Source: a virus
Strand: one strand, 5' to 3'
Length of the DNA stretch: 64,000 nt
Virus record (IMG/VR): IMGVR_UViG_3300031521_000001
Shown: in pieces, positions 1 through 64,000 of the stretch
Position numbering within the stretch: the stretch's first letter is position 1
Layout: every line of letters begins with the position of its first letter
Translations under genes and position numbers: made by a program
Notes under the pieces: model-generated
Database searches by the model: none
What the model was told of the DNA's origin: nothing
Seen by the model: only the letters and a program-made list of their open reading frames with translations

Positions 1-1
1 T

Positions 2-991
2 ACAACCAATGATACTAAGCCTGCTGACACTGAAGTAAAAAAAGAAAGTAACACAGTAAGAGTACATTTGAAAAATAAAATAAATGAAGCTGATGTTGCA
101 ACAGCAGTTGACAAAGCAACAAATGCTGTAAATACAGTTAAAAACACAGTTAATCAAGCTAAGGAAGCAATCTCACCAGGCACAGAAGCAAAAGAAGCAG
201 GTACCAATGTTAAAATGTCAATCTCTGCATTAAAAGGCAAAGCAAATCTAATTCAGCAAATAATTGATGCTGATGCTGAAGTTGCAAAAAATGAAATGAA
301 TAGAGTTTTGGCTAAATATGGTGGAGCAGAAAAAAATCCAAAATTGACTACTATAATAGCAAACAAAGTTGACGAATTTAAATTGGCATTTTTAAACGCC
401 AAAATAAAAATATATGATGCTGGTGGAGACAAAACATCATCTCTTGCTGTTGCAAAAAATAGAGATGTATTATCTAAACAGTTAGATGAGAAATGGAAAA
501 ATTTATCGAAAGAGACTCCTGCTGATGCATCATCTGAGCAATCTACTGATTTTAAAATTGGTGATACCGTAAAATATCATTCAGATTCATTGAATAAAAA
601 CGTTGAAGAAAAAATAATTAAAGTAGAAGGAGATAAATTAACATTTAATGGAGCTAACGGAGAATTTACTAAAAATAAAAGTGAAGTAACTAAAAATAAT
701 ACTACAGAAACTCCTGTTGAAAAACCTGTTGAAAAACCTTCTGAAAAACCTGTTGAAAAACCTGTTGAAAAACCTTCTGAACCAATAGTATTTAAAGAAG
801 GAGATAGAATTAGTTGGACGCCAGAAGGGCAAGATAAAGAAATAATCAGAACTATAACTAAAGTAGAAGGAGATAAATTAACATTCAAAGAAGGAGATAA
901 GACAGAAGGTAAAGATATGACTAAAAAATCAAGTGATGTTAAAAAAATAGAAGCAAAAACTGCTGCCTCTCAAGTTCAGCCTGCAAAATAA
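2..991 (+). CDS. 5'-truncated hypothetical (probably virion) protein with two KOW/SH3-like repeats and a PVEK/PSEK linker
   Basis: Frame is open from base 2, so the TTG at 68 is not the true start. Duplicated F-K-x-GD...KVEGDKLTF module; 12-nt tandem repeat at about 713-781. Confidence 0.7.
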   Translation, partial: TTNDTKPADTEVKKESNTVRVHLKNKINEADVATAVDKATNAVNTVKNTVNQAKEAISPGTEAKEAGTNVKMSISALKGKANLIQQIIDADAEVAKNEMNRVLAKYGGAEKNPKLTTIIANKVDEFKLAFLNAKIKIYDAGGDKTSSLAVAKNRDVLSKQLDEKWKNLSKETPADASSEQSTDFKIGDTVKYHSDSLNKNVEEKIIKVEGDKLTFNGANGEFTKNKSEVTKNNTTETPVEKPVEKPSEKPVEKPVEKPSEPIVFKEGDRISWTPEGQDKEIIRTITKVEGDKLTFKEGDKTEGKDMTKKSSDVKKIEAKTAASQVQPAK

Positions 992-1002
992 AAAGAAATG
1001 AA

Positions 1003-1845
1003 ATGAATATAATAACATACTGTGAATATTTAACAGAAAATTCACAATCTTCTATATCTGAGTTCTTGAAATCTCAATATCATAAAATATTTCCTGAACC
1101 TACTGAGTCCCTAAATACATTATTCTCATCTTTCATTAAACGATTAGATATTGATAAAAATGTATCTGTTTTATATCAGAGTTATTTGAAAAATAGTCAA
1201 TCACTTACTCAAAATGAGATAAATAATTCTAAAACTATTATTGATGTCGATAAAATATTAACTGAGAGTATTAAATATTTTTATTTTTCTTTAATTCCAA
1301 TTGTTAATAGATTACAAACAGATGAATTTACTGTAAGTGAAATATTTAGTAGATCAAGAGACAAGAGATTGATGACATTAATGAGCTATTCAGAAGATAA
1401 ATTTTCAAATGCTGTGTCCACCTATGCTTCTGCTGTTATTGAGGAAATTAAAACTTCAGCAAATATAACAACTGGTACTACAACACCAATAGCTAATACT
1501 ACTGTTACAGAAGCTATAATATATAGAATAAATTATAAAATTGATAAAATACTAGAAGCTGATGATACTTCTACTATAACTAATTTGATAAATTATAAAA
1601 AAGCTGTTATAAATTGGATCAATATAACGTTGTATGATTTAATAAAACCTAAACTTCAATTATTAAGGCAGTTAGGCTTAAATACTAGCGATAGTGTAGA
1701 TCAATTGGCGAATCAAATGAAAGGAACTACCAATGAAAATGCAAAAAAAATGATTCTTAATAAAATTTTTAATATGAATAAAGAAGAATTACAAGCATTG
1801 ACTAATACATTAGGATTAACTAAAGAACAATTAGGAGATTTATAA
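1003..1845 (+). CDS. hypothetical protein
   Basis: 280-aa ORF; N-terminus MNIITYCEYLTE resembles the capsid-targeting-like motif. Confidence 0.75.
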   Translation: MNIITYCEYLTENSQSSISEFLKSQYHKIFPEPTESLNTLFSSFIKRLDIDKNVSVLYQSYLKNSQSLTQNEINNSKTIIDVDKILTESIKYFYFSLIPIVNRLQTDEFTVSEIFSRSRDKRLMTLMSYSEDKFSNAVSTYASAVIEEIKTSANITTGTTTPIANTTVTEAIIYRINYKIDKILEADDTSTITNLINYKKAVINWINITLYDLIKPKLQLLRQLGLNTSDSVDQLANQMKGTTNENAKKMILNKIFNMNKEELQALTNTLGLTKEQLGDL

Positions 1846-1860
1846 AAATAATAAATAAAA

Positions 1861-2238
1861 ATGGAAATACAAAAATTTGAAGCATATCAATATAGAGGCA
1901 AAAAATTAGATGTTATAAATAGAAAAGAATTTATAAATGAACTCAATGATGTTTTTACTTCTGAAATGTTTGGATATAATAATAATGGTACAACTTATCA
2001 TCCTAATACAGAAACATTAGATATTTATTTACATGATGATAAAACAGGAGAAGATAAAACAATAAGATTGGATTTATCTGACATGGGAATAGAAATAGGA
2101 CACACTGATTGGTATGATGAAGATGAACAAGAAGACGATGGAGACTTAGGTGTATTTGTACCAGAAAGAAATTTAGATTTGTCAATAACCAAAGCTTATA
2201 AGTCTCAAAAAAAGGATATGAATAAATTTAACATATAA
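1861..2238 (+). CDS. small protein, K[FY]N[IL] C-terminal family
   Basis: Starts MEIQKFE, ends NKFNI. Confidence 0.75.
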   Translation: MEIQKFEAYQYRGKKLDVINRKEFINELNDVFTSEMFGYNNNGTTYHPNTETLDIYLHDDKTGEDKTIRLDLSDMGIEIGHTDWYDEDEQEDDGDLGVFVPERNLDLSITKAYKSQKKDMNKFNI

Positions 2239-2252
2239 TATACCTGAAATAT

Positions 2253-2283
2253 TTTGATATTTAAAAAGAATTTATTATCTTTG
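2253..2283 (+). promoter_or_regulatory. Bacteroidota-type housekeeping promoter
   Basis: TTTG (2253)-N19-TATCTTTG (2276-2283) just upstream of ORF 2301. Confidence 0.65.
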
Positions 2284-2300
2284 TGATCTAATATAAAACT

Positions 2301-2642
2301 ATGAAGATAATAAATTTTTTGTTTTGTAAATCTGAACAAACTATGCATATAGTTAGTGATGATATTGATAATTGTGTTAAATATAAAGATAAATGGATTC
2401 AGCCTTATACAGAAGGAATTAAGAATAGAATAATTGATGATTCTAATAATTTAATTGACGAAGTTAATTTGAAATATAAAAAAAGAAACAAAAAAGAATT
2501 AATCAGTGAAATAACATTATGTTTAAATAGAATAGATATAAACTATGAAGAACATGGTATTAGTGATAAACAATATCAATTTGAATTTGATCATTTCATA
2601 AAATCTACAATATTAATGTATAAAAAAGAAGATAATAAATGA
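2301..2642 (+). CDS. hypothetical protein
   Basis: 113-aa ORF downstream of promoter; ATGA overlap with next gene. Confidence 0.65.
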   Translation: MKIINFLFCKSEQTMHIVSDDIDNCVKYKDKWIQPYTEGIKNRIIDDSNNLIDEVNLKYKKRNKKELISEITLCLNRIDINYEEHGISDKQYQFEFDHFIKSTILMYKKEDNK

Positions 2643-3037
2643 AAGTAAATAAAATTTATGATAATTTGATTAAGAAAATCGATTTTTCATATGAAGATAT
2701 GAATGAATTCGAAGGTTGGAAATCATTATCAAATGCTAACTATTTTATGAGAGATTTTTATAATAGCAGTGATGATAATCGTAAAAACAATAATATACAC
2801 TGTATCAAATTTGGTAGACTGAAAAATGTATTTGGAGAACCTAATTTTCAAGATAATTATAATGGCTCATTTTGGTGGATATTAGAATATAAGGGAGATA
2901 AATATTCTATAGATATTAATACACACGAAGGAAGTGGTGTTTGTAAATATATTACTGATGATATCAATGTTATGTATGATGATAAATTTAACAAAGATGC
3001 ATCAGAATTTAGCGAACAATTATTTAAACAAATATAA
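2639..3037 (+). CDS. hypothetical protein
   Basis: 132-aa ORF. Confidence 0.7.
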   Translation: MKVNKIYDNLIKKIDFSYEDMNEFEGWKSLSNANYFMRDFYNSSDDNRKNNNIHCIKFGRLKNVFGEPNFQDNYNGSFWWILEYKGDKYSIDINTHEGSGVCKYITDDINVMYDDKFNKDASEFSEQLFKQI

Positions 3038-3059
3038 ATTAAAAATAATTCAATAAATA

Positions 3060-3091
3060 TTTGGTAGTTTCAAAACTTTATATTACTTTTG
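3060..3091 (+). promoter_or_regulatory. Bacteroidota-type promoter upstream of the tRNA operon leader
   Basis: TTTG (3060)-N20-TACTTTTG (3084-3091). Confidence 0.55.
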
Positions 3092-3238
3092 TTCTATAAA
3101 TAAAAAATAAATTGATTGATATAAAAAATGTGTAGTTGAACGTTACAGGAAAGTGTATCAAGATTAAGTAAATGAGTTAATGTCTTTCTATTGCTCTAAA
3201 TAAATCTTAAAAAAAGTTCTTCATATCAATCAATTTTT

Positions 3239-3276
3239 AAAAATAGAAAAAAATGACATTTTTTATATAATATATA
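3239..3276 (+). promoter_or_regulatory. putative strong late-promoter element, copy 1
   Basis: AAAAATAGAAAAAAATGACATTTTTTA-N3-AATATATA; the 27-mer is identical at 40704 and 43123. Confidence 0.6.
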
Positions 3277-3328
3277 AGAAAGTAGAAAATAAATTAAACA
3301 AAAAATAGATTTTAATATATACAATATC

Positions 3329-3430
3329 ATGAACAACATTAGTAGAAATATCACAGCGAACACAACAGCAACTACTCCCGTAACAGGAGGCAGACCAGTG
3401 GCGTATTTGGGTGATAACAATCTAAGTTGA
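3329..3430 (+). CDS. attenuator leader peptide (33 aa) MNNISRNITANTTATTPVTGGRPVAYLGDNNLS
   Basis: Short ORF between promoter and terminator, GC-richer than its surroundings; codons 12-25 are only T/A/P/V/G/R; its 3' part can pair with the terminator 5' arm. Confidence 0.7.
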   Translation: MNNISRNITANTTATTPVTGGRPVAYLGDNNLS

Positions 3431-3458
3431 TATTTTTATAAAATATTTTAATAGTGTT

Positions 3459-3501
3459 AAAACCCAAAGATGATTATTCAACTTTGGGTTTTTCTTTTTT
3501 T
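3459..3501 (+). terminator. intrinsic terminator (attenuator) in front of tRNA array
   Basis: AAAACCCAAAG (3459-3469) / CTTTGGGTTTT (3482-3492) stem followed by a U-tract. Confidence 0.85.
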
Positions 3502-3511
3502 ATAATTAATT

Positions 3512-3590
3512 GGTCCTGTAGTGGCAGAATTTCCTAAATTCTATGTGCATAATGGAATGAAAAATGAGAGTTCGAATCTCTTCTGGATCA
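3512..3590 (+). tRNA. non-canonical tRNA-Arg(CCT)-like element lacking a D-arm, with 23-nt variable region
   Basis: Acceptor GGTCCTG/CTGGATC, anticodon arm AGAAT-TTCCTAA-ATTCT, T arm GAGAG-TTCGAAT-CTCTT. Confidence 0.6.
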
Positions 3591-3616
3591 CAAATGAGTT
3601 CTTTGAGTAAATAAAT

Positions 3617-3692
3617 ATAGTAGTATAGGAGTCAGGCTTATCTAGCTATCCTTGGACGATAGAGCACGTGAGTTCAAATCTCACCTACTATA
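3617..3692 (+). tRNA. tRNA-Pro(TGG), atypical A1-U72 and A37
   Basis: ATAGTAG/CTACTAT acceptor, CTATC-CTTGGAC-GATAG, GTGAG-TTCAAAT-CTCAC. Confidence 0.75.
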
Positions 3693-3697
3693 CAAAT

Positions 3698-3776
3698 GGT
3701 CTTGTAATGGCGGAGTTTTCTAAACTCTATGTGCATAATGGAATGAAAAATGAGGGTTCGACCCCCTCCTGGACTA
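3698..3776 (+). tRNA. non-canonical tRNA-Arg(TCT)-like element lacking a D-arm, with 23-nt variable region
   Basis: GGTCTTG/CTGGACT, GGAGT-TTTCTAA-ACTCT, GAGGG-TTCGACC-CCCTC; paralogue of 3512-3590. Confidence 0.6.
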
Positions 3777-3786
3777 CAATGAATAT

Positions 3787-3847
3787 CAGGTGTATGTGGT
3801 AGTGTCTCGGGATCCGACACAAGAAAGTTCGACTCTTTCTCACCTGA
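3787..3847 (+). tRNA. miniature tRNA-Pro(CGG)-like element (61 nt, no D-arm, 9-nt anticodon loop)
   Basis: CAGGTG/CACCTG-A acceptor, GTGTC-TCGGGATCC-GACAC, GAAAG-TTCGACT-CTTTC. Confidence 0.45.
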
Positions 3848-3855
3848 CAATAAAT

Positions 3856-3931
3856 AGAGTAGTAGACCAATTGGCAGGTCGCTTCATTTGGGATGAAGAC
3901 ATTACTGCGGGTTCGATGCCCGTCTACTCTA
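3856..3931 (+). tRNA. tRNA-Pro(TGG), atypical A1-U72
   Basis: AGAGTAG/CTACTCT, D stem GACC/GGTC, CTTCA-TTTGGGA-TGAAG, GCGGG-TTCGATG-CCCGT. Confidence 0.8.
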
Positions 3932-3982
3932 CTGATTATCAAGTAGTTATACTTGTGTTCTTTGAAATGATGATACAAAAAT

Positions 3983-4057
3983 GGGGGCGCATGTACCATG
4001 GCTCGGCGATGAACACTTGCAATGTTCGTGTGGTGGATTCAATTTCCATCGTCTCCA
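3983..4057 (+). tRNA. tRNA-Ala(TGC)
   Basis: GGGGGCG/CGTCTCC with G3-U70, GAACA-CTTGCAA-TGTTC; D region irregular. Confidence 0.75.
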
Positions 4058-4129
4058 CAATTTTTAACGTTCAGTTCAAAATGACTTTTTTCCACTTTTT
4101 TATTTTTATATATAAAAATAAAAATAATT

Positions 4130-5032
4130 ATGAAGTGTAAAAATTGTGGCAATGAAATAGCTGAAAATAGAACATATTGTTCTTTGAGTTGTAGAAATAT
4201 TTATGTTAATAAAAATTTAAGAGATTATACAAAAGTAAAAGATACTGCTGATAAAAAAAGAAAAATTAAAGAAGATTTATATTATGTTAATCCTAAACAT
4301 TGTAGACAATGTGACAATGTTATAAGTTTTGAAAATAAGAGATTAGACTTCTGCAACCATAGTTGTTCTGCTTCTTATACAAATAAGGGAAACAAAGGAA
4401 GAAAACATAATTTGAGTGATGATGGTAGAAAGGCTTTAATTGAATCTGCATATAAGAATTTTAATAATCCTGATATAATAAGAAAAGATTGTTTCTTAAA
4501 AGAAAAAGAATATTATTATGAAGAACCAAAGAAGTGTTTAAATTGTGAAAAAATATTAGAATTTAAAAAAAGAAATAATATTTTTTGTAATATTAATTGC
4601 AAAAAAGAATATTATAGTAAAAATTTAGAAGATTTTAAATTATATAAATCATTAACCAAATTTAAATTTCATTTAAAATATTATAGTGATGAGTTTGATT
4701 TTATTTTGATTGAGAATAATGGTTGGTATAAAGCTAAAAATAATGGAGATAATGTTGATGGTGTTAGTAGAGATCATATGATATCTGTAAAAGATGGATT
4801 TAGAAAATTGATAAATCCTTTGTTAATTTCTCATCCATCAAATTGTGAATTGATTATTAATAGAAAAAATCAAAGCAAATCTGACAAATGTTCTTTAACA
4901 ATAGAAGAACTTTTAAATAGAGTAGAAATTTTTGAAATTAAATATGGTAAATATTATGAAAAAGATATCAAAACATATATAGATTTGAATGAGTTGAAAG
5001 ATATTTATAATGAATATAAATATTGTAATTAA
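4130..5032 (+). CDS. HNH-type homing endonuclease with repeated CxxC...FC zinc-ribbon modules, inside tRNA array
   Basis: CKNC/YCSLSC, CRQC/FCNHSC, CLNC/FCNINC; SRDH...HPSNC...N HNH-like core. Confidence 0.7.
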   Translation: MKCKNCGNEIAENRTYCSLSCRNIYVNKNLRDYTKVKDTADKKRKIKEDLYYVNPKHCRQCDNVISFENKRLDFCNHSCSASYTNKGNKGRKHNLSDDGRKALIESAYKNFNNPDIIRKDCFLKEKEYYYEEPKKCLNCEKILEFKKRNNIFCNINCKKEYYSKNLEDFKLYKSLTKFKFHLKYYSDEFDFILIENNGWYKAKNNGDNVDGVSRDHMISVKDGFRKLINPLLISHPSNCELIINRKNQSKSDKCSLTIEELLNRVEIFEIKYGKYYEKDIKTYIDLNELKDIYNEYKYCN

Positions 5033-5034
5033 AT

Positions 5035-5105
5035 GCGAATGTAGCACAATGGTAGTGCATCTGTTTACCAAGCAGAGGATGACAGTTCGATTCTGTTTAT
5101 TCGCT
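5035..5105 (+). tRNA. tRNA-Gly(ACC)
   Basis: GCGAATG/TATTCGC-U73, TCTGT-TTACCAA-GCAGA, GACAG-TTCGATT-CTGTT. Confidence 0.8.
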
Positions 5106-5116
5106 CAATAAAAAAT

Positions 5117-5201
5117 GCGATAGTCGCCTAGTGACCGATGGCGCTGGGTTGCCAATCCAGTAAGCGAAAGCACACCGTGAGTTTGAATCTCATCTATCGC
5201 T
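5117..5201 (+). tRNA. tRNA-Gly(GCC) with long variable arm
   Basis: GCGATAG/CTATCGC-U73, CTGGG-TTGCCAA-TCCAG, variable hairpin GC-GAAA-GC. Confidence 0.8.
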
Positions 5202-5222
5202 CAAATTTAAAAATTAATAAGT

Positions 5223-5674
5223 ATGAAAGAGCTAAAAGCATAACTCCTACTCAAAAGAAGAGTAGGAAATATTCAGATTCATTCAATGAATCATTTAAAT
5301 TTTATTTAGATTGTTACAGAAAAATTGGATTAGATTTTTCTGGTACATACAATCCAATTATAAAAAATGATATCAATGGTGATAGTTGCAAAGAGATTTT
5401 CAAAAAATTTGAAAATGGAGAATTCAAATTTAAAGAAATATTAACTAAACACCCAAATATAGTATTTGGTGTTATAAAAGGAAAGAAAAGTTGGGGATTA
5501 CATGTTAAAATGTGGTCAGAAGGAATTTCAGAAGGTTCATTTAGAAAAATAGAAGTCCTTGAGGAATTTTATGAAAAAAATGTCATAATACCTGATTCTT
5601 TTATGAGAGAGTTTAATGAATCAGTAATAAGACACACTAAAAAGTATCTAGATAATTATAGAATAAATAAATAA
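5223..5674 (+). CDS. hypothetical protein, start apparently frameshifted
   Basis: Track start 5138 lies inside tRNA-Gly; ATG at 5223 joins the long frame only if one A is added (MKRAKSITPTQKK...). Confidence 0.5.
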
Positions 5675-5682
5675 ATTAACAA

Positions 5683-5768
5683 GCGAGTGTCGCATAGCGG
5701 TCGATTGCACTAGCCTTCCAAGCTAGAAAGATAATATCACATCTGGGGTCCGACTCCCCATACTCGCT
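5683..5768 (+). tRNA. tRNA-Gly(TCC) with long variable arm
   Basis: GCGAGTG/TACTCGC-U73, CTAGC-CTTCCAA-GCTAG, 17-nt variable region. Confidence 0.8.
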
Positions 5769-5814
5769 CATAATCAGATAGTTATAATAATTATAACTTA
5801 GATATTTTAGATTT

Positions 5815-5885
5815 GGCCCTGTGGCGTAACGGAAGCGTATGACTATTACAAGGTTTGGGAGATGGTTCGATTCCATCTGGGGCTA
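5815..5885 (+). tRNA. tRNA-Val(TAC), weak anticodon stem
   Basis: GGCCCTG/TGGGGCT-A, loop ATTACAA, GATGG-TTCGATT-CCATC. Confidence 0.55.
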
Positions 5886-5899
5886 CTTTTTTTGAATAT

Positions 5900-5974
5900 A
5901 GGATTTTAACTCAGTTGGTTCAGAGTATTTGTTTAACAAGCAAAAAGTCATTGGTTCGATTCCAATAAGTCCTA
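5900..5974 (+). tRNA. tRNA-Val(AAC)
   Basis: AGGATTT/AAGTCCT-A, ACTC/GAGT D stem, TTTGT-TTAACAA-GCAAA, ATTGG-TTCGATT-CCAAT. Confidence 0.8.
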
Positions 5975-5981
5975 CAATAAT

Positions 5982-6053
5982 GCCGATGTAGCTCAGTGAT
6001 AGAGCGCCACCTTAGTAACGTGGATGTCGTGAGTTTAATCCTCACCCTTGGCT
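5982..6053 (+). tRNA. tRNA-Thr(AGT)
   Basis: GCCGATG/CCTTGGC, GCTC/GAGC D stem, CCAC(C)-TTAGTAA-(C)GTGG. Confidence 0.7.
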
Positions 6054-6061
6054 CAATAAAA

Positions 6062-6136
6062 CGGGATGCGATCCATAGTGAGAGGTTACTGGTATTGGAC
6101 ACCAGGTTATTGCAAGTTCGAGTCTTGTCATTCCGA
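6062..6136 (+). tRNA. tRNA-Pro(TGG)
   Basis: CGGGATG/CATTCCG-A (C1-G72, A73), CTGGT-ATTGGAC-ACCAG, GCAAG-TTCGAGT-CTTGT. Confidence 0.75.
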
Positions 6137-6146
6137 CAATAAAAAT

Positions 6147-6219
6147 GCTTTAGTAGTTCAATTGGTAGAACGTTACCCTTGTAAGGTAAATGTTGAGGGC
6201 TCAAGTCCTTTTTAAAGCT
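6147..6219 (+). tRNA. tRNA-Thr(TGT)
   Basis: GCTTTAG/TTAAAGC, GTTC/GAAC D stem, TTACC-CTTGTAA-GGTAA. Confidence 0.8.
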
Positions 6220-6227
6220 CAAATAAT

Positions 6228-6311
6228 GCACAATTCGCATAGTGGCTATTGCTCTGGCTTTGTAACCCAGCATCCGAAAGGATATCATCAGTTCGAGTCT
6301 GATATTGTGCT
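6228..6311 (+). tRNA. tRNA-Thr(TGT) with long variable arm
   Basis: GCACAAT/ATTGTGC, loop TTTGTAA, variable hairpin ATCC-GAAA-GGAT, ATCAG-TTCGAGT-CTGAT. Confidence 0.75.
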
Positions 6312-6416
6312 CAATTAAATAAACTTTTATAAAAATTATATCTATATTTATTATAAATAATTTGGTATTATGAGAATAAATAATTACTTTTATAACATAA
6401 CACAATGAAAAATTAT

Positions 6417-6488
6417 GCCTTCATAGTTAAAGGGATATAACCAAAAATTTCTAATTTTTAATTCCTGGTTCGAGTCCAGGTGAGGGTA
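6417..6488 (+). tRNA. tRNA-Arg(TCT)
   Basis: GCCTTCA/TGAGGGT-A, GTTA/TAAC D stem, AAAAA-TTTCTAA-TTTTT, CCTGG-TTCGAGT-CCAGG. Confidence 0.85.
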
Positions 6489-6489
6489 C

Positions 6490-6525
6490 AAAAAATCAAG
6501 AATCTATTTAGGTTCTTGATTTTTT
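6490..6525 (+). terminator. intrinsic terminator closing tRNA array
   Basis: AAAAATCAAGAAT...GTTCTTGATTTTT inverted repeat with U-tract. Confidence 0.65.
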
Positions 6526-6548
6526 ATATAAAAAATAATAATGTAATA

Positions 6549-7487
6549 TTGTTTAAATGTGATAAGTGTAATATAGATTTTAATAGTAAGATTGGTTTAT
6601 CAAATCATATGAGATTTCATATAAATTTTGATGATGATACTATAAACTCTATTATTGATGATTATTCTAATAATAACTTCACATATAGAGAGCTTATAGT
6701 TAAATATAAAGTTACTAATACTTCATTAGCTAAAATATTAAAAGCTGAAAATGTTAATATTACTGATAAAAAGAAAAAAAGAGGTACATGTTTTAAAAAA
6801 CATACTGAAGAGACTAAGAAAAAAATATCAAAACTTAGAACAGAATGGTTGATAAATAATCCTGATAAACATGTATGGAAGAGAAATACTAAATTTATAT
6901 CACAGCCATGCGAACACTTAAAAACTATTTTTGAAGAAAATAATATAAAATTCTTGCCTGAGTTTCCATATAATGAAGAAGAATTTGTTAAATATAGTAA
7001 TTTATTTACAAAATATAGAAACTATTCTATTGATATATCATTTCCAGAAAAAAGAATAGGTGTTGAAATTAATGGCAATCAACATTATAATTCAGATAAA
7101 ACATTAAAACCACATTATCAGGAAAAACATGACTATTTTATAAAAAATGATTGGAAAATATATGAAATATACTATTTGAAAGTTTATGATAGTGATTTTG
7201 TGTCCAATCTTATTGAAATAATAAAAAATGATAATGTTGGTGAATTTAATTATGATTTTGAATTAAGAACAAAAAATAAAACAATTTATTATTGTGATAA
7301 TTGTCATGACAATAAAGTTTATAGAAAAGGTAATATTTGTCCAGATTGTTCACATTTAAAGCAAAGAAAAGTAAAAAATAGACCAAAAAAAGAGGAACTA
7401 AAAAAATTAATTAATGAACATGGATTAGAAGGTGTTGGTAGAATATATAATGTTTCTGGTAATGCTGTTAAAAAATGGATAAAATAA
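6549..7487 (+). CDS. homing endonuclease-like protein (C2H2 finger, NUMOD3, Vsr/DUF559-like nuclease)
   Basis: CDKC...HMRFH; KHTEETKKKIS; YSIDISF...VEINGNQH. Track start 6480 overlaps a tRNA, so in-frame TTG 6549 is preferred. Confidence 0.7.
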   Translation: MFKCDKCNIDFNSKIGLSNHMRFHINFDDDTINSIIDDYSNNNFTYRELIVKYKVTNTSLAKILKAENVNITDKKKKRGTCFKKHTEETKKKISKLRTEWLINNPDKHVWKRNTKFISQPCEHLKTIFEENNIKFLPEFPYNEEEFVKYSNLFTKYRNYSIDISFPEKRIGVEINGNQHYNSDKTLKPHYQEKHDYFIKNDWKIYEIYYLKVYDSDFVSNLIEIIKNDNVGEFNYDFELRTKNKTIYYCDNCHDNKVYRKGNICPDCSHLKQRKVKNRPKKEELKKLINEHGLEGVGRIYNVSGNAVKKWIK

Positions 7488-7503
7488 TTTTATAGTAATA
7501 TTT

Positions 7504-7836
7504 TTACAAATTAAATTTATTTCCAGCCTGCAATAATTCGAATTTTTCTGAAAATTCGAATGTTTCCACTTCATATTCTTCGTAATTAAATTCTACAGGT
7601 TCCAGATAATATTTACCATTCCAATAATTCAGCACATCTTCATAATCTATCATATCTTTGCAATCATAATTTTCATTATGTGATTTATCATAATCGTGTA
7701 TGAATGTTATCGAATATTTTATGCAACTTTCTTCACTATCAAACAATTTTACTTTCACTGTATCTTCATCAAAATTTTGTATAGTATATACAAAATATTT
7801 TTGACTATTATTTTCGAATAATTTGATATGTTTCAT
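7504..7836 (-). CDS. small protein, K[FY]N[IL] family
   Basis: MKHIKLFE...NKFNL. Confidence 0.75.
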   Translation of the reverse strand: MKHIKLFENNSQKYFVYTIQNFDEDTVKVKLFDSEESCIKYSITFIHDYDKSHNENYDCKDMIDYEDVLNYWNGKYYLEPVEFNYEEYEVETFEFSEKFELLQAGNKFNL

Positions 7837-8330
7837 ATATTGAATTTTTTTGTGTTTATATAGAAATCAAACTCTATTTCAATTTCTTTGATAATATTAT
7901 CTAATATAGACAAATCATTTTTGTCTATTATTTTTATATCGTGAACATTTGATCTATCCCAATAAATGTAAGCATCTATTGTTTCATACTTATTAAGTGC
8001 TGATGTTATAATATCATAAATATCATTATTTTTGCTTTTAAAATCATCATAATTTCTTCTTTCCAAGATCACACATAGTTCCAATCCTTCTGATCTGTGA
8101 TATGTTAATAATCTTATTTTGAATAAATCTGTATATTTATATCTATATGATATAGTAATTTCATTAGAATCATCAAAATATATTTTAACTGATGATCCTT
8201 TGAAGTCATCTAATTCTTTTAGTCTAAATAGAATATCTTTTAATTTTTCTGAAAAATCTTTAAATATATTATTTTTGACTTTTGAACTATCATGTTTTAA
8301 TAATGTTTCAAACTGTTTGATATATTTCAT
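7833..8330 (-). CDS. small protein, K[FY]N[IL] family
   Basis: MKYIKQFE...KKFNI. Confidence 0.75.
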   Translation of the reverse strand: MKYIKQFETLLKHDSSKVKNNIFKDFSEKLKDILFRLKELDDFKGSSVKIYFDDSNEITISYRYKYTDLFKIRLLTYHRSEGLELCVILERRNYDDFKSKNNDIYDIITSALNKYETIDAYIYWDRSNVHDIKIIDKNDLSILDNIIKEIEIEFDFYINTKKFNI

Positions 8331-8377
8331 ATGTTATATATTAAAATTTTTTGTTGTTATTTTTTTATATATAAGAT

Positions 8378-9082
8378 ATGGAATATATAAAAGAATACAA
8401 CAAATACAATGAGGATTTAATCATTGAAAAATTAGACATTAAATCTCTATTAGACACATTTAAATCTTTGGATAGTAGAAAGGTTGCAACCTTTCTTGTT
8501 GGTAGCTTATTAACAGTTATGTCTGTAACACAGACTATAAATTATATAAGCAGTTTGAATGTAAATTCAGCTCAGAAAGCAGTATTAATACAAACTGTCG
8601 ATAAATTTAAAGATCCATTGAGTTTTGGTGTAAGTAGATTGGCTTATGAACACATAATGAGTCATGAAAAATTGAAATTAAAAGCTTATACTATTAATGA
8701 CGGAAAAGTCACAGTAGGATATGGGCATGCAGAACCAATTAAAAAATCAAAATTTAAAATAGGTCAACAAATAACGCCAGAAAAAGCAAATGAATTATTA
8801 AAGCAAGATGTTAAAGTTGCATATGATGGAGTTAGACGTATATTTGAAGAATGGCACAAAAAGGGAATAAATATAAAATTGACACAAAATCAATTCGATG
8901 TTTTGGTATCTTTAGCATTTAACATGGGAATTGATGGATTAAGAACATCAGAATTTATTCAAGCATTAAAAAATAAAGATATTAAGAATGCATCTGAATT
9001 AATAAAAACAACTGGATTAAGAGACGGATTTGCAGGACTAGTTGATAGAAGAGAAGAAGAATATAACATATTTATATCATAA
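8378..9082 (+). CDS. phage lysozyme (GH24 muramidase) with N-terminal extension
   Basis: HE-KLKLKAY...DGKVTVGYGH, LTQNQFDVLVSLAFNMG, GLVDRREEE. Confidence 0.9.
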   Translation: MEYIKEYNKYNEDLIIEKLDIKSLLDTFKSLDSRKVATFLVGSLLTVMSVTQTINYISSLNVNSAQKAVLIQTVDKFKDPLSFGVSRLAYEHIMSHEKLKLKAYTINDGKVTVGYGHAEPIKKSKFKIGQQITPEKANELLKQDVKVAYDGVRRIFEEWHKKGINIKLTQNQFDVLVSLAFNMGIDGLRTSEFIQALKNKDIKNASELIKTTGLRDGFAGLVDRREEEYNIFIS

Positions 9083-9112
9083 AAAAAGAGATTCAAATGA
9101 ATCTCTTTTTTT
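9082..9112. terminator. bidirectional terminator
   Basis: AAAAAAAGAGATTCA-AA-TGAATCTCTTTTTT between convergent genes. Confidence 0.8.
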
Positions 9113-9420
9113 TATTTAAGTCCTTTAAGAACATCTATTTGTTCAGTTAACCATTTCATATCAAAGTTTTGATAAACATTCAATTTAACATGTTCTAATG
9201 CAAGTATTCTTTCATCAAGTCTATTATTTTCAATTAAACTTTTGATTTTTTCAACTAATTCTTCTTTGCCATTGATGGTAATATCTTTGTCAATTGAATC
9301 ATCATTGGTAATTTTAATAGAAATTGATTCATCTATTAAATCATAGATTTGATTTCTCAAAATATCTTTTGATTCATACTTTTTTTCAACTACTTCTTCT
9401 ATTTTACTAAATTTAATCAT
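9112..9420 (-). CDS. hypothetical protein
   Basis: 102-aa ORF. Confidence 0.7.
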   Translation of the reverse strand: MIKFSKIEEVVEKKYESKDILRNQIYDLIDESISIKITNDDSIDKDITINGKEELVEKIKSLIENNRLDERILALEHVKLNVYQNFDMKWLTEQIDVLKGLK

Positions 9421-9438
9421 ATTTATTTTATTTATTTT

Positions 9439-9708
9439 TTATTTGTAAGTATACCCTGATCTATTAGCCCAAACAAGTCCAGAAACTTGAATATATGTAA
9501 CATCATTCACCATGATAGCAGGATATGTATTAGATAGAGTAGTTCCTGTTATATATGGATATTCATATCTCAATACGCTATCCACAGTTGACATTTTTTT
9601 AATTGACCATATAGGATCTGTGTCTTGAGTACCTGGTGTAGCATAACCATAATATACTGTTGCTCCACTTCCAGTTGCAGGATCAACTCTTAAAAGTTCC
9701 ATTGCCAT
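9439..9708 (-). CDS. hypothetical (possibly structural) protein
   Basis: 89-aa ORF with YYGYA.PG...W.IKK...W.NR motifs. Confidence 0.7.
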   Translation of the reverse strand: MAMELLRVDPATGSGATVYYGYATPGTQDTDPIWSIKKMSTVDSVLRYEYPYITGTTLSNTYPAIMVNDVTYIQVSGLVWANRSGYTYK

Positions 9709-9769
9709 AATAATTTATATTTTTCTTTTATATATAAAAAAACACATTTCATATTTTATGTATATATAA

Positions 9770-9799
9770 AAAAAACTTGTAATAAATTACAAGTTTTTT
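9770..9799 (-). terminator. terminator downstream of tmRNA
   Basis: AAAAAACTTGTAAT-AA-ATTACAAGTTTTTT. Confidence 0.75.
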
Positions 9800-9801
9800 A
9801 T

Positions 9802-10168
9802 TGGTGGAGATGTCGATATCCGAGAATCGAGTCCAATATTGCCTTTCAGCTTCGTCTACAAGTTTAGTTCATTTTTTCTAAAATAAACAAAAATACATAA
9901 TTTTTAAGTGGTCATCATTAAATCCACCAAACATTTTTACACCTTAAAATAGTTTGCTAACAAGGTTTCTGATTTTAGTCTGTTTAGGCTACTAAAACTT
10001 CATTACCAACAACAGCTTCAGAAACTGCGAAAGTGGAATTAGAAGTTAAAATATGCGTATGTGCGTTGCCATTTAAATTTTACCCATTAATTTATTAATC
10101 GCTAACTTAGATAATGCGATACTTGCTGATAACCTTATTCTACATTACTGTCAAAACCGTTCATCCCC
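9802..10168 (-). ncRNA. ssrA: tmRNA
   Basis: 5' GGGGATGAACGGTTTTGACAG, 3' CATCTCCACCA with G3-U70; tag frame 10070-9984 GNAHTHILTSNSTFAVSEAVVGNEVLVA* after TAAAT. Confidence 0.9.
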
Positions 10169-10188
10169 TTTTGTTCTTTATATAGTAT

Positions 10189-10491
10189 TTAAAAATTATA
10201 AAGTTTTTCTATTTTTAATAATTTAACCTTTCTGACATCATTATTAAGATATTTTTTAATTTCATTCATAATTTCCAATGTATAGTTATCAAATATTTTA
10301 TTTTTTAATGCACTATCAATCTCTAAGAATAAGTGTTCTAATTTTGAATTATCATTAATATCAATAGATATAAACTTAAGTGCCAGTTCTCTTATACATG
10401 ATGCTTGACTATAATATTGACTACTTACATAATACATTTTTATAAATTCAAGTTTATTGATTAGAGTTTGTTTTCTACATATTGTTTTCAT
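10189..10491 (-). CDS. hypothetical protein, RxxKL family
   Basis: Ends DVRKVKLLKIEKLYNF; promoter position implies start at MKTICRK. Confidence 0.65.
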   Translation of the reverse strand: MKTICRKQTLINKLEFIKMYYVSSQYYSQASCIRELALKFISIDINDNSKLEHLFLEIDSALKNKIFDNYTLEIMNEIKKYLNNDVRKVKLLKIEKLYNF

Positions 10492-10495
10492 TTTA

Positions 10496-10527
10496 CAAAT
10501 ATACAATAATTAATTTGATTTATCAAA
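10496..10527 (-). promoter_or_regulatory. Bacteroidota-type promoter
   Basis: Minus strand TTTG-N20-TATATTTG. Confidence 0.6.
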
Positions 10528-10532
10528 AAACA

Positions 10533-10754
10533 TTAGTTTTTATGTAATAAAGTTTCATCATAATTTTCACTATCTAAAAAATTTTCAATTATACTATTTA
10601 TATAATCTTTATTTTTTTCGTATCTTGGTAAAACGTCAATAGAGTTATTTACATTTTTTCTAAAAAAAATATCTCCTTTATTTAAATCTATCATTTCAAT
10701 TGCATATAATGAAATAATATTATCTTTTTTTTCTACGCTAAATTTTTCAATCAT
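10533..10754 (-). CDS. hypothetical protein
   Basis: 73-aa ORF in gene run. Confidence 0.6.
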   Translation of the reverse strand: MIEKFSVEKKDNIISLYAIEMIDLNKGDIFFRKNVNNSIDVLPRYEKNKDYINSIIENFLDSENYDETLLHKN

Positions 10755-10758
10755 ACTA

Positions 10759-11130
10759 TTATTCCGTTATTTTTGAACTTATATCATTTTTAATTTCATC
10801 TGTTGTTATATTTGGATATTTTTCTTTTATAGATAAATACAATCTATCTCTATCATCTTTCAATTTTTCAATTTTTTCATAATAAGGTTGTATTATACTT
10901 TGAATTGATTTTATTTCTCTTTCCAAATATATCAATTTTTCATTTAGTTCCATTGTTTTTCTAATATCATTTTCATCAGAATAAACTATAATTTTCATTT
11001 CATCTTGAATTTTTTGAAACATTTCTTTTTTCTTCATTATTATTGGCTCTTGTTCTGCAATTTCCTTTAAGTTCTGAAGATAATAGTTTCTTATCCTTAC
11101 AGCTTCATCAATATATTGTTCTGCTATCAT
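10759..11130 (-). CDS. coiled-coil hypothetical protein
   Basis: 123-aa ORF, ATGA overlap. Confidence 0.7.
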   Translation of the reverse strand: MIAEQYIDEAVRIRNYYLQNLKEIAEQEPIIMKKKEMFQKIQDEMKIIVYSDENDIRKTMELNEKLIYLEREIKSIQSIIQPYYEKIEKLKDDRDRLYLSIKEKYPNITTDEIKNDISSKITE

Positions 11131-11531
11131 TTTTCCGAATTTCTTTTTTCTATTAAATATGAAACATATTCATCATCAGTCATTGACTCAGTTAATTTAT
11201 ACTCATCTTCTGTATTAGAAATATCAGAAGAGAAATTATTTTCTATTTCATATTTTATTTTATACCACTCATCAATGTCAAAATCAACATCTTCAATTCT
11301 ATCATTTAATCCATATTCTTTATATTTTGAAATTAAATATCCAACATCAACAGTTTTACCTATTGTACCAGAAAAATAATCAATCAAAAAACTCGATATA
11401 GTAGAGAAATCGTCTAATTCTATAGCTCTATCTATATAATAATCAGAAAGATATCCAGCCATTTTGATGATCTTCATTTCATATTCTTTTAATTTCCTAG
11501 CTGAATCTAATTTTTTGTTAGTTTTTGTCAT
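11127..11531 (-). CDS. hypothetical protein
   Basis: 134-aa ORF. Confidence 0.7.
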   Translation of the reverse strand: MTKTNKKLDSARKLKEYEMKIIKMAGYLSDYYIDRAIELDDFSTISSFLIDYFSGTIGKTVDVGYLISKYKEYGLNDRIEDVDFDIDEWYKIKYEIENNFSSDISNTEDEYKLTESMTDDEYVSYLIEKRNSEK

Positions 11532-11541
11532 TTAGTGTAAT

Positions 11542-12294
11542 TTATTTTTTAAGTTCGTCCTCAATAATTGTTTTTAATTGATTATATATCTCATCTTTCA
11601 ATTTAGTTGGATATTTTAATATTTTTTCTGATATTAAATTTGCATAATATTCAACAGCATCAGCTTCTACATTTTCTTGAATCATTCCAATAAAACTTGG
11701 ATTAGGAATTAGTTCTTCTATTGGAATTATCAATTTTACAGAATAATTACTTTTGAACATTTTAAACATCATTTTAAGAGGATCAACTTTTGGTTCCTCA
11801 TTTTTAACTATAATTTGTTTATCACCATTTACTAATTTTTCATCTTCATCATCCCAATTTCTTTCTTGTATACTTGGTATATCAGCTCCTGGCATATTTT
11901 TTCTCCATTCTTCTAGCATAGCTTTCTTTTCTTGTGCTGATAAAACGACAGATCCTTCTACTTGTTCCTGTTTAACAGAAGATTGAGACATTGAATTATC
12001 AGAAAGAGTTACAGGTTTTTCAATAAATTTAACTTGTGCTCCAGCATTTGGAGAGTCCTGTATTTTACTAGTGTCAATATTTTTAAGTTGTTGAGCCATA
12101 TTTACTAACGGATCACTTGATGGTGCTTGAAAAAAAGTATCAGGATTAATTGATTCTTCTACCATATCATATTTTTTTGCTAGTATATCCTTTTTTATAC
12201 TAACATTATCACTCATTACATAGAAATTGACATCTTCTTTAATGATGTTAACTCTTTCTCCTGTTTGTTTATTCACGAAAACACTATTTGTCAT
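11542..12294 (-). CDS. hypothetical protein
   Basis: 250-aa ORF. Confidence 0.75.
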   Translation of the reverse strand: MTNSVFVNKQTGERVNIIKEDVNFYVMSDNVSIKKDILAKKYDMVEESINPDTFFQAPSSDPLVNMAQQLKNIDTSKIQDSPNAGAQVKFIEKPVTLSDNSMSQSSVKQEQVEGSVVLSAQEKKAMLEEWRKNMPGADIPSIQERNWDDEDEKLVNGDKQIIVKNEEPKVDPLKMMFKMFKSNYSVKLIIPIEELIPNPSFIGMIQENVEADAVEYYANLISEKILKYPTKLKDEIYNQLKTIIEDELKK

Positions 12295-12363
12295 AAAAAT
12301 TATTTATTTTTTATTATATATAATGAATTATAGTACCGATTAAAAAAAAGTTTTAAACAAATA

Positions 12364-12684
12364 ATGAAATATTTAAAAACATTTGAAGAAGGAATATACA
12401 GCAGCAGAGAAAAAATGTATGTTGATGCTTATGGTAAAATACACAGAAATCTTAAAAAAATATTGTGTATTGATAATCATATTGGAGAGTTAGAAGATAC
12501 ATATAAATTAACAATAGGGCAAGTTTACAATATAAGAATAAAGGAGTTACATACTATATCAGTTATTGACGATAACGGAACTGAACTGTTTTTTAATCCT
12601 TCAGAAATTTCTAAGAATTTCTCAACTTCTCAAAGTTTAGAAGAATATGAAATAAAAAAAAATACTGAAAAATTTAATTTATGA
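12364..12684 (+). CDS. small protein, K[FY]N[IL] family
   Basis: MKYLKTFEE...EKFNL. Confidence 0.75.
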   Translation: MKYLKTFEEGIYSSREKMYVDAYGKIHRNLKKILCIDNHIGELEDTYKLTIGQVYNIRIKELHTISVIDDNGTELFFNPSEISKNFSTSQSLEEYEIKKNTEKFNL

Positions 12685-13121
12685 AATATATAAAAAAATT
12701 TAAGAATAATAAAGAATCTGATTATGTTGGTAAGTTTTGTGTTACACAAACAGAAGATGACAATGATGTAAAAATGTCAATATTGCAATGTAATCGTGTA
12801 GACTTTCCTATCAAATCTGATATTAATGTGTTTGTATCATTTGAATGTTTTGATATAGATAATAATAATATTTCTTATCCAGTAGGTGATAATGAATCAT
12901 TATCAATAGAAGATTTTAACAAAATTAATTTTATGAACGCAACTGAATTTTATAATAGTTATAAAGATATATGTGAGAAACTATATTATAAAATTATTGA
13001 AGATTTAAAAAATGTAGAACTAGAATATTGGCGTCGTATGATTTTAAAAAATTACAAAAAAGAATTAGATAAAATACCTGAGTTTAAATTTTTTGTTGAT
13101 TCTGATAAATTCAATATATAA
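12681..13121 (+). CDS. small protein, K[FY]N[IL] family
   Basis: MKYIKKF...DKFNI. Confidence 0.75.
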   Translation: MKYIKKFKNNKESDYVGKFCVTQTEDDNDVKMSILQCNRVDFPIKSDINVFVSFECFDIDNNNISYPVGDNESLSIEDFNKINFMNATEFYNSYKDICEKLYYKIIEDLKNVELEYWRRMILKNYKKELDKIPEFKFFVDSDKFNI

Positions 13122-13156
13122 TTTTTATATATACGACATAGAAAAAAAATCAAAAA

Positions 13157-13780
13157 ATGATAAGTAAGGAACTCAGATATTCTGAATTGAAATATAATGG
13201 TGAAATTTTTACTGAACAGTGGAAAATTGATGAGATTTTAATTGATAATAAATTCAATTGGATGGTTAATGCTGAAATAAAAAATGCTAGACTAGAAATT
13301 TTTCAAAATACATTAGTTTGGAATGCTGGTATTTGGTATAATGGAGATTGGTATTTTGGTGTTTGGAGAGATGGTGAGTGGAGATATGGAAATTGGCAAA
13401 ACGGTGTGTGGTACAATGGAGTATGGAGAAATGGTACATTTAAATCAGGTATTATTTATAAAGGTAATTTTTTCAAAGGAAAAATAGATGGAGGAGAAAT
13501 AAGAGGAGGAAATTTTATTGATGTTGAAATATCTCCAAATGTAGTTGAATATACTGGAGAAGAATATCAAGTAAAAAAACAAGAAGAGCAATCTCAGTCT
13601 AATACTCAAGTTGTAACAGCACAAGCTCAACCTAATACACAAGCTCAACCTAATGCGCCAGATAAAGTCAAAGTTCACAGTTCACAATCAGAAGTGAATC
13701 AAGTGATTCAACCAAAAAAAGAAAATGTAAAATATAATATGTATAGAATGAAAAATTTCGAATCATTCTCAAAAAAATAA
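13157..13780 (+). CDS. W-x-x-G pentapeptide-repeat protein
   Basis: WNAGI-WYNGD-WYFGV-WRDGE-WRYGN-WQNGV-WYNGV-WRNGT-FKSG. Confidence 0.75.
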   Translation: MISKELRYSELKYNGEIFTEQWKIDEILIDNKFNWMVNAEIKNARLEIFQNTLVWNAGIWYNGDWYFGVWRDGEWRYGNWQNGVWYNGVWRNGTFKSGIIYKGNFFKGKIDGGEIRGGNFIDVEISPNVVEYTGEEYQVKKQEEQSQSNTQVVTAQAQPNTQAQPNAPDKVKVHSSQSEVNQVIQPKKENVKYNMYRMKNFESFSKK

Positions 13781-13789
13781 TTAAACCCA

Positions 13790-14170
13790 ATGGATAAAAA
13801 AACTTTAAATTTTGATGATTTCATAACAGAGAAACATCATGACAGTGACGACAGTATTGATACAATCACAATGGATGTACCATTGTTCATTCGTATGTTG
13901 GAATTTGCAAAGGAAGACGCTAAAACTGATATGGATTTACATAAAGCAACAGAAATAGCACTTAAAATATCAAAAAAAGAAGGTAAATTGTCTATGGATA
14001 ATTACTATAAAATTGTAAGTGAGTGCGGACAAGGCGAATGTGAAGAAGATGATAAGAAAGATGATAAGAAAGATGATAAGAAAGATGATAAGAAAGAAGA
14101 TAAAAAAGAAGATAAAAAAGAAGATAAAAAAGAAGATAAAAAAGAAGATAAAAAAGAAGACAAAAAATGA
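13790..14170 (+). CDS. hypothetical phage protein with (KKDD/KKED)n tail
   Basis: DTITMDVPLFIRMLEFAKED core; 12-nt tandem repeat at about 14048-14167. Confidence 0.75.
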   Translation: MDKKTLNFDDFITEKHHDSDDSIDTITMDVPLFIRMLEFAKEDAKTDMDLHKATEIALKISKKEGKLSMDNYYKIVSECGQGECEEDDKKDDKKDDKKDDKKEDKKEDKKEDKKEDKKEDKKEDKK

Positions 14171-14481
14171 AAAAAACTTTAAATTTTGATGATTTTCTAA
14201 ATGAAACATTATCGACTATACCAGGTTCAAAAAATTCATCATCAGATAAACAGATTCTAAGAGCTGCAATTTTATCTGAGTTAGATACTATCAATTTATA
14301 TGAGCAATTGGCTGACGAAGCTAACGATAGCAAAATTAAAGATATTTTGTTAGATGTAGCTAGAGAAGAAAAAACTCACATTGGAGAATTTCAAGCTTTA
14401 CTTAAAGAAATTGATGAGGAATATGCAGAAGAATTAAAAAATGGTAAAAGAGAAGTAGAAAAAGAAGATAAAAACAAATAA
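14167..14481 (+). CDS. ferritin-like protein (encapsulin-cargo Flp / rubrerythrin-like)
   Basis: RAAILSELDTINLYEQLA...ILLDVAREEKTHIGEF di-iron motif. Confidence 0.8.
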   Translation: MKKTLNFDDFLNETLSTIPGSKNSSSDKQILRAAILSELDTINLYEQLADEANDSKIKDILLDVAREEKTHIGEFQALLKEIDEEYAEELKNGKREVEKEDKNK

Positions 14482-14485
14482 TAAC

Positions 14486-14761
14486 ATGAAAAGAACAAAA
14501 GATTTCGATACATTCACTGAATCAGTAGGAGATTTAGAAGATAGCTTCGTTAAAATTAATATAGATGAAACTGAATTAGAAGTTTCGGATAGACCAAAAG
14601 TAGGTAAATTAAATCAAATACCTGGTACAATAATAATTGAAACTCCAAGTAAGACTGATGAATATAATGCTAAAATGAGATTAGGAGGAGAAGTTATTGT
14701 TGATCCTAAATTTCCTGAAAAATCTATACACCACGTCAAAAAATTTAATGATTTTCATTAA
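14486..14761 (+). CDS. hypothetical protein
   Basis: MKRTKDFDTFTE start, VKKFNDF end. Confidence 0.7.
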   Translation: MKRTKDFDTFTESVGDLEDSFVKINIDETELEVSDRPKVGKLNQIPGTIIIETPSKTDEYNAKMRLGGEVIVDPKFPEKSIHHVKKFNDFH

Positions 14762-14791
14762 TAGAACCATGTAAATGATATATATAACATC

Positions 14792-15115
14792 ATGGGATAT
14801 ATTTATTTATTAGAATCATCTAACGACGATGGTACAATTTACAAAATTGGTTATACAAAAAATTCAGTTCAAAAAAGAATTGACTCATTACAAACAGGAA
14901 ATCCTTATTTGATAAAGGAATTGTGCTGTTATAAAACTAAGTACAATCAAAGATTAGAAAAAAGTCTACACAACTTCTATTCTCATTGTAGATTAACTGG
15001 TGAATGGTTCTCATTATCTCTAAATGACATAACTAATTTCATAACTTTATGCGATAAATTAGAAAATAACTTTGATAATTTAAAAAATAATCATTTTATT
15101 TCAAAAATGTTTTGA
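14792..15115 (+). CDS. GIY-YIG / T5orf172-like nuclease domain protein
   Basis: GYIY...YKIGYT...RIDSLQTGNP...LEKSLH...GEWF. Confidence 0.85.
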   Translation: MGYIYLLESSNDDGTIYKIGYTKNSVQKRIDSLQTGNPYLIKELCCYKTKYNQRLEKSLHNFYSHCRLTGEWFSLSLNDITNFITLCDKLENNFDNLKNNHFISKMF

Positions 15116-15141
15116 TATATCAAATATTAATACTATCTTTG
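15111..15141 (+). promoter_or_regulatory. Bacteroidota-type promoter for tRNA-Asn
   Basis: TTTG-N19-TATCTTTG. Confidence 0.65.
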
Positions 15142-15193
15142 TACTCAATAATAAACAAAACATGTTTTTAAACATATAACACTCAAATCATAT

Positions 15194-15266
15194 TCTTCCT
15201 TAGCTCAGTCGGTAGAGCATTGCACTGTTAATGCAAGTGTCCTTGGTTCAAGCCCAAGAGGGAGAG
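15194..15266 (+). tRNA. tRNA-Asn(GTT)
   Basis: TCTTCCT/AGGGAGA-G73, TTGCA-CTGTTAA-TGCAA, canonical D and T arms. Confidence 0.9.
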
Positions 15267-15346
15267 CAAAAAAAATAGTCAAGAGGTTAATAGCGAATAA
15301 CTCTCATTTTCAATTTTAATTATTTATATATACAATAAAATATCAT

Positions 15347-16147
15347 ATGCACAAATGCGAAAAGTGTGAAAAAGAATTTAAAACACATCAAGGATTATGT
15401 AATCATATGAGTTGGCATAATAATCCAAACAGAAAATTTAATTTGTCTATATACAATGAACAATTAAAAACTGAATGCAATGACACTTCATATGATTGTA
15501 CAATTTGTGATAAGAAATTCAAATCTAAACAGGCACTAAATTCTCACATAGGTTGGCACAATAATCCAAGTAGAAAAATTAATACTATAGACAATTTAGA
15601 AATATATAGAAATTCAATTAGAAATGGTGAAATAACAGGAGAAAATCAGCACACAAAAGCTAAGAAAATAGGAGAGATTATAATTGTTTCAGAAGAAACA
15701 AGAAAAAAAATTTCAAATAAAAATAAAAATAGAATAGTTTCGGATGATACAAGATTAAAAACCTCAAAATCTATGAAATTGGCAGTTTTAAAATATCCTG
15801 AAAGCTATTCAATAAATAATGTAAGTGGCAGAGTAAAAACATTGGAATATAATGGAACTAAATTAAAGGGCAAATGGGAATTATTAGTAGCCAAATATTT
15901 AGATGACAATAACATAAAATGGACAAATAAAATAAACGGTATTTCATATATATGGCAAGAGTCTGAACATTTATATTTTCCAGATTTTTATTTAACTGAT
16001 TATAATATGTATGTAGAAGTTAAAGGTTATCAAAGAGATAGAGATTTATATAAATGGAAAGTTGTTGACAATTTAATATTAATTAAAAAAAATGAAATAA
16101 ATAACATAAACAAAAACAAATATAATATATTTGAATATTTAAAATAA
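15347..16147 (+). CDS. homing endonuclease-like protein (two C2H2 fingers, NUMOD3, PD-(D/E)xK)
   Basis: CEKC...HMSWH, CTIC...HIGWH, SEETRKKIS, YFPDFYL...YVEVKG. Confidence 0.75.
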   Translation: MHKCEKCEKEFKTHQGLCNHMSWHNNPNRKFNLSIYNEQLKTECNDTSYDCTICDKKFKSKQALNSHIGWHNNPSRKINTIDNLEIYRNSIRNGEITGENQHTKAKKIGEIIIVSEETRKKISNKNKNRIVSDDTRLKTSKSMKLAVLKYPESYSINNVSGRVKTLEYNGTKLKGKWELLVAKYLDDNNIKWTNKINGISYIWQESEHLYFPDFYLTDYNMYVEVKGYQRDRDLYKWKVVDNLILIKKNEINNINKNKYNIFEYLK

Positions 16148-16155
16148 TGATTAAC

Positions 16156-16229
16156 GGACCTATAACTCAATTGGTCAGAGTATCTGACTCATAATCAGAA
16201 GGTTATCAGTTCAAGGCTGGTTAGGTCCA
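16156..16229 (+). tRNA. tRNA-CAT (probably Ile2, possibly elongator Met)
   Basis: GGACCTA/TAGGTCC-A, TCTGA-CTCATAA-TCAGA. Confidence 0.85.
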
Positions 16230-16271
16230 CAACCATAAATAGTTATGGTTATAATAAATAAATAAATAAAG

Positions 16272-16433
16272 ATGAAAAAAGTAATTTTATTGATTGCAGT
16301 TATTTCTGCATTGACATTTGCTTCTTGCACACCAAAAAGTGCAAACTCTACATCTACTGGTAATGATTCAGTTACAACTGTAGATACAGTTAGTGTTGAT
16401 TCGGTATCAGTTGATACTACAGTAGCAAAGTAA
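16272..16433 (+). CDS. small lipoprotein (53 aa, missing from ORF track)
   Basis: MKKVILLIAVISALTFAS-C lipobox then Ser/Thr/Val/Asp-rich tail; followed by terminator at about 16457-16489. Confidence 0.75.
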   Translation: MKKVILLIAVISALTFASCTPKSANSTSTGNDSVTTVDTVSVDSVSVDTTVAK

Positions 16434-16565
16434 CAAACTGTAATTAGCTTGTAAAAAATAAAATCTGTATTTTTAATGCAGATTTTTTTATTTATATAAA
16501 CTTATGCTCATATATATACTATGCATTAATAACTCAGTTATTGAATATATAGGAGAAAAATATAT

Positions 16566-17081
16566 ATGAGTACAACAATAGCATTTATTTTAGGAATAAT
16601 GTTGGTTATATTTCTTGCAGCGATTGTAATGGGATTAATTGCATTTTTTAAGGTAATAAAATTAAACAAGAAAGTAGTTGAATTAGAAACATCAACAGCG
16701 AATAATATTGAAGAAGTATACAACAATATTACAATACAATCAAATGATTTTGGTAACATAGTTTCTAATTTACAAAAATCTTTAGATAACAATTTAAATG
16801 AAATTCAACAAAGTATTTCAAATAATGATGAACAATGTAATAGAATGATGAATAATTCAGTTGATGATATTCACAGAACTACTGATTCAAGATTTAATAA
16901 ATTTGAAAATAAAGTTGATAGTTTAAATAATGGCATTCTTAATGAAATGAATTTAAGATTTAATGAATTTGATAAAAGAATAACTAATCAAAACACAGAG
17001 ATTTATAGAACTATTGATTTTAATAGAAATGAATTTGATAAAAAAACAAAAGAATCTACATTAGGTTCAAAAGGTGTATAA
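16566..17081 (+). CDS. membrane-anchored coiled-coil protein
   Basis: N-terminal hydrophobic helix then heptad-like N/D-rich region. Confidence 0.75.
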   Translation: MSTTIAFILGIMLVIFLAAIVMGLIAFFKVIKLNKKVVELETSTANNIEEVYNNITIQSNDFGNIVSNLQKSLDNNLNEIQQSISNNDEQCNRMMNNSVDDIHRTTDSRFNKFENKVDSLNNGILNEMNLRFNEFDKRITNQNTEIYRTIDFNRNEFDKKTKESTLGSKGV

Positions 17082-17128
17082 CCTTTATAAAAATTAATAA
17101 AATTCAATAACTGAGAATAAAAAAGCCA

Positions 17129-17545
17129 TCAATTAAAAATTGATGGCTTTTTTTGTTTTTTATATTTTTTATAATAATTGATTTTTTTATTTCTATTTTT
17201 TAAAAATGTTAAATATATAGGAATTTTTTGATATTTATTTCTTGATATGCCAAATTTTTCAATAATATCAGAAAATATACACTTATTCATTTCTTTTGAG
17301 ATTTCTGAACTAAGCTGGCAACTCATCATATCTGAAATATCAACAGTGGTTGATTTATCAATTATGTTTTTTAAATTTTTATATAATTTTACATTATCAA
17401 TAGATAATATTTTTAATTTGCGTATAATCTTATCAGTAGTAGAATAAAATATTCTCGGTTCATCCTTAAAATATATACTAAAATGACTTTCTATAAATCT
17501 AATTTCTGACTTTGATTTAGATTTATATTCATATAAAATATTCAT
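17129..17545 (-). CDS. hypothetical protein
   Basis: 138-aa ORF ending in bidirectional terminator 17119-17154. Confidence 0.6.
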   Translation of the reverse strand: MNILYEYKSKSKSEIRFIESHFSIYFKDEPRIFYSTTDKIIRKLKILSIDNVKLYKNLKNIIDKSTTVDISDMMSCQLSSEISKEMNKCIFSDIIEKFGISRNKYQKIPIYLTFLKNRNKKINYYKKYKKQKKPSIFN

Positions 17546-17736
17546 TATTTTTCCAATTCTTTTCCAATTATATCAACTAATATATTCATATCAATTAATA
17601 ATTTTTCATATTTTTCATTAATTTCAGTCAAATCATTAAAATTTTCAGATTTGCTATTATATTCACCATCTATCAAATCTTCTGAATTATAAATTACGTT
17701 TTGTAATTCTGATAATATTTGTTTTCTTTCTGTCAT
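17545..17736 (-). CDS. hypothetical protein
   Basis: 63-aa ORF in operon. Confidence 0.6.
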   Translation of the reverse strand: MTERKQILSELQNVIYNSEDLIDGEYNSKSENFNDLTEINEKYEKLLIDMNILVDIIGKELEK

Positions 17737-17741
17737 AATAT

Positions 17742-18179
17742 TTATTTTAAGCCTGTTGATGAGAATCCTCCTTCTCCACGTACTGTTTTTTCTAGAGCTT
17801 CCACTTCATTCCACTTATCACACTTCTCGAAGTTATTAATAACCATTTGAGCTATTCTATCACCACTACTAATTGTGAAATCATCTTTTGATAAATTTAC
17901 AAGCAATATACAAATTTCGCCTATGTAGTCAGCATCAATTGTACCAGGTGTGTTAATAATAGTAATACCGAATTTAATAGCCAATCCACTTCTTGGTCTA
18001 ATTTGAGCTTCATATCCTTCTGGCAATTTAATGAATAGTCCAGTTGGTATCATTTTTCTTTCAAGAGAACCTAATACAATATCATTTGGTATAAAAGCTC
18101 TTAAATCCATTCCTGCTGCTAATATGGACTCATATTTTGGTAATTCGTTATCTGATTTATTTATAATATCTATTTTCAT
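17742..18179 (-). CDS. dut: dUTPase (trimeric)
   Basis: [40 protein letters not shown]. Confidence 0.97.
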
Positions 18180-18437
18180 TTATTTATAATTTTTTATTTT
18201 TTTTAATTTATTTTTTCTATTGTATTCATAATCATATTTGAAATTTACGCAACTAGTTATTACCATATTATCATTGTGATATATTAAATAATAATCATCT
18301 TCAAGTATAAGTTGGCATTCATCAAAAAAACTAATATCTGAACCTTTTTCGTAAATGGACATTATTTTATATCTTCTATCTATTTTACATTGTCCTCTTA
18401 TAGTTTTTGTTGCAATAATATAATCACCTTTAATCAT
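18180..18437 (-). CDS. hypothetical protein, RxxKL family
   Basis: Ends NRKNKLKKIKNYK. Confidence 0.65.
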   Translation of the reverse strand: MIKGDYIIATKTIRGQCKIDRRYKIMSIYEKGSDISFFDECQLILEDDYYLIYHNDNMVITSCVNFKYDYEYNRKNKLKKIKNYK

Positions 18438-18747
18438 TAATTTCTCTTAATCTTTTTAGTTTTGATTTTCTTATCAATTTTTTATTATTGATATAATAAA
18501 AAATTGATTCTGTTTTTATGACGTTGTTAATCATATCATCAAAATCATATCTTAATGCACACATATCTTGAAGAAATTCAGCAGAAATTTTAAATGAATA
18601 AGAAAATTCACAGCCATTTATTGATACATCTATTGATTTATAACCAGAATATGAATATTCTTCGTGATCATGATTTTTCAACAATTTAAAATTGAAATCA
18701 TCTTCAGTAAGATTTAAGCTTTCTAATGTTACAATTTCTCTATACAT
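18430..18747 (-). CDS. RxxKL family protein with possible capsid-protein-derived segment
   Basis: FKISAEFLQDMCALRYDFDDMINNVIKTE; ends IRKSKLKRL. Confidence 0.6.
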   Translation of the reverse strand: MYREIVTLESLNLTEDDFNFKLLKNHDHEEYSYSGYKSIDVSINGCEFSYSFKISAEFLQDMCALRYDFDDMINNVIKTESIFYYINNKKLIRKSKLKRLREIND

Positions 18748-19019
18748 TTTAATTTCATTTTTCTAATAGTTTGATTTGATAGTAAAGTACCATGTAATAT
18801 CAATTCTCTAACTTGAATAGTAGTTATTGTAATATTGTTCAATTCAAATTCTTTTATGAATTTTTTCTTTCTTATCTCTACATATTTTAGTATATTATAT
18901 TCATAATGAAGTTCATAATAAACATCAAATATACTAACATATGAAATATTGTAATTTTTTCTATACTGCCAATCGTATTCTTTATTATTAACAACAATTT
19001 TTCTAAAACATTTCTTCAT
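18729..19019 (-). CDS. hypothetical protein, RxxKL family
   Basis: Ends IRKMKLKCIEKL. Confidence 0.65.
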   Translation of the reverse strand: MKKCFRKIVVNNKEYDWQYRKNYNISYVSIFDVYYELHYEYNILKYVEIRKKKFIKEFELNNITITTIQVRELILHGTLLSNQTIRKMKLKCIEKL

Positions 19020-19458
19020 TTATTATTTTTAATTTAATCATTCTTTCGATTTTATTTTTATTGCCTTGATGAAGAATATTTACTAATCCCCAAACATAGT
19101 TATTACAAAATAATAATGTTAATTCTGCTTGAGAATCAAGATTTGATAAATAATTATGTGCAATAGTAATAAATTGTGAACTATATGTTATAAATTCTTT
19201 TGTTATATTTTCAACATTGATCATTCTAATAAGTAAATTAAAATACTCATCGATAAAAGGATTGTCTCTTTTTACTATTTCTCTAACTACACAAGTAACT
19301 ATAGGAGCAATACATTGTAATGCAACATCTTCTGTATTGTCGATATCAACATCATTTTTATATGTTATTTTATCTAGATAATACTTGATGTATTTTTTTT
19401 CATTTTCTGGATATTTTGTCAATTGACAATCCAGATATATTTCATATTCTTTTCTCAT
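19003..19458 (-). CDS. hypothetical protein, RxxKL family
   Basis: Ends ERMIKLKII. Confidence 0.65.
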   Translation of the reverse strand: MRKEYEIYLDCQLTKYPENEKKYIKYYLDKITYKNDVDIDNTEDVALQCIAPIVTCVVREIVKRDNPFIDEYFNLLIRMINVENITKEFITYSSQFITIAHNYLSNLDSQAELTLLFCNNYVWGLVNILHQGNKNKIERMIKLKIINEEMF

Positions 19459-19460
19459 AT

Positions 19461-20543
19461 TTATGAATTCCAGTAATCTTCAGGTTCAACATTTTCTTCA
19501 TTTTTTGATTCAACAATTTCTATTTTTTTGATTTCTGGTTTTTCTGTAACTTCTGCAACTTCTGTAATAGTTTTTTCATCAATTATCATATCATCAGATA
19601 TTACTTCTGATTCAGGAACAATAATATGTCCAACTGGAAATTTTATAAACGTTTTTGGATCATAATTCAAAATTAGTAATTCTGTACCTTTTGTTTCTTT
19701 TGTTTCTGAAAAACTTGCAGATGAACGAAAGAAGTCTTTTTGTAACCAAACATACTCATTTTTAGGCATCATATACTCGAGTTCATCAAAGTAATAATAT
19801 GAAAGTGCCCAACGTGATTTTGTTGTTTTTAATAGTTCTAATAGCTTAGTGTGGTCTGATTGTCCAAATTCATCTTTGGTTCCGTACCAACCAGACCTTG
19901 CATCATCATTAGAGCCTTTTTTCTCTACTGTGTTATAAGGTGGATCTAAATATATGAATGTATCTTCTGAATCATATTTTTTTATTACTTGTTCAAAATC
20001 AATAGTTTCAAAAGATGTAATATTTATTAACTTTTTTTGTAGTTCAACATTTTTTAATTTGTTAAGATATGTTTTCAATTTAAATCCACTGAATCCTGCT
20101 GCTGTATAAGAACAACTCGAAAATGCAGATGTCAAAAGAAAAGCATATTGTGATGCTCTTTTCATATCTGGAATATTAAATTCTTCATTTCTAAAATTTG
20201 ATTTCTTCAATGAATAATATAATTCTTTATAATGAGTTTTAATCAGTTCTGCTTCAGTTTCTTTGCAATATAAGCAGCCATTTATATCATCAATTTCATT
20301 TTTTAAATAGTCATGAAAAACTTCATAATCTTTTGAGCAGCAAACCAAATTTGCTTGGTCTCTGTTGATGTCATTGTATCTGACTATTGAATTTGGTACA
20401 ATATCTAAGAAAAAATATACTCCGAAACTACCTGAAAATGGCTCTAAATAATTTTTATAATCATTAGGTATATATGGTTTAATAAAAGTCTCGAATCTGT
20501 TTTTTCCTCCAAAATATGAGTGTAGTGCTGGTGTTTTTGCCAT
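19461..20543 (-). CDS. dam: DNA adenine methyltransferase (D12/Dam class)
   Basis: YFGGK, YLEPFSGS, NDIN, FIYLDPPY, ELLILNY. Confidence 0.9.
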   Translation of the reverse strand: MAKTPALHSYFGGKNRFETFIKPYIPNDYKNYLEPFSGSFGVYFFLDIVPNSIVRYNDINRDQANLVCCSKDYEVFHDYLKNEIDDINGCLYCKETEAELIKTHYKELYYSLKKSNFRNEEFNIPDMKRASQYAFLLTSAFSSCSYTAAGFSGFKLKTYLNKLKNVELQKKLINITSFETIDFEQVIKKYDSEDTFIYLDPPYNTVEKKGSNDDARSGWYGTKDEFGQSDHTKLLELLKTTKSRWALSYYYFDELEYMMPKNEYVWLQKDFFRSSASFSETKETKGTELLILNYDPKTFIKFPVGHIIVPESEVISDDMIIDEKTITEVAEVTEKPEIKKIEIVESKNEENVEPEDYWNS

Positions 20544-20670
20544 GTTATAATTTATTTTTATTTATTTAGTAGATTTTTTATCCTTTGTTTAATATTATTA
20601 TTCAAAAATAATAACCAAGTTAAATATCACTACTAATATAAATTATATAACAAAAAACAAAAAAAGCTGA

Positions 20671-20916
20671 TTAAATATCAGCTTTTTTGTTAAGATTTTC
20701 TAGTTTTTTCTTTCTAGTGAAAATATTGATATATCTTTGATGCTCTTGTGAACCATACCATTCATTAAATGATAATTTATCAAAATCTATGACATAAATA
20801 GTATCATCACTATCTTCTTCGTTATACTGTGAATCGCTGAAATATTTACGATAAGCTTTAATATCAACATCAATTTGTTCTTTCACTGATAATGTTATTC
20901 CGTAGTTTATTGTCAT
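20671..20916 (-). CDS. hypothetical protein, RxxKL family
   Basis: Ends TRKKKLENL. Confidence 0.65.
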   Translation of the reverse strand: MTINYGITLSVKEQIDVDIKAYRKYFSDSQYNEEDSDDTIYVIDFDKLSFNEWYGSQEHQRYINIFTRKKKLENLNKKADI

Positions 20917-21377
20917 ACAGCATCAGATATTACTTCCTCTTTACCCCATTCGCTTTCAAATTCAGTTCTCATTTTTTCGTATTTTTCATACATTTCAAGA
21001 AACCTATTTTTATCTTCAATTGAAACTATATTACAACTAAAAAAACAAGGATATCCATTTATACTTCTTGGTGATGCTTCACTATATCTTTCATAAAACA
21101 TACCAATTGTGTTCATGAATTCTAAACGTTTAGGCGTGTCATTTTCATACTCTATACATTGATCAAGATAATTGAGTTTATTTTTTCTATCAGTTTTTAT
21201 TTTACCTGTTAATACAGGTTCTGTTGGAGAAGAGCCAATAAATAATGACGCCATAAAAACCATCATAATATCACTTTGCCTACATTGAAGTGACGTAAAC
21301 ACTTTACAATCAAATACATCTTTAACTAGTGATTTAAGTTCATCATTAGTCATTTTGCGGTGTTCCCAGTTCTTCAT
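20913..21377 (-). CDS. hypothetical protein with internal RxxKL motif
   Basis: DRKNKLNYL; PRSINGYPCFFSC. Confidence 0.7.
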   Translation of the reverse strand: MKNWEHRKMTNDELKSLVKDVFDCKVFTSLQCRQSDIMMVFMASLFIGSSPTEPVLTGKIKTDRKNKLNYLDQCIEYENDTPKRLEFMNTIGMFYERYSEASPRSINGYPCFFSCNIVSIEDKNRFLEMYEKYEKMRTEFESEWGKEEVISDAV

Positions 21378-21381
21378 AATT

Positions 21382-21687
21382 TTAATTTCTTGTTATGTTA
21401 TTTTTTACTTTAAGAATAGATTTTTTGTCTACTTCCCAACATTCATCATATGAATCATCATTTCTAATATGTAAATTATCTGTACCTGAAGTAAATAATA
21501 ATTCAAATGTATCATAATTAGTTCCTAATAATACTGCTTCTTCTGATCCACAATCAATAAATTCTTCACAAGCTTCTTGCATAGCATCTAAAATAGAATC
21601 TATGCTACAATTATTAATAACTCCATTTTTTAAATTTTTTGAATTTATATGTTTTTCAAGTATTGTTCTTAAATTAATTTTTTCCAT
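21382..21687 (-). CDS. hypothetical protein
   Basis: 101-aa ORF. Confidence 0.65.
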   Translation of the reverse strand: MEKINLRTILEKHINSKNLKNGVINNCSIDSILDAMQEACEEFIDCGSEEAVLLGTNYDTFELLFTSGTDNLHIRNDDSYDECWEVDKKSILKVKNNITRN

Positions 21688-21697
21688 TTTTATAATT

Positions 21698-21934
21698 TTA
21701 AAATAGTTCTTCTGAATCTTCGTTATTTAATCTATTTAATTTTCTGTATCTTATTTCTTGATTGAAGTTATAAATATATTCATCTATTAGTTTTTTACCA
21801 TGCTGTCTTATAAATGTACTTTTATAACGTTCAATATGTTTCAGTGTGTTATAGATATGAGAAGTTTCCATATCTATTATTTTTATATCTCGACCATCTG
21901 ATGTTTGCCACATCAATTTTGTTCTACCTGGCAT
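21698..21934 (-). CDS. hypothetical protein, RxxKL family
   Basis: WQTSDGRDIKIIDMETSH; IRYRKLNRL. Confidence 0.7.
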   Translation of the reverse strand: MPGRTKLMWQTSDGRDIKIIDMETSHIYNTLKHIERYKSTFIRQHGKKLIDEYIYNFNQEIRYRKLNRLNNEDSEELF

Positions 21935-22373
21935 TGTAAACAGAAATTATCTTTATCAATTCATCTAAAACGTCAGTGACATCTTTAAATTTATAAATCC
22001 AATCATTCAAATTACAATTGTGATATACTATACTACAAGTTGCTGTTAATACAATTTGATCAATGAACACCTTTTTATATCTATCATTTTTCTGTATATC
22101 ATCAGAAAAATAATTATCATATGTTCTGTCTATTGTTGTTTTATTTTCAGATTCTAGATAATCTTTTAATTTTATATCCATTCTTTTTAATTTTTCTAGT
22201 TTTTCTTTTCTTTTTACTGATATATAATCACACGTAAATGAATTAATATTATTTTCAAAAGTTTTATTTTTACAATATTCACAATTTTGTGTACAATAGT
22301 AACTATTAATCTTAGCATCTTTTATATTATCACAAAAACCTAATACATCATCTGAACAAACACTATATTTCAT
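21924..22373 (-). CDS. Cys-rich hypothetical protein with RxxKL motif
   Basis: KRKEKLEKL. Confidence 0.65.
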   Translation of the reverse strand: MKYSVCSDDVLGFCDNIKDAKINSYYCTQNCEYCKNKTFENNINSFTCDYISVKRKEKLEKLKRMDIKLKDYLESENKTTIDRTYDNYFSDDIQKNDRYKKVFIDQIVLTATCSIVYHNCNLNDWIYKFKDVTDVLDELIKIISVYNAR

Positions 22374-22392
22374 AATTTAAATATTCTAAATT

Positions 22393-22611
22393 TTAATCAT
22401 TGAGTTTTTTTAGTTTTAGTTTTCTTTTTTCTTTTAAAGATATTTTATAAGATGATTTATAGAAGAATATAACAACAATAGAATCAGTAAACTCTTTTGC
22501 AATTATTCTAATAAATAGCAAGAATAAAAAAGTTCTAAAAATATGAATTAGTGTAAATCCTGATTCAATATAGCCAAAAAATATGATATATAGTAGAGGT
22601 ATTAATAACAA
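22393..22611 (-). CDS. small membrane protein, RxxKL family
   Basis: Two hydrophobic stretches; ends KRKLKLKKLND; start uncertain. Confidence 0.5.
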   Translation of the reverse strand: MLLIPLLYIIFFGYIESGFTLIHIFRTFLFLLFIRIIAKEFTDSIVVIFFYKSSYKISLKEKRKLKLKKLND

Positions 22612-22745
22612 AAATAGATATAATCTACTTTTAATGTGTTCTTTCTTGCTATTTTCATTTTTACAACTATTTATAGTATTTTTATCTACTGTAAAAATTA
22701 TAGTATAAAAATATTAATCAGACGTTTAAATAATATAATTGTTAA

Positions 22746-22940
22746 TTAAATATGAATTTTATTATTTTTAATCAAGTCATAAATTATTTCATCCATATTA
22801 GAAATTAAATATTCTTGAACTTCATTCTTAATGTATTCATTTTTTTCCTCTTCTGATGCATTGTTCCAATTATTCAAATCTGTTGATGTTTTTATTTCAA
22901 TCTTATCAATTTCTACTATAATATTCAGTTCTTTTATCAT
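22746..22940 (-). CDS. hypothetical protein
   Basis: 64-aa ORF. Confidence 0.6.
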   Translation of the reverse strand: MIKELNIIVEIDKIEIKTSTDLNNWNNASEEEKNEYIKNEVQEYLISNMDEIIYDLIKNNKIHI

Positions 22941-22948
22941 ATTCTAAA

Positions 22949-23275
22949 TTAATATTTATAACAGTATGGAGGATTTAATCCTTGATTTTCATATTCTTTC
23001 TCTTTAACTAAATCTTTTAGTATTGATTGATTTTCTGCTTTTCCTTCCCTAAGAATTGCTTTATACCATATAACAATATCACTATCTGGTGGAAAATGTT
23101 CTTTATCCATACTGGCTTCTTTCAATAGTTCCTTATATGATGCTACTCTATCCTCATAACTGCGTATAAGTCCTGATAGAGAATACTCTACTAATACTCT
23201 TTCTTCTAATACTGTTATACCATCTACATCAAAATAGAAATTGGATGTTTCTATCATATCCTTTTTATCATTCAT
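22949..23275 (-). CDS. hypothetical protein
   Basis: Start moved to MNDKK because minus-strand TATCTTTG promoter element lies at 23298-23305. Confidence 0.65.
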   Translation of the reverse strand: MNDKKDMIETSNFYFDVDGITVLEERVLVEYSLSGLIRSYEDRVASYKELLKEASMDKEHFPPDSDIVIWYKAILREGKAENQSILKDLVKEKEYENQGLNPPYCYKY

Positions 23276-23441
23276 AATTCTTATTTTAATTATTATACAA
23301 AGATAATACATTATTTTAAATAAAAATCTATATCATCAAAAAATGAAGTTAATTTTCATTAATTTTCAAAAAGTTTATATTTATTTCATTGATTTGTTAT
23401 GAATTATCGTTACTTTTGTATATTAAATAAATTATTGAAAA

Positions 23442-23921
23442 ATGAATCCAACAATAACATTTTTAATTGGCCCTCCTGCATCAGGCAAAAGTACATATAG
23501 AGATAAATATGCTACAAATGAGGTTATAATATCAAGGGATGATATAATAGACAATCTTAGAGTAGATATTGGTATATCATATCAAGATACTTTCTATGAT
23601 AAAGAATTTGAGAAAAAAGTAAATTCTATACTTCAAAATAATATAGCAGAAGCTATAAAACACAGAAAGAATATAATCGTTGATATGTCAAACATCAGTG
23701 TATCAGCAAGAAGAAAAACAATGAGTAGAATACCAGGAATATACGACAGGAAAGCTGTAGTTTTTCAGGTAAATTATGATGAATTGGTTATCAGAATTAA
23801 GAATCGTGAAGTAGAAACTGGAAAATCTATACCAATTGAAATATTAGATTGGATGATAGAACAATATGAAGAACCATCAGAAGAAGAGAATTTTTCAGAT
23901 ATTCAATATATTAAATTGTGA
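23442..23921 (+). CDS. P-loop kinase (AAA_33 / polynucleotide-kinase-like)
   Basis: LIGPPASGKST, ISRDDI, IIVDMSN...RR. Confidence 0.85.
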   Translation: MNPTITFLIGPPASGKSTYRDKYATNEVIISRDDIIDNLRVDIGISYQDTFYDKEFEKKVNSILQNNIAEAIKHRKNIIVDMSNISVSARRKTMSRIPGIYDRKAVVFQVNYDELVIRIKNREVETGKSIPIEILDWMIEQYEEPSEEENFSDIQYIKL

Positions 23922-24130
23922 AAGCTGTTTGTATTAAAATGCCAAAATATCCAAGAGATGATTATATGTTGGGTCGTAGTTATGAATATTATCACTCTGG
24001 TAATAACGAGTTCTTTTATGTCGTAAATAATTATAATTTAGGTTGTTCTTTTGAATATGAAGAATTTTCAACATATTTTATAAATGAAAGAAAATTAAAA
24101 TTATCAAAAATAGATAAAAAATTAGAATAA
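23918..24130 (+). CDS. hypothetical protein, RxxKL family
   Basis: Ends ERKLKLSKI. Confidence 0.65.
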   Translation: MKAVCIKMPKYPRDDYMLGRSYEYYHSGNNEFFYVVNNYNLGCSFEYEEFSTYFINERKLKLSKIDKKLE

Positions 24131-24162
24131 TTAATTATTAATATATAACTAAAAAATTAATA

Positions 24163-24477
24163 ATGAAACATATAAAATCATTTGAAAAGTTGACTTGGGA
24201 TAATATGATAGAATTAAAAATATCTGATATTGAATCATATAAAAAAATAATGGATTTATTTATAAATAATGAAGATGTTATAGAATTAATAGCGAAAGTT
24301 GACAATAAATATGCAGATAAAGGGGAAACTATACAATTAAGTAATTATAATGCACAATATGTAAAAAATAAATATCCTGATGATGTAGAAGAAAATTTAT
24401 CAAGAGCCTGTAGTCTACCATTTTTAAATGATCGACGTTGGATTAGTATTGGTGATATTTTAACATATTTCTTATAA
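24163..24477 (+). CDS. hypothetical protein with capsid-targeting-like N-terminus
   Basis: MKHIKSFE. Confidence 0.7.
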   Translation: MKHIKSFEKLTWDNMIELKISDIESYKKIMDLFINNEDVIELIAKVDNKYADKGETIQLSNYNAQYVKNKYPDDVEENLSRACSLPFLNDRRWISIGDILTYFL

Positions 24478-24493
24478 AAATAAATATTTTTAA

Positions 24494-24982
24494 ATGACTA
24501 ATCTTGATTATATAAAAAATAAATTTTATGATAAAACAACAATTATCAATCAGTTGAATATTTGGAGATCAGAGAATAAAAAAATAGTATTCACAAATGG
24601 CTGTTTTGATATTTTACATAAAGGACATATAGAATATTTATCCAAATCAAAAGATTTTGGTGATATTTTGATTGTTGGACTAAATTCTGATAACTCAGTT
24701 AAGAGATTGAAAGGAGAAGAAAGACCAATAAATCATCAAAATTCTAGATCATTCATTTTATCAGCATTATTATTTGTAGATGCCGTAATATATTTTGATG
24801 AAGACACTCCATTGAATCTAATAGAGATAATAAACCCTGATGTACTAGTAAAAGGAGGAGATTACAAAAAAGAAGACATTGTTGGTTATGATTTTATTAT
24901 AGAAAGAGGAGGAATAGTAAAAACAATAGATTTAGTAAAAGGATATTCCACAACTAATATTATTAAAAAAAGCAGAAATTAA
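24494..24982 (+). CDS. rfaE2: D-glycero-beta-D-manno-heptose 1-phosphate adenylyltransferase (RfaE domain II / HldC-like)
   Basis: VFTNGCFDILHKGH, LIVGLNSD.SVKRLKG..RPI, PDVLVKGGDY, GYSTT. Confidence 0.92.
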   Translation: MTNLDYIKNKFYDKTTIINQLNIWRSENKKIVFTNGCFDILHKGHIEYLSKSKDFGDILIVGLNSDNSVKRLKGEERPINHQNSRSFILSALLFVDAVIYFDEDTPLNLIEIINPDVLVKGGDYKKEDIVGYDFIIERGGIVKTIDLVKGYSTTNIIKKSRN

Positions 24983-25009
24983 ATTTCTGCTTTTTTATTT
25001 TAAATTTTT

Positions 25010-25567
25010 TTATACTGTTGGTGACACTGTTGTTTGTTGTGTAGTAGTTGTTGGTGCTACTGTTGTTTGTTGAGTTGTGGTTGTTGGTGCTACTGTTGTG
25101 GTTTCTGTTGATACAGTATTTTCAACACCATCATCATAAATCACTAAACTAGGAACAGGTTTATTTGTTTCATAGTAAAATGCCTTGTCTCCCATTTTAA
25201 CAAATGGATGATCAAGATTTTTTACAATTTCTTGCAAAGATGTTAAATTATTTTTACTGACATAAACGTGAATTCCTCCTGATCTATTTTTACCGTCCCA
25301 TCCTGCACTAAAATTTGTAGTTATTAAAGCCAATTTATCTGTAGATGTTGAAATTTTATCCAAATTAGGATTTTGATCTTTTCCACTCATATCAACATTC
25401 ACTTTAAATCCCCCTTTATTTAATGCTGGGTGTATTGCATTAATTATATTAGTAGCAATTTTTTTATTTTCTTCTGGAGATTGATATCCTTCTACATCTG
25501 GTGATGTACTACCTTGGTACAAAGATGATTCTATCACAAAATCACCAAAATCTTTTAATTTTTTCAT
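25010..25567 (-). CDS. hypothetical protein with Thr-rich tail
   Basis: MKKLKDFGDFVIE start; (VAPTTTTQQTT)x2. Confidence 0.7.
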   Translation of the reverse strand: MKKLKDFGDFVIESSLYQGSTSPDVEGYQSPEENKKIATNIINAIHPALNKGGFKVNVDMSGKDQNPNLDKISTSTDKLALITTNFSAGWDGKNRSGGIHVYVSKNNLTSLQEIVKNLDHPFVKMGDKAFYYETNKPVPSLVIYDDGVENTVSTETTTVAPTTTTQQTTVAPTTTTQQTTVSPTV

Positions 25568-25604
25568 ATTTTTTATTTTTTTTATGTTTTTATGTTATTA
25601 TATA

Positions 25605-25910
25605 TTAATAATATACTTTTATTTTTTTTATCCCATTTTCGAAATTTTTATTCCAGACAAATCTTGTTTTGTTATCTTGAAAATCATCAAATTCTGTCCA
25701 TGCAGTTTTAGGCTTACCCTCAGTATAACCGTTCAATGTAGATTTAGTATAACCTCTTGCTTTTATTTCTAATTTTTTATCTTCAGATTTAACTATCTTA
25801 AAATCTGTTATTAGAGTAGTTGGATTATCTTTCATATCACTGATTATGATTTTATAATCTACATTTACATATTTACCTGTTCCTTCTAAAAATTCTTTGA
25901 AATTTTTCAT
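25605..25910 (-). CDS. hypothetical protein with capsid-targeting-like N-terminus
   Basis: MKNFKEFLE, close to T4 CTS MKTYQEFIAE. Confidence 0.7.
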   Translation of the reverse strand: MKNFKEFLEGTGKYVNVDYKIIISDMKDNPTTLITDFKIVKSEDKKLEIKARGYTKSTLNGYTEGKPKTAWTEFDDFQDNKTRFVWNKNFENGIKKIKVYY

Positions 25911-25973
25911 ATGCTATATATAAAAAATAAAAACCTTGAATTTACATTCAAGGTTTCTACATAACGAATATTT

Positions 25974-26948
25974 TTAAATTTTAATATTATTAAGTAATAT
26001 TTGTTCAAACCCATCTGGTAAATAATTACTACTCAACCTTGTTAATTTTCTTGAGAAAATTATATTTTCATTAACTCTTTCTTTAAAATCAACTTCTTTG
26101 TTTTTTCTATAAATATAAAGAATATCACAAAGTTTTTCTATGAAATCATCAGTATCAAAATCAATATCATCAGGATATTTTTGTTTGAACATAGCATAAA
26201 CTGTTTTAGAACCAGCATCACCTATTCCTCTTGAATCTTCTTTGAATTTGACAACACTTAATATATTATCTCCACCATCTCCTGCTACTAATTTCTTAAA
26301 GTATGACTCTTCTTTATTTACTTCTGTGATTTTAGCTTTATAAGTTATTTTATCAAAATAATTTATGAAATCCATATCATCATTAAGATCAAAAATATCA
26401 CCTTCTGTTGTATCTTCAAGATTTTTCATAAATATATTATAATTTATTGGTACATACAATCTTTCATCTTGAAATTTGTGATTATACATCATATTTATAT
26501 AATTGTCAGTAGTACTAAATTTTAATAATTGATGAAGGTCACCATCATTAGAAACCATCAAACTTGATATTCCCTTTTTGTTTCCTTCTGTGACAATGTG
26601 AGCCACCAAATCATCACCTTCAAATGGATCTATTTGATATAAAAGACAATTGTGTCTATTTTTTATACTCTCTTTAAATTTATCAAATGTATCAAATACA
26701 AATTCCCAATCAATATCAAGATCTTTCTTTCTTTTACCTTTATACTCAGGATAAACATTTTTTCTCCAACTTCTTTTACTATCAGATAAAAAATATATTT
26801 TATTGAAATGATAAGCATTAGTCAAATTGTTAAAATCATTTAATAACAGTGTTTCTAAATCTCCGTAAAGTGTTTTCAATTTATGTAGGATGAAAACCGC
26901 ACGATAAAGTAGGTAATTTCCATCTATAACGCATGAAATTTTAATCAT
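25974..26948 (-). CDS. rnh: T4 RNase H-like 5'-3' exonuclease
   Basis: IDGNY, SWRK.VYPEYKG.R, EGDD, SNDGDL.QL, GDGGDNI. Confidence 0.85.
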   Translation of the reverse strand: MIKISCVIDGNYLLYRAVFILHKLKTLYGDLETLLLNDFNNLTNAYHFNKIYFLSDSKRSWRKNVYPEYKGKRKKDLDIDWEFVFDTFDKFKESIKNRHNCLLYQIDPFEGDDLVAHIVTEGNKKGISSLMVSNDGDLHQLLKFSTTDNYINMMYNHKFQDERLYVPINYNIFMKNLEDTTEGDIFDLNDDMDFINYFDKITYKAKITEVNKEESYFKKLVAGDGGDNILSVVKFKEDSRGIGDAGSKTVYAMFKQKYPDDIDFDTDDFIEKLCDILYIYRKNKEVDFKERVNENIIFSRKLTRLSSNYLPDGFEQILLNNIKI

Positions 26949-27078
26949 ATTTTTATTTTATTTTATCTTATATATTCTTTTTATAATGATTTGTTTAAAA
27001 ATAGAAATATATGACATTTTATTATTTATATATAAACTAAACCTGATAATTGACGGTAACTAAAAAACAATTAAGAAT

Positions 27079-28206
27079 ATGATAATTAATAAGAAAACAG
27101 AAGTTAAAATATATAAATGGAACATAGATTATTATAGTACATTTGTATCTGATATTAAGATGAAAGATACTATAGAGATAGAAACAGAAAAATTACAAAG
27201 AGGTAGTAACATAAAAATACAAGTGAAATGCGATAAATGCGGAGATGAAAAAACTGTAAAATTTTATTGTTATATACTAAATGTAGAGAATTGGAATTGT
27301 TTTTCATGTAGCAAATGTAGCAATAAAAATAAGATTGAAAAATCTAAAAAAACGAAAAAGGATAGATATGGAGATGAGAATTATTACAATTTAGAAAAAT
27401 CTAAAAAAACAAATTTAGAAAAATATGGAGTAGAGAATGTTTCTCAGTTGAAAGAAATAAAAGACAAAAAGACAAAAACAAATTTAAAAAATTGGGGAGT
27501 AGAAAATGTTTTTCAATCAGTTGAAATAAAAAAAGTTTCTAATAAAACTAAAAAAGAAAAATATGGTGATGAACATTTTACAAATAGAGAAAAATCCAAA
27601 AAAACTTGTTTAATTAATAATGGAGTGGAGTGGCCAACTCAATCAAATGAAGTTTTAAAAACAAGAAATTTAAACAATAAAACAAAATGGGGAGTTGAAC
27701 ATTATAATCAAACTGAAGAATGCCAAGATAGAATAAAAAATACTTGTTTAGAAAAATATGGTAAAGAATCTTATTTAGCAACAGATATTTGTCAAATAAA
27801 ATCAAGAAAAACTTGCAACGAAAAATATGGTGTTGATTATCCTTCTCAAAATTTAGAAATTCACAAAAAGCAATTTCCAAAAATGAAAACTCATGAAATT
27901 GGTATAAAATATCAGGGTTCTTATGAAAAAGATTTTTTAGAGTTATGCCAAAAACTAAACTTAAATGTTAGTAGAGGGAAAACAATAAATTTCACATTTA
28001 AAAACAAAAATAAAATTTATTTTTCTGATTATTATTTAGAAGATTATAATTTAATAATTGAAATTAAATCAATGTACATATATGAGTTAAATGAAGAGTT
28101 AAATATAGTCAAAAAAACATCAGTATTAGAACAAGGATATAATTTTATGTTCATTATTGATAAAAAATATGATGATTTTTTATTAATAATGAACATAAAA
28201 TTGTGA
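27079..28206 (+). CDS. homing endonuclease-like protein with KT.LEKYGV repeats and C-terminal PD-(D/E)xK domain
   Basis: CDKC; about 7 (K)YG/WG repeats; YFSDYY...LIIEIKS. Confidence 0.7.
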   Translation: MIINKKTEVKIYKWNIDYYSTFVSDIKMKDTIEIETEKLQRGSNIKIQVKCDKCGDEKTVKFYCYILNVENWNCFSCSKCSNKNKIEKSKKTKKDRYGDENYYNLEKSKKTNLEKYGVENVSQLKEIKDKKTKTNLKNWGVENVFQSVEIKKVSNKTKKEKYGDEHFTNREKSKKTCLINNGVEWPTQSNEVLKTRNLNNKTKWGVEHYNQTEECQDRIKNTCLEKYGKESYLATDICQIKSRKTCNEKYGVDYPSQNLEIHKKQFPKMKTHEIGIKYQGSYEKDFLELCQKLNLNVSRGKTINFTFKNKNKIYFSDYYLEDYNLIIEIKSMYIYELNEELNIVKKTSVLEQGYNFMFIIDKKYDDFLLIMNIKL

Positions 28207-28218
28207 GACATCTCACTT

Positions 28219-28503
28219 TTAATTGACAATATACTTCATGTGTCCTGCATGTGGATTATTATCAGAGCCAATATAAGTATAATATATTTCAATTGATTCT
28301 AATTCATTTGGAAGTCTTTCAACTTTTCCACTATCTTCATTAATTAGCATATTTTCTTTATATACAAATTTGACAGCAGGTTCTTCTCCTAATACAGTTC
28401 TTAGTCCAAATTTTATATCTTTGGATCCTGCATGAGTTAAATCTATATTATTATAAATATAGTCATTAATTATTTTTTCTTTGAAAATTTTTATATCATC
28501 CAT
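28219..28503 (-). CDS. hypothetical protein
   Basis: 94-aa ORF. Confidence 0.7.
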   Translation of the reverse strand: MDDIKIFKEKIINDYIYNNIDLTHAGSKDIKFGLRTVLGEEPAVKFVYKENMLINEDSGKVERLPNELESIEIYYTYIGSDNNPHAGHMKYIVN

Positions 28504-28996
28504 TTTTTTTAATTATTTTTTCTATATATTCCAATTTATCTTTTCTAAATGAAATATTTATTTTATCTAACTTAGATTTTCTATCTCTTTTAATTATTAT
28601 TGTTGATTCATACTTAAAATCCATATAAAATAGCTGTACACTTGGCATAGACATTGGAGTAACAGAAACTAATCCACCATATTGCTCATCATCTGGTAAT
28701 AAAACATTCGGTTCTTTTCCTTCAAATAATCTAAGTTTATTTATTCTATCTTCCTTTAATTGTTGATGTTTTGATTTCCGCATACCTACACCACCAAGAG
28801 TAGATGCGAACACTCTTCTAACCATAGGAAACATAAGATCACTAAAATCAGATTTAATAGATTCACTAGGTTCACCCAATTCATCTTGAATAGTATTATT
28901 ATAATTATAACCTGATAAACAATCAGTGTTATTATCATTATTTAATCCTTCTATCACAGAACTCCATTTTTCTTTAATTTTTTGTTTATCTACCAT
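28496..28996 (-). CDS. truncated major-capsid (gp23)-like paralogue carrying three RxxKL motifs
   Basis: KW..V.E.L, LMFPMVRRVFA, LVSVTPMSMPSVQLFYMDFKY align with MCP KWKPVLENL, LLPVSMKIAA, LVAVKPASSPKVDMLFVDFKY. Confidence 0.7.
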   Translation of the reverse strand: MVDKQKIKEKWSSVIEGLNNDNNTDCLSGYNYNNTIQDELGEPSESIKSDFSDLMFPMVRRVFASTLGGVGMRKSKHQQLKEDRINKLRLFEGKEPNVLLPDDEQYGGLVSVTPMSMPSVQLFYMDFKYESTIIIKRDRKSKLDKINISFRKDKLEYIEKIIKKNG

Positions 28997-29009
28997 TCAA
29001 ATCATTTTT

Positions 29010-29480
29010 TTAATAACTAATATTTTCAGTGAAAATTTTAATATAACTATCAGATTTTGCACATTTTAAATTTGATACAATTTTAGCACCATTATCCATC
29101 ATAAGTTTAATTTGTTTACCCTGATGTGTATCTAAAATTCTTATTTTAATGATCACATTAAAAGGATTAATTAATTCTTCTCCTTTTATTTTTCTCAATT
29201 TATTTTTTCGTTCCATAATAATATTTATATTAATATTTTCAATAATATGGGATACATTTCTCAAATCAACTGAAAATTCATTATTATCATATACATCCAC
29301 TTCACCATAAACGTAAACACGGTTGTCTAATTTGTTTGTTAAATAAGACAAAGATTTCAATGATTTACAATCCAAGTAATATTTAGATTCTAAGTAATAT
29401 TTAGGTTCTGAATCATATTCATCATAAATTATAATATTCTTAGATGATATTTCATATATTTTATGAGTTAATATACTCAT
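29010..29480 (-). CDS. degenerate prohead-protease (gp21)-like paralogue with RxxKL insert
   Basis: VYGEVDV...VSHIIEN...IRILDTHQGKQIK.MMDNG vs protease VYGEFDH...VSHTIEN...IRLLNTHWGKEAK.LVDDG. Confidence 0.7.
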   Translation of the reverse strand: MSILTHKIYEISSKNIIIYDEYDSEPKYYLESKYYLDCKSLKSLSYLTNKLDNRVYVYGEVDVYDNNEFSVDLRNVSHIIENININIIMERKNKLRKIKGEELINPFNVIIKIRILDTHQGKQIKLMMDNGAKIVSNLKCAKSDSYIKIFTENISY

Positions 29481-30421
29481 TTCTTTAAATTCTCTTTTAT
29501 ATCAGAAACATACGAAATCAAATGAATAATAGGATCAATAGTTTCTGTATATCTCTCGTTATAAGAACGCTGAACATTTATAAGTGTTGCTCCTATCTTT
29601 ATAATATTTGAATTGTCCATTGACATTAATCTATTAAACAGAGGTCGCCCTAGAGCTTTCATCAATTCTAATGGATTATCTTGAAAATTATTTAGCACAA
29701 AATTATAATTATCTTCAATATTATTTCTGCCATCGAACATAAACTCAAAAATAGCGTCATAGCTGGACGAACTTATTGATTTAAATTGATCAGTATTTTT
29801 AGTAATAAATACTTCCTGAAGTTTTTGTGTAGCACTTCTCAAATCAGGAAAACTAATCATAATGATTTTCTTTATTTCATCATCAGTAATAGTCATTTTA
29901 TTTTTTTGAGATATTGCTTTAAGATATTTAAGATACATAGACTGTAAATATTCTTCTTCTTCTTTATTTTTAGGATTAAAATCCACTTTCATGAATCTTG
30001 ATAATATTTTATCATCAATATCTTGAATATAATTAGTTGTAAGTATGAATCTTACATGTTGAAATGTATCTGAAAAACCTTTCATGGCTTTTTTATATTC
30101 AGTAGATACTCCATCAAACTCATCCAAAAATATAGATTTTTGAGCATCTTTAACCATAAATGGATTCAAACTTTTACAATGATTTTGTAATTGTTCTCTT
30201 AGAATATTAACACTTGTATCTTTTGACGCGTTAAATTCAATATTATCTGTTTCTTTACATAATATTCTAGCTAATGTTGTTTTACCTGTTCCTGGTGTAT
30301 CACTATAAAATATCATATTAGCTGTTAAACCATTCTTAATTAAATCTCTAACTCTTGGTAATAATATAATTGTTTTTAAGCTTTTAGGTTGGTACTTATA
30401 CCAAAACATATCATTTTTCAT
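29477..30421 (-). CDS. gp44: sliding clamp loader AAA+ subunit (T4 gp44 / RFC small-like)
   Basis: W.KY.P, PGTGKTT, EFNAS, FLDEFD, RFILTTN, SRF, FPDLR. Confidence 0.9.
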   Translation of the reverse strand: MKNDMFWYKYQPKSLKTIILLPRVRDLIKNGLTANMIFYSDTPGTGKTTLARILCKETDNIEFNASKDTSVNILREQLQNHCKSLNPFMVKDAQKSIFLDEFDGVSTEYKKAMKGFSDTFQHVRFILTTNYIQDIDDKILSRFMKVDFNPKNKEEEEYLQSMYLKYLKAISQKNKMTITDDEIKKIIMISFPDLRSATQKLQEVFITKNTDQFKSISSSSYDAIFEFMFDGRNNIEDNYNFVLNNFQDNPLELMKALGRPLFNRLMSMDNSNIIKIGATLINVQRSYNERYTETIDPIIHLISYVSDIKENLKK

Positions 30422-30526
30422 ATATTTATAATTTATAATTTATGAAGATTATAGAATTAAATATACTGAAGGTTTAATTATATCTTGATTATTTTTATAT
30501 ATAATGAAATAAAAATAATATTACAT

Positions 30527-31363
30527 ATGAATATAGATGACACGTACAATTATGATGATAATTTTGTTAGAATGTCTACAATAGCATTAGCAAAAGCATT
30601 AGAAACTAAAATTAGATGGATAAATCGTTATAGTGATGGTAGAAAAATTAGAGTATTGATTCCTTTTTATACATCATTTGCAGGACAAGAAAGATTTATG
30701 CTAGATGCATTTGTAGATGATGTTGTAGGAGATAGAGTAGAGTTAAATACAGATCAAAAACAAAGGGGTACAATAACATTTAAAGGTGGATCTCAAAGAG
30801 ATGATGAATATGCCAATCCTAATCAATTTTTAGCTAAAGAAAGCAAAATTAATGATGAATTTAGAAGTGTAATTAGTAGAGTAAAGGCTATTCCTATTTC
30901 TCTAAATTACGAAATAAGTATCACTCTAGATAATGAATGGGAAATAGATACATGCTACACTAGAATGCTAGATGCATTATACAATTATAGATTTTTTAGT
31001 ATAAGTTATTTTGGTATGAAAATAGATTCATTTTTTAAATTACCATCAGATGGAGGTATTGATATTCCAAGAAACGGTGGAATTGGTATTGACGGTAGTA
31101 CAATTACAATAAAATTTACTTTAGAAGTAGTAACTTTTTATCCATCATTCACTGTCAACACAGAAGATTATGAAATGTGTGATAATGATGATTCTATAGA
31201 TTGGGAATTTCTTGGTGTAGAAAAACCAAATGTAAATAGTAAATCAAAAGAAGAAGTCAAAAGAGCATATTGGTATAATAATTTACTTGACAATAGAACA
31301 AAAGAAGAAATAATCAAAGAAAAGGAAGACAATAGAGACAATGAAATAAATAATATGGAATAA
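30527..31363 (+). CDS. putative tail completion / sheath stabiliser (gp15-like)
   Basis: IRW.NR...IP...ERF...PISLNYEISI pattern recalled for gp15-like proteins; ATG 30527 preferred over TTG 30485. Confidence 0.5.
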   Translation: MNIDDTYNYDDNFVRMSTIALAKALETKIRWINRYSDGRKIRVLIPFYTSFAGQERFMLDAFVDDVVGDRVELNTDQKQRGTITFKGGSQRDDEYANPNQFLAKESKINDEFRSVISRVKAIPISLNYEISITLDNEWEIDTCYTRMLDALYNYRFFSISYFGMKIDSFFKLPSDGGIDIPRNGGIGIDGSTITIKFTLEVVTFYPSFTVNTEDYEMCDNDDSIDWEFLGVEKPNVNSKSKEEVKRAYWYNNLLDNRTKEEIIKEKEDNRDNEINNME

Positions 31364-31384
31364 ATAAAAAGCATAACTTATAAG

Positions 31385-31597
31385 TTATGCTTTTTTTGTC
31401 TTTCTCATTTTTATAAAAGGTTTATTGTTAATAGTTATATCACCTTTAGGATTTATTTTTATAGATTTAACTTTAATTTTCTTATTTTTAAATTTACCAC
31501 TCAATATATCATCTCCGACTTTTATTTTCATTTTAGATTTACCATCAAGAGAAATATTCAAGCTTGAATAATCCTCATATGTCTTTATAAATTTCAT
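31385..31597 (-). CDS. small KOW-like basic protein
   Basis: MKFIKTYE; IKVGDDILSGKFKNKKIKVK. Confidence 0.65.
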   Translation of the reverse strand: MKFIKTYEDYSSLNISLDGKSKMKIKVGDDILSGKFKNKKIKVKSIKINPKGDITINNKPFIKMRKTKKA

Positions 31598-31714
31598 AAG
31601 AAATATTTATTTTTTATTATATATAAAATAATATTAACAAAAAACATTTTTATCAAAAAATGAGTTTTTTTAATTAATATATAATCTCAGAGAACATCAT
31701 AAAACGAGTAAAAC

Positions 31715-31932
31715 ATGCAACATAAAATATAAAAAAGTTCGAAAATTATAATGGTGATAATTGTAATACAAATTTAACAATTTTGCATTGGAAGTCTGGA
31801 ACATATAGACTTTTGATAAAATTGATTTCATTATCTGGTGATGAATACTATGCAGATGGTGTTCAATTAAAGGAATCAGATGCTAAAAAATTAATTAATG
31901 AATTTGGAGCAAAGGTTGAAGAAAGAAATTAA
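31715..31932 (+). pseudogene. frameshifted small gene (MQHK/NIKKFENY...VEERN)
   Basis: ATG at 31715 joins a 68-codon frame if one A is added to the A4 run. Confidence 0.45.
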
Positions 31933-31946
31933 AAAAAAATAAAAAA

Positions 31947-32363
31947 ATGACAAAATTAAAAAAATTTGAAATTTTCATAAAAGAAGGGTTAAAACCAGAA
32001 GAAGGCTTCGATGATGTCGCTAATTATTCAGGTTTCGGTACAAAAAATATTGATTTCGTTGATGGCTCAATATTCACATTTTATGATTTTGCATTTGAAA
32101 ATGATAACATTGTTTTGATTGGTAAACTTGAATTAAGTGAAAACTATAGAGTATCAAATAGAATTATCGAAAACTATAATATATTACTAGTCAATCATAA
32201 TGGTAATGTTGAATTACAAGATAAATCAAATAAGATAAAGTCCTTACCAACTAGAGACACTATGGAACAGTTAAAATATATTTATAAACATGCATATGAA
32301 ACATTGATAGAAAAAGGTGATGATGCACAATATGATAATGTTAGAAAAAAATATTATAAATGA
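31947..32363 (+). CDS. hypothetical protein with capsid-targeting-like N-terminus
   Basis: MTKLKKFEIFIKE. Confidence 0.7.
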   Translation: MTKLKKFEIFIKEGLKPEEGFDDVANYSGFGTKNIDFVDGSIFTFYDFAFENDNIVLIGKLELSENYRVSNRIIENYNILLVNHNGNVELQDKSNKIKSLPTRDTMEQLKYIYKHAYETLIEKGDDAQYDNVRKKYYK

Positions 32364-32410
32364 TAAATACTAATATCAAAAATAAAAAAAAATAAAAAAA
32401 AATAAAAAAT

Positions 32411-33697
32411 ATGAAAAATTTAAAGTATGATTTGTTTAATTTCAAAAAGGATTTACCTATTGAAGATTATGAATTAAATGTAATCGTTGAGAGATATATT
32501 CGCGATTATGACAAATTTTCAGAAAAAGAACTTGTAAGTTCTTTAAAAGAAAATTTAGCAGGATATGCTTGGGACACAAAAGTAAAAAGATTGGTAGAAA
32601 ATTTACAAGATGAGATCAAGAGTGAACCTATAAATTACAATTTGAAAGATTTGTACAAAAAAATTGAAAGAAAAAATTACGGTCAAATGTATCGTCCAGC
32701 TTTGAATTCTATTCTTAATATCATAAATATTCAAGATAATGATTCAAAAATGAGTACAATATTAAATGAATTGGTTATTCATGATTGGATTCCTGAAGTA
32801 AAAATGTTTTTATCTGGATATATGAATAATCCTATTCAAAGACAAAATCTAGTAAACTCAGGTAACGCATCAAAAGTATTCACTTTAGTCGAAAAAACAA
32901 ATGAAGGTAATTTAGTATTTATGAAAGATCGTTGGTTTTTGATTGGACAAGATGAAATAAAACAAACACTTTTAGAAAACCACATCACAGACATTGAAAA
33001 ATTAAGAGAATTTAGAATCTTGGAAAAAGTTATGACAATTGGTGACATCAATGAAGATAAGATTTCTTTCAGATTAGACGAAAACTTGGTTTTGAGTATT
33101 TCAACAAAATCAGATAAAGATGTGTTTTTAAATGAAGAAAAATTAGATAAAGAAACTACATTAGAAAATTTATTTAATTCTAAAATTATTCCTTGGTTGA
33201 AAAAAGATTTTTATGTATTATCAACAACAACAGCACAAAATTTGGACAAATTTGTTGACTTAGATATTGCATTAAAAGTAGAAAATGTATTGCACCCATG
33301 TTTGGAAACTTATGTTGTAAACTACAAAGATAAATTATATGTTTATAACAATGACACTAGAACAGGTTCTGCTTTTTATGAATATAATTCACCAAATGAT
33401 TTAATTAATGATATTCAGAGAGAATTGGATTATGATTTGACAGGATTTTTAGAAAATAAACTTTCAAAAGAAGTAAAACATTTAAGAACATTGGAAGACA
33501 AAGAAATGGAAATCAAAGAATCTATCAAACAAATAGACAAAGGATTAGAATTGTTAAAAGAAAATGAAGAATTAGTAAATGAAGATAAGGCATTGAAAGA
33601 AACTTTTAATCAATTATTAGTATCTAAACATGATTTATATGAAAACTTAAAAGCTATCAAGGATGATAAAATAAAAGCAAAAAGAATGATTATATAA
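32411..33697 (+). CDS. conserved-looking hypothetical protein with C-terminal coiled coil
   Basis: 428-aa ORF followed by terminator at about 33716-33748. Confidence 0.8.
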   Translation: MKNLKYDLFNFKKDLPIEDYELNVIVERYIRDYDKFSEKELVSSLKENLAGYAWDTKVKRLVENLQDEIKSEPINYNLKDLYKKIERKNYGQMYRPALNSILNIINIQDNDSKMSTILNELVIHDWIPEVKMFLSGYMNNPIQRQNLVNSGNASKVFTLVEKTNEGNLVFMKDRWFLIGQDEIKQTLLENHITDIEKLREFRILEKVMTIGDINEDKISFRLDENLVLSISTKSDKDVFLNEEKLDKETTLENLFNSKIIPWLKKDFYVLSTTTAQNLDKFVDLDIALKVENVLHPCLETYVVNYKDKLYVYNNDTRTGSAFYEYNSPNDLINDIQRELDYDLTGFLENKLSKEVKHLRTLEDKEMEIKESIKQIDKGLELLKENEELVNEDKALKETFNQLLVSKHDLYENLKAIKDDKIKAKRMII

Positions 33698-33925
33698 TCT
33701 TTTAAATGATAAAATTAAAAAGATATCACAATTTGTGATATCTTTTTTAATAAAAATCAATTTTTATTAAACTTATATTAAACTTTTCATTATTAGAAAT
33801 CTATAAAAATTAACTTATATATACATTAGATTTCAAGGCATTAAAAAAAATTTATACATCAACATACCATATATTTTTATAGGCAATATAGAATAAAAAC
33901 AAATAAAAAAAAACAAATAAAAAAT

Positions 33926-34300
33926 ATGGCAAGATATATAGATGACACAACTTTCTACTATGAAATTATTTTATCAAAAGGCAAGGGAAAATTAACAAGA
34001 AAGTCCGAGAAAATGATAATTCTTATTGGAGAAGAAATGATAAAAAAATTTGAAAGAAAATATAAAACATCAGATGACAAATATGATTGTATGCAGCAGG
34101 GCATTCTGATGATGCTATCAAACTGGAAAGGATTCAATGAGAAAAAATATTCATCAGCCTTTCCTTATTTCTCAGAAATTTGTAAGCGTGGAATCGCAGG
34201 TGGACTAAATGTAATTTACCAAAAGAAAAATAATCAAGATATACCAAAAATGATAAGCTTAAGCAGCGCAAATGATGGTAAAGGACTTCATAACATTTAA
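33926..34300 (+). CDS. gp55: late-transcription sigma factor (T4 gp55-like)
   Basis: YID...F, D....G......W..FNE.KYSSAF.YFSEI pattern; sits in the head gene cluster. Confidence 0.7.
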   Translation: MARYIDDTTFYYEIILSKGKGKLTRKSEKMIILIGEEMIKKFERKYKTSDDKYDCMQQGILMMLSNWKGFNEKKYSSAFPYFSEICKRGIAGGLNVIYQKKNNQDIPKMISLSSANDGKGLHNI

Positions 34301-34317
34301 AAAATAATATATATAAT

Positions 34318-34581
34318 ATGGCACTAAGAGATTGGGTCAGAAATGACGGATTTATTAATTCAATACCAGGACCCTCAAATTCATATAGAGGTGATGAAGA
34401 GTTTATAGTTTTGGTTAGAGATATTCAATTCCAAGATATTCAAACTGGAGCTCACAATAGATTTCCAACACTATATGATGTTGCTAAGGCTAACGGAGGT
34501 AGAAATTACATAAATGTAACAGACAACACCAAACTTGTTCAAGATCCACCTAATTTAAATTCTTTACGAAACAAATATTGA
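34318..34581 (+). CDS. hypothetical protein
   Basis: 87-aa ORF. Confidence 0.7.
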   Translation: MALRDWVRNDGFINSIPGPSNSYRGDEEFIVLVRDIQFQDIQTGAHNRFPTLYDVAKANGGRNYINVTDNTKLVQDPPNLNSLRNKY

Positions 34582-34584
34582 TTT

Positions 34585-35112
34585 ATGGGAGCAAATAAAG
34601 CATCATTTGGTAGCAGGAAAGATAAAAAAGGTAGAAATAAATATAAACAAGGTTTTTATAATCTTGAAAATGAAGAAAAATATATTGGAATCTTACCTAT
34701 AAAATATTTTTCTTCTTGGGAGTTAGGATTTTGCAGATTTTGTGATTTGAATGATAAAGTTTTAAAATGGAGTTCTGAAAGTTTAGAAATTCCATATCAA
34801 TTTAAAAATAAATTAGGTCAAATTGAAACTCATCGTTATTATCCAGATTTTTATTTAGAAATGATAGATAATAGTGATCCAGAAAAATATGATAGACTAG
34901 TAATTGAGGTAAAACCTAAACATGAAACTGAACAACCTAAACCACCCCAACGAAAAACATTAAAAATGTTAGAAAATTATGAATATTCATTAAACACATA
35001 TAAAAAAAATATGCACAAATGGTATTTCACAAAAGAATGGTGTGAAAGACATCATTTAAAATTTATAATAATATCTGAAGATGATTTGAAAAAATATGGT
35101 ATAATAAAATGA
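34585..35112 (+). CDS. gp4: head completion nuclease (T4 gp4 / TnsA-N-like)
   Basis: YKQG, KY.G, SSWE..F...CD, WSSE...IPY, HRYYPDF, IEVKP, N..KW. Confidence 0.85.
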   Translation: MGANKASFGSRKDKKGRNKYKQGFYNLENEEKYIGILPIKYFSSWELGFCRFCDLNDKVLKWSSESLEIPYQFKNKLGQIETHRYYPDFYLEMIDNSDPEKYDRLVIEVKPKHETEQPKPPQRKTLKMLENYEYSLNTYKKNMHKWYFTKEWCERHHLKFIIISEDDLKKYGIIK

Positions 35113-35879
35113 GTAATGTATCATTCACTGAAGAACTTGAATCTTTATTTGGACAATATAACAAAAACATCAACTTGATTAGAAAAGAATCTACAGAAGA
35201 GTTGTTTGGTTACATCACTAGAAATCCAAATAAGCAAATAAGACCTACGACATTAGCAAATATACAAATAGGCAAATTTTATATAATCAAATATAATTAC
35301 AACGGAAACAAATTATGGTGTCCAATATTAACTATACCTCCAATAAAAAATTCTAATGAACTTGGTGTTTTAGAGAGTCAGCTAAAAATTGTAAATATCA
35401 AGAAAATATTATATGCAGTAAATTTTGATTATTTACCAATATTATATAAAGCAAAATTAATAGATTCTATAATACAAACAAATCCTGATAGATATGAAAA
35501 AAACTCAGATAAAATATCCAAAGGCGATATAGTAAACAATGAATTTTATTTTAATGTGAATTGGATTTATCAATATTTAAAAATAAATGGTAAAAAAAAT
35601 TATTCTATAACTGCATATGATATATCTAAAATAGAACATGTATATCAAGTATCTTCCACCATTCTTCATAGATTTGTTTTCTTAGATACATATAAAATAA
35701 ATAATAGTTTAATGTATGAAACATTAAATAATATTGTTAACAATAAACTCAAAGGAGAATTCTCTGATAAAATAATAATGTATGAGGAAATATTAAAATT
35801 ATACGAAAAAGATATTGAAAATTTTTATACATCATTGAAAAATTTTGAAAAAAATTTAAAATTAATTGAAAAATTATAA
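35109..35879 (+). CDS. hypothetical protein, possibly DNA end protector (gp2-like)
   Basis: GKFY...Y, P.L, AVNFDYLP motifs; adjacent to gp4-like gene. Confidence 0.4.
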   Translation: MSNVSFTEELESLFGQYNKNINLIRKESTEELFGYITRNPNKQIRPTTLANIQIGKFYIIKYNYNGNKLWCPILTIPPIKNSNELGVLESQLKIVNIKKILYAVNFDYLPILYKAKLIDSIIQTNPDRYEKNSDKISKGDIVNNEFYFNVNWIYQYLKINGKKNYSITAYDISKIEHVYQVSSTILHRFVFLDTYKINNSLMYETLNNIVNNKLKGEFSDKIIMYEEILKLYEKDIENFYTSLKNFEKNLKLIEKL

Positions 35880-35956
35880 TATAGATATTAATTGAAGTGA
35901 AATGATTTAAATGAGCACAAGTATTTTAATATATAATAAAAATTAATAGATAAACA

Positions 35957-37729
35957 GTGGCAACATATAATAGATACAATCAGCCAAATTCCATGTATGA
36001 TTTTGGTAGAGGTAATGTAGGAAAAAGTTTCGGTAATAAAATATTAAGAAAATTAAGCAATTTTGGAATGGACGAACAAGAAATGGTCGTTAGAAATAGT
36101 CAGGCTATTGGAGCATTTCAAGATACTAGTAATTTACTATATGAGCCTGGTACAAATATGTACGATTTATTTACAAAAAAAATAATTTCTAAAATATTAG
36201 AAAAAAAATCTATTGCATATTTAGACCGTAGATATTTAGATAAAAGAAAAATTTTACATCAATATGCAATAAAAGAAGAAATTAAAGATTATGTAACTAG
36301 AATAGCAGAAGAAGCAATTAATTATGATGATGATAATTATTTTTGTACTGTTACAGATTTACCAGATAATTATGACCAATCAATTAGAGTGAAATATCAG
36401 GAAAATTTCAAGAAAATTTATAATGCTTTCAATTTTAATGATGGATTAACTGCTTGGAATTATATGAAAACTTTTTTAATTGATGGATTTTTATCATTTG
36501 AAATCGTTTACGATGATGATCAAAAAAACATAATTGAACTAAATTTATTGGACCCATTAACATTAATTGTTGCTGCTGAACCAGGAACTGGTACAGTTGT
36601 TTGGATTCAAAACCCAGATATTCCTCAATTGAGGAGAGTTTTGTTGGATGCTAATATTATTTACATTTCATATTCAAATAATTTGGATTATGATGAAACA
36701 AGTTATGTAGAAGGATTAATCAAACCTTATAATCAATTAAAATTATTGGAATTTACTAAATTGATGTATAATTTAAATCAAGCATCAATATACAAAAAAT
36801 TTGTAATCCCTGTTAATGGACTAACTAGACAACAAGCTGAACAACAAATAAGTCAACTAATGAGTGAATATCATGAAGACATAGAATGGGACGACACCAC
36901 AGGAGTACCATACATAAATGGTTCTACTAAAATTCCTCATTCAAAAGATTATTGGTTTCCTACATCAGAACTTGGAACACCAGAAATGGATATTATTCAA
37001 CCACAACAAGCAGAATTAAATGAAGATATAGTTTTACAGTGGTTTTATAAATCGTTCAAACGAGCATCAAAAATGCCATTCTCTAGATTGGATGAAGACC
37101 AGGGTGGAGGTAATTTTTATGATGACACTGCATCTATAACTATGGACGAAATAAGATTTAAAAATTTTGTTGGTAGATTACGAACATTGTTCAAAGAAGT
37201 ATTAGTTAAGCCATTAAAAATACAGATGATTTTAGAATTTCCCGAATTGAGCAGTGATAAAATATTTGAAAGTTATATTAAATTAAATTTCAATTCAAAT
37301 GATTTATTCGAAGAATGGAAATATTTGAATAATTTAGCAAAAAGAGCAGAAATTTCATCTACGTTATCAAGTAATTTACAAGATGGTGATGGGAAGCCCT
37401 ACCTTTCGATTGAGTGGATTGTGAGAAATATTATGAAATTTACTGATAAAGATATTGAATCTAACAACAAATATAAAATGATGAGTGGAACAGCAGGAGA
37501 AGGAGCAGGAGCATCTGGAGGTGGAGGCGGCTTTGGAGGAGAAGGCGGATTTCCAGGTGGTGAACCAGGATTTCCTGGTGCACAAGGTGATGCACAAGGT
37601 GGTGGACAGGCACAAGGTGGAGCACAAGGTGGAGCACAAGGTGGAGCACAAGGTGGAGCACAAGGTGGAGCACAAGGTGGAGCACAAGGTGGAGCACAAG
37701 GTGGAGCACAAGGAGAAGCAGAATTTTAA
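35957..37729 (+). CDS. gp20: portal vertex protein (T4 gp20-like)
   Basis: FLIDG.L.F, SYVE.LIKPYNQL.LLE, DYWFP, F...S.MP.SRL, ITMDEIRF..FV.RLR..F, N.FEE. Confidence 0.9.
   Translation: MATYNRYNQPNSMYDFGRGNVGKSFGNKILRKLSNFGMDEQEMVVRNSQAIGAFQDTSNLLYEPGTNMYDLFTKKIISKILEKKSIAYLDRRYLDKRKILHQYAIKEEIKDYVTRIAEEAINYDDDNYFCTVTDLPDNYDQSIRVKYQENFKKIYNAFNFNDGLTAWNYMKTFLIDGFLSFEIVYDDDQKNIIELNLLDPLTLIVAAEPGTGTVVWIQNPDIPQLRRVLLDANIIYISYSNNLDYDETSYVEGLIKPYNQLKLLEFTKLMYNLNQASIYKKFVIPVNGLTRQQAEQQISQLMSEYHEDIEWDDTTGVPYINGSTKIPHSKDYWFPTSELGTPEMDIIQPQQAELNEDIVLQWFYKSFKRASKMPFSRLDEDQGGGNFYDDTASITMDEIRFKNFVGRLRTLFKEVLVKPLKIQMILEFPELSSDKIFESYIKLNFNSNDLFEEWKYLNNLAKRAEISSTLSSNLQDGDGKPYLSIEWIVRNIMKFTDKDIESNNKYKMMSGTAGEGAGASGGGGGFGGEGGFPGGEPGFPGAQGDAQGGGQAQGGAQGGAQGGAQGGAQGGAQGGAQGGAQGGAQGEAEF
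37610..37705 (+). repeat. 12-bp tandem repeat GCACAAGGTGGA x8 encoding (AQGG)8 in portal tail
   Basis: Direct reading; degenerate copies on both sides. Confidence 0.95.
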
Positions 37730-37744
37730 ACAAAAAAGTGAGAA

Positions 37745-39334
37745 TTAATTCTCACTTTTTTTATAAATAAATTTTAGGTTACCAGAATCATATATTCTGT
37801 ATATTTTTCTATCAATCATAATTTCGTGTTCACTTTTATTTGGATCAAAACCTTTCTTAACTAATAAATCTTTTCTGAAGTTAAATCTGTGATGTCTAAT
37901 TCCGTCAATTATATAGTAATAATTTGGTTCAGTTTTTCCGTTATAATTAAATCCAAGAGTTTCATACAATTTACCTTGACTAAAACTTCTATCTGCGTAT
38001 GTAGTCATTTCACTTGGAGTATAATTGTTTATAAAATATTTAAACAATCTTGATGCACCACCTACAATATTAGTATTTAATTTATTACAAAATCTTAGTA
38101 ATTCATATTCACCTTTATTTGTTGATTTTTTACCCATTGCTATACGTCTATTACCGAAAGTCATCAAGCTTACTAATTCATCATTATAAAATAATCCTAT
38201 TTTAACTTTTGATCCGACAAATCCTTGTATATGATTTTTATTTAAAAAATCTCTAAGTAATTTATTATCATACATCTCTTTAATTATACATTTTCTAGCA
38301 TAAATTTTATTAGTATTTTTACCTAATTTATTTAATATTATAGATTTTACAATTTCTTGTCTATATAGCCAATCATCTTCCCATATATGAATTAATTGTA
38401 TTCCTTGCTTTTCACATTCTTCAGTCTTATTTAAATGATAATTATTTTCCTTATTTACTTCACTGTGCCAATATAATCCATTAAATTCAAATGCTAATTT
38501 CAAATCAGGAATATAAATATCCAATTCTAATGGTGAAATTATCTTTCTATTATTTTCTATTATTTCGTTATTATAATTATTTTTTATAAATTCACATAAT
38601 TTAATTTCATAACCAGATGAAAATGAACCAATTGGATTACAAACAGTGCAGATTGTTGTATTTAATTTTATTCTATTTTTTAATAATTCTCTTGATATTT
38701 CATAATTGTGTTTTTTCTCACATAAAAAAATATAATTTTTATTATCAGTAAAAACTAAGTTATTGTATTTTTCTAATAATTTTTTAGTTATTGTATTTTT
38801 ATATTTTTCAACAATTAAGTGTTTTTTGTTTTTAAAGTTTTCTGATTGATGATAATTCTCATTCCCATATTTTATCAGCACTGATTTTTTTACCTTTTTA
38901 ATCATATCAGAATAATCACGATTTTTATTAGTAATTTTAATTCTATTCTTATAATCTTCTGTTTGGGTATAATAATCTACTCCAAATTTATCAAAACTTG
39001 TTTGTTTTACCTTTTCAATAAATTCATCTGTTTTAGAATAATGATCAACACCATATTTTTCTAATGATGTTTTTTTGTTTTTTATTGTAGAACATTTATT
39101 TGAGCAACAAAAAATATTATATTTAGATGTGTTTCTACAATATTCTTTATAAGTCACCAATTTTTCATCACCACAAACATCACACACTGCTACAATTTCA
39201 GATTTACTACCTTTGGTCAAATCTAATACTTTTATATCATATATATTATTAACATCTACAATATAGTTCATTTTTCTATAATGTGATATTGTTTTGCTAT
39301 TCATTTTTAATTTAACAAATTCTGTTTTTATCAT
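37745..39334 (-). CDS. Hef-like homing endonuclease-type protein (YGV repeats, Vsr-like nuclease, C-terminal GNAT-like domain)
   Basis: ELDIYIP..KLAFEFNGLYWH, LIHIWEDDW, YELLRFC..GGASRL, TYADR. Confidence 0.75.
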   Translation of the reverse strand: MIKTEFVKLKMNSKTISHYRKMNYIVDVNNIYDIKVLDLTKGSKSEIVAVCDVCGDEKLVTYKEYCRNTSKYNIFCCSNKCSTIKNKKTSLEKYGVDHYSKTDEFIEKVKQTSFDKFGVDYYTQTEDYKNRIKITNKNRDYSDMIKKVKKSVLIKYGNENYHQSENFKNKKHLIVEKYKNTITKKLLEKYNNLVFTDNKNYIFLCEKKHNYEISRELLKNRIKLNTTICTVCNPIGSFSSGYEIKLCEFIKNNYNNEIIENNRKIISPLELDIYIPDLKLAFEFNGLYWHSEVNKENNYHLNKTEECEKQGIQLIHIWEDDWLYRQEIVKSIILNKLGKNTNKIYARKCIIKEMYDNKLLRDFLNKNHIQGFVGSKVKIGLFYNDELVSLMTFGNRRIAMGKKSTNKGEYELLRFCNKLNTNIVGGASRLFKYFINNYTPSEMTTYADRSFSQGKLYETLGFNYNGKTEPNYYYIIDGIRHHRFNFRKDLLVKKGFDPNKSEHEIMIDRKIYRIYDSGNLKFIYKKSEN

Positions 39335-39474
39335 AATATATTTTTGTTATTATATATAAATAAATATGGTTTGTTTTCTGAATAAGTATTATTTATTCAA
39401 ATTAATAAAATTTGATATTAAATTTAAAAATTCAACCATAATTATTTAATATATAAACAAAAACAAAAATAAAT

Positions 39475-40278
39475 ATGCCAGTAGATAGAGGAATAATTGC
39501 AATATTGTATTATAATAATATAACTGATATTGATAAAGTAGAAGATTTCATAGGAGAAAAAAACGGTTATTATGAAATTAAAATAAATGGAAAAATTGAA
39601 AAATTAAAAATACCAGATATATCATATGTTGAACATATAGAAGATGTAGAAGATGTAGAAGATGTGATAAAAGTAATATATAAAGAAGATACGTATGAAA
39701 AAGAATTAGAATATGAATTAGAAAAAATTAAAATAAGTTCAAATAAAATTGAAGAAGAAAGTAAAAGAATAAATAATAATATAATTGAATCACAAAAAAA
39801 AACAAAATTAGATTCAGAAGAAAAAAGAATAGCTTCAATTGAAGAACTAAAAAAACGTGAAATTGAGTTGGGTATTGTTAAAGAACCAATATCAAAATTT
39901 TTAGCTAATTCATCTGGAACAACATTCAATGAAGAATCTATAATAGAAAGCACAACAGAAAAAACAATAGAAAACTCACAAGTTAGTACAGATAACAAAT
40001 TAAATTTGAGATATTCGAATGTTCCTAATATTAACACAGAATTAATTAATGAATCTATTGTTGATACAATTGAAAATAATCAAGATGAATCAAAAGATAA
40101 ATCAAACAATGACAACTCAAAAAAAAATAGTTCTGCTATTACTAAAACTGTAAAAACAGAAACATATTTCTCGTCAGATACTGATAAAAATGATGATTCT
40201 AAAAAAAATAAAAATAAAAAAAATACTTCAACCAAATCTAAAAAGTCAGATGATAATGAATACATAAATGCGATTTAG
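39475..40278 (+). CDS. hypothetical low-complexity protein
   Basis: 267-aa ORF followed by terminator at about 40299-40335. Confidence 0.7.
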   Translation: MPVDRGIIAILYYNNITDIDKVEDFIGEKNGYYEIKINGKIEKLKIPDISYVEHIEDVEDVEDVIKVIYKEDTYEKELEYELEKIKISSNKIEEESKRINNNIIESQKKTKLDSEEKRIASIEELKKREIELGIVKEPISKFLANSSGTTFNEESIIESTTEKTIENSQVSTDNKLNLRYSNVPNINTELINESIVDTIENNQDESKDKSNNDNSKKNSSAITKTVKTETYFSSDTDKNDDSKKNKNKKNTSTKSKKSDDNEYINAI

Positions 40279-40363
40279 TATACTTTAAATTAAAATAATA
40301 AAGCCCAGATATTATAAAAAATATCTGGGCTTTATTTATATATAAAAGAAATATGAAAGAAAT

Positions 40364-40672
40364 ATGAAAGTTAATAGATTTAATGAAAGTGTTGGTTTTT
40401 TAGATAGAAGGTACAAAATTGACATGATGATAGTTTTTAAACGATACAAAAGATTTAAAAATTCTCAACATAGATTAGCCTCAATATCTAATATGATAGA
40501 TAATGGAGGAGGAGATGTTTATTTATATTCTATATCAGAAGATTTAAAAGATGCACTCATAAAAAGTGATAAATTCGGGCATACATTGCAAACTGTACCA
40601 ATAGAATCATTAATAAATTTTGATTTGGATGAATATATAATATTTAAAAAAACTGATAAATATAATTTATAA
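40364..40672 (+). CDS. small protein, K[FY]N[IL] family
   Basis: MKVNRFNE...DKYNL. Confidence 0.7.
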   Translation: MKVNRFNESVGFLDRRYKIDMMIVFKRYKRFKNSQHRLASISNMIDNGGGDVYLYSISEDLKDALIKSDKFGHTLQTVPIESLINFDLDEYIIFKKTDKYNL

Positions 40673-40703
40673 TAATATTAAAAAATAATATTAACTAAAT
40701 TAT

Positions 40704-40741
40704 AAAAATAGAAAAAAATGACATTTTTTAAGTAATATATA
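40704..40741 (+). promoter_or_regulatory. putative strong late-promoter element, copy 2
   Basis: Identical 27-mer + N3 + AATATATA upstream of protease gene. Confidence 0.6.
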
Positions 40742-40760
40742 AAAGAAAAATAAAAGAAAT

Positions 40761-43106
40761 ATGAAACCAGTTCTTATTGTAGAACATTGTATGGACGGTC
40801 TTAAACCAATAAATGAACAAGCTGATCAAAAGAAAGGTAATTACATTTTAGGGGGTACTTTTACTGAATTTAATATTAAGAATAGAAACGATAGAATCTA
40901 TACTGCAGAAAAATTCTTACCTCACTTAGATGAATTATTGAGTCGTAAACAACAGCTTGGCGTAGTCTATGGTGAATTTGATCACCCTGATGTGTTCGAC
41001 ACATCGTTAGGAAGAGTTTCGCACACAATCGAAAATGCTGTATTTGATAAAGTATCAAATTCCGTAAAAGGAGAAATTAGATTGTTAAATACCCATTGGG
41101 GTAAAGAAGCGAAAGCACTTGTTGATGATGGTTGTCCTATTTTCGTATCATCTAGAGCCGCGGGCATCACCGAATCAGATGGTACAGTTACTGTTAAAAA
41201 ATTATTTACATATGATGCAGTTGCAGATCCAGGCTTCAGTTCAGCTAGAATGGAAGTCAAATCATTAAATGAAAGTTATGGATTTAGTGACAAAGATTAC
41301 TTTAGGATATATGATTTATCCGACGAGTCAAAAATAAATGAATTATTCCAAATGAACGAAGACTTTGTAACAAAAAAACAAATGACAGAGTATTCTAATT
41401 ATTTAACAGAAGAAATTGAAACCTTTAAATTGAAAATTAATGACATGGTTAAAGGTAAAAATGTCGATTTTGATCCTGCCAAATTAGAAAGTGTACTTGA
41501 TTATTACGAACAATTACATGAACAACAATCAAAAATGGTAAAATATTTAGATTATCTTGCAGAAAGTATGCAATTTGTTGTAAATGAAAATGTTCAATTG
41601 AAAAAAACAACAACAGATTTAATTAAACACAATGATTATCTTGCTGAAAACATTGAAAAAATAGGAAACTATTCAGAATATTTAGCTGAAAATCTTGACA
41701 AATCTATTGATTATGGTAAATATATTGCAGAAACTTTAGATAAAAATATTGATTTCTCAGAATATATAGCCGAACATGTAGATAAAAATATCAAATATTC
41801 AGAATACATTGCTGAAAATCTTGACAAATCTATTGACTATTCAGAATACATTGCTGAAAATCTTGACAGTTCTATTGTTTATTCAGAATATTTAGCTGAA
41901 AATCTAGATAATTCTATTGTTTATTCAGAATATGTAGCTGAAAATCTTGACAATAATATTGCATATTCAGAATACATTGCTGAACACGTAGATAACAACA
42001 TATCTTATTCAGAATATATAGCTGAAAATCTTGATGATTCTATGGCTTATACAAATTACATCGCTGAAAGTTTGGATAAAACTATCGAAAAATCAAAACT
42101 TCTTACAGAAAAATTAAAAACTGGTAAAGTACTTGAAAATTTTGAATTCATAACAGAAGATGAAAATACTAAAGATATTGACATTAATGGATATTATGAA
42201 GATCAAGCTCCTACAATGGAAGGTCCAGCAGCAGAACCTGCTCAACCAACGACAGATCAGCCTATTACTCGACCAGTACAAGGTGAAGAAGTAGAAGGAG
42301 AAGGAGAAGAAGTTGAAGCTCAACCAGCTGTAGAAGGTGAACTACCAACAGAAGAACCAATTGAACCAACAGTTGAAGAACCAGTTCAAGGTGAAACTGA
42401 AGAAGGCGGATTACCAACACCAGGAGAAACAATTGCAGTAGGTGACAAAACAGGTGAAGTACTTGCAACTAATCCACAAAATGGTATGGTTGTTATACAA
42501 TTGGACACTGAAGAAGAACCAGTTGAAGTACATGAATCTAAAATCACAAGACTAGGAAGCAAAGTACAAAAAATCGGAAACTCATTAAACGAAAGTATAA
42601 ATAATTTGATCAATGAAACTAAAAAAAGAAAAGCTTCAGAAAATGATCAACCAAATTTTATGATGTTCTTAACAGAAAAAAGAAAAGCTGCTTATTATTC
42701 ACTATCTAACGAAGACAAAATTAAAGTAAAAATGATGTTGAAAGAAAGTGAAGGTAAATATACAAGTGAAGTTCAAGTTATATCACTTATGAATGAAGCT
42801 CTTTCTCCAAAAAGAAAATCATTTAATGATTTATTAATTGAATCAATGCCATCTGAATTAACCATTATATGGGAAAAATTAGATGTAACTATTAAAAACC
42901 AAGTGTTGGCAACAGCAAGATTATTTCCCTCTTTAGATACAGTACAAAAATTTGAGAGTTTTTGGTATAGTAGAGACTTAGCACGTTACACAAACGAAAA
43001 ACCTGCAAAACAATTAATTACAGAAAATCATATCGTAGATGGCTCAAAATTGAGTGAATCACAGATTGATTATTTCAAATCAGCCTTTGATAAATTGAAT
43101 TCTTAA
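40761..43106 (+). CDS. gp21: prohead protease (gp21-like) fused to scaffold/core region
   Basis: NRN.RIY, YGEFDHP, VSH, G......VSSR..G, D.VADP; then 14-aa repeats and acidic region; directly upstream of MCP. Confidence 0.9.
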   Translation: MKPVLIVEHCMDGLKPINEQADQKKGNYILGGTFTEFNIKNRNDRIYTAEKFLPHLDELLSRKQQLGVVYGEFDHPDVFDTSLGRVSHTIENAVFDKVSNSVKGEIRLLNTHWGKEAKALVDDGCPIFVSSRAAGITESDGTVTVKKLFTYDAVADPGFSSARMEVKSLNESYGFSDKDYFRIYDLSDESKINELFQMNEDFVTKKQMTEYSNYLTEEIETFKLKINDMVKGKNVDFDPAKLESVLDYYEQLHEQQSKMVKYLDYLAESMQFVVNENVQLKKTTTDLIKHNDYLAENIEKIGNYSEYLAENLDKSIDYGKYIAETLDKNIDFSEYIAEHVDKNIKYSEYIAENLDKSIDYSEYIAENLDSSIVYSEYLAENLDNSIVYSEYVAENLDNNIAYSEYIAEHVDNNISYSEYIAENLDDSMAYTNYIAESLDKTIEKSKLLTEKLKTGKVLENFEFITEDENTKDIDINGYYEDQAPTMEGPAAEPAQPTTDQPITRPVQGEEVEGEGEEVEAQPAVEGELPTEEPIEPTVEEPVQGETEEGGLPTPGETIAVGDKTGEVLATNPQNGMVVIQLDTEEEPVEVHESKITRLGSKVQKIGNSLNESINNLINETKKRKASENDQPNFMMFLTEKRKAAYYSLSNEDKIKVKMMLKESEGKYTSEVQVISLMNEALSPKRKSFNDLLIESMPSELTIIWEKLDVTIKNQVLATARLFPSLDTVQKFESFWYSRDLARYTNEKPAKQLITENHIVDGSKLSESQIDYFKSAFDKLNS
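41628..42089 (+). repeat. 42-bp (14-aa) tandem repeat, about 11 copies, consensus YSEYIAENLDxSIx
   Basis: Seen in translation and DNA (TATTCAGAATA.AT.GCTGAAAATCTTGA). Confidence 0.9.
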
Positions 43107-43122
43107 AAATAGAAAATTTTTC

Positions 43123-43160
43123 AAAAATAGAAAAAAATGACATTTTTTATAGAATATATA
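43123..43160 (+). promoter_or_regulatory. putative strong late-promoter element, copy 3
   Basis: Identical 27-mer + N3 + AATATATA upstream of MCP. Confidence 0.6.
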
Positions 43161-43209
43161 TCATTACTGAAAACAAAGACTTTAATGTCTTAAAAAAATA
43201 ATAAAAAAA

Positions 43210-45042
43210 ATGAATTTAATAATTGACAATCAAAAAGCAGTAGCTAAATGGAAACCAGTTTTAGAAAACTTGGGAGTTGCTGACAATTACAAACAGAGAT
43301 GGATGGCAGAGTATGCTGAAATGCATTCAATGAATGAAAACGTTGCTTATAGTACATTAGGTAACATGAATGGTATGGGTGCTGTACAAGCAGCTCAACC
43401 AGCAGGAACTCCAGGTTTAGTATGGGGTGATTATGGAGCAGGAACTCCAGGTGGAATTGGTTCTGGTGATATAGGACAAAATTTACTTCCAGTTTCTATG
43501 AAAATCGCTGCTCAAACTATTGGTTTGGACTTAGTTGCTGTTAAACCAGCTTCTTCTCCAAAAGTTGATATGTTGTTCGTAGATTTTAAATATGATAACT
43601 TAGCTGATTCTACATTGAAAGATGAAAGACCAATTATGTTCTCTATTAATATGTCTGATGCAACTGCAAAAGCTAACTTAAACACAGCTTTGAAAGCTTC
43701 TATGGCTCTTAAATTGGATGCTAATGGTATGCCAGTAAGAGAAAGAATTGGTGGCTTAACTGATTCAGTTTATGTTCACTTATCAGGTGGTTCTTTGGCA
43801 ACTCAGGTTCCTAATATCGCTACTACTGCTGCTTATTTTGCATTAGGTGGTGTTGCTACTCCTGCAGATTTAAACGGATTTGATCCAATTTTGATCAACT
43901 ATCCAGCAAATGGTGCCGCTCCAACAAAAGAAGGTTGGATGGAATTTTTAGGATGGTCTCGTATTAATGGTTATCCAATGTTTAGAATTTTCCGTCAATT
44001 CAATCCAGGTTCTAACAACGCAGGTTGGGGATTTGTGAATGATAGAAATACTTTTCCAACTGCTGCTTTCTCTATAGCTGCTATGTTGAATGATGGTGTA
44101 TCTGTTGAAGTTGCATCTGGTACTTCTGCAAAACAAGCAATTGTTTTAAGTGGTGTTACTATTGACTTAGTATCATTGTTAGAAGATCATATTCCTGGTT
44201 TCTCAGCAGGTTGGTATTTGAAACAACCAATGACAAGAGATGAAGACGAAAGAACTTATCCAAACGTTATAGGACCAGATATTTTCACTAAAACTATACA
44301 AGTAGGTGATATCGAAATTTCTAGTTCATTAAAAAGAACTCAAATTGAAGATATTAAAGCTGCAACAGGTATGGACATCGTTCAAAAACTTGAATCAGTT
44401 CTTGTTAATGAGTTGACTCAGACTATTTCAAAACAAATCGTTTCGAAAGTAACTGAATTGGCTGACAAAAATAGAATTGCTTGGACAACTCCTAAGGACT
44501 CCGCTGGTGCTTCTAAATTCGACTTCAATGTTGATAATTATTTGAAAGTTGGTGCAGCTACCCCAGGTGGTGAAACTACTCACTCAATTCAGAGAAAACT
44601 TATTGCTAAAATCAATAATGCTTCTAACTTTATTGCAACTGAAGGTCGTGTAGGACCAGCTCAATACCTTGTAACAAATGGTAATTTGGCTTCTGTAATT
44701 CAGGACGTTGCTGGTTATACTCTTAATCCAGTAAAATCTAACTTAAATGCAAATGGACAATTATTCCCAATGGGAAATATTGGTAACATTTCAATTTATG
44801 TAGATCCTTACCAAAGATGGGATGATAACAGAATATTCTTAGGAAGAAAAAATAGTGTTGAACAGCCAGGTTTGGTATTCGTACCATATTTGATGGCCCA
44901 ATCAATACAGTTAATTTCAGAAGCCACATGGGCCCCAAGAATGTTAATTCGTTCAAGATATGCTGTTGCTGATATTGGATTTTTTCCTTGGAAACAATTC
45001 ATGACATTGTTAGTAACTGATAGTGCAGGTGTACTTATCTAA
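43210..45042 (+). CDS. gp23: major capsid protein (T4 gp23-like)
   Basis: KW.PVLE, DLVAV.P, EDI.A..GMD, IYVDPY, G.VFVPY, PR...RSRY; strongly biased codons; follows protease. Confidence 0.92.
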   Translation: MNLIIDNQKAVAKWKPVLENLGVADNYKQRWMAEYAEMHSMNENVAYSTLGNMNGMGAVQAAQPAGTPGLVWGDYGAGTPGGIGSGDIGQNLLPVSMKIAAQTIGLDLVAVKPASSPKVDMLFVDFKYDNLADSTLKDERPIMFSINMSDATAKANLNTALKASMALKLDANGMPVRERIGGLTDSVYVHLSGGSLATQVPNIATTAAYFALGGVATPADLNGFDPILINYPANGAAPTKEGWMEFLGWSRINGYPMFRIFRQFNPGSNNAGWGFVNDRNTFPTAAFSIAAMLNDGVSVEVASGTSAKQAIVLSGVTIDLVSLLEDHIPGFSAGWYLKQPMTRDEDERTYPNVIGPDIFTKTIQVGDIEISSSLKRTQIEDIKAATGMDIVQKLESVLVNELTQTISKQIVSKVTELADKNRIAWTTPKDSAGASKFDFNVDNYLKVGAATPGGETTHSIQRKLIAKINNASNFIATEGRVGPAQYLVTNGNLASVIQDVAGYTLNPVKSNLNANGQLFPMGNIGNISIYVDPYQRWDDNRIFLGRKNSVEQPGLVFVPYLMAQSIQLISEATWAPRMLIRSRYAVADIGFFPWKQFMTLLVTDSAGVLI

Positions 45043-45059
45043 TAGTTAGTATAATAATT

Positions 45060-45089
45060 AAAAAAGAGAGAATTTATTCTCTCTTTTTT
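45060..45089 (+). terminator. terminator after MCP
   Basis: AAAAAGAGAGAAT-TT-ATTCTCTCTTTTTTT. Confidence 0.85.
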
Positions 45090-45190
45090 TATATATACAT
45101 TTGAGCTATTAAAAAATATTCAATTAGTATTTTAATAAAAACATAAACTTTTGTGCTATTAAACACTACGTAATATTAAATAAAAATACT

Positions 45191-45910
45191 ATGTCAAAAA
45201 GAAACAACATACAAGATTTAATTAATAGAGCTAATATAGTTCATAATAATAAATATGATTATTCTCTTGTAAAAAATTATAATTCTATGCATGATTATCA
45301 AGATATTATATGCCCTGTGCATGGAATATTTAGTTTACCTTTACATTGGCATATAAATAAAGGAAGAGGTTGTAAAAAATGCGCTATTTATAATGTTACA
45401 GACACAAGAGAAATATTTATAGATAAATCGAATAAAATACACAATTTTAAATACAATTATGATAAAGTTGACTATATTACGAGTAGAAAAAAAGTTATAA
45501 TAACTTGCTTAATACATGGCGATTTTTATCAAAAACCATGTGATCATATTAATTCTAAACAAGGATGTCCAATTTGCAACGAATCAAAAGGTGAAGCGTT
45601 AATATCTAATATATTAAAATCTTTTGATGTTTATTTTAAAAGAGAAAAAACTTTTCCTGATTTGAAATATAAATCATTGTTATATTATGATTTTTATTTA
45701 CCTGACTATAATGTTTGTATTGAGTATGATGGTGAGCAACATTTCAAATCAATTAGTCATTGGGGAGGTGATAAATTATTTAAAAAATTGAAATTGAGAG
45801 ATAATTTAAAAAACGAGTATTGTAAAAATAATAATATTACTCTGTTACGGTTAAAATATACTGAATCAGAAATTGATATTAAATATAAAATACAAAACAT
45901 ATTAATTTAA
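45191..45910 (+). CDS. homing endonuclease-like protein (DUF723-type repeats + Vsr-like nuclease)
   Basis: H.NKYDYS...ICPVHG.F...GC..C twice; YDFYLP...IEYDGEQH. Confidence 0.8.
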   Translation: MSKRNNIQDLINRANIVHNNKYDYSLVKNYNSMHDYQDIICPVHGIFSLPLHWHINKGRGCKKCAIYNVTDTREIFIDKSNKIHNFKYNYDKVDYITSRKKVIITCLIHGDFYQKPCDHINSKQGCPICNESKGEALISNILKSFDVYFKREKTFPDLKYKSLLYYDFYLPDYNVCIEYDGEQHFKSISHWGGDKLFKKLKLRDNLKNEYCKNNNITLLRLKYTESEIDIKYKIQNILI

Positions 45911-45931
45911 AATTTTTTATACAACAAAATT

Positions 45932-47605
45932 ATGATAATAAAAAATAACATAGAAATAAAAACAACAAATAAAAATATTGAATATTATACCAGGTTGGGA
46001 TATAATATAAAATCTGGTGATATTATAACAATAAATGTACATGAATTACCAAAAACATCAAAACAAAAAATTGAAGTTTCTTGTGATAATTGCGATGAAA
46101 AATATACAATATCTTATTTTTCATATTTGAGAAATATAAAAGAAGATAAAGTTTATCATTGTAAAAAATGTTCAGGAATAAGGAGTAAAGAGACTAATTT
46201 GAATAAATATGGTGTAATACATCCATCACAGTTAGATGAATTTAAAGAAAAAACACAAAACACAAATTTAAAGAAATATGGAGTCAAATATTCTATGCAA
46301 AATACTGAAATTAAAAATAAATTTAAAGCTACAATAAAACAGAAGTCATCAAATATTATATTTGAAAAATATGGTGTATATAGTCCAGCACAAAATAGTG
46401 ATGTATATCAAAAGATGATGAAAAATGGCTTACACATTTATAAATTCAAAGACACAGATATTTATTATCAAGGAGAATATGAATTAGATTTTTTAAATAA
46501 GTATTTTGAAATAATAGAAATAAAAAGAGGAAGTTCTATAAAATACATTTTCAATAATAAAGAATTTATATATTTTCCTGATTTTTATAATGAGAAATTA
46601 AATTTAATAATAGAAATAAAATCATCTTATTGGTATGATAAACATAAAGATAAGAATATAGCAAAACAATTAGCATGTAAAGAACAAGGATATAATTTTA
46701 TTTTTATTATTGATAAGAATTATGATATATTCAGTAAGATAGTAGAATCTATAACATACACTAAAGAACATTGTTGGCAGTATGACATTAGATTAAATAC
46801 ATTGAAAGATGATATCATAAAAATTGACTTTGATTATAAAAATCTTAAAATTTCTGACTTTAATTTTGAATTTATAGATAAAGATGATTCAAGAACAAAA
46901 GACATTGTAACGTTCATTAAAAAATATGAGTGGCTTGGTAAGATGCCAAATAGACCGACTCACAGATTTATTGCAACATATAAAGGCATGATGGCAGGAG
47001 CAATTGTTATGTCCACCCCAAATGCATTTTCTAATATATTAGGTGATAATACATCAGATATTGAAAAATTGATAAGCAGAGGCGCTTGTGCATCTTGGAC
47101 ACCAAAGAACTTAGCAAGTGCATTAATAATGTGGTCAATTAAATGGATGGTTAAAAATACAGAATTTAGATTATTTGAAGCATATGCTGACACTGAAGCA
47201 AAAGAACTTGGCACAATTTATCAAGCTTGCAATTTTTATTATCTTGGTAACAATTTTGGATCAACTAAATTATATTTTGATCCTGAAAATATTGATAAAG
47301 GATGGGTTAATAGTAGAGGATTTAGAAAATTGAATTTTTATAAGTCTTATTTAAAATCAATTAATATTACATGGCAAGATGATTGGAACAAAAAAACAAA
47401 AATATTATGGGAAAATATTTCAGATAAAATTTCAGAATTAATGAAAACACATTCAATTGAATCTATAAACAAATGTCATATGAGAACTATAAATCATAAG
47501 CATAAATATATTTATATATTGGGTGAAAATAACAGAGAAACAAAAAAATTAAGAAATAAATTCAAATCTACAAATATGAATTATAATTATCCAAAAAATA
47601 GGTAA
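45932..47605 (+). CDS. fusion of PD-(D/E)xK endonuclease-like region and Mom-like (GNAT) DNA modification domain
   Basis: YFPDFY...IIEIKS; C-terminal LISRGAC....PKN.AS, AYAD...GTIYQACNF.YLG, KHKYIY. Confidence 0.6.
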   Translation: MIIKNNIEIKTTNKNIEYYTRLGYNIKSGDIITINVHELPKTSKQKIEVSCDNCDEKYTISYFSYLRNIKEDKVYHCKKCSGIRSKETNLNKYGVIHPSQLDEFKEKTQNTNLKKYGVKYSMQNTEIKNKFKATIKQKSSNIIFEKYGVYSPAQNSDVYQKMMKNGLHIYKFKDTDIYYQGEYELDFLNKYFEIIEIKRGSSIKYIFNNKEFIYFPDFYNEKLNLIIEIKSSYWYDKHKDKNIAKQLACKEQGYNFIFIIDKNYDIFSKIVESITYTKEHCWQYDIRLNTLKDDIIKIDFDYKNLKISDFNFEFIDKDDSRTKDIVTFIKKYEWLGKMPNRPTHRFIATYKGMMAGAIVMSTPNAFSNILGDNTSDIEKLISRGACASWTPKNLASALIMWSIKWMVKNTEFRLFEAYADTEAKELGTIYQACNFYYLGNNFGSTKLYFDPENIDKGWVNSRGFRKLNFYKSYLKSINITWQDDWNKKTKILWENISDKISELMKTHSIESINKCHMRTINHKHKYIYILGENNRETKKLRNKFKSTNMNYNYPKNR

Positions 47606-47607
47606 TT

Positions 47608-47635
47608 AAAAAGAGAGAATAAATTCTCTCTTTTT
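47608..47635. terminator. bidirectional terminator
   Basis: AAAAAGAGAGAAT-AA-ATTCTCTCTTTTT between convergent genes. Confidence 0.85.
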
Positions 47636-47640
47636 AATTT

Positions 47641-48375
47641 TTATAATGTTTTAAATCCATGATATGATATAATACCATTTTCATTGACTGTTATATACTT
47701 CTTCATACGAAATATTAAAAATTCTTTTATATCTTCTATTTCAAATGGAATATCGTAATCAAAATTATAGTTATTATCAATATAATAAAATTTATCAGTA
47801 TCAAAATAAATTAAATCAGTTTTTAATTTTAGCTTAATATCATCAAGCATTAAAGATTTGTATTTATCAAAGTTATAAATATTATGAGAATTTATTTTTG
47901 TTATTTTATCACTGACCAATAATCCATAAAATGTATTTATCATTATTTTAACAATTACATACACATCAGTATTTTTAAAATGTTTTCTATTGACATATAA
48001 ATATTTAAATAATAAATAGTAATTCATATTATTTATAGAAATAATATTATTATCAACTAATTTCACTATTAAGGCTGGATAAAAAGAATAAAATGTTAAG
48101 CATTTAATATTTCTACAAATTTTTTCTTTATAAAATTCATTAAGATATATATTAGATGATATGTCTTTATTATTATCTTTATAAAATTTTAAAACTTCCA
48201 CCTCATTCACACTAGACTCAATACATAAATCATTCATGTCAATTTTTTTAAATATATCATCTGATATTTCAAACCATACATCTTGAAGTGATTTTGTTTT
48301 ACTGACACCAGAAGTTGGTGTTAGGTTATTTTTAATATAATATTCTTTTAGAATATTGTAAATTTTTTCATTCAT
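47641..48375 (-). CDS. degenerate family-B DNA polymerase palm fragment
   Basis: FYSFYPALI (motif A, Asp lost), KIMINTFYG (motif B), YFDTD (motif C), KKY. Confidence 0.65.
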   Translation of the reverse strand: MNEKIYNILKEYYIKNNLTPTSGVSKTKSLQDVWFEISDDIFKKIDMNDLCIESSVNEVEVLKFYKDNNKDISSNIYLNEFYKEKICRNIKCLTFYSFYPALIVKLVDNNIISINNMNYYLLFKYLYVNRKHFKNTDVYVIVKIMINTFYGLLVSDKITKINSHNIYNFDKYKSLMLDDIKLKLKTDLIYFDTDKFYYIDNNYNFDYDIPFEIEDIKEFLIFRMKKYITVNENGIISYHGFKTL

Positions 48376-48515
48376 ATATTTTTGATTAATTTTTGAAATT
48401 ATCTTAACCTAATTTGAAGTCATCTAATATTAGGTAATAATCTATTCATTTTATAGAAATAAACAAAAAAAGTTTTTTATTTTAATATATAGAATTATAA
48501 AAAAAATAATATAAT

Positions 48516-48893
48516 ATGCTAACTCAATTTGACAACTATATAAATGAATTTTATACTGGTAAATTTGCATCTGCTGGATTTAAAAGTAATGAACCAACAA
48601 ATGAATATGATTTCAGTGTTGATATAAAATATAGCAAAGAAAATGAAGATAAAATAAAGAATGATATTTTATCCAAATATAATATTCCTTATAATGATTT
48701 ATCATTTGAAAGATTTGGTGATACTCAAACACTAAAATTGAAATTTTTATCTTATAGCAATTGGGAAGCAGCTTCAATAGTAACAACTTTTTTAGATGAG
48801 CTAGTAGATCATGAAATTCCTTTTGACTCCAGAACAATTGATGTACCTACATTAAGAAAAGAAGATAGAACCAAAGTTACTGGATTCAAATAA
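48516..48893 (+). CDS. hypothetical protein with capsid-targeting-like N-terminus
   Basis: MLTQFDNYINE. Confidence 0.7.
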   Translation: MLTQFDNYINEFYTGKFASAGFKSNEPTNEYDFSVDIKYSKENEDKIKNDILSKYNIPYNDLSFERFGDTQTLKLKFLSYSNWEAASIVTTFLDELVDHEIPFDSRTIDVPTLRKEDRTKVTGFK

Positions 48894-49017
48894 TTTTAAA
48901 CTTTTCTATTTATTTAAATTATAATTATCAATGATAAATATAATTATATTTTTCAAGTGATAATCATTATCTATTGAAACCATTGTCACATTCAATGAAA
49001 TATAATTTAAAAAATGA

Positions 49018-49698
49018 ATGATATTGATGAAACTATTAATTAAATTTCCAACTAGAAACAGACCAACTAAATTTTTAGAAGTTTTAGATTTATATTATAA
49101 AAATATTAATAATATAGAACTCACAGAATTTTGTATTTCAATAGATGAAGATGATTTATCTATGAACAATGAAGATATTCTTTCAAAACTAGATAATTAT
49201 GAAAATTTGAGTGTATTTATTGGGAATTCTGAGTCAAAAATAGAAGCTTGTAACTCTGATATAAATGAAATAGAAGATTGGGATATAGTATTATTAGCAT
49301 CTGATGATATGATTCCTCAGATTAAAGGATATGATGATATAATAAGATACAATATGGAAAAATATTATTCAAATACTGATGGAGTTTTATGGTTTTTTGA
49401 TGGCAACAGAAGAGATATAAACACACTTTGTATATTAGGAAAGAAATACTATAATAGATTTGGATATATTTACCACAAAGGGTATAAGAGCTTCTATTGT
49501 GATGATGAATTCACTAAGGTCGCAAACAAATTAAACAAACAAACATTTATAGAAGAAACAATCATAAAGCATGAACATCCAGACATACCTGAATTTAGAA
49601 ATCAATTTGATGATTTGTATGCAAAAAACAATAAATACTATCAAACAGATTATAATTTCTTTCAATTAAGGCAAAAAAACAAATTTGGATTAAAATGA
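49018..49698 (+). CDS. glycosyltransferase (GT2-like)
   Basis: KFPTRNR, SDDM DxD-like motif, YCDDE, H.H. Confidence 0.75.
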   Translation: MILMKLLIKFPTRNRPTKFLEVLDLYYKNINNIELTEFCISIDEDDLSMNNEDILSKLDNYENLSVFIGNSESKIEACNSDINEIEDWDIVLLASDDMIPQIKGYDDIIRYNMEKYYSNTDGVLWFFDGNRRDINTLCILGKKYYNRFGYIYHKGYKSFYCDDEFTKVANKLNKQTFIEETIIKHEHPDIPEFRNQFDDLYAKNNKYYQTDYNFFQLRQKNKFGLK

Positions 49699-50354
49699 AA
49701 AAGATAATATCATTTAGTTTATGGGGAGATGATCCTAAATATTGCATAGGAGCAATAAAAAATGCAAAATTAACTAATCAAATCTATCCAGGATGGACTT
49801 CTAGATTCTACTGTGGTAAAAGCGTACCATCTAATATAATTGAACAATTAATAGAAATACAAAATTGTGAAGTTTTAATTGTGGACGAATTAGGAAATTG
49901 GTCAGGTATGTTTTGGAGATTTTTAGCTGCTAGTGATAGTGATGTTGACGTTATGATAAGTAGAGATTGTGATTCAAGATTAAATTTAAGAGAAAAATCT
50001 GCAGTTGATCAATGGATGAAAAGCAGTAAAGAATTTCATATAATGAGAGATCATCCCTGGCACACAGCCCTAATATTAGGTGGAATGTGGGGAGTAAAAT
50101 ATCCAAAATTGAACAACATGATAACACTTGTTGATAAATATTCAAAAGGTGATTTTTGGCAAGTTGATCAGAATTTTTTAAAAGAAATAATATATCCAAT
50201 AATTCAAAATGATTGTATGATACACGATGAATTTTTCATAACTAATTCAAATAGATTACCATTCCCATCTAATAGAATTGGTCAAGAATTTGTAGGAGAA
50301 AGTTTTGATGAAAATGATAATCCAAACTTAATTCATAGAAGTAAGATAAATTAA
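49695..50354 (+). CDS. putative glycosyltransferase-like protein
   Basis: ISFSLWG, MFWRF, SRDCDSR, HIMRDHP.H, GGMWG, DQ.FL. Confidence 0.6.
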   Translation: MKKIISFSLWGDDPKYCIGAIKNAKLTNQIYPGWTSRFYCGKSVPSNIIEQLIEIQNCEVLIVDELGNWSGMFWRFLAASDSDVDVMISRDCDSRLNLREKSAVDQWMKSSKEFHIMRDHPWHTALILGGMWGVKYPKLNNMITLVDKYSKGDFWQVDQNFLKEIIYPIIQNDCMIHDEFFITNSNRLPFPSNRIGQEFVGESFDENDNPNLIHRSKIN

Positions 50355-50362
50355 TTTAATTT

Positions 50363-51253
50363 ATGTATAAAAACAATAAAATAGACGAATTAAATGATAT
50401 TTCATATTATGAAAATTATGGAATAGAAAAATCATTAAATTTTGCGAAAACTCTAACTGAAGAATATACAGATAACATAAATTTTTATTTATATTGGATA
50501 GGTAATAATGTAAATTATAAGCATTATGTAGTTTTAAAATCTTTTTTAGCAACTCAGAATTTAGAAATATGTAAACTTATAATATACAGTGATGTCAAAC
50601 TTGAAAATAATATTATTTTTGACGAATTCAAAAAATTCAAAAATAATATCGAATTTAGAATATTTGATGTTTATGAAGAAACTAAAAATACATTATTAGA
50701 AAATTTTAATTATTTATCAAAAATAAAAAATCATGAATTAAACCCTGCATTAGAAAGTGATTTTTTTAGATTACTAATTTTAAATAAATACGGAGGATTA
50801 TATTGTGATTTCGATATTTTATTTTTAAGAGATATGAGTCCATTATTAAAATATGAATTTGTATATAAATGGGAGAATTATAAAGCTTGCTCATATTTAA
50901 ATGGAGCTGTGATGAGATTATTTAAGAATAGTGAATTATCAATACAAATGATAAAAGAAATGATAAACAAAGAACCTTTAATAGGATCATTATGTTGGGC
51001 ATCAGAAGTGTATTGTTCTGTCGCTAAATATAATAACAATTTAATAGTTTTTCCAGCATCATTTTTTAATCCAGAATGGCAATTATCTATACCAATAAAT
51101 GGATTTGAAATATATAAATATAGTGAAGAATTATATGATGGTAGTTTTACATGGCATTGGCACAATAGATGGGAAAGTACAATAGAAAAAAATTCAAAAT
51201 TTGATATTTTAGATAATATAATTAACAAAAAATTAAAATTAAAATATGATTGA
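50363..51253 (+). CDS. glycosyltransferase, GT32 / DXD sugar-binding family
   Basis: SDFFRLLIL.KYGGLYCDFD. Confidence 0.85.
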   Translation: MYKNNKIDELNDISYYENYGIEKSLNFAKTLTEEYTDNINFYLYWIGNNVNYKHYVVLKSFLATQNLEICKLIIYSDVKLENNIIFDEFKKFKNNIEFRIFDVYEETKNTLLENFNYLSKIKNHELNPALESDFFRLLILNKYGGLYCDFDILFLRDMSPLLKYEFVYKWENYKACSYLNGAVMRLFKNSELSIQMIKEMINKEPLIGSLCWASEVYCSVAKYNNNLIVFPASFFNPEWQLSIPINGFEIYKYSEELYDGSFTWHWHNRWESTIEKNSKFDILDNIINKKLKLKYD

Positions 51254-51965
51254 TAAATTAGGAATAGGTATAATGACTTCCATAAATTTAAAAGATAGAT
51301 ATATGGCATGTAAAAATACATGGGTATTAGATTTTGATAATATTTTTTTATTTGGAGGTGATTCTGAAGATGATAATTTAATAAGATTAAAAAATGTTGG
51401 AGAAGATTACAATAGTTGCTTTCTTAAACAACAATTAGGATTAAAGTATATTTACGAAAAAAATGATGAACTTGATTGGTACTGTATGGTTGGCTGTGAT
51501 ACTATTCTATATAAAAATAATATAATAGAAGAGCTATATAAATTTAATAGAGACGATGATTTATTTTTAGGACAATCAAACAATCACTTAGTAGTCAACA
51601 GCACAAAAATATTGGCTGTAGCAGGTGGAGGTGGCTTTTTTATTAGTAATTCATTAATGAGAAAAATATATCCGAAAATTTCAGAATTTAATGATACTTG
51701 GAAATTTTTATCTGATTCTAATAAATTACCAGTACCATATGCAATAGCAGATATAGCAATAGCTTATATGATCAAGATATATTTTAATATAGACTTAATT
51801 CATATATCAGGTATGTTCTCTCAGAATCCAAGCAAATATGTAAAAAGTAACAATTATTGTTTCTTGAATGATAATGATATAAATAGATTAAATTCTCCAT
51901 TGTCTTATCATTATATTAAACCAATTGAAATGAATGATATATATAATAAATACAAAAAAACATAA
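51246..51965 (+). CDS. Fringe-like glycosyltransferase (GT31-like)
   Basis: R..AC..TW, DWY..VGCDT, GGGGF..S, D.AI, SYH. Confidence 0.7.
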   Translation: MIDKLGIGIMTSINLKDRYMACKNTWVLDFDNIFLFGGDSEDDNLIRLKNVGEDYNSCFLKQQLGLKYIYEKNDELDWYCMVGCDTILYKNNIIEELYKFNRDDDLFLGQSNNHLVVNSTKILAVAGGGGFFISNSLMRKIYPKISEFNDTWKFLSDSNKLPVPYAIADIAIAYMIKIYFNIDLIHISGMFSQNPSKYVKSNNYCFLNDNDINRLNSPLSYHYIKPIEMNDIYNKYKKT

Positions 51966-51968
51966 AAA

Positions 51969-53000
51969 ATGAATTTTTTTAATTTAGATCTACATATATC
52001 AGTTATAGCAGATATTAAACAAATATTTAATGATTTAGGTCATGAAATAAATATAAATTATTTATCAAATCATGCTTGGGTATTTAATAAATTACCAAAT
52101 AACAATTACATAGTCAATCAATCAAATTGGAAAAATATTACGCCAGAAATATGTGATAATTTTTATATAAATCATAGGAAAGAATTAGAAAAATATGATG
52201 GGTTTATTGTTACTCATATTCCTATGATTTCTCTATTATATGAGAAATTCAATAAGCCAATAATTTTTGTAGCCAGTACTAGATATGAATATCCTTTCAC
52301 AAATGATGAAACAAGATGGAAATGGTTTAATAATTATATAAACAATAATAATAACATAATTACTATATCTAATAATTTATATGACAAATGGTATTGTGAG
52401 AGATTTTTAAATAAGAAATTTGAATATATTCCTAGTCTTTGTGAATATACGAATTCGAAGTACATTGAAAATAAAAATAAATCAATTTTATATTCTAGAT
52501 CAATAAAAATTAAAAATGAGAATATAATAGATAAAGAAAATATGGGCAAATATGATTGGAGTGACTTATCAAATCATAAAAGTATAATTCACATTCCATA
52601 CAATGTTTCCACTATGTCTATATTTGAGCAATATAATTCAAATATTCCACTATTATTTCCAGATAAAAAACTATTAACAGAATTATACAAAAATAAATCA
52701 TGTTTTAGTGAAATATCATATACTCAAATATTATCAAATTCAAAAAATAACACATTAAATATTAAAAATATAGATCCAAATAATATTAATGATCCAAATT
52801 TATTAAACAAATTAATAGAATATTCAGATTTTTACAATGATGATATGAATCAAATAAATTATTTTTCTTCTTTTGATGATTTGAATTATAAACTGATTCA
52901 ATTAAATTTTAATGAGATATCAGAAAAAATGAAAGAACACAATAAAGAAAAAAAAGATAGAGTATACAAAGAATGGAAAAATATTTTAAATAAATTATAA
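51969..53000 (+). CDS. putative glycosyltransferase (GT-B-like)
   Basis: DLHISVI, H.PY.VSTMS.FE.Y...IPL..P; cluster context. Confidence 0.5.
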   Translation: MNFFNLDLHISVIADIKQIFNDLGHEININYLSNHAWVFNKLPNNNYIVNQSNWKNITPEICDNFYINHRKELEKYDGFIVTHIPMISLLYEKFNKPIIFVASTRYEYPFTNDETRWKWFNNYINNNNNIITISNNLYDKWYCERFLNKKFEYIPSLCEYTNSKYIENKNKSILYSRSIKIKNENIIDKENMGKYDWSDLSNHKSIIHIPYNVSTMSIFEQYNSNIPLLFPDKKLLTELYKNKSCFSEISYTQILSNSKNNTLNIKNIDPNNINDPNLLNKLIEYSDFYNDDMNQINYFSSFDDLNYKLIQLNFNEISEKMKEHNKEKKDRVYKEWKNILNKL

Positions 53001-53010
53001 AAAATAAATT

Positions 53011-53637
53011 ATGACCAGAAAAATAGTAATCGCACATTATAAAGAAAACTTAGATTGGTGTTTAAATATTAAGGATAAATACGATATAAAAATATATTCA
53101 AAAACAAACAATAATTATAATTTTTTAGATAATAATAAAGGAAATGAAGTTCCAATGTATTTAAAATACATTATAGATAATTATAATGATTTACCAGACA
53201 GAACTATGTTTCTTCATGGTCATAATAATTCATGGCATCAAGATTATGAATCAAAATATATAATAGAGAACATAAATTGGGGCACCAGAGATTTTTTTTC
53301 TGTTAATAAACGTTCTTTATATCAAGAAATAAGCAAAAAATATACACTAAATGAAAATAAAAATGCATTTGATGATTGGATTAGGAAAAATTGGAATATA
53401 TTTCAAGATAAATTGATATTTCCAGAAGATGGATTATTTTTTTATACTGGAGCACAATTTGTAGTCTCAAAAAAATTAATATTACAATATGATATAATTT
53501 TTTGGAAAAAATTGTTTGATTGGGTGACAAGCACAAACATTAATAACGCAATAACATCAAGGATATTTGAATATACTTGGCATTATATTTTTACTAAAAA
53601 TAGAATAGAAGAAAAAATATCAAAAATATTAAAATGA
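53011..53637 (+). CDS. DUF3431-like protein (putative glycosyltransferase)
   Basis: VIAHYKENLDW, NKGNE...YL.YIIDNY.DLP...FLH.H...WH, AQFVVS, FEY.WH.IF. Confidence 0.8.
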   Translation: MTRKIVIAHYKENLDWCLNIKDKYDIKIYSKTNNNYNFLDNNKGNEVPMYLKYIIDNYNDLPDRTMFLHGHNNSWHQDYESKYIIENINWGTRDFFSVNKRSLYQEISKKYTLNENKNAFDDWIRKNWNIFQDKLIFPEDGLFFYTGAQFVVSKKLILQYDIIFWKKLFDWVTSTNINNAITSRIFEYTWHYIFTKNRIEEKISKILK

Positions 53638-54191
53638 AAATAAATATAATAACACCTTGCAGTAGGCCAGAGAATTTAATGACAATATCAAAAAGCATAA
53701 ATATACCAAAAGAAAATTATAGATGGATAGTAGTTTTTGATAGAGATGAATTACCAAATAACGAATTAATCCCAAGTAATTGTGAGGTTTATCTTCATAA
53801 AAATTCAAAAAGTAAAGTAGGACACGCTCAAAGAAATTTTGCATTAGATATAATAAAAGAAAATTATGTATATTTCAATGATGATGATACAATAATTCAT
53901 CCTGATTTTTGGGAAAATGTGAAAGATTCAACTGAGGATTTTATATATTTCATTCAGGATAGAAAGGACGGTACTATTAGAATTTATAGTAATACAGTAC
54001 AAGTTGGCAATATAGATAGTCATAATTTTCTATTGAAATATGATATAATAGGGGACACAAGATGGATCATAAATAAATATGAGGCTGATGGTATATTTGC
54101 AAATGAATGTTTCAATAAATCAAAAACCAATAAGAGAATAAATAAAGTATTATCTACATATAATTACCTAAATGATGAACATCAAAAATAA
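53634..54191 (+). CDS. glycosyltransferase family 2
   Basis: IITP..R, RN.ALD, YFNDDD, ADG.F. Confidence 0.8.
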   Translation: MKINIITPCSRPENLMTISKSINIPKENYRWIVVFDRDELPNNELIPSNCEVYLHKNSKSKVGHAQRNFALDIIKENYVYFNDDDTIIHPDFWENVKDSTEDFIYFIQDRKDGTIRIYSNTVQVGNIDSHNFLLKYDIIGDTRWIINKYEADGIFANECFNKSKTNKRINKVLSTYNYLNDEHQK

Positions 54192-54205
54192 ATAATGACA
54201 TCTAA

Positions 54206-54496
54206 TTAGATGTCATTATTTTTTAATATGTTTTCTTGTTGTTCTTCTAATTCCATAATTTTAAATGAAACTTCATTATATTTCTCAACTACTTCTGGTT
54301 TAAACCAAATTGCATTTCTAGTAATAGATTCTTTGTTATCAATATCTATTAATCTAAAAATACCTTTTTCTTTCACATAAGGAAATAATCCTTTGCTCTT
54401 ATTTATGTGATATGTAGATGACATATTTCCACTACCAATAACATCACTAAAGTTAACAGATTTATATTCAGTTTCGTATATTTTTAAATGATTCAT
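54206..54496 (-). CDS. hypothetical protein with capsid-targeting-like N-terminus
   Basis: MNHLKIYE. Confidence 0.65.
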   Translation of the reverse strand: MNHLKIYETEYKSVNFSDVIGSGNMSSTYHINKSKGLFPYVKEKGIFRLIDIDNKESITRNAIWFKPEVVEKYNEVSFKIMELEEQQENILKNNDI

Positions 54497-54502
54497 TTAA
54501 TA

Positions 54503-54706
54503 TTAATTGTTTTTATATTTTTCATTGACAAATTTATCAAAATCACAAATCAATGACTCATGTTTACGTTTCTTGACACGCTTAGGAAGTCCTTTATGTT
54601 TTGTTGAGGCAAAATCATTCGCATCTTTATTACTGATGTGTTTTGCTATTTTTTTAATTGTAGGCGACACATCTGTTAATTCTCCTTTTTGATAGGCATG
54701 AACTAT
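54503..54706 (-). pseudogene. 5'-truncated DUF3008-like gene
   Basis: Frame IVHAYQKGEL...DFASTKHKGLP...DFDKFVNE*; no ATG and no MPAKS...QQ N-terminus. Confidence 0.55.
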
Positions 54707-54729
54707 TATTAAGTAATTAAAATATTTAA

Positions 54730-55131
54730 TTATCTCATTGAGCTTAGTTTAGATAATCCATAAAAAATATCAGATATTCTAACTTTTAAAACAGAAAGTG
54801 TTTGTGAACTATAAACAGCAGATGATGAAGGTCTTTGTAAAAGTGCGGTTAACCATATTGTATCACCACGCTTAACTTGTTTTAAACTTAAATCAGTATT
54901 AAGAACTGGTCCGCCAGCAACCTCATCCAATTTTTTAATTTCATCTTTATCAGTAATCAATCCAGTAATTTGAACTATATTAACAGGTCCTGTTACTTTT
55001 TCATATTCACCATTATCTAATTTAGATATAGCAATAATATCATCAGACAAAGTATCATATTCTTTTTCTTTATCAAAGGTTTTTAATTTTTTAGATTTGA
55101 AATCATCAAATTTTGTTGTTATATCTGGCAT
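54730..55131 (-). CDS. hypothetical protein
   Basis: 133-aa ORF, MPDITTKFDDF. Confidence 0.7.
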   Translation of the reverse strand: MPDITTKFDDFKSKKLKTFDKEKEYDTLSDDIIAISKLDNGEYEKVTGPVNIVQITGLITDKDEIKKLDEVAGGPVLNTDLSLKQVKRGDTIWLTALLQRPSSSAVYSSQTLSVLKVRISDIFYGLSKLSSMR

Positions 55132-55145
55132 AATTATCTTATTTT

Positions 55146-55400
55146 TTATATTGCACTGTACGTGTTTTGATATTCAATCAGAAATTCTAATATTTCATCT
55201 AAATTTTCATTCACACGATTTATATCTCCAACATATCCATAATTACCTGAATCTTTAGATTGCTCATTTGACATATTATTTAATGCTGATTTAATAATTT
55301 CTAATTTACTAATAGCAGAACTATATCCAAACATAAATTTTTTATCTACTTCAGCATTTTCTTTTATTAAATCTTCTTCTATGTGTGTAAATTTTTTCAT
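55146..55400 (-). CDS. hypothetical protein
   Basis: 84-aa ORF, NYGYVGDI.RV. Confidence 0.7.
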   Translation of the reverse strand: MKKFTHIEEDLIKENAEVDKKFMFGYSSAISKLEIIKSALNNMSNEQSKDSGNYGYVGDINRVNENLDEILEFLIEYQNTYSAI

Positions 55401-55726
55401 TCTTCTTCAAATTTTTTTATTAAAGTTGGATCTTCATCAGCTTTCAAACCTGTAATATCACCTTCTGCTGCTAATTCATCATCTTCTACATCTTCTAAAT
55501 TTGTTTCATCTTCAACTACACCAAGTTCAGAGTCTTCAACTTTAACAAATGTATAATCTGATAATTCGTCAAGTATATCTTCTTCAGTAACTTCTTCATC
55601 AGTGAAGTTATTAACTATATTATGAATATCATGCAATGTTAATACATATACTCCTTCTTCAGTTGCATCAACTTCAATAGTTGATTCATTAAGTTCGTAA
55701 TTTGTGAAATTTATTATTTTTTCCAT
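55397..55726 (-). CDS. acidic hypothetical protein
   Basis: MEKIINFTNYELNE start; very D/E rich. Confidence 0.7.
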   Translation of the reverse strand: MEKIINFTNYELNESTIEVDATEEGVYVLTLHDIHNIVNNFTDEEVTEEDILDELSDYTFVKVEDSELGVVEDETNLEDVEDDELAAEGDITGLKADEDPTLIKKFEEE

Positions 55727-55741
55727 TTTTATTTTTATTTT

Positions 55742-56050
55742 TTATATGTTAAATTTTTTTGTGTCTTTGTATGTATCAGGATCATTTAAAAATAAAATAA
55801 AATCTGAATATTCATCTCCTGTAATTCTATACCAAGTACCTTGAGATTTTGATGGTTGATAATCTACCTGTATTCTATTATTTCTTAATATTTTAAAATC
55901 TTGTATATAAATAATATCTTCATTTTTAAATTTTAAAAAATCATATAGGCAATGTTTAATATAATCTCTCTCATCATCATTTTTCTTTAATCTATCATAT
56001 GTCCAATCTCCAAATACATTAGAATTTTCATACATTTTTAAATGTTTCAT
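55742..56050 (-). CDS. small protein, K[FY]N[IL] family
   Basis: MKHLKMYE...KKFNI. Confidence 0.75.
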   Translation of the reverse strand: MKHLKMYENSNVFGDWTYDRLKKNDDERDYIKHCLYDFLKFKNEDIIYIQDFKILRNNRIQVDYQPSKSQGTWYRITGDEYSDFILFLNDPDTYKDTKKFNI

Positions 56051-56472
56051 CTTAATTTTAATTTTTCTAATAAATATTCTTTATATTTTTCTATAATTTT
56101 ATCAACTAAATAATCCTCATTAAATTTACTATTATCAATATCATAAATTTTTTTTTCATTTATTTTAATGTTAATATTATTTTCATTGTTATTCTTATAT
56201 GTAGATAAATTACTTATTATTTTATCTCCATTAGATAATCTTAGACTTAAATATGTTTTATATATTAAATTATTATTTTTGAAATTATCTTTTTTGAAAT
56301 ATCCAACAATTTCAGTTAATCTTATTGGTTTAGGACTATTTTTTCTTCTATATGATATAATAGAAAGTTCATGAGTTATCTTATCAATAAATTCTTTATT
56401 TTCATTTTCTACGTCAATTTTTATATCAGTTAAATCTATTTTTTCATATAATTTTTCAAATTTTGTTATCAT
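56047..56472 (-). CDS. hypothetical protein, MITKF N-terminal group
   Basis: MITKFEKLYE. Confidence 0.7.
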   Translation of the reverse strand: MITKFEKLYEKIDLTDIKIDVENENKEFIDKITHELSIISYRRKNSPKPIRLTEIVGYFKKDNFKNNNLIYKTYLSLRLSNGDKIISNLSTYKNNNENNINIKINEKKIYDIDNSKFNEDYLVDKIIEKYKEYLLEKLKLR

Positions 56473-56475
56473 TTT

Positions 56476-56775
56476 TTAAAGATTGTATTTTTTTGCTTTC
56501 TCTCTAATTTCATAATCATCAATTGAGTTATCTGTTGTGAAAATTCCTCCAGCATAATGATATATAAAAATGCTATTGTGTTCTTCACGATTACTATCTA
56601 AAATTAAAATATTACAAAAATTGTTATTATCATCTTTTAATCTCATACCAAGACTAGAATCATAAACTTTATATTTTTTACCTTTCGTAAACTTCCAATA
56701 AAAATTTCCATCAAATGGACTCACACATAATAGATAATTTATTTTAGATTCATATTGTTTAAATTTTGTTATCAT
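56476..56775 (-). CDS. small protein, K[FY]N[IL] family
   Basis: MITKFKQYE...KKYNL. Confidence 0.75.
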   Translation of the reverse strand: MITKFKQYESKINYLLCVSPFDGNFYWKFTKGKKYKVYDSSLGMRLKDDNNNFCNILILDSNREEHNSIFIYHYAGGIFTTDNSIDDYEIREKAKKYNL

Positions 56776-57448
56776 ATTGTATAATATTAAATTCTGATTC
56801 TATTTTTTTATTTTTTGATGAATTATTTGAACGTGTTGTTATACACAAATTTTCGATTCTTGATATCTCAACTGTCGATATGTTATTATCAAATCCATAT
56901 CTTATTGAATTTTTATGATCAATTGTCGGATATTTTTTATCATTACTATCTAATTTAAAATTTTCTAAAATATATTCAGTTGAATAATAATCATAACCAT
57001 TCCAATTACTCAGCAACTCTTTCTTATTTTTTAATGTTTCTCCGTAAACTGATAAATAATAATTGTAATAATCATCTCTATCTTCAACTTTTAACCATCT
57101 ACCATTTTTTATATTTGTCTCAAGTGTCTTATCTGTTACATCTTTTGACATTGTTGGATAAGGCACTCCCAATTTTTCTAAATTTGTAATATCATTTTTT
57201 TCAAATTCACATTTATTGCAAGTATCAAAATCAAATTTTTTACGTTGATTTAAATATTCTTGATATGTTATATTTTTAATTTCACCACATCTATCACAAA
57301 TAACATTTACTCTAAATTTACTATTTTTAGATAATTCATTAGAATTTATTTCTATAATATCACCATATTTTACATCATATCCTAATGATATAAAATGATT
57401 AGTATTTTTAGTTACAATTTTTATTTTTATTTTTTCTGTTATTAACAT
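56759..57448 (-). CDS. HNH homing endonuclease-like protein
   Basis: CDRC...CNKC; PTIDHK.S...NLCIT.RSNNSSK. Confidence 0.75.
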   Translation of the reverse strand: MLITEKIKIKIVTKNTNHFISLGYDVKYGDIIEINSNELSKNSKFRVNVICDRCGEIKNITYQEYLNQRKKFDFDTCNKCEFEKNDITNLEKLGVPYPTMSKDVTDKTLETNIKNGRWLKVEDRDDYYNYYLSVYGETLKNKKELLSNWNGYDYYSTEYILENFKLDSNDKKYPTIDHKNSIRYGFDNNISTVEISRIENLCITTRSNNSSKNKKIESEFNIIQYDNKI

Positions 57449-57462
57449 TATTATATCTATTT

Positions 57463-57804
57463 TTAAGAATTCGGTAAAACGAAATCATTAGTAACTTGAT
57501 TAGGGTTAGATGCAGGCGAATAATCTGTGCTACATGGCTGTTCCTGAGTCCAGGAAGGTCGATATGGCTCCTTTATAGAATCAGTTTTATTTATAACCAT
57601 ATTTTTATCGAATGGAATAGGCCTTTGATAAGGAAATGGATTATTAGGAACATCAAATGAAAACTGTTGATGAATTCCATCTTCTGTTACAATTTTAACT
57701 GGAACGATTTCCCTTTTATCTGTTTTAGGTACTTTATACATAATCAAAACAGTATCTCCTAAATCGAATCCACTTTGCTCAAATATTTTAAATTTTGTTA
57801 TCAT
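57463..57804 (-). CDS. hypothetical protein, MITKF N-terminal group
   Basis: MITKFKIFE. Confidence 0.7.
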   Translation of the reverse strand: MITKFKIFEQSGFDLGDTVLIMYKVPKTDKREIVPVKIVTEDGIHQQFSFDVPNNPFPYQRPIPFDKNMVINKTDSIKEPYRPSWTQEQPCSTDYSPASNPNQVTNDFVLPNS

Positions 57805-57819
57805 TAAATTTTGTTGTTT

Positions 57820-58098
57820 TTATATGTTAAATTTATTAGTTGAAATTTTAATTGATTTCTCTGGCGTAATATTTTTTTTTATAATTTTTTTAAGAACATC
57901 TTGTGCATATGAATCATATTTTGCCCTATCGTCATAATAAAATATATTCATATCTTCCACATTAATCTTTGCAATAAACTCACCATCTATATCATCAATA
58001 CTTTCAAAGGCATTCAAATAGATAATATCACCTTCTATAAAATCAATATTTATCTTTACCCAAATACTTTTTTTTTCAAAATATTTTAAATATTTCAT
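57820..58098 (-). CDS. small protein, K[FY]N[IL] family
   Basis: MKYLKYFE...NKFNI. Confidence 0.75.
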   Translation of the reverse strand: MKYLKYFEKKSIWVKINIDFIEGDIIYLNAFESIDDIDGEFIAKINVEDMNIFYYDDRAKYDSYAQDVLKKIIKKNITPEKSIKISTNKFNI

Positions 58099-58108
58099 AT
58101 TTCATATA

Positions 58109-58443
58109 TTATATATTATATTTTTTTGAATCTTTCAAAGATTTCAATTCGTCTTTATTCTCAGACCAAAATTTAAGATGATATAAATGATATTCATGAA
58201 TATATTCATAGTCAAAATAACCTAACCGTAATATTTCAGTTGGTACGTTATCAAATTTTACAACATAAACTATTTCTTTCCCTCCATGACTTCTTGGAGT
58301 CTCTATTATTTCTCCAACATTTTCATTCAAAAATTATAAATATTTATGTTATATTTTTCATATTTTTTAGATTCAATTATTACAAAATCACCTACTTTTG
58401 GCGCTACACTAATAGATTCAAACAATTTAAATTTTATTATCAT
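58109..58443 (-). pseudogene. K[FY]N[IL] family gene split by a one-base frameshift
   Basis: MIIKFKLFES...NIYNF* (from 58443) joins NENVGEII...KKYNI if one T is added to the T5 run near 58329-58333. Confidence 0.6.
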
Positions 58444-59114
58444 AAATTATATTTATCTGATTTATTTTTAATAGAATCATACATCTCTTGCTTTGTTGCT
58501 TTTTTTATTATTGCACGAAATTCCACAAAAATTGACATATCCTTTTTTATCATATCAATTTTACTATAAAAATTATCTTCACTCAACTCATTAAAAAACT
58601 CATAATTTTTACCAATTTCTGTGATGTTTTTACTTTTAAATATTTTTTCTAGCTCTTCACATTTTTCTAAACTTAATGGTATAGTATAGAACATTTTATT
58701 TTCATGTTTATCGTCACCTATTAAATATAAATATAAAACATATAAATCATCATCAATATCTATTACTTTAGGTAATTCATCTTTTGTGTAATTAAATTTT
58801 TCTTTTGGATCATATATAACATAATTATCTTCATTTAAAATTATTTTTGGAAAATTTTTTAAATTATCACTAAAGTGTTGCCTAATATAATATAAATTTT
58901 TAATTTCATCATCTTCAGATAAATCATCTATATTTATACCTTCATCCTCTAAAAAATGTAAAATTGCATCTTCATCTATATCTATAGCTTCATCATCATC
59001 ATCAGCATTTCTTATAAGTTCATCCTTAAAATATTCACACAATGTTGAATTTTTTATAATATCAATAATATTATCATTACTGATATTTTCGAATAATCTA
59101 AATTTTGTTATCAT
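58440..59114 (-). CDS. protein of K[FY]N[IL] family
   Basis: MITKFRLFE...DKYNL. Confidence 0.75.
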   Translation of the reverse strand: MITKFRLFENISNDNIIDIIKNSTLCEYFKDELIRNADDDDEAIDIDEDAILHFLEDEGINIDDLSEDDEIKNLYYIRQHFSDNLKNFPKIILNEDNYVIYDPKEKFNYTKDELPKVIDIDDDLYVLYLYLIGDDKHENKMFYTIPLSLEKCEELEKIFKSKNITEIGKNYEFFNELSEDNFYSKIDMIKKDMSIFVEFRAIIKKATKQEMYDSIKNKSDKYNL

Positions 59115-59116
59115 AA

Positions 59117-59491
59117 TTAAAAATCTGTTTTTATTGCATTTGTATTTGTGTATTCTACATTTTCAGCAGATGTTTCTGTTCCTGTTTTAATCTCAATCAT
59201 ATTACTATCAGCCCAATCATAAATATCATCCCAAACTGATGTACTTTCTTCTATTTTATCTTTATTTTTAGTCATTCTATCTATTAATTCTTGCAATTTA
59301 ACCCAAGAATTTTGAGATGTTTGTTTAATTATCAAATCTTTTTGACTATTTAAAAAATTTATATAATTTTCATTAAATTTTACTAATTCATTAGAATTTT
59401 CATATAATGAATCATTCCAAATTTTGGAAATATCTAAAATTAGATTCCAATCCTGTTCTTTTTGTTCAAATATTTTAAATTTAGTAATCAT
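59117..59491 (-). CDS. hypothetical protein, MITKF N-terminal group
   Basis: MITKFKIFE; WDDIYDWAD. Confidence 0.7.
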   Translation of the reverse strand: MITKFKIFEQKEQDWNLILDISKIWNDSLYENSNELVKFNENYINFLNSQKDLIIKQTSQNSWVKLQELIDRMTKNKDKIEESTSVWDDIYDWADSNMIEIKTGTETSAENVEYTNTNAIKTDF

Positions 59492-59571
59492 ATTACTATA
59501 TATTAAATATATATATTGAAAATAAATATAATAATCATTTTTTTATATATAGTAAAAAATAAGTATTTTTA

Positions 59572-60966
59572 ATGCCAAACATAATAAGAATAAGAAATTT
59601 AGATAAAGAAACTAATATAACTGGTGGATTAATATTTCCTGTTGATTATAGTGGTGATACACTAAATCAAGGCTACACTTCTAATATAAAAAGAATAGAT
59701 TTAGCTCAAATTAAAGATTTTGTATTATTTGATTATACTGGCTCAACAAGTGGAACTGATGGTACATCTGGTGTAGATGGTTCTTCTGGTGTACATGGTT
59801 CAAATGGTAGTTCTGGTATATCACCTTGTCATGCATATCAATCGAATACAATAATAATATCTTATTCTTCAGTATCACAAACGCCATATATAATAACCAC
59901 TATTCCAAAAATTGAAAGTCTACCAATTTCAACTACTATACCATTTAATAGTGGTATTTGTTATATCGTTTCAGGAACAACAGGTGTAACTTTTTTTGTG
60001 ACAGGATTAACAGGTTTAACTGATTATTCATATGAATGGTATTTAAACGATAAATTAGTAAATTTAGGTAATATTTATATACTATCATATCCTAATGATA
60101 ATGATAAAATTTATTTAAAACAAATAAATTGCACAAATGTTAATAATATTATGGTCGCAGAATATTGTGCTGATTGTAATTCTGGAGTAACTGGAACATT
60201 TAGATATAGGACAGATTCATATAATTCATATTTAGAAATTTGTATGAAATCTGGTGTTGGTAATTATATTTGGTATCCTATTGTCTCAAATTCATGGGCT
60301 ACCACAACGACCACTACCACATTTCTAATTGTTAATCCTCCGATACTAATAAATGCATATATTCAAAATGGAGATATTATGATAGCATATTCTGGCGTGT
60401 CTATTAACACTCCAACAATGAAGATATGGATTTCATATGATGATAATGTCACTGGGTATCTAATTGATATAGATCCACTTACTCCTATTGTAAATATAGG
60501 GCAACAAACGAATTTCTTGAGACAAATGATGTGGTTTTGGGCTAGTGTACCAAATTCTTTATCATCAAATATTATTACTTTTGATAATTCTATTCCAGTC
60601 ACAACTACAACAACCACAACCAATGCGACTACAACAACCACAACAACCACCAACACACCAACCACAACAACTACAACGACAGTTTTTTCAAGTATAATGT
60701 ATTATTGTGTAAAAAATAGTGGAGCTAATAATTATACAGATGCATATAATTTATTTGATGTAGGATCAGCAGTACCTGTATATGTTTCTAGTATGACTAA
60801 TGGTAACCAAGTTTATGATGATTCTGAATTGACGATATTAGCATTTGATATATCATACTCGAACAAATATATCGCACTTACATCATCATTGAGTGATAAT
60901 CCAACAATATGGATATTATTATTTGAAAATAGTGATATTACAACACACGGTATCTATCAATTTTAG
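59572..60966 (+). CDS. fibre/decoration-like virion protein with GTSG repeats and poly-Thr linkers
   Basis: MPNIIR.RN, GTSG.DG repeats, YC.DCNS...GTFR.R...YLEICM, long Thr tracts; paralogue of 61031. Confidence 0.6.
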   Translation: MPNIIRIRNLDKETNITGGLIFPVDYSGDTLNQGYTSNIKRIDLAQIKDFVLFDYTGSTSGTDGTSGVDGSSGVHGSNGSSGISPCHAYQSNTIIISYSSVSQTPYIITTIPKIESLPISTTIPFNSGICYIVSGTTGVTFFVTGLTGLTDYSYEWYLNDKLVNLGNIYILSYPNDNDKIYLKQINCTNVNNIMVAEYCADCNSGVTGTFRYRTDSYNSYLEICMKSGVGNYIWYPIVSNSWATTTTTTTFLIVNPPILINAYIQNGDIMIAYSGVSINTPTMKIWISYDDNVTGYLIDIDPLTPIVNIGQQTNFLRQMMWFWASVPNSLSSNIITFDNSIPVTTTTTTTNATTTTTTTTNTPTTTTTTTVFSSIMYYCVKNSGANNYTDAYNLFDVGSAVPVYVSSMTNGNQVYDDSELTILAFDISYSNKYIALTSSLSDNPTIWILLFENSDITTHGIYQF

Positions 60967-61030
60967 ATATCAATAAATAATACCGCAAAAAAATAGAATA
61001 ATAATTTGTAAAACACAAAAAAGTATACAT

Positions 61031-62086
61031 ATGCCAAACATAATAAGACCAAGAAATTTTGAAAAGGAATATAATTTAAACGGTGACATAATTTTACCTG
61101 TTGATAATTCTACATATGGAACAGTTAGTAAACAAATAAATTTATACCAAATAAAAGAATTCTCATTATCTGGTATAACAGATGTGAGTTCAAGTGGAAA
61201 AAATGGCACATCTGGTATGAATGGAATAATTGGTATAGATGGAGAAAACGGTACATCAGGATTATTACCATCGTCAGGATTAACACACGAAGTTAATATA
61301 TTAGATTATTGCGGAGATTGCAATTCAGATATAGTTGGAACTTTCAGGCATAGAATTAAACAAAATTTACCATATTTAGAAATATGTATGCAAACAGGCA
61401 GCAATGAATATTCATGGATTAATTGTATTCCTACTACAACTACAACGACAACTATACCTCCTACAACTACAACGACAACTATACCTCCTACAACTACAAC
61501 GACAACTATACCTCCTACAACTACAACGACAACAACAACATATAATCCATTAACATTAATTAGTATACAACAAAGTGGAGGTACAGCAGATTTGATGACA
61601 ATTTTTAACTCCGGAAATACAACAATAGGAACATTAGCTTATCAATATTCAATAGACAACGGAGTTACATACACAGGTTTATTGGATTACGGTAGCGGTG
61701 TTAGTCCTAGAAATATTGGTAGTCAAATAATTTTTCCAAGAACAGGATTAACATTTAAAATATATGATGTCACATCATCCAGATTATCAAATTCTGCGTT
61801 TTATGATAACAAAGAAACATTAATTCTAAACTCAATCATCAATAGTTCAGGTAGTTTAATTTTAGGATTTAATGATGGAGGACAATCTATATCAGCAATG
61901 GATATATATTATAGATTATCTTCAACAGGAGGAGCATGGATATATGTTAAAAACATATCCGGCGGATTATCTAGCCCAATTAATATAGGACTAAAAACAG
62001 AATATCCATTAACAGCAATTCAAATTATAACAATGGATTATCCAGGATATAGATACTCAAGTATGATTTCTATCATAAATGTATAA
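61031..62086 (+). CDS. fibre/decoration-like virion protein with (PPTTTTTTI)n mucin-like repeat
   Basis: Shares N-terminus and CxxC module with 59572; 27-bp tandem repeat at about 61430-61540. Confidence 0.6.
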   Translation: MPNIIRPRNFEKEYNLNGDIILPVDNSTYGTVSKQINLYQIKEFSLSGITDVSSSGKNGTSGMNGIIGIDGENGTSGLLPSSGLTHEVNILDYCGDCNSDIVGTFRHRIKQNLPYLEICMQTGSNEYSWINCIPTTTTTTTIPPTTTTTTIPPTTTTTTIPPTTTTTTTTYNPLTLISIQQSGGTADLMTIFNSGNTTIGTLAYQYSIDNGVTYTGLLDYGSGVSPRNIGSQIIFPRTGLTFKIYDVTSSRLSNSAFYDNKETLILNSIINSSGSLILGFNDGGQSISAMDIYYRLSSTGGAWIYVKNISGGLSSPINIGLKTEYPLTAIQIITMDYPGYRYSSMISIINV

Positions 62087-62198
62087 CAATTTGATTTATA
62101 AAAATATAATAAATAAAATCTATTTTATTGAATAGATTTTGTTTATTTTTATATAAACTATTTTTATTTTTATTAATATATTAAATAAAAATTAATTT

Positions 62199-62831
62199 AT
62201 GACTAATCCAAAAGTGAGTGTAATAATGGCATCATATTTATTACCATATCCAGGTTCTGCATCTAATAGGGACAAAAAATTTATTCGTGCAGTAAACAGT
62301 TTTAAAAAACAGACATATAAAAATATAGAATTGATTATAGTATCAGATGGTTGTCAAATAACTATTGATTTATATAATAAATATCTTATTAATGATAAAA
62401 ATATAAAATTAATACAAATACCAAAGCAACAACTATACTCAGGTGAAATGAGAAATATAGCATTTCAGCTTGCAGATGGAGATATAATATCATATTTAGA
62501 TTCTGATGATATATTAGGGTCAAACCATATTCAAAAAATTGTTGATCAATTCGATTTAGATAAATTTGATTGGGTATTTTATAATGATTACTTAGTTCTT
62601 GATAGTACATTTAAAAAATTACAAAAAAGAATTGTAGAACCTCGTTGGACAAGCATAGGAACAAGCTCAATAAGCCACAAGAACATAAAAGAGACAAAAA
62701 CCTTATGGCAAACAGGTTATGGACAAGATTTCGTTGCTGTTGTTAAAATGGCAAGCATTGGATTAAAATTTAAAAAATTAGAAAATACTCCAGAATACTT
62801 GGTATGTCACTATCAGAATGCAGATTATTAA
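62199..62831 (+). CDS. glycosyltransferase family 2
   Basis: KVSVIM, RAV.S...QTY.N.ELIIVSDG, RN, YLDSDD. Confidence 0.9.
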   Translation: MTNPKVSVIMASYLLPYPGSASNRDKKFIRAVNSFKKQTYKNIELIIVSDGCQITIDLYNKYLINDKNIKLIQIPKQQLYSGEMRNIAFQLADGDIISYLDSDDILGSNHIQKIVDQFDLDKFDWVFYNDYLVLDSTFKKLQKRIVEPRWTSIGTSSISHKNIKETKTLWQTGYGQDFVAVVKMASIGLKFKKLENTPEYLVCHYQNADY

Positions 62832-62867
62832 AATAAACAATTATACTAAATTATAATATATAAATTT

Positions 62868-63062
62868 ATGAAATATGAAGAATATATAAATGATCCACAT
62901 TCTTATGAATATAATAAATATATATTTGAAAATTCTAAAAATATAAAAAAACATATTACTCAATTAGAATATGAATATTATAAAAGTAAAAATAACTTAA
63001 AATATACTAGAATTGAAAAAATTAACAAATTAAAACAAATTTCAGAAAATGAGCACAAATGA
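62868..63062 (+). CDS. hypothetical protein, RxxKL-like C-terminus
   Basis: TRIEKINKL. Confidence 0.55.
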   Translation: MKYEEYINDPHSYEYNKYIFENSKNIKKHITQLEYEYYKSKNNLKYTRIEKINKLKQISENEHK

Positions 63063-63273
63063 AAATTATGAACAAACTGGTGATGATGATTTAAAAATCA
63101 CACTGAAACAATATGAAGAACTATTAGAAAAAAATGAATTAGAAATTGATAAATTAAAAGATGAAAATGAAAAATATTCTCATTTACAAGAAATAAGTGA
63201 TGACTATGAAATTGACATAAATATAGTGAGAATGATATTAACCAAAAGAATGTGGTATCAAGAAACTATATAA
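63049..63273 (+). CDS. hypothetical protein
   Basis: 74-aa ORF followed by terminator at about 63283-63317. Confidence 0.6.
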   Translation: MSTNENYEQTGDDDLKITLKQYEELLEKNELEIDKLKDENEKYSHLQEISDDYEIDINIVRMILTKRMWYQETI

Positions 63274-63370
63274 TAATATTAGAAAAAGAGTAATAATTCA
63301 ATTATTACTCTTTTTTTGTTTTTTATGAAGGTGTAATTTTTATATATAATAAAAAATTAAACCTGATTAC

Positions 63371-64000
63371 ATGGCAACACCTCTTTATAAATCAATGAAA
63401 AACAAGGGAACATCATTTTACTCTTTCCCAAGTGCTGCAAGTGATGTAAATTTAGCGAATTATAATGATTATTATAATTTAAATTTTACAAAATTTGCGT
63501 TATTAAATATACCAAAGCAAACATTATCAAGTAATAATATGAATGATGGTGTTATGGAATTTATACCAAAATCAAATGTTGGTGAATCTCCTTTTTATTG
63601 TGATGATCCTAATACAGCAAAGCCATCACTATTATCAGAGCAATTAGTTGAATCATTAAGAAATTATGTAGCAAATTATGACACTGCGTTACATGAAAGT
63701 AGAATAAATACAAATACTGATTTTTATAATATCGCAGAACGAAACACACCTACTGAAGAAATATTCTGGAAATGGTGTAGAAAATTAAATATGATAGATT
63801 TTGAACCAGCAGTACATAAAGTTGACTGGGATAAAAACCTAACTGATTTCAATAATGAAAACAGCTCAACAATAACAAATCCTGATTATTTTCGTAAATA
63901 TTTATGGAAAGAAAGGGAAATTATTGATTATCAAACAAAATGGGTAGAAGAAAGCACAGATGATTATCAAGGATCAGATGGCTATCACATTCCTAAATTT
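63371..64000 (+). CDS. 3'-truncated large (probably structural) protein
   Basis: MATPLYKSMKNKGTSFYSFPSAASD...FTKFALLNIP; frame appears open to window end. Confidence 0.7.
   Translation, partial: MATPLYKSMKNKGTSFYSFPSAASDVNLANYNDYYNLNFTKFALLNIPKQTLSSNNMNDGVMEFIPKSNVGESPFYCDDPNTAKPSLLSEQLVESLRNYVANYDTALHESRINTNTDFYNIAERNTPTEEIFWKWCRKLNMIDFEPAVHKVDWDKNLTDFNNENSSTITNPDYFRKYLWKEREIIDYQTKWVEESTDDYQGSDGYHIPKF

What the first reader, a model, noticed from the sequence alone, without database searches (positions are those of the whole stretch)
3329..3501. Leader-peptide attenuator whose codons match the downstream phage tRNA array (candidate tRNA-depletion sensor)
Seen: ATG 3329-TGA 3430 encodes MNNISRNITANTTATTPVTGGRPVAYLGDNNLS, followed by a strong terminator (3459-3501) ending 10 nt before the first tRNA-like gene. 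The leader segment TTTGGGT-GA-TAACA (3406-3419) is complementary to TGTTA-AA-ACCCAAA (3455-3468), which overlaps the terminator 5' arm, so a mutually exclusive antiterminator can form. Codons 12-25 are 14 consecutive Thr/Ala/Pro/Val/Gly/Arg codons (ACA ACA GCA ACT ACT CCC GTA ACA GGA GGC AGA CCA GTG GCG), several of them rare in this AT-rich genome. The 15 array members cover exactly and only those six amino acids. Established: this geometry is that of trp/thr/ilv ribosome-mediated attenuation, and host anticodon nucleases deplete tRNAs during infection. Inference: ribosome stalling on depleted or uncharged tRNAs leaves 3406-3419 free, blocks the terminator, and induces replacement tRNAs on demand. 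I know of no described leader-peptide attenuator controlling a phage tRNA array.
Basis: partly seen in the sequence, partly recalled or inferred. Interest (0 to 1): 0.93.

Follow-up and report, generated by a model that had tools for sequence, protein, structure and literature searches.

The report
Codon-mirroring leader switch before phage tRNAs
A tiny conserved gene spelled in the codons of the tRNA genes that follow it, joined to a transcription stop hairpin with a competing RNA fold, likely lets this giant phage transcribe that tRNA block only when ribosomes read those codons slowly, a control that my literature searches did not find described for tRNA genes.

Summary
ORF 3329-3430, the hairpin plus T-run 3459-3501 and the competing pairing 3406-3419 / 3455-3468 are all present, and the tRNA array starts about 10 nt later.

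- **Conservation:** the module occurs in 8 distinct sequences from about 0.7-Mb phages. Each time it precedes an array holding only Pro, Ala, Gly, Val, Thr and Arg tRNAs.
- **Covariation:** when the terminator's 5' arm changes, both the ORF strand and the 3' arm change with it.
- **Generality:** in LR756504 and LR756501 I found 13 further modules, 12 before other tRNA blocks and one before EF-G. Each leader before a tRNA block is rich in the amino acids of its own block (0 of 200000 permutations match this).
- **Specificity:** the ORF-to-terminator complementarity is absent from 101 control ORF-terminator pairs.
- **Promoter:** the module shares an exact promoter motif with the head protease and major capsid genes.

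Best reading (0.8): a ribosome-mediated attenuator of the thr/ilv kind, here gating tRNA genes. There are no expression data, and the link to host tRNA nucleases is untested.

My paper searches found no description of this control. This scan has noted the same kind of element before on other phage DNA, and two of those notes were later marked in doubt.

The parts
3238..3278 (+). Shared phage promoter-like motif: an exact 20-nt core at 3245-3264 plus an A/T-rich -10-like box.
   Evidence: The core occurs exactly three times in the window (3245, 40710, 43129). About 0.59 matches are expected at up to 2 mismatches. The motif is conserved in all 8 family members and precedes two modules of LR756501. 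The consensus scan gives a 10-of-12 sigma-70-like match at 3244-3271. The promoter function itself is inferred.
3329..3430 (+). Leader ORF: 33 codons plus a TGA stop.
   Evidence: The start codon and reading frame are kept in 8 distinct relatives of 31-43 codons. The invariant Pro column uses all four Pro codons and the invariant Val column uses three Val codons. Translation is inferred, not shown.
3353..3403 (+). Sensor run, codons 9-25. Sixteen of the 17 codons are Thr, Ala, Pro, Val, Gly or Arg.
   Evidence: The codon table is. In relatives, the aligned columns hold the same amino-acid set despite indels and substitutions.
3406..3419 (+). Antiterminator 5' strand, inside the ORF and 9 nt before the stop codon.
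   Evidence: This is the best duplex with the terminator's 5' arm region. It forms in the nascent RNA fold. It covaries with the 5' arm at offsets +3 and +5.
3455..3468 (+). Antiterminator 3' strand, overlapping the terminator's 5' arm.
3459..3501 (+). Intrinsic-terminator-like hairpin (3459-3492) and T-run (to 3501).
   Evidence: Folds are. The sequence is invariant in 5 close relatives. In distant relatives a different hairpin with the same shape takes its place.
3512..6489 (+). tRNA array for Arg, Pro, Ala, Gly, Val and Thr, interrupted by ORFs 4130-5032 and 5138-5674.
   Evidence: ARAGORN and Rfam. The relatives' arrays hold only the same six amino acids: L161 15 of 15, L162 10 of 10, L163 7 of 7, L004 11 of 11, L001 4 of 4.
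40710..40729 (+). Second exact copy of the promoter core, before the head maturation protease gene (40761-43106).
43129..43148 (+). Third exact copy of the promoter core, before the major capsid protein gene (43210-45042).
   Evidence: Pfam Gp23, E 2.6e-25.

Best explanation
The 33-codon ORF, the hairpin with its T-run and the competing pairing most likely form a ribosome-mediated (leader-peptide) transcription attenuator. It would gate the Pro/Ala/Gly/Val/Thr/Arg tRNA array that starts about 10 nt after the T-run.

**Shown by sequence and comparison**
- A promoter-like motif shared with the head genes precedes the ORF.
- The ORF's middle is a run of codons for exactly the amino acids served by the downstream tRNAs.
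- The stretch right after that run (3406-3419) is complementary to the terminator's 5' arm region (3455-3468).
- ORF, complementarity and array type are conserved, with compensatory changes.
- Analogous modules with other codon sets precede other tRNA blocks in two published huge phages.

**Inferred mechanism**
1. RNA polymerase starts at the shared motif and a ribosome follows it onto the leader.
2. If charged tRNAs for the run are plentiful, the ribosome moves over 3406-3419 to the stop codon. That keeps this strand from pairing, so the terminator hairpin would form and transcription would end at about 3495-3501.
3. If decoding of the run is slow, the ribosome would stall upstream of 3406. 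Strand 3406-3419 would then pair with 3455-3468 as soon as the latter is made. The terminator's 5' arm would be taken and polymerase would read into the tRNA genes.
4. The new tRNAs would relieve the stall, closing a negative feedback loop.

The trigger is probably the demand of late proteins, which are rich in these residues. Host tRNA cleavage or amino-acid starvation would act through the same path.
For: **1. Close relatives**
- The module 3235-3594 is 92.8-93.9% identical in 5 IMG/VR loci, while flanking genes are 79-87% identical.
- Changes and in-frame indels (+9 and -3 nt) are concentrated in the codon run.

**2. Distant relatives**
- They were found through a tRNA anchor (L021) and through a 16-nt core.
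- Together with the window they give 8 distinct sequences in 5 lineages.
- All have the ATG, a Thr/Ala/Val/Pro run, an invariant Gly-Gly-Arg-Pro-Val, a stop codon, a hairpin and a T-run.
- The invariant Pro column uses 4 codons and the invariant Val column uses 3.

**3. The antiterminator**
- In all 8 sequences the best ORF-to-5'-arm duplex falls just after the invariant codons.
- Shuffles reaching the observed energy, out of 1000: 3, 46, 9, 22, 3, 2, 44, 26.
- Register table: at offsets +3 and +5 the 5' arm base changes, and both the ORF partner and the 3' arm partner change with it. No pair in the core helix is broken.
- The nascent RNA 3404-3481 folds into exactly this antiterminator at -16.8 kcal/mol.

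**4. The arrays**
- Every family member is followed only by Pro, Ala, Gly, Val, Thr and Arg tRNAs.

**5. Generality**
- In LR756504 and LR756501, 12 further leader-terminator modules precede other tRNA blocks, and each leader is rich in its own block's amino acids. A further module precedes an EF-G gene.
- Over 13 modules, the mean share of leader residues that belong to the module's own block is 0.475, against 0.185 for other blocks. None of 200000 permutations reaches this.
- In 13 of 13 modules the duplex starts right after the codon run. Fisher's combined p is 2e-19.
- Negative control: of 101 small-ORF-plus-terminator pairs not followed by a tRNA, 2 reach p<=0.01 and 5 reach p<=0.05, with median p 0.55. 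Of 10 pairs followed by a tRNA, 7 and 8 do.
- tRNAs lying behind a module: 31 of 38 in LR756504 and 53 of 59 in LR756501.

**6. Context**
- The same exact 20-nt motif precedes the head protease and major capsid genes.
- The capsid protein has the highest share of the six amino acids among 63 ORFs, 40.7% against a mean of 22.9%.
Against: - **No expression data.** Nothing shows transcripts, 3' ends or ribosome footprints. All support is comparative.
- **The terminator wins at equilibrium.** It scores -22.7 against -17.3 kcal/mol for the forced antiterminator, and masking a stalled or a terminating ribosome does not change the minimum-energy fold. The switch therefore has to be kinetic.
- **No consistent upstream hairpin.** I found no anti-antiterminator or pause hairpin (the 1:2 hairpin of trp). 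Without a ribosome the nascent RNA already forms the antiterminator, so an untranslated leader would read through. This differs from trp.
- **Partial cover at the stop codon.** Strand 3406-3412 lies 15 nt or more before the stop codon. A ribosome resting at the stop would cover only part of it. This rests on footprint size recalled from general knowledge.
- **The match is not perfect.** The window's run holds one Asn codon. Two of the 13 modules have weak complementarity (63 and 91 of 1000 shuffles). Two modules have an own-set share no higher than their cross-set share (His/Phe and Lys). For His/Phe, a Trp tRNA seen by eye was not counted.
- **Possible selection bias.** Two of the 13 modules were added by eye from coordinates rather than by the scan.
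- **Search bias.** The 16-nt core used to find relatives makes the invariance of those five codons partly a product of the search. Only L021 and the close relatives were found independently of it.
- **Unknown host and polymerase.** The host is unknown, as are the polymerase that reads the motif and whether transcription and translation are coupled there.
- **Earlier doubts.** Two earlier notes of this scan on the same kind of element were later marked 'in doubt', with no reasons shown.
Confidence: 0.8

Rival explanations
1. An ordinary small-protein gene with its own terminator. The peptide would have a function of its own, the hairpin would simply end its transcript, and the tRNAs would be made by constitutive leak-through or from elsewhere. 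The complementarity would be incidental.
For: The peptide is conserved, including an invariant five-residue core. In L035 an ordinary 70-codon ORF with a terminator also sits directly before a tRNA of the same odd type, so a terminator next to a tRNA is not in itself special.
Against: The complementarity is conserved through compensatory changes. It is specific to pairs that precede tRNAs, 7 of 10 against 2 of 101 at p<=0.01. Thirteen unrelated-looking leaders each mirror their own tRNA block, which a free-standing peptide function does not explain.
Confidence: 0.07
2. A translation-independent RNA switch. The same terminator/antiterminator pair would be set by a protein or by direct tRNA binding, T-box-like, and the ORF would be incidental.
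For: The alternative folds exist whether or not the ORF is read. Nucleotide-level conservation of the untranslated flanks is very high in close relatives.
Against: No T-box or other cis-regulatory family matched 2500-17000 at E<=1. The start codon, frame and stop are kept across length changes. Conserved amino-acid columns vary at synonymous sites. The sensor is a run of many codons for up to six amino acids, not one specifier.
Confidence: 0.08
3. A relic or a chance ORF. The 3' end of the ORF would be a remnant of a homing-endonuclease gene, and the rest would be low-complexity sequence.
For: An 18-nt stretch of the ORF's 3' part recurs, in the same frame, inside an HNH-type gene on L010/L011. 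Homing-endonuclease genes lie in and around the array.
Against: That 18-mer was the search pattern itself, and the three other hits were plainly chance. Distant family members have different 3' ends but the same architecture.
Confidence: 0.02

Closest known systems
Multivalent leader-peptide attenuators of enterobacterial amino-acid operons (thr and ilvGMEDA leaders; also trp, his, leu, pheA). Named from general knowledge, not from a call.
   Same: A short translated ORF with a run of codons for the amino acids concerned. It is followed by an intrinsic terminator whose 5' arm can instead pair with a strand at the end of the ORF. Several amino acids are sensed by one leader.
   Different: The regulated genes are tRNA genes (in related phages also EF-G, L7/L12 and aminoacyl-tRNA synthetase genes), not biosynthetic enzymes. 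The element is phage-borne and sits behind a motif shared with head genes. No consistent 1:2 pause hairpin was found. The product (tRNA) feeds back directly on the sensor.
Leader-peptide attenuation of the pheST aminoacyl-tRNA synthetase operon in E. coli (recalled, not checked in a call).
   Same: A gene of the translation apparatus is controlled by a codon-run leader with a terminator/antiterminator choice.
   Different: A single amino acid is sensed. It is a cellular gene for a protein, not tRNA genes.
T-box riboswitches (recalled, and tested through Rfam).
   Same: They read tRNA status and choose between terminator and antiterminator upstream of translation-related genes.
   Different: T-boxes bind tRNA directly, with no ribosome. 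Their conserved Stem I and T-box motifs gave no Rfam match here.
Earlier notes of this scan on other phage genomes (e1-2978539, e1-5943215, e1-5886956, e1-5375453 and others).
   Same: A short leader written in the amino acids of the downstream tRNA block, a switchable terminator, and in one case a shared promoter.
   Different: Different genomes and sequences: no look-alike stretch of this module is on record in the scan. These are unchecked AI notes. One is marked 'stands' and two are marked 'in doubt'.

Membership tests
Ribosome-mediated (leader-peptide) transcription attenuators | A short ORF with a start codon lies immediately upstream of the regulated genes and is conserved as an ORF. 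| tested here: met
   ORF 3329-3430. Eight relatives keep the ATG, frame and stop despite lengths of 31-43 codons. There is synonymous variation in invariant amino-acid columns.
Ribosome-mediated (leader-peptide) transcription attenuators | A run of codons is cognate to what the regulated genes supply. | tested here: met
   Fourteen of 14 codons (12-25) are in the six amino acids of the array, and 11 have an exact anticodon there. Across 13 modules the match is specific to each module's own array: 0 of 200000 permutations reach it.
Ribosome-mediated (leader-peptide) transcription attenuators | An intrinsic terminator lies between the leader and the regulated genes. | tested here: met
   Hairpin 3459-3492 of -14 to -16 kcal/mol plus a T-run to 3501, with the tRNA starting at about 3512. 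Termination activity itself was not tested.
Ribosome-mediated (leader-peptide) transcription attenuators | A mutually exclusive antiterminator exists whose 5' strand lies at the end of the leader ORF. | tested here: met
.
Ribosome-mediated (leader-peptide) transcription attenuators | An upstream 1:2 (pause / anti-antiterminator) hairpin ensures termination when the leader is not translated. | tested here: inconclusive
   No consistent pairing was seen by eye across relatives. The nascent RNA without a ribosome keeps the antiterminator. Not every known attenuator has this feature.
Ribosome-mediated (leader-peptide) transcription attenuators | Read-through depends on leader translation and rises on stalling at the regulatory codons. 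| not testable with these tools
   No RNA run holds the stretch. This needs reporters, Term-seq or Ribo-seq.
T-box riboswitch | Conserved Stem I with a specifier loop, and the T-box antiterminator motif. | tested here: not met
   No T-box match in 2500-17000 at E<=1 against Rfam 15.

The most novel reading that the evidence does not exclude
These ~0.6-0.7-Mb phages run a distributed decoding-speed homeostat. Almost every block of their private translation apparatus sits behind its own miniature test gene written in that block's codons. The blocks include tRNA arrays for each group of amino acids, an EF-G gene, an L7/L12 gene and aminoacyl-tRNA synthetase genes embedded in the arrays. The phage would thus measure, amino-acid group by amino-acid group, how fast ribosomes decode during late gene expression, and would top up only the limiting parts. 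The same circuit would automatically replace tRNAs that host defence nucleases destroy.
Probability: 0.45. Interest if true: 0.95.

Novelty: new variant of a known kind. Interest (0 to 1): 0.88.

Why it matters
**A new target for a textbook mechanism.** Leader-peptide attenuation is known for amino-acid biosynthesis and a few synthetase genes. Here the same logic appears to control tRNA genes, and the product of the regulated genes is the very molecule the sensor measures.

**An explanation for grouped tRNA genes.** It would explain why huge phages group their tRNA genes by amino acid. It would also give the first cis-regulatory rule for when phage tRNAs are made.

**A directly testable question.** Are phage tRNAs a constitutive codon-usage patch, or an on-demand response to decoding stress such as late-gene demand, starvation or host tRNA cleavage? 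This module makes that open question testable.

**Possible tools.** The modules are small, self-contained and come in many codon flavours. They could serve as natural sensors of the decoding speed of chosen codons.

**Immediate material.** Two published genomes (LR756504, LR756501) hold at least 13 such modules that can be studied now.

Tried and rejected
- **Whole genome:** none is held for the window. The nearest record, G001, is a 96-kb fragment with the same array only.
- **RNA evidence:** no RNA holder is listed for 3100-4100. All 24 runs are DNA, labelled peat, lake water or soil.
- **blastn against the phage collection:** 3040-3620 gave no homologue of the leader.
- **Formal pair counting:** MAFFT and the covariance model R1 both misaligned the 5' arm of the window group. 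I therefore did not use the count of structure pairs and made a register-anchored table by script instead.
- **R1 on Lak phages:** no match in Lak-C1, and two weak partial matches in Lak-A1 that I did not examine. This says nothing firm about Lak phages.
- **HNH-relic idea:** rejected.
- **Double hits on two ~0.7-Mb contigs (L051, L063):** these are the antisense strand of a Pro-rich repeat ORF, so they are chance.
- **Equilibrium folds with ribosome masks:** they do not flip the structure, so that test cannot decide.
- **Genetic-code check:** opening TAG or TGA lengthens ORFs no more than expected, which is not decisive. If TGA were read through, the leader would end 7 codons later, still before the hairpin (read).
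- **The 1:2 hairpin:** looked for by eye in the relatives. None was consistent.
- **Permutation test:** It was redone from stored files by coordinates.

Full report
**What is in the window**

The window is 25.0% G+C. Its only similarity to deposited phages is about 70% identity over a homing-endonuclease-like stretch, shared with huge uncultured phages (LR756501 and others) and Lak Prevotella phages.

- ORF 3329-3430 (33 codons, TGA stop) is there as described.
- It is followed by a hairpin at 3459-3492 (15-nt arms, -14 to -16 kcal/mol) that runs into a T-run ending at 3501.
- The first tRNA-like gene starts at about 3512.
- ARAGORN at its default setting calls ten tRNAs between 3617 and 6489: Pro tgg twice, Gly acc, gcc and tcc, Val tac and aac, Thr tgt twice, and Arg tct.
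- Rfam adds 5982-6053 and a weak hit at 3698-3776.
- At a lowered ARAGORN threshold there are 15 calls. Fourteen fall in the six amino acids Thr, Ala, Pro, Val, Gly and Arg. One odd gene is called Ile(tat), although its paralogue reads as Arg.
- Codons 12-25 of the ORF are all from these six amino acids. Eleven of the 14 have an exact anticodon in the array.
- CCC, GCG, GGC and GTG are rare codons in this window.

**The competing fold**

Strand 3406-3419 pairs with 3455-3468 as a 7-bp helix, a small internal loop and a 5-bp helix.

- This is the best duplex between the entire ORF and the terminator's 5' arm region, at -15.9 kcal/mol. It was reached by 3 of 1000 dinucleotide shuffles and 0 of 1000.
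- The nascent RNA 3404-3481, before the 3' arm exists, folds into exactly this structure at -16.8 kcal/mol.
- The full RNA prefers the terminator, -22.7 against -17.3 kcal/mol for the forced antiterminator.
- Masking a stalled or a terminating ribosome does not change the equilibrium fold.

**Close relatives**

The exact hairpin occurs on five IMG/VR contigs.

- There the stretch 3235-3594 is 92.8-93.9% identical to the window, while flanking genes are 79-87% identical.
- Two of the five have a different upstream gene, so the conserved unit begins at about 3235.
- Differences are concentrated in the codon run and include in-frame indels of +9 and -3 nt. The untranslated flanks and the hairpin are invariant.

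**Distant relatives and covariation**

A metagenome scan anchored on an odd tRNA, not on the leader, found L021. It has a homologous leader with a different hairpin. A scan with a 16-nt core shared by these sequences then gave L043, L092, L094 and L103/L107. The other AT-rich hits were unrelated coding sequence, and two hits on ~0.7-Mb contigs were the antisense strand of a repeat ORF.

- With the window this makes 8 distinct sequences in 5 lineages. They lie on contigs that CheckV rates 4-22% complete at 27-159 kb, which suggests genomes near 0.7 Mb (the genome size is my inference).
- All have the ATG, a Thr/Ala/Val/Pro run, an invariant Gly-Gly-Arg-Pro-Val, a stop, a hairpin and a T-run. 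The invariance of the five-codon core is partly due to the search pattern.
- The invariant Pro column uses all four Pro codons and the invariant Val column uses three. This points to selection on what is decoded.
- In all 8, the best ORF-to-5'-arm duplex lies just after the invariant codons. Shuffles reaching the observed energy ranged from 2 to 46 of 1000.
- A register-anchored table shows that where the 5' arm differs (offsets +3 and +5), both its ORF partner and its 3' arm partner differ to match. No pair in the core helix is broken.
- MAFFT and a covariance model misaligned one group, so I did not use the formal pair counter.

**The arrays**

Every family member is followed only by Pro, Ala, Gly, Val, Thr and Arg tRNAs: 15 of 15, 10 of 10, 7 of 7, 11 of 11 and 4 of 4 ARAGORN calls in the loci examined.

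**The same design with other codons**

Searching the covariance model on five deposited phage records gave only weak hits. Inspection showed that four of the five top hits I examined were other small ORFs with terminators in front of other tRNA blocks, with each leader rich in its block's amino acids. The fifth precedes an EF-G gene (see below).

I fetched LR756504 (636 kb) and LR756501 (735 kb) whole. I then scanned for a hairpin plus T-run, a small ORF ending at most 70 nt upstream of it, and a tRNA within 400 nt downstream.

| Genome | Leader is rich in | tRNAs that follow |
|---|---|---|
| LR756504 | Phe/His | His, Phe |
| LR756504 | Leu/Ser/Cys | Leu, Ser, Cys |
| LR756504 | Lys/Gln/Asp/Tyr | Asp, Tyr, Gln, Lys |
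| LR756504 | Lys/Gln/Tyr | Tyr, Gln, Lys |
| LR756504 | Ile/Ala/Val/Glu/Gly | Glu, Ala, Ile, Val, Gly |
| LR756504 | Thr/Ile/Arg/Asn/Met | Thr, Asn, Arg, Ile, Met |
| LR756504 | Ile/Met/Arg | Arg, Ile, Met |
| LR756501 | Ser/Lys/His/Phe/Trp | Trp, His, Phe, Lys, Ser |
| LR756501 | Leu | five Leu |
| LR756501 | Ile/Met/Gln/Glu | Met, Gln, Ile, Glu |

Three more modules were seen by eye:
- A Lys run before three Lys tRNAs.
- A 42-codon Thr/Pro/Ala/Val/Arg/Gly leader behind the window's promoter motif, before the Arg/Thr/Val/Ala/Gly/Pro array of LR756501. It has the same function as the window's module but a different sequence.
- A Tyr/Asn/Asp/Cys/Ile leader before an L7/L12 gene and a Cys/Ile/Asp/Asn/Tyr array.

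**Statistics**

The test used 13 modules: ten from the scan, two by coordinates, and the window.

- The mean share of leader residues that belong to a module's own array set is 0.475, against 0.185 for other arrays. None of 200000 permutations reaches this.
- In 13 of 13 modules the best ORF-to-5'-arm duplex begins right after the longest run of own-set codons. Shuffles reaching the observed energy, out of 1000: 10, 0, 0, 10, 0, 0, 1, 0, 5, 63, 91, 1, 0. Fisher's combined p is 2e-19.
- Negative control: 101 small-ORF-plus-terminator pairs in the two genomes are not followed by a tRNA. Two of them reach p<=0.01 and five reach p<=0.05, with median p 0.55. That is what chance gives.
- Of the 10 pairs followed by a tRNA, 7 reach p<=0.01 and 8 reach p<=0.05.
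- One of the two control 'hits' precedes an EF-G gene. The other is an ORF that overlaps a tRNA gene.
- tRNAs lying within 6 kb behind a module: 31 of 38 in LR756504 and 53 of 59 in LR756501. The rest are mostly single Met tRNAs, odd calls and two CTA-anticodon tRNAs.
- Class II synthetase genes sit inside the Lys block and the Thr/Asn block of LR756504.

**Promoter and timing**

A 20-nt core at 3245-3264 recurs exactly at 40710 and 43129, with about 0.59 matches expected at up to 2 mismatches.

- The other two copies lie just upstream of the head maturation protease and the Gp23-type major capsid protein genes.
- The motif is conserved in all 8 family members and, with two mismatches, at two places in LR756501, one of which (174268) lies before a module; a copy read by eye precedes a second LR756501 module.
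- The modules of LR756504 share a different upstream motif (seen).
- The capsid protein has the highest share of the six amino acids among 63 ORFs in the window, 40.7% against 22.9% overall.
- I infer that the array is switched on together with the head genes, whose products need these tRNAs most.

**Mechanism**

Shown by sequence and comparison:
- the parts and their order;
- their conservation;
- the compensatory changes;
- the match between each leader and its own array.

Inferred:
- the leader is translated;
- a ribosome that decodes the run quickly occupies 3406-3419 and lets the terminator form;
- a ribosome stalled in the run leaves 3406-3419 free to capture 3455-3468, so polymerase reads into the tRNAs;
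- the new tRNAs then shut the switch again.

Differences from the trp textbook case:
- There is no consistent upstream 1:2 hairpin.
- The antiterminator strand lies inside the ORF, 9 nt or more before the stop codon.

**Rivals**

- A free-standing peptide gene with an ordinary terminator (0.07) does not explain.
- A translation-independent RNA switch (0.08) is disfavoured by the kept frame, the synonymous variation and the absence of any Rfam cis-regulatory match.
- A homing-endonuclease relic (0.02) rests on an 18-mer that was the search pattern itself.

**What is known**

The closest known systems are the multivalent leader-peptide attenuators of the thr and ilv operons, and the leader of the pheST synthetase operon. 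I name these from general knowledge.

- I found no paper describing a leader-peptide attenuator before tRNA genes in my searches (listings and abstract starts only).
- The main text of the huge-phage paper PMC7162821 has no occurrence of 'attenuat', 'leader' or 'terminator' (a find over the text). Its supplements were not read.
- This scan has noted the same kind of element before on other phage DNA. One such note was later marked as standing and two as in doubt, without reasons. None overlaps this sequence.

**Verdict**

The attenuator reading is supported by independent comparative tests and stands at 0.8. It is a new variant of a known kind of control, and it awaits a direct test.

Noticed in passing
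window 9802-10168 (-): A full-length tmRNA gene (Rfam RF00023, 52.8 bits against a gathering score of 47). It lies a few kb from the tRNA array.
   Followed up: no
window 3512-3592 and 3698-3776; also L021, L035, L042: Two paralogous tRNA-like genes share an 18-nt core where a normal D or variable region would be. They escape ARAGORN at the default threshold and score below Rfam's tRNA cut-off (24.5 bits). The anticodon loop reads as Arg (CCT and TCT) by eye. The same core occurs in tRNA-like genes on unrelated-looking metagenome contigs. A further tRNA-like stretch at about 3785-3850 was called by no tool.
   Followed up: partly
window 5035-5106, 5900-5975, 5982-6054; 5117-5202, 5683-5769, 6228-6312: There are tRNAs with A at the first anticodon position (Gly acc, Val aac, Thr agt). 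There are also unusually long (85-87 nt) Gly and Thr tRNAs. The same pattern is seen in relatives.
   Followed up: no
window 4130-5032, 5138-5674, 6480-7487, 45191-45910: ORFs interrupt or flank the array and the capsid gene. 6480-7487 and 45191-45910 match the HNH homing-endonuclease family phrog_559. 4130-5032 matches phrog_23051 of unknown function. 5138-5674 has no match and overlaps the end of a tRNA. A stretch at about 4082-4118, before ORF 4130, looks by eye like a degenerate copy of the shared promoter motif. If so, the distal half of the array may have a second entry point.
   Followed up: partly
window 3062-3096: A promoter-like pair of boxes resembles the Bacteroidota consensus as I recall it (a -33 box and a -7 box). 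It lies just after the upstream gene. In the distant relatives the same kind of boxes lie between the shared motif and the leader ATG. Read by eye only.
   Followed up: no
LR756504 67891-65765 (-), locus L182: A phage EF-G gene with all five Pfam EF-G domains sits behind a 23-codon Ile/Lys-rich leader and a terminator. The leader-to-terminator complementarity is significant: 0 of 300 shuffles reach it.
   Followed up: partly
LR756501 locus L220 7959-8330 (-); LR756504 loci L198 18748-19884 (-) and L185 14215-15375 (-): A ribosomal protein L7/L12 gene lies between a leader-terminator and its tRNA array. Class II aminoacyl-tRNA synthetase genes lie inside the Lys block (D/K/N type) and inside the Thr/Asn block (G/H/P/S/T type with an anticodon-binding domain).
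   Followed up: partly
LR756501 690585-690738 (+): Two adjacent tRNAs with anticodon CTA (ARAGORN label 'Pyl') are candidate amber suppressors. They do not lie behind a leader module.
   Followed up: no
window 15194-15267 and 16156-16230: Single tRNA-Asn and tRNA-Met genes have no leader or terminator module upstream. In the two published genomes, single Met tRNAs likewise stand outside modules.
   Followed up: partly
window 43210-45042: The major capsid protein is the ORF richest in Thr, Ala, Pro, Val, Gly and Arg in the window, 40.7% against 22.9% overall.
   Followed up: yes
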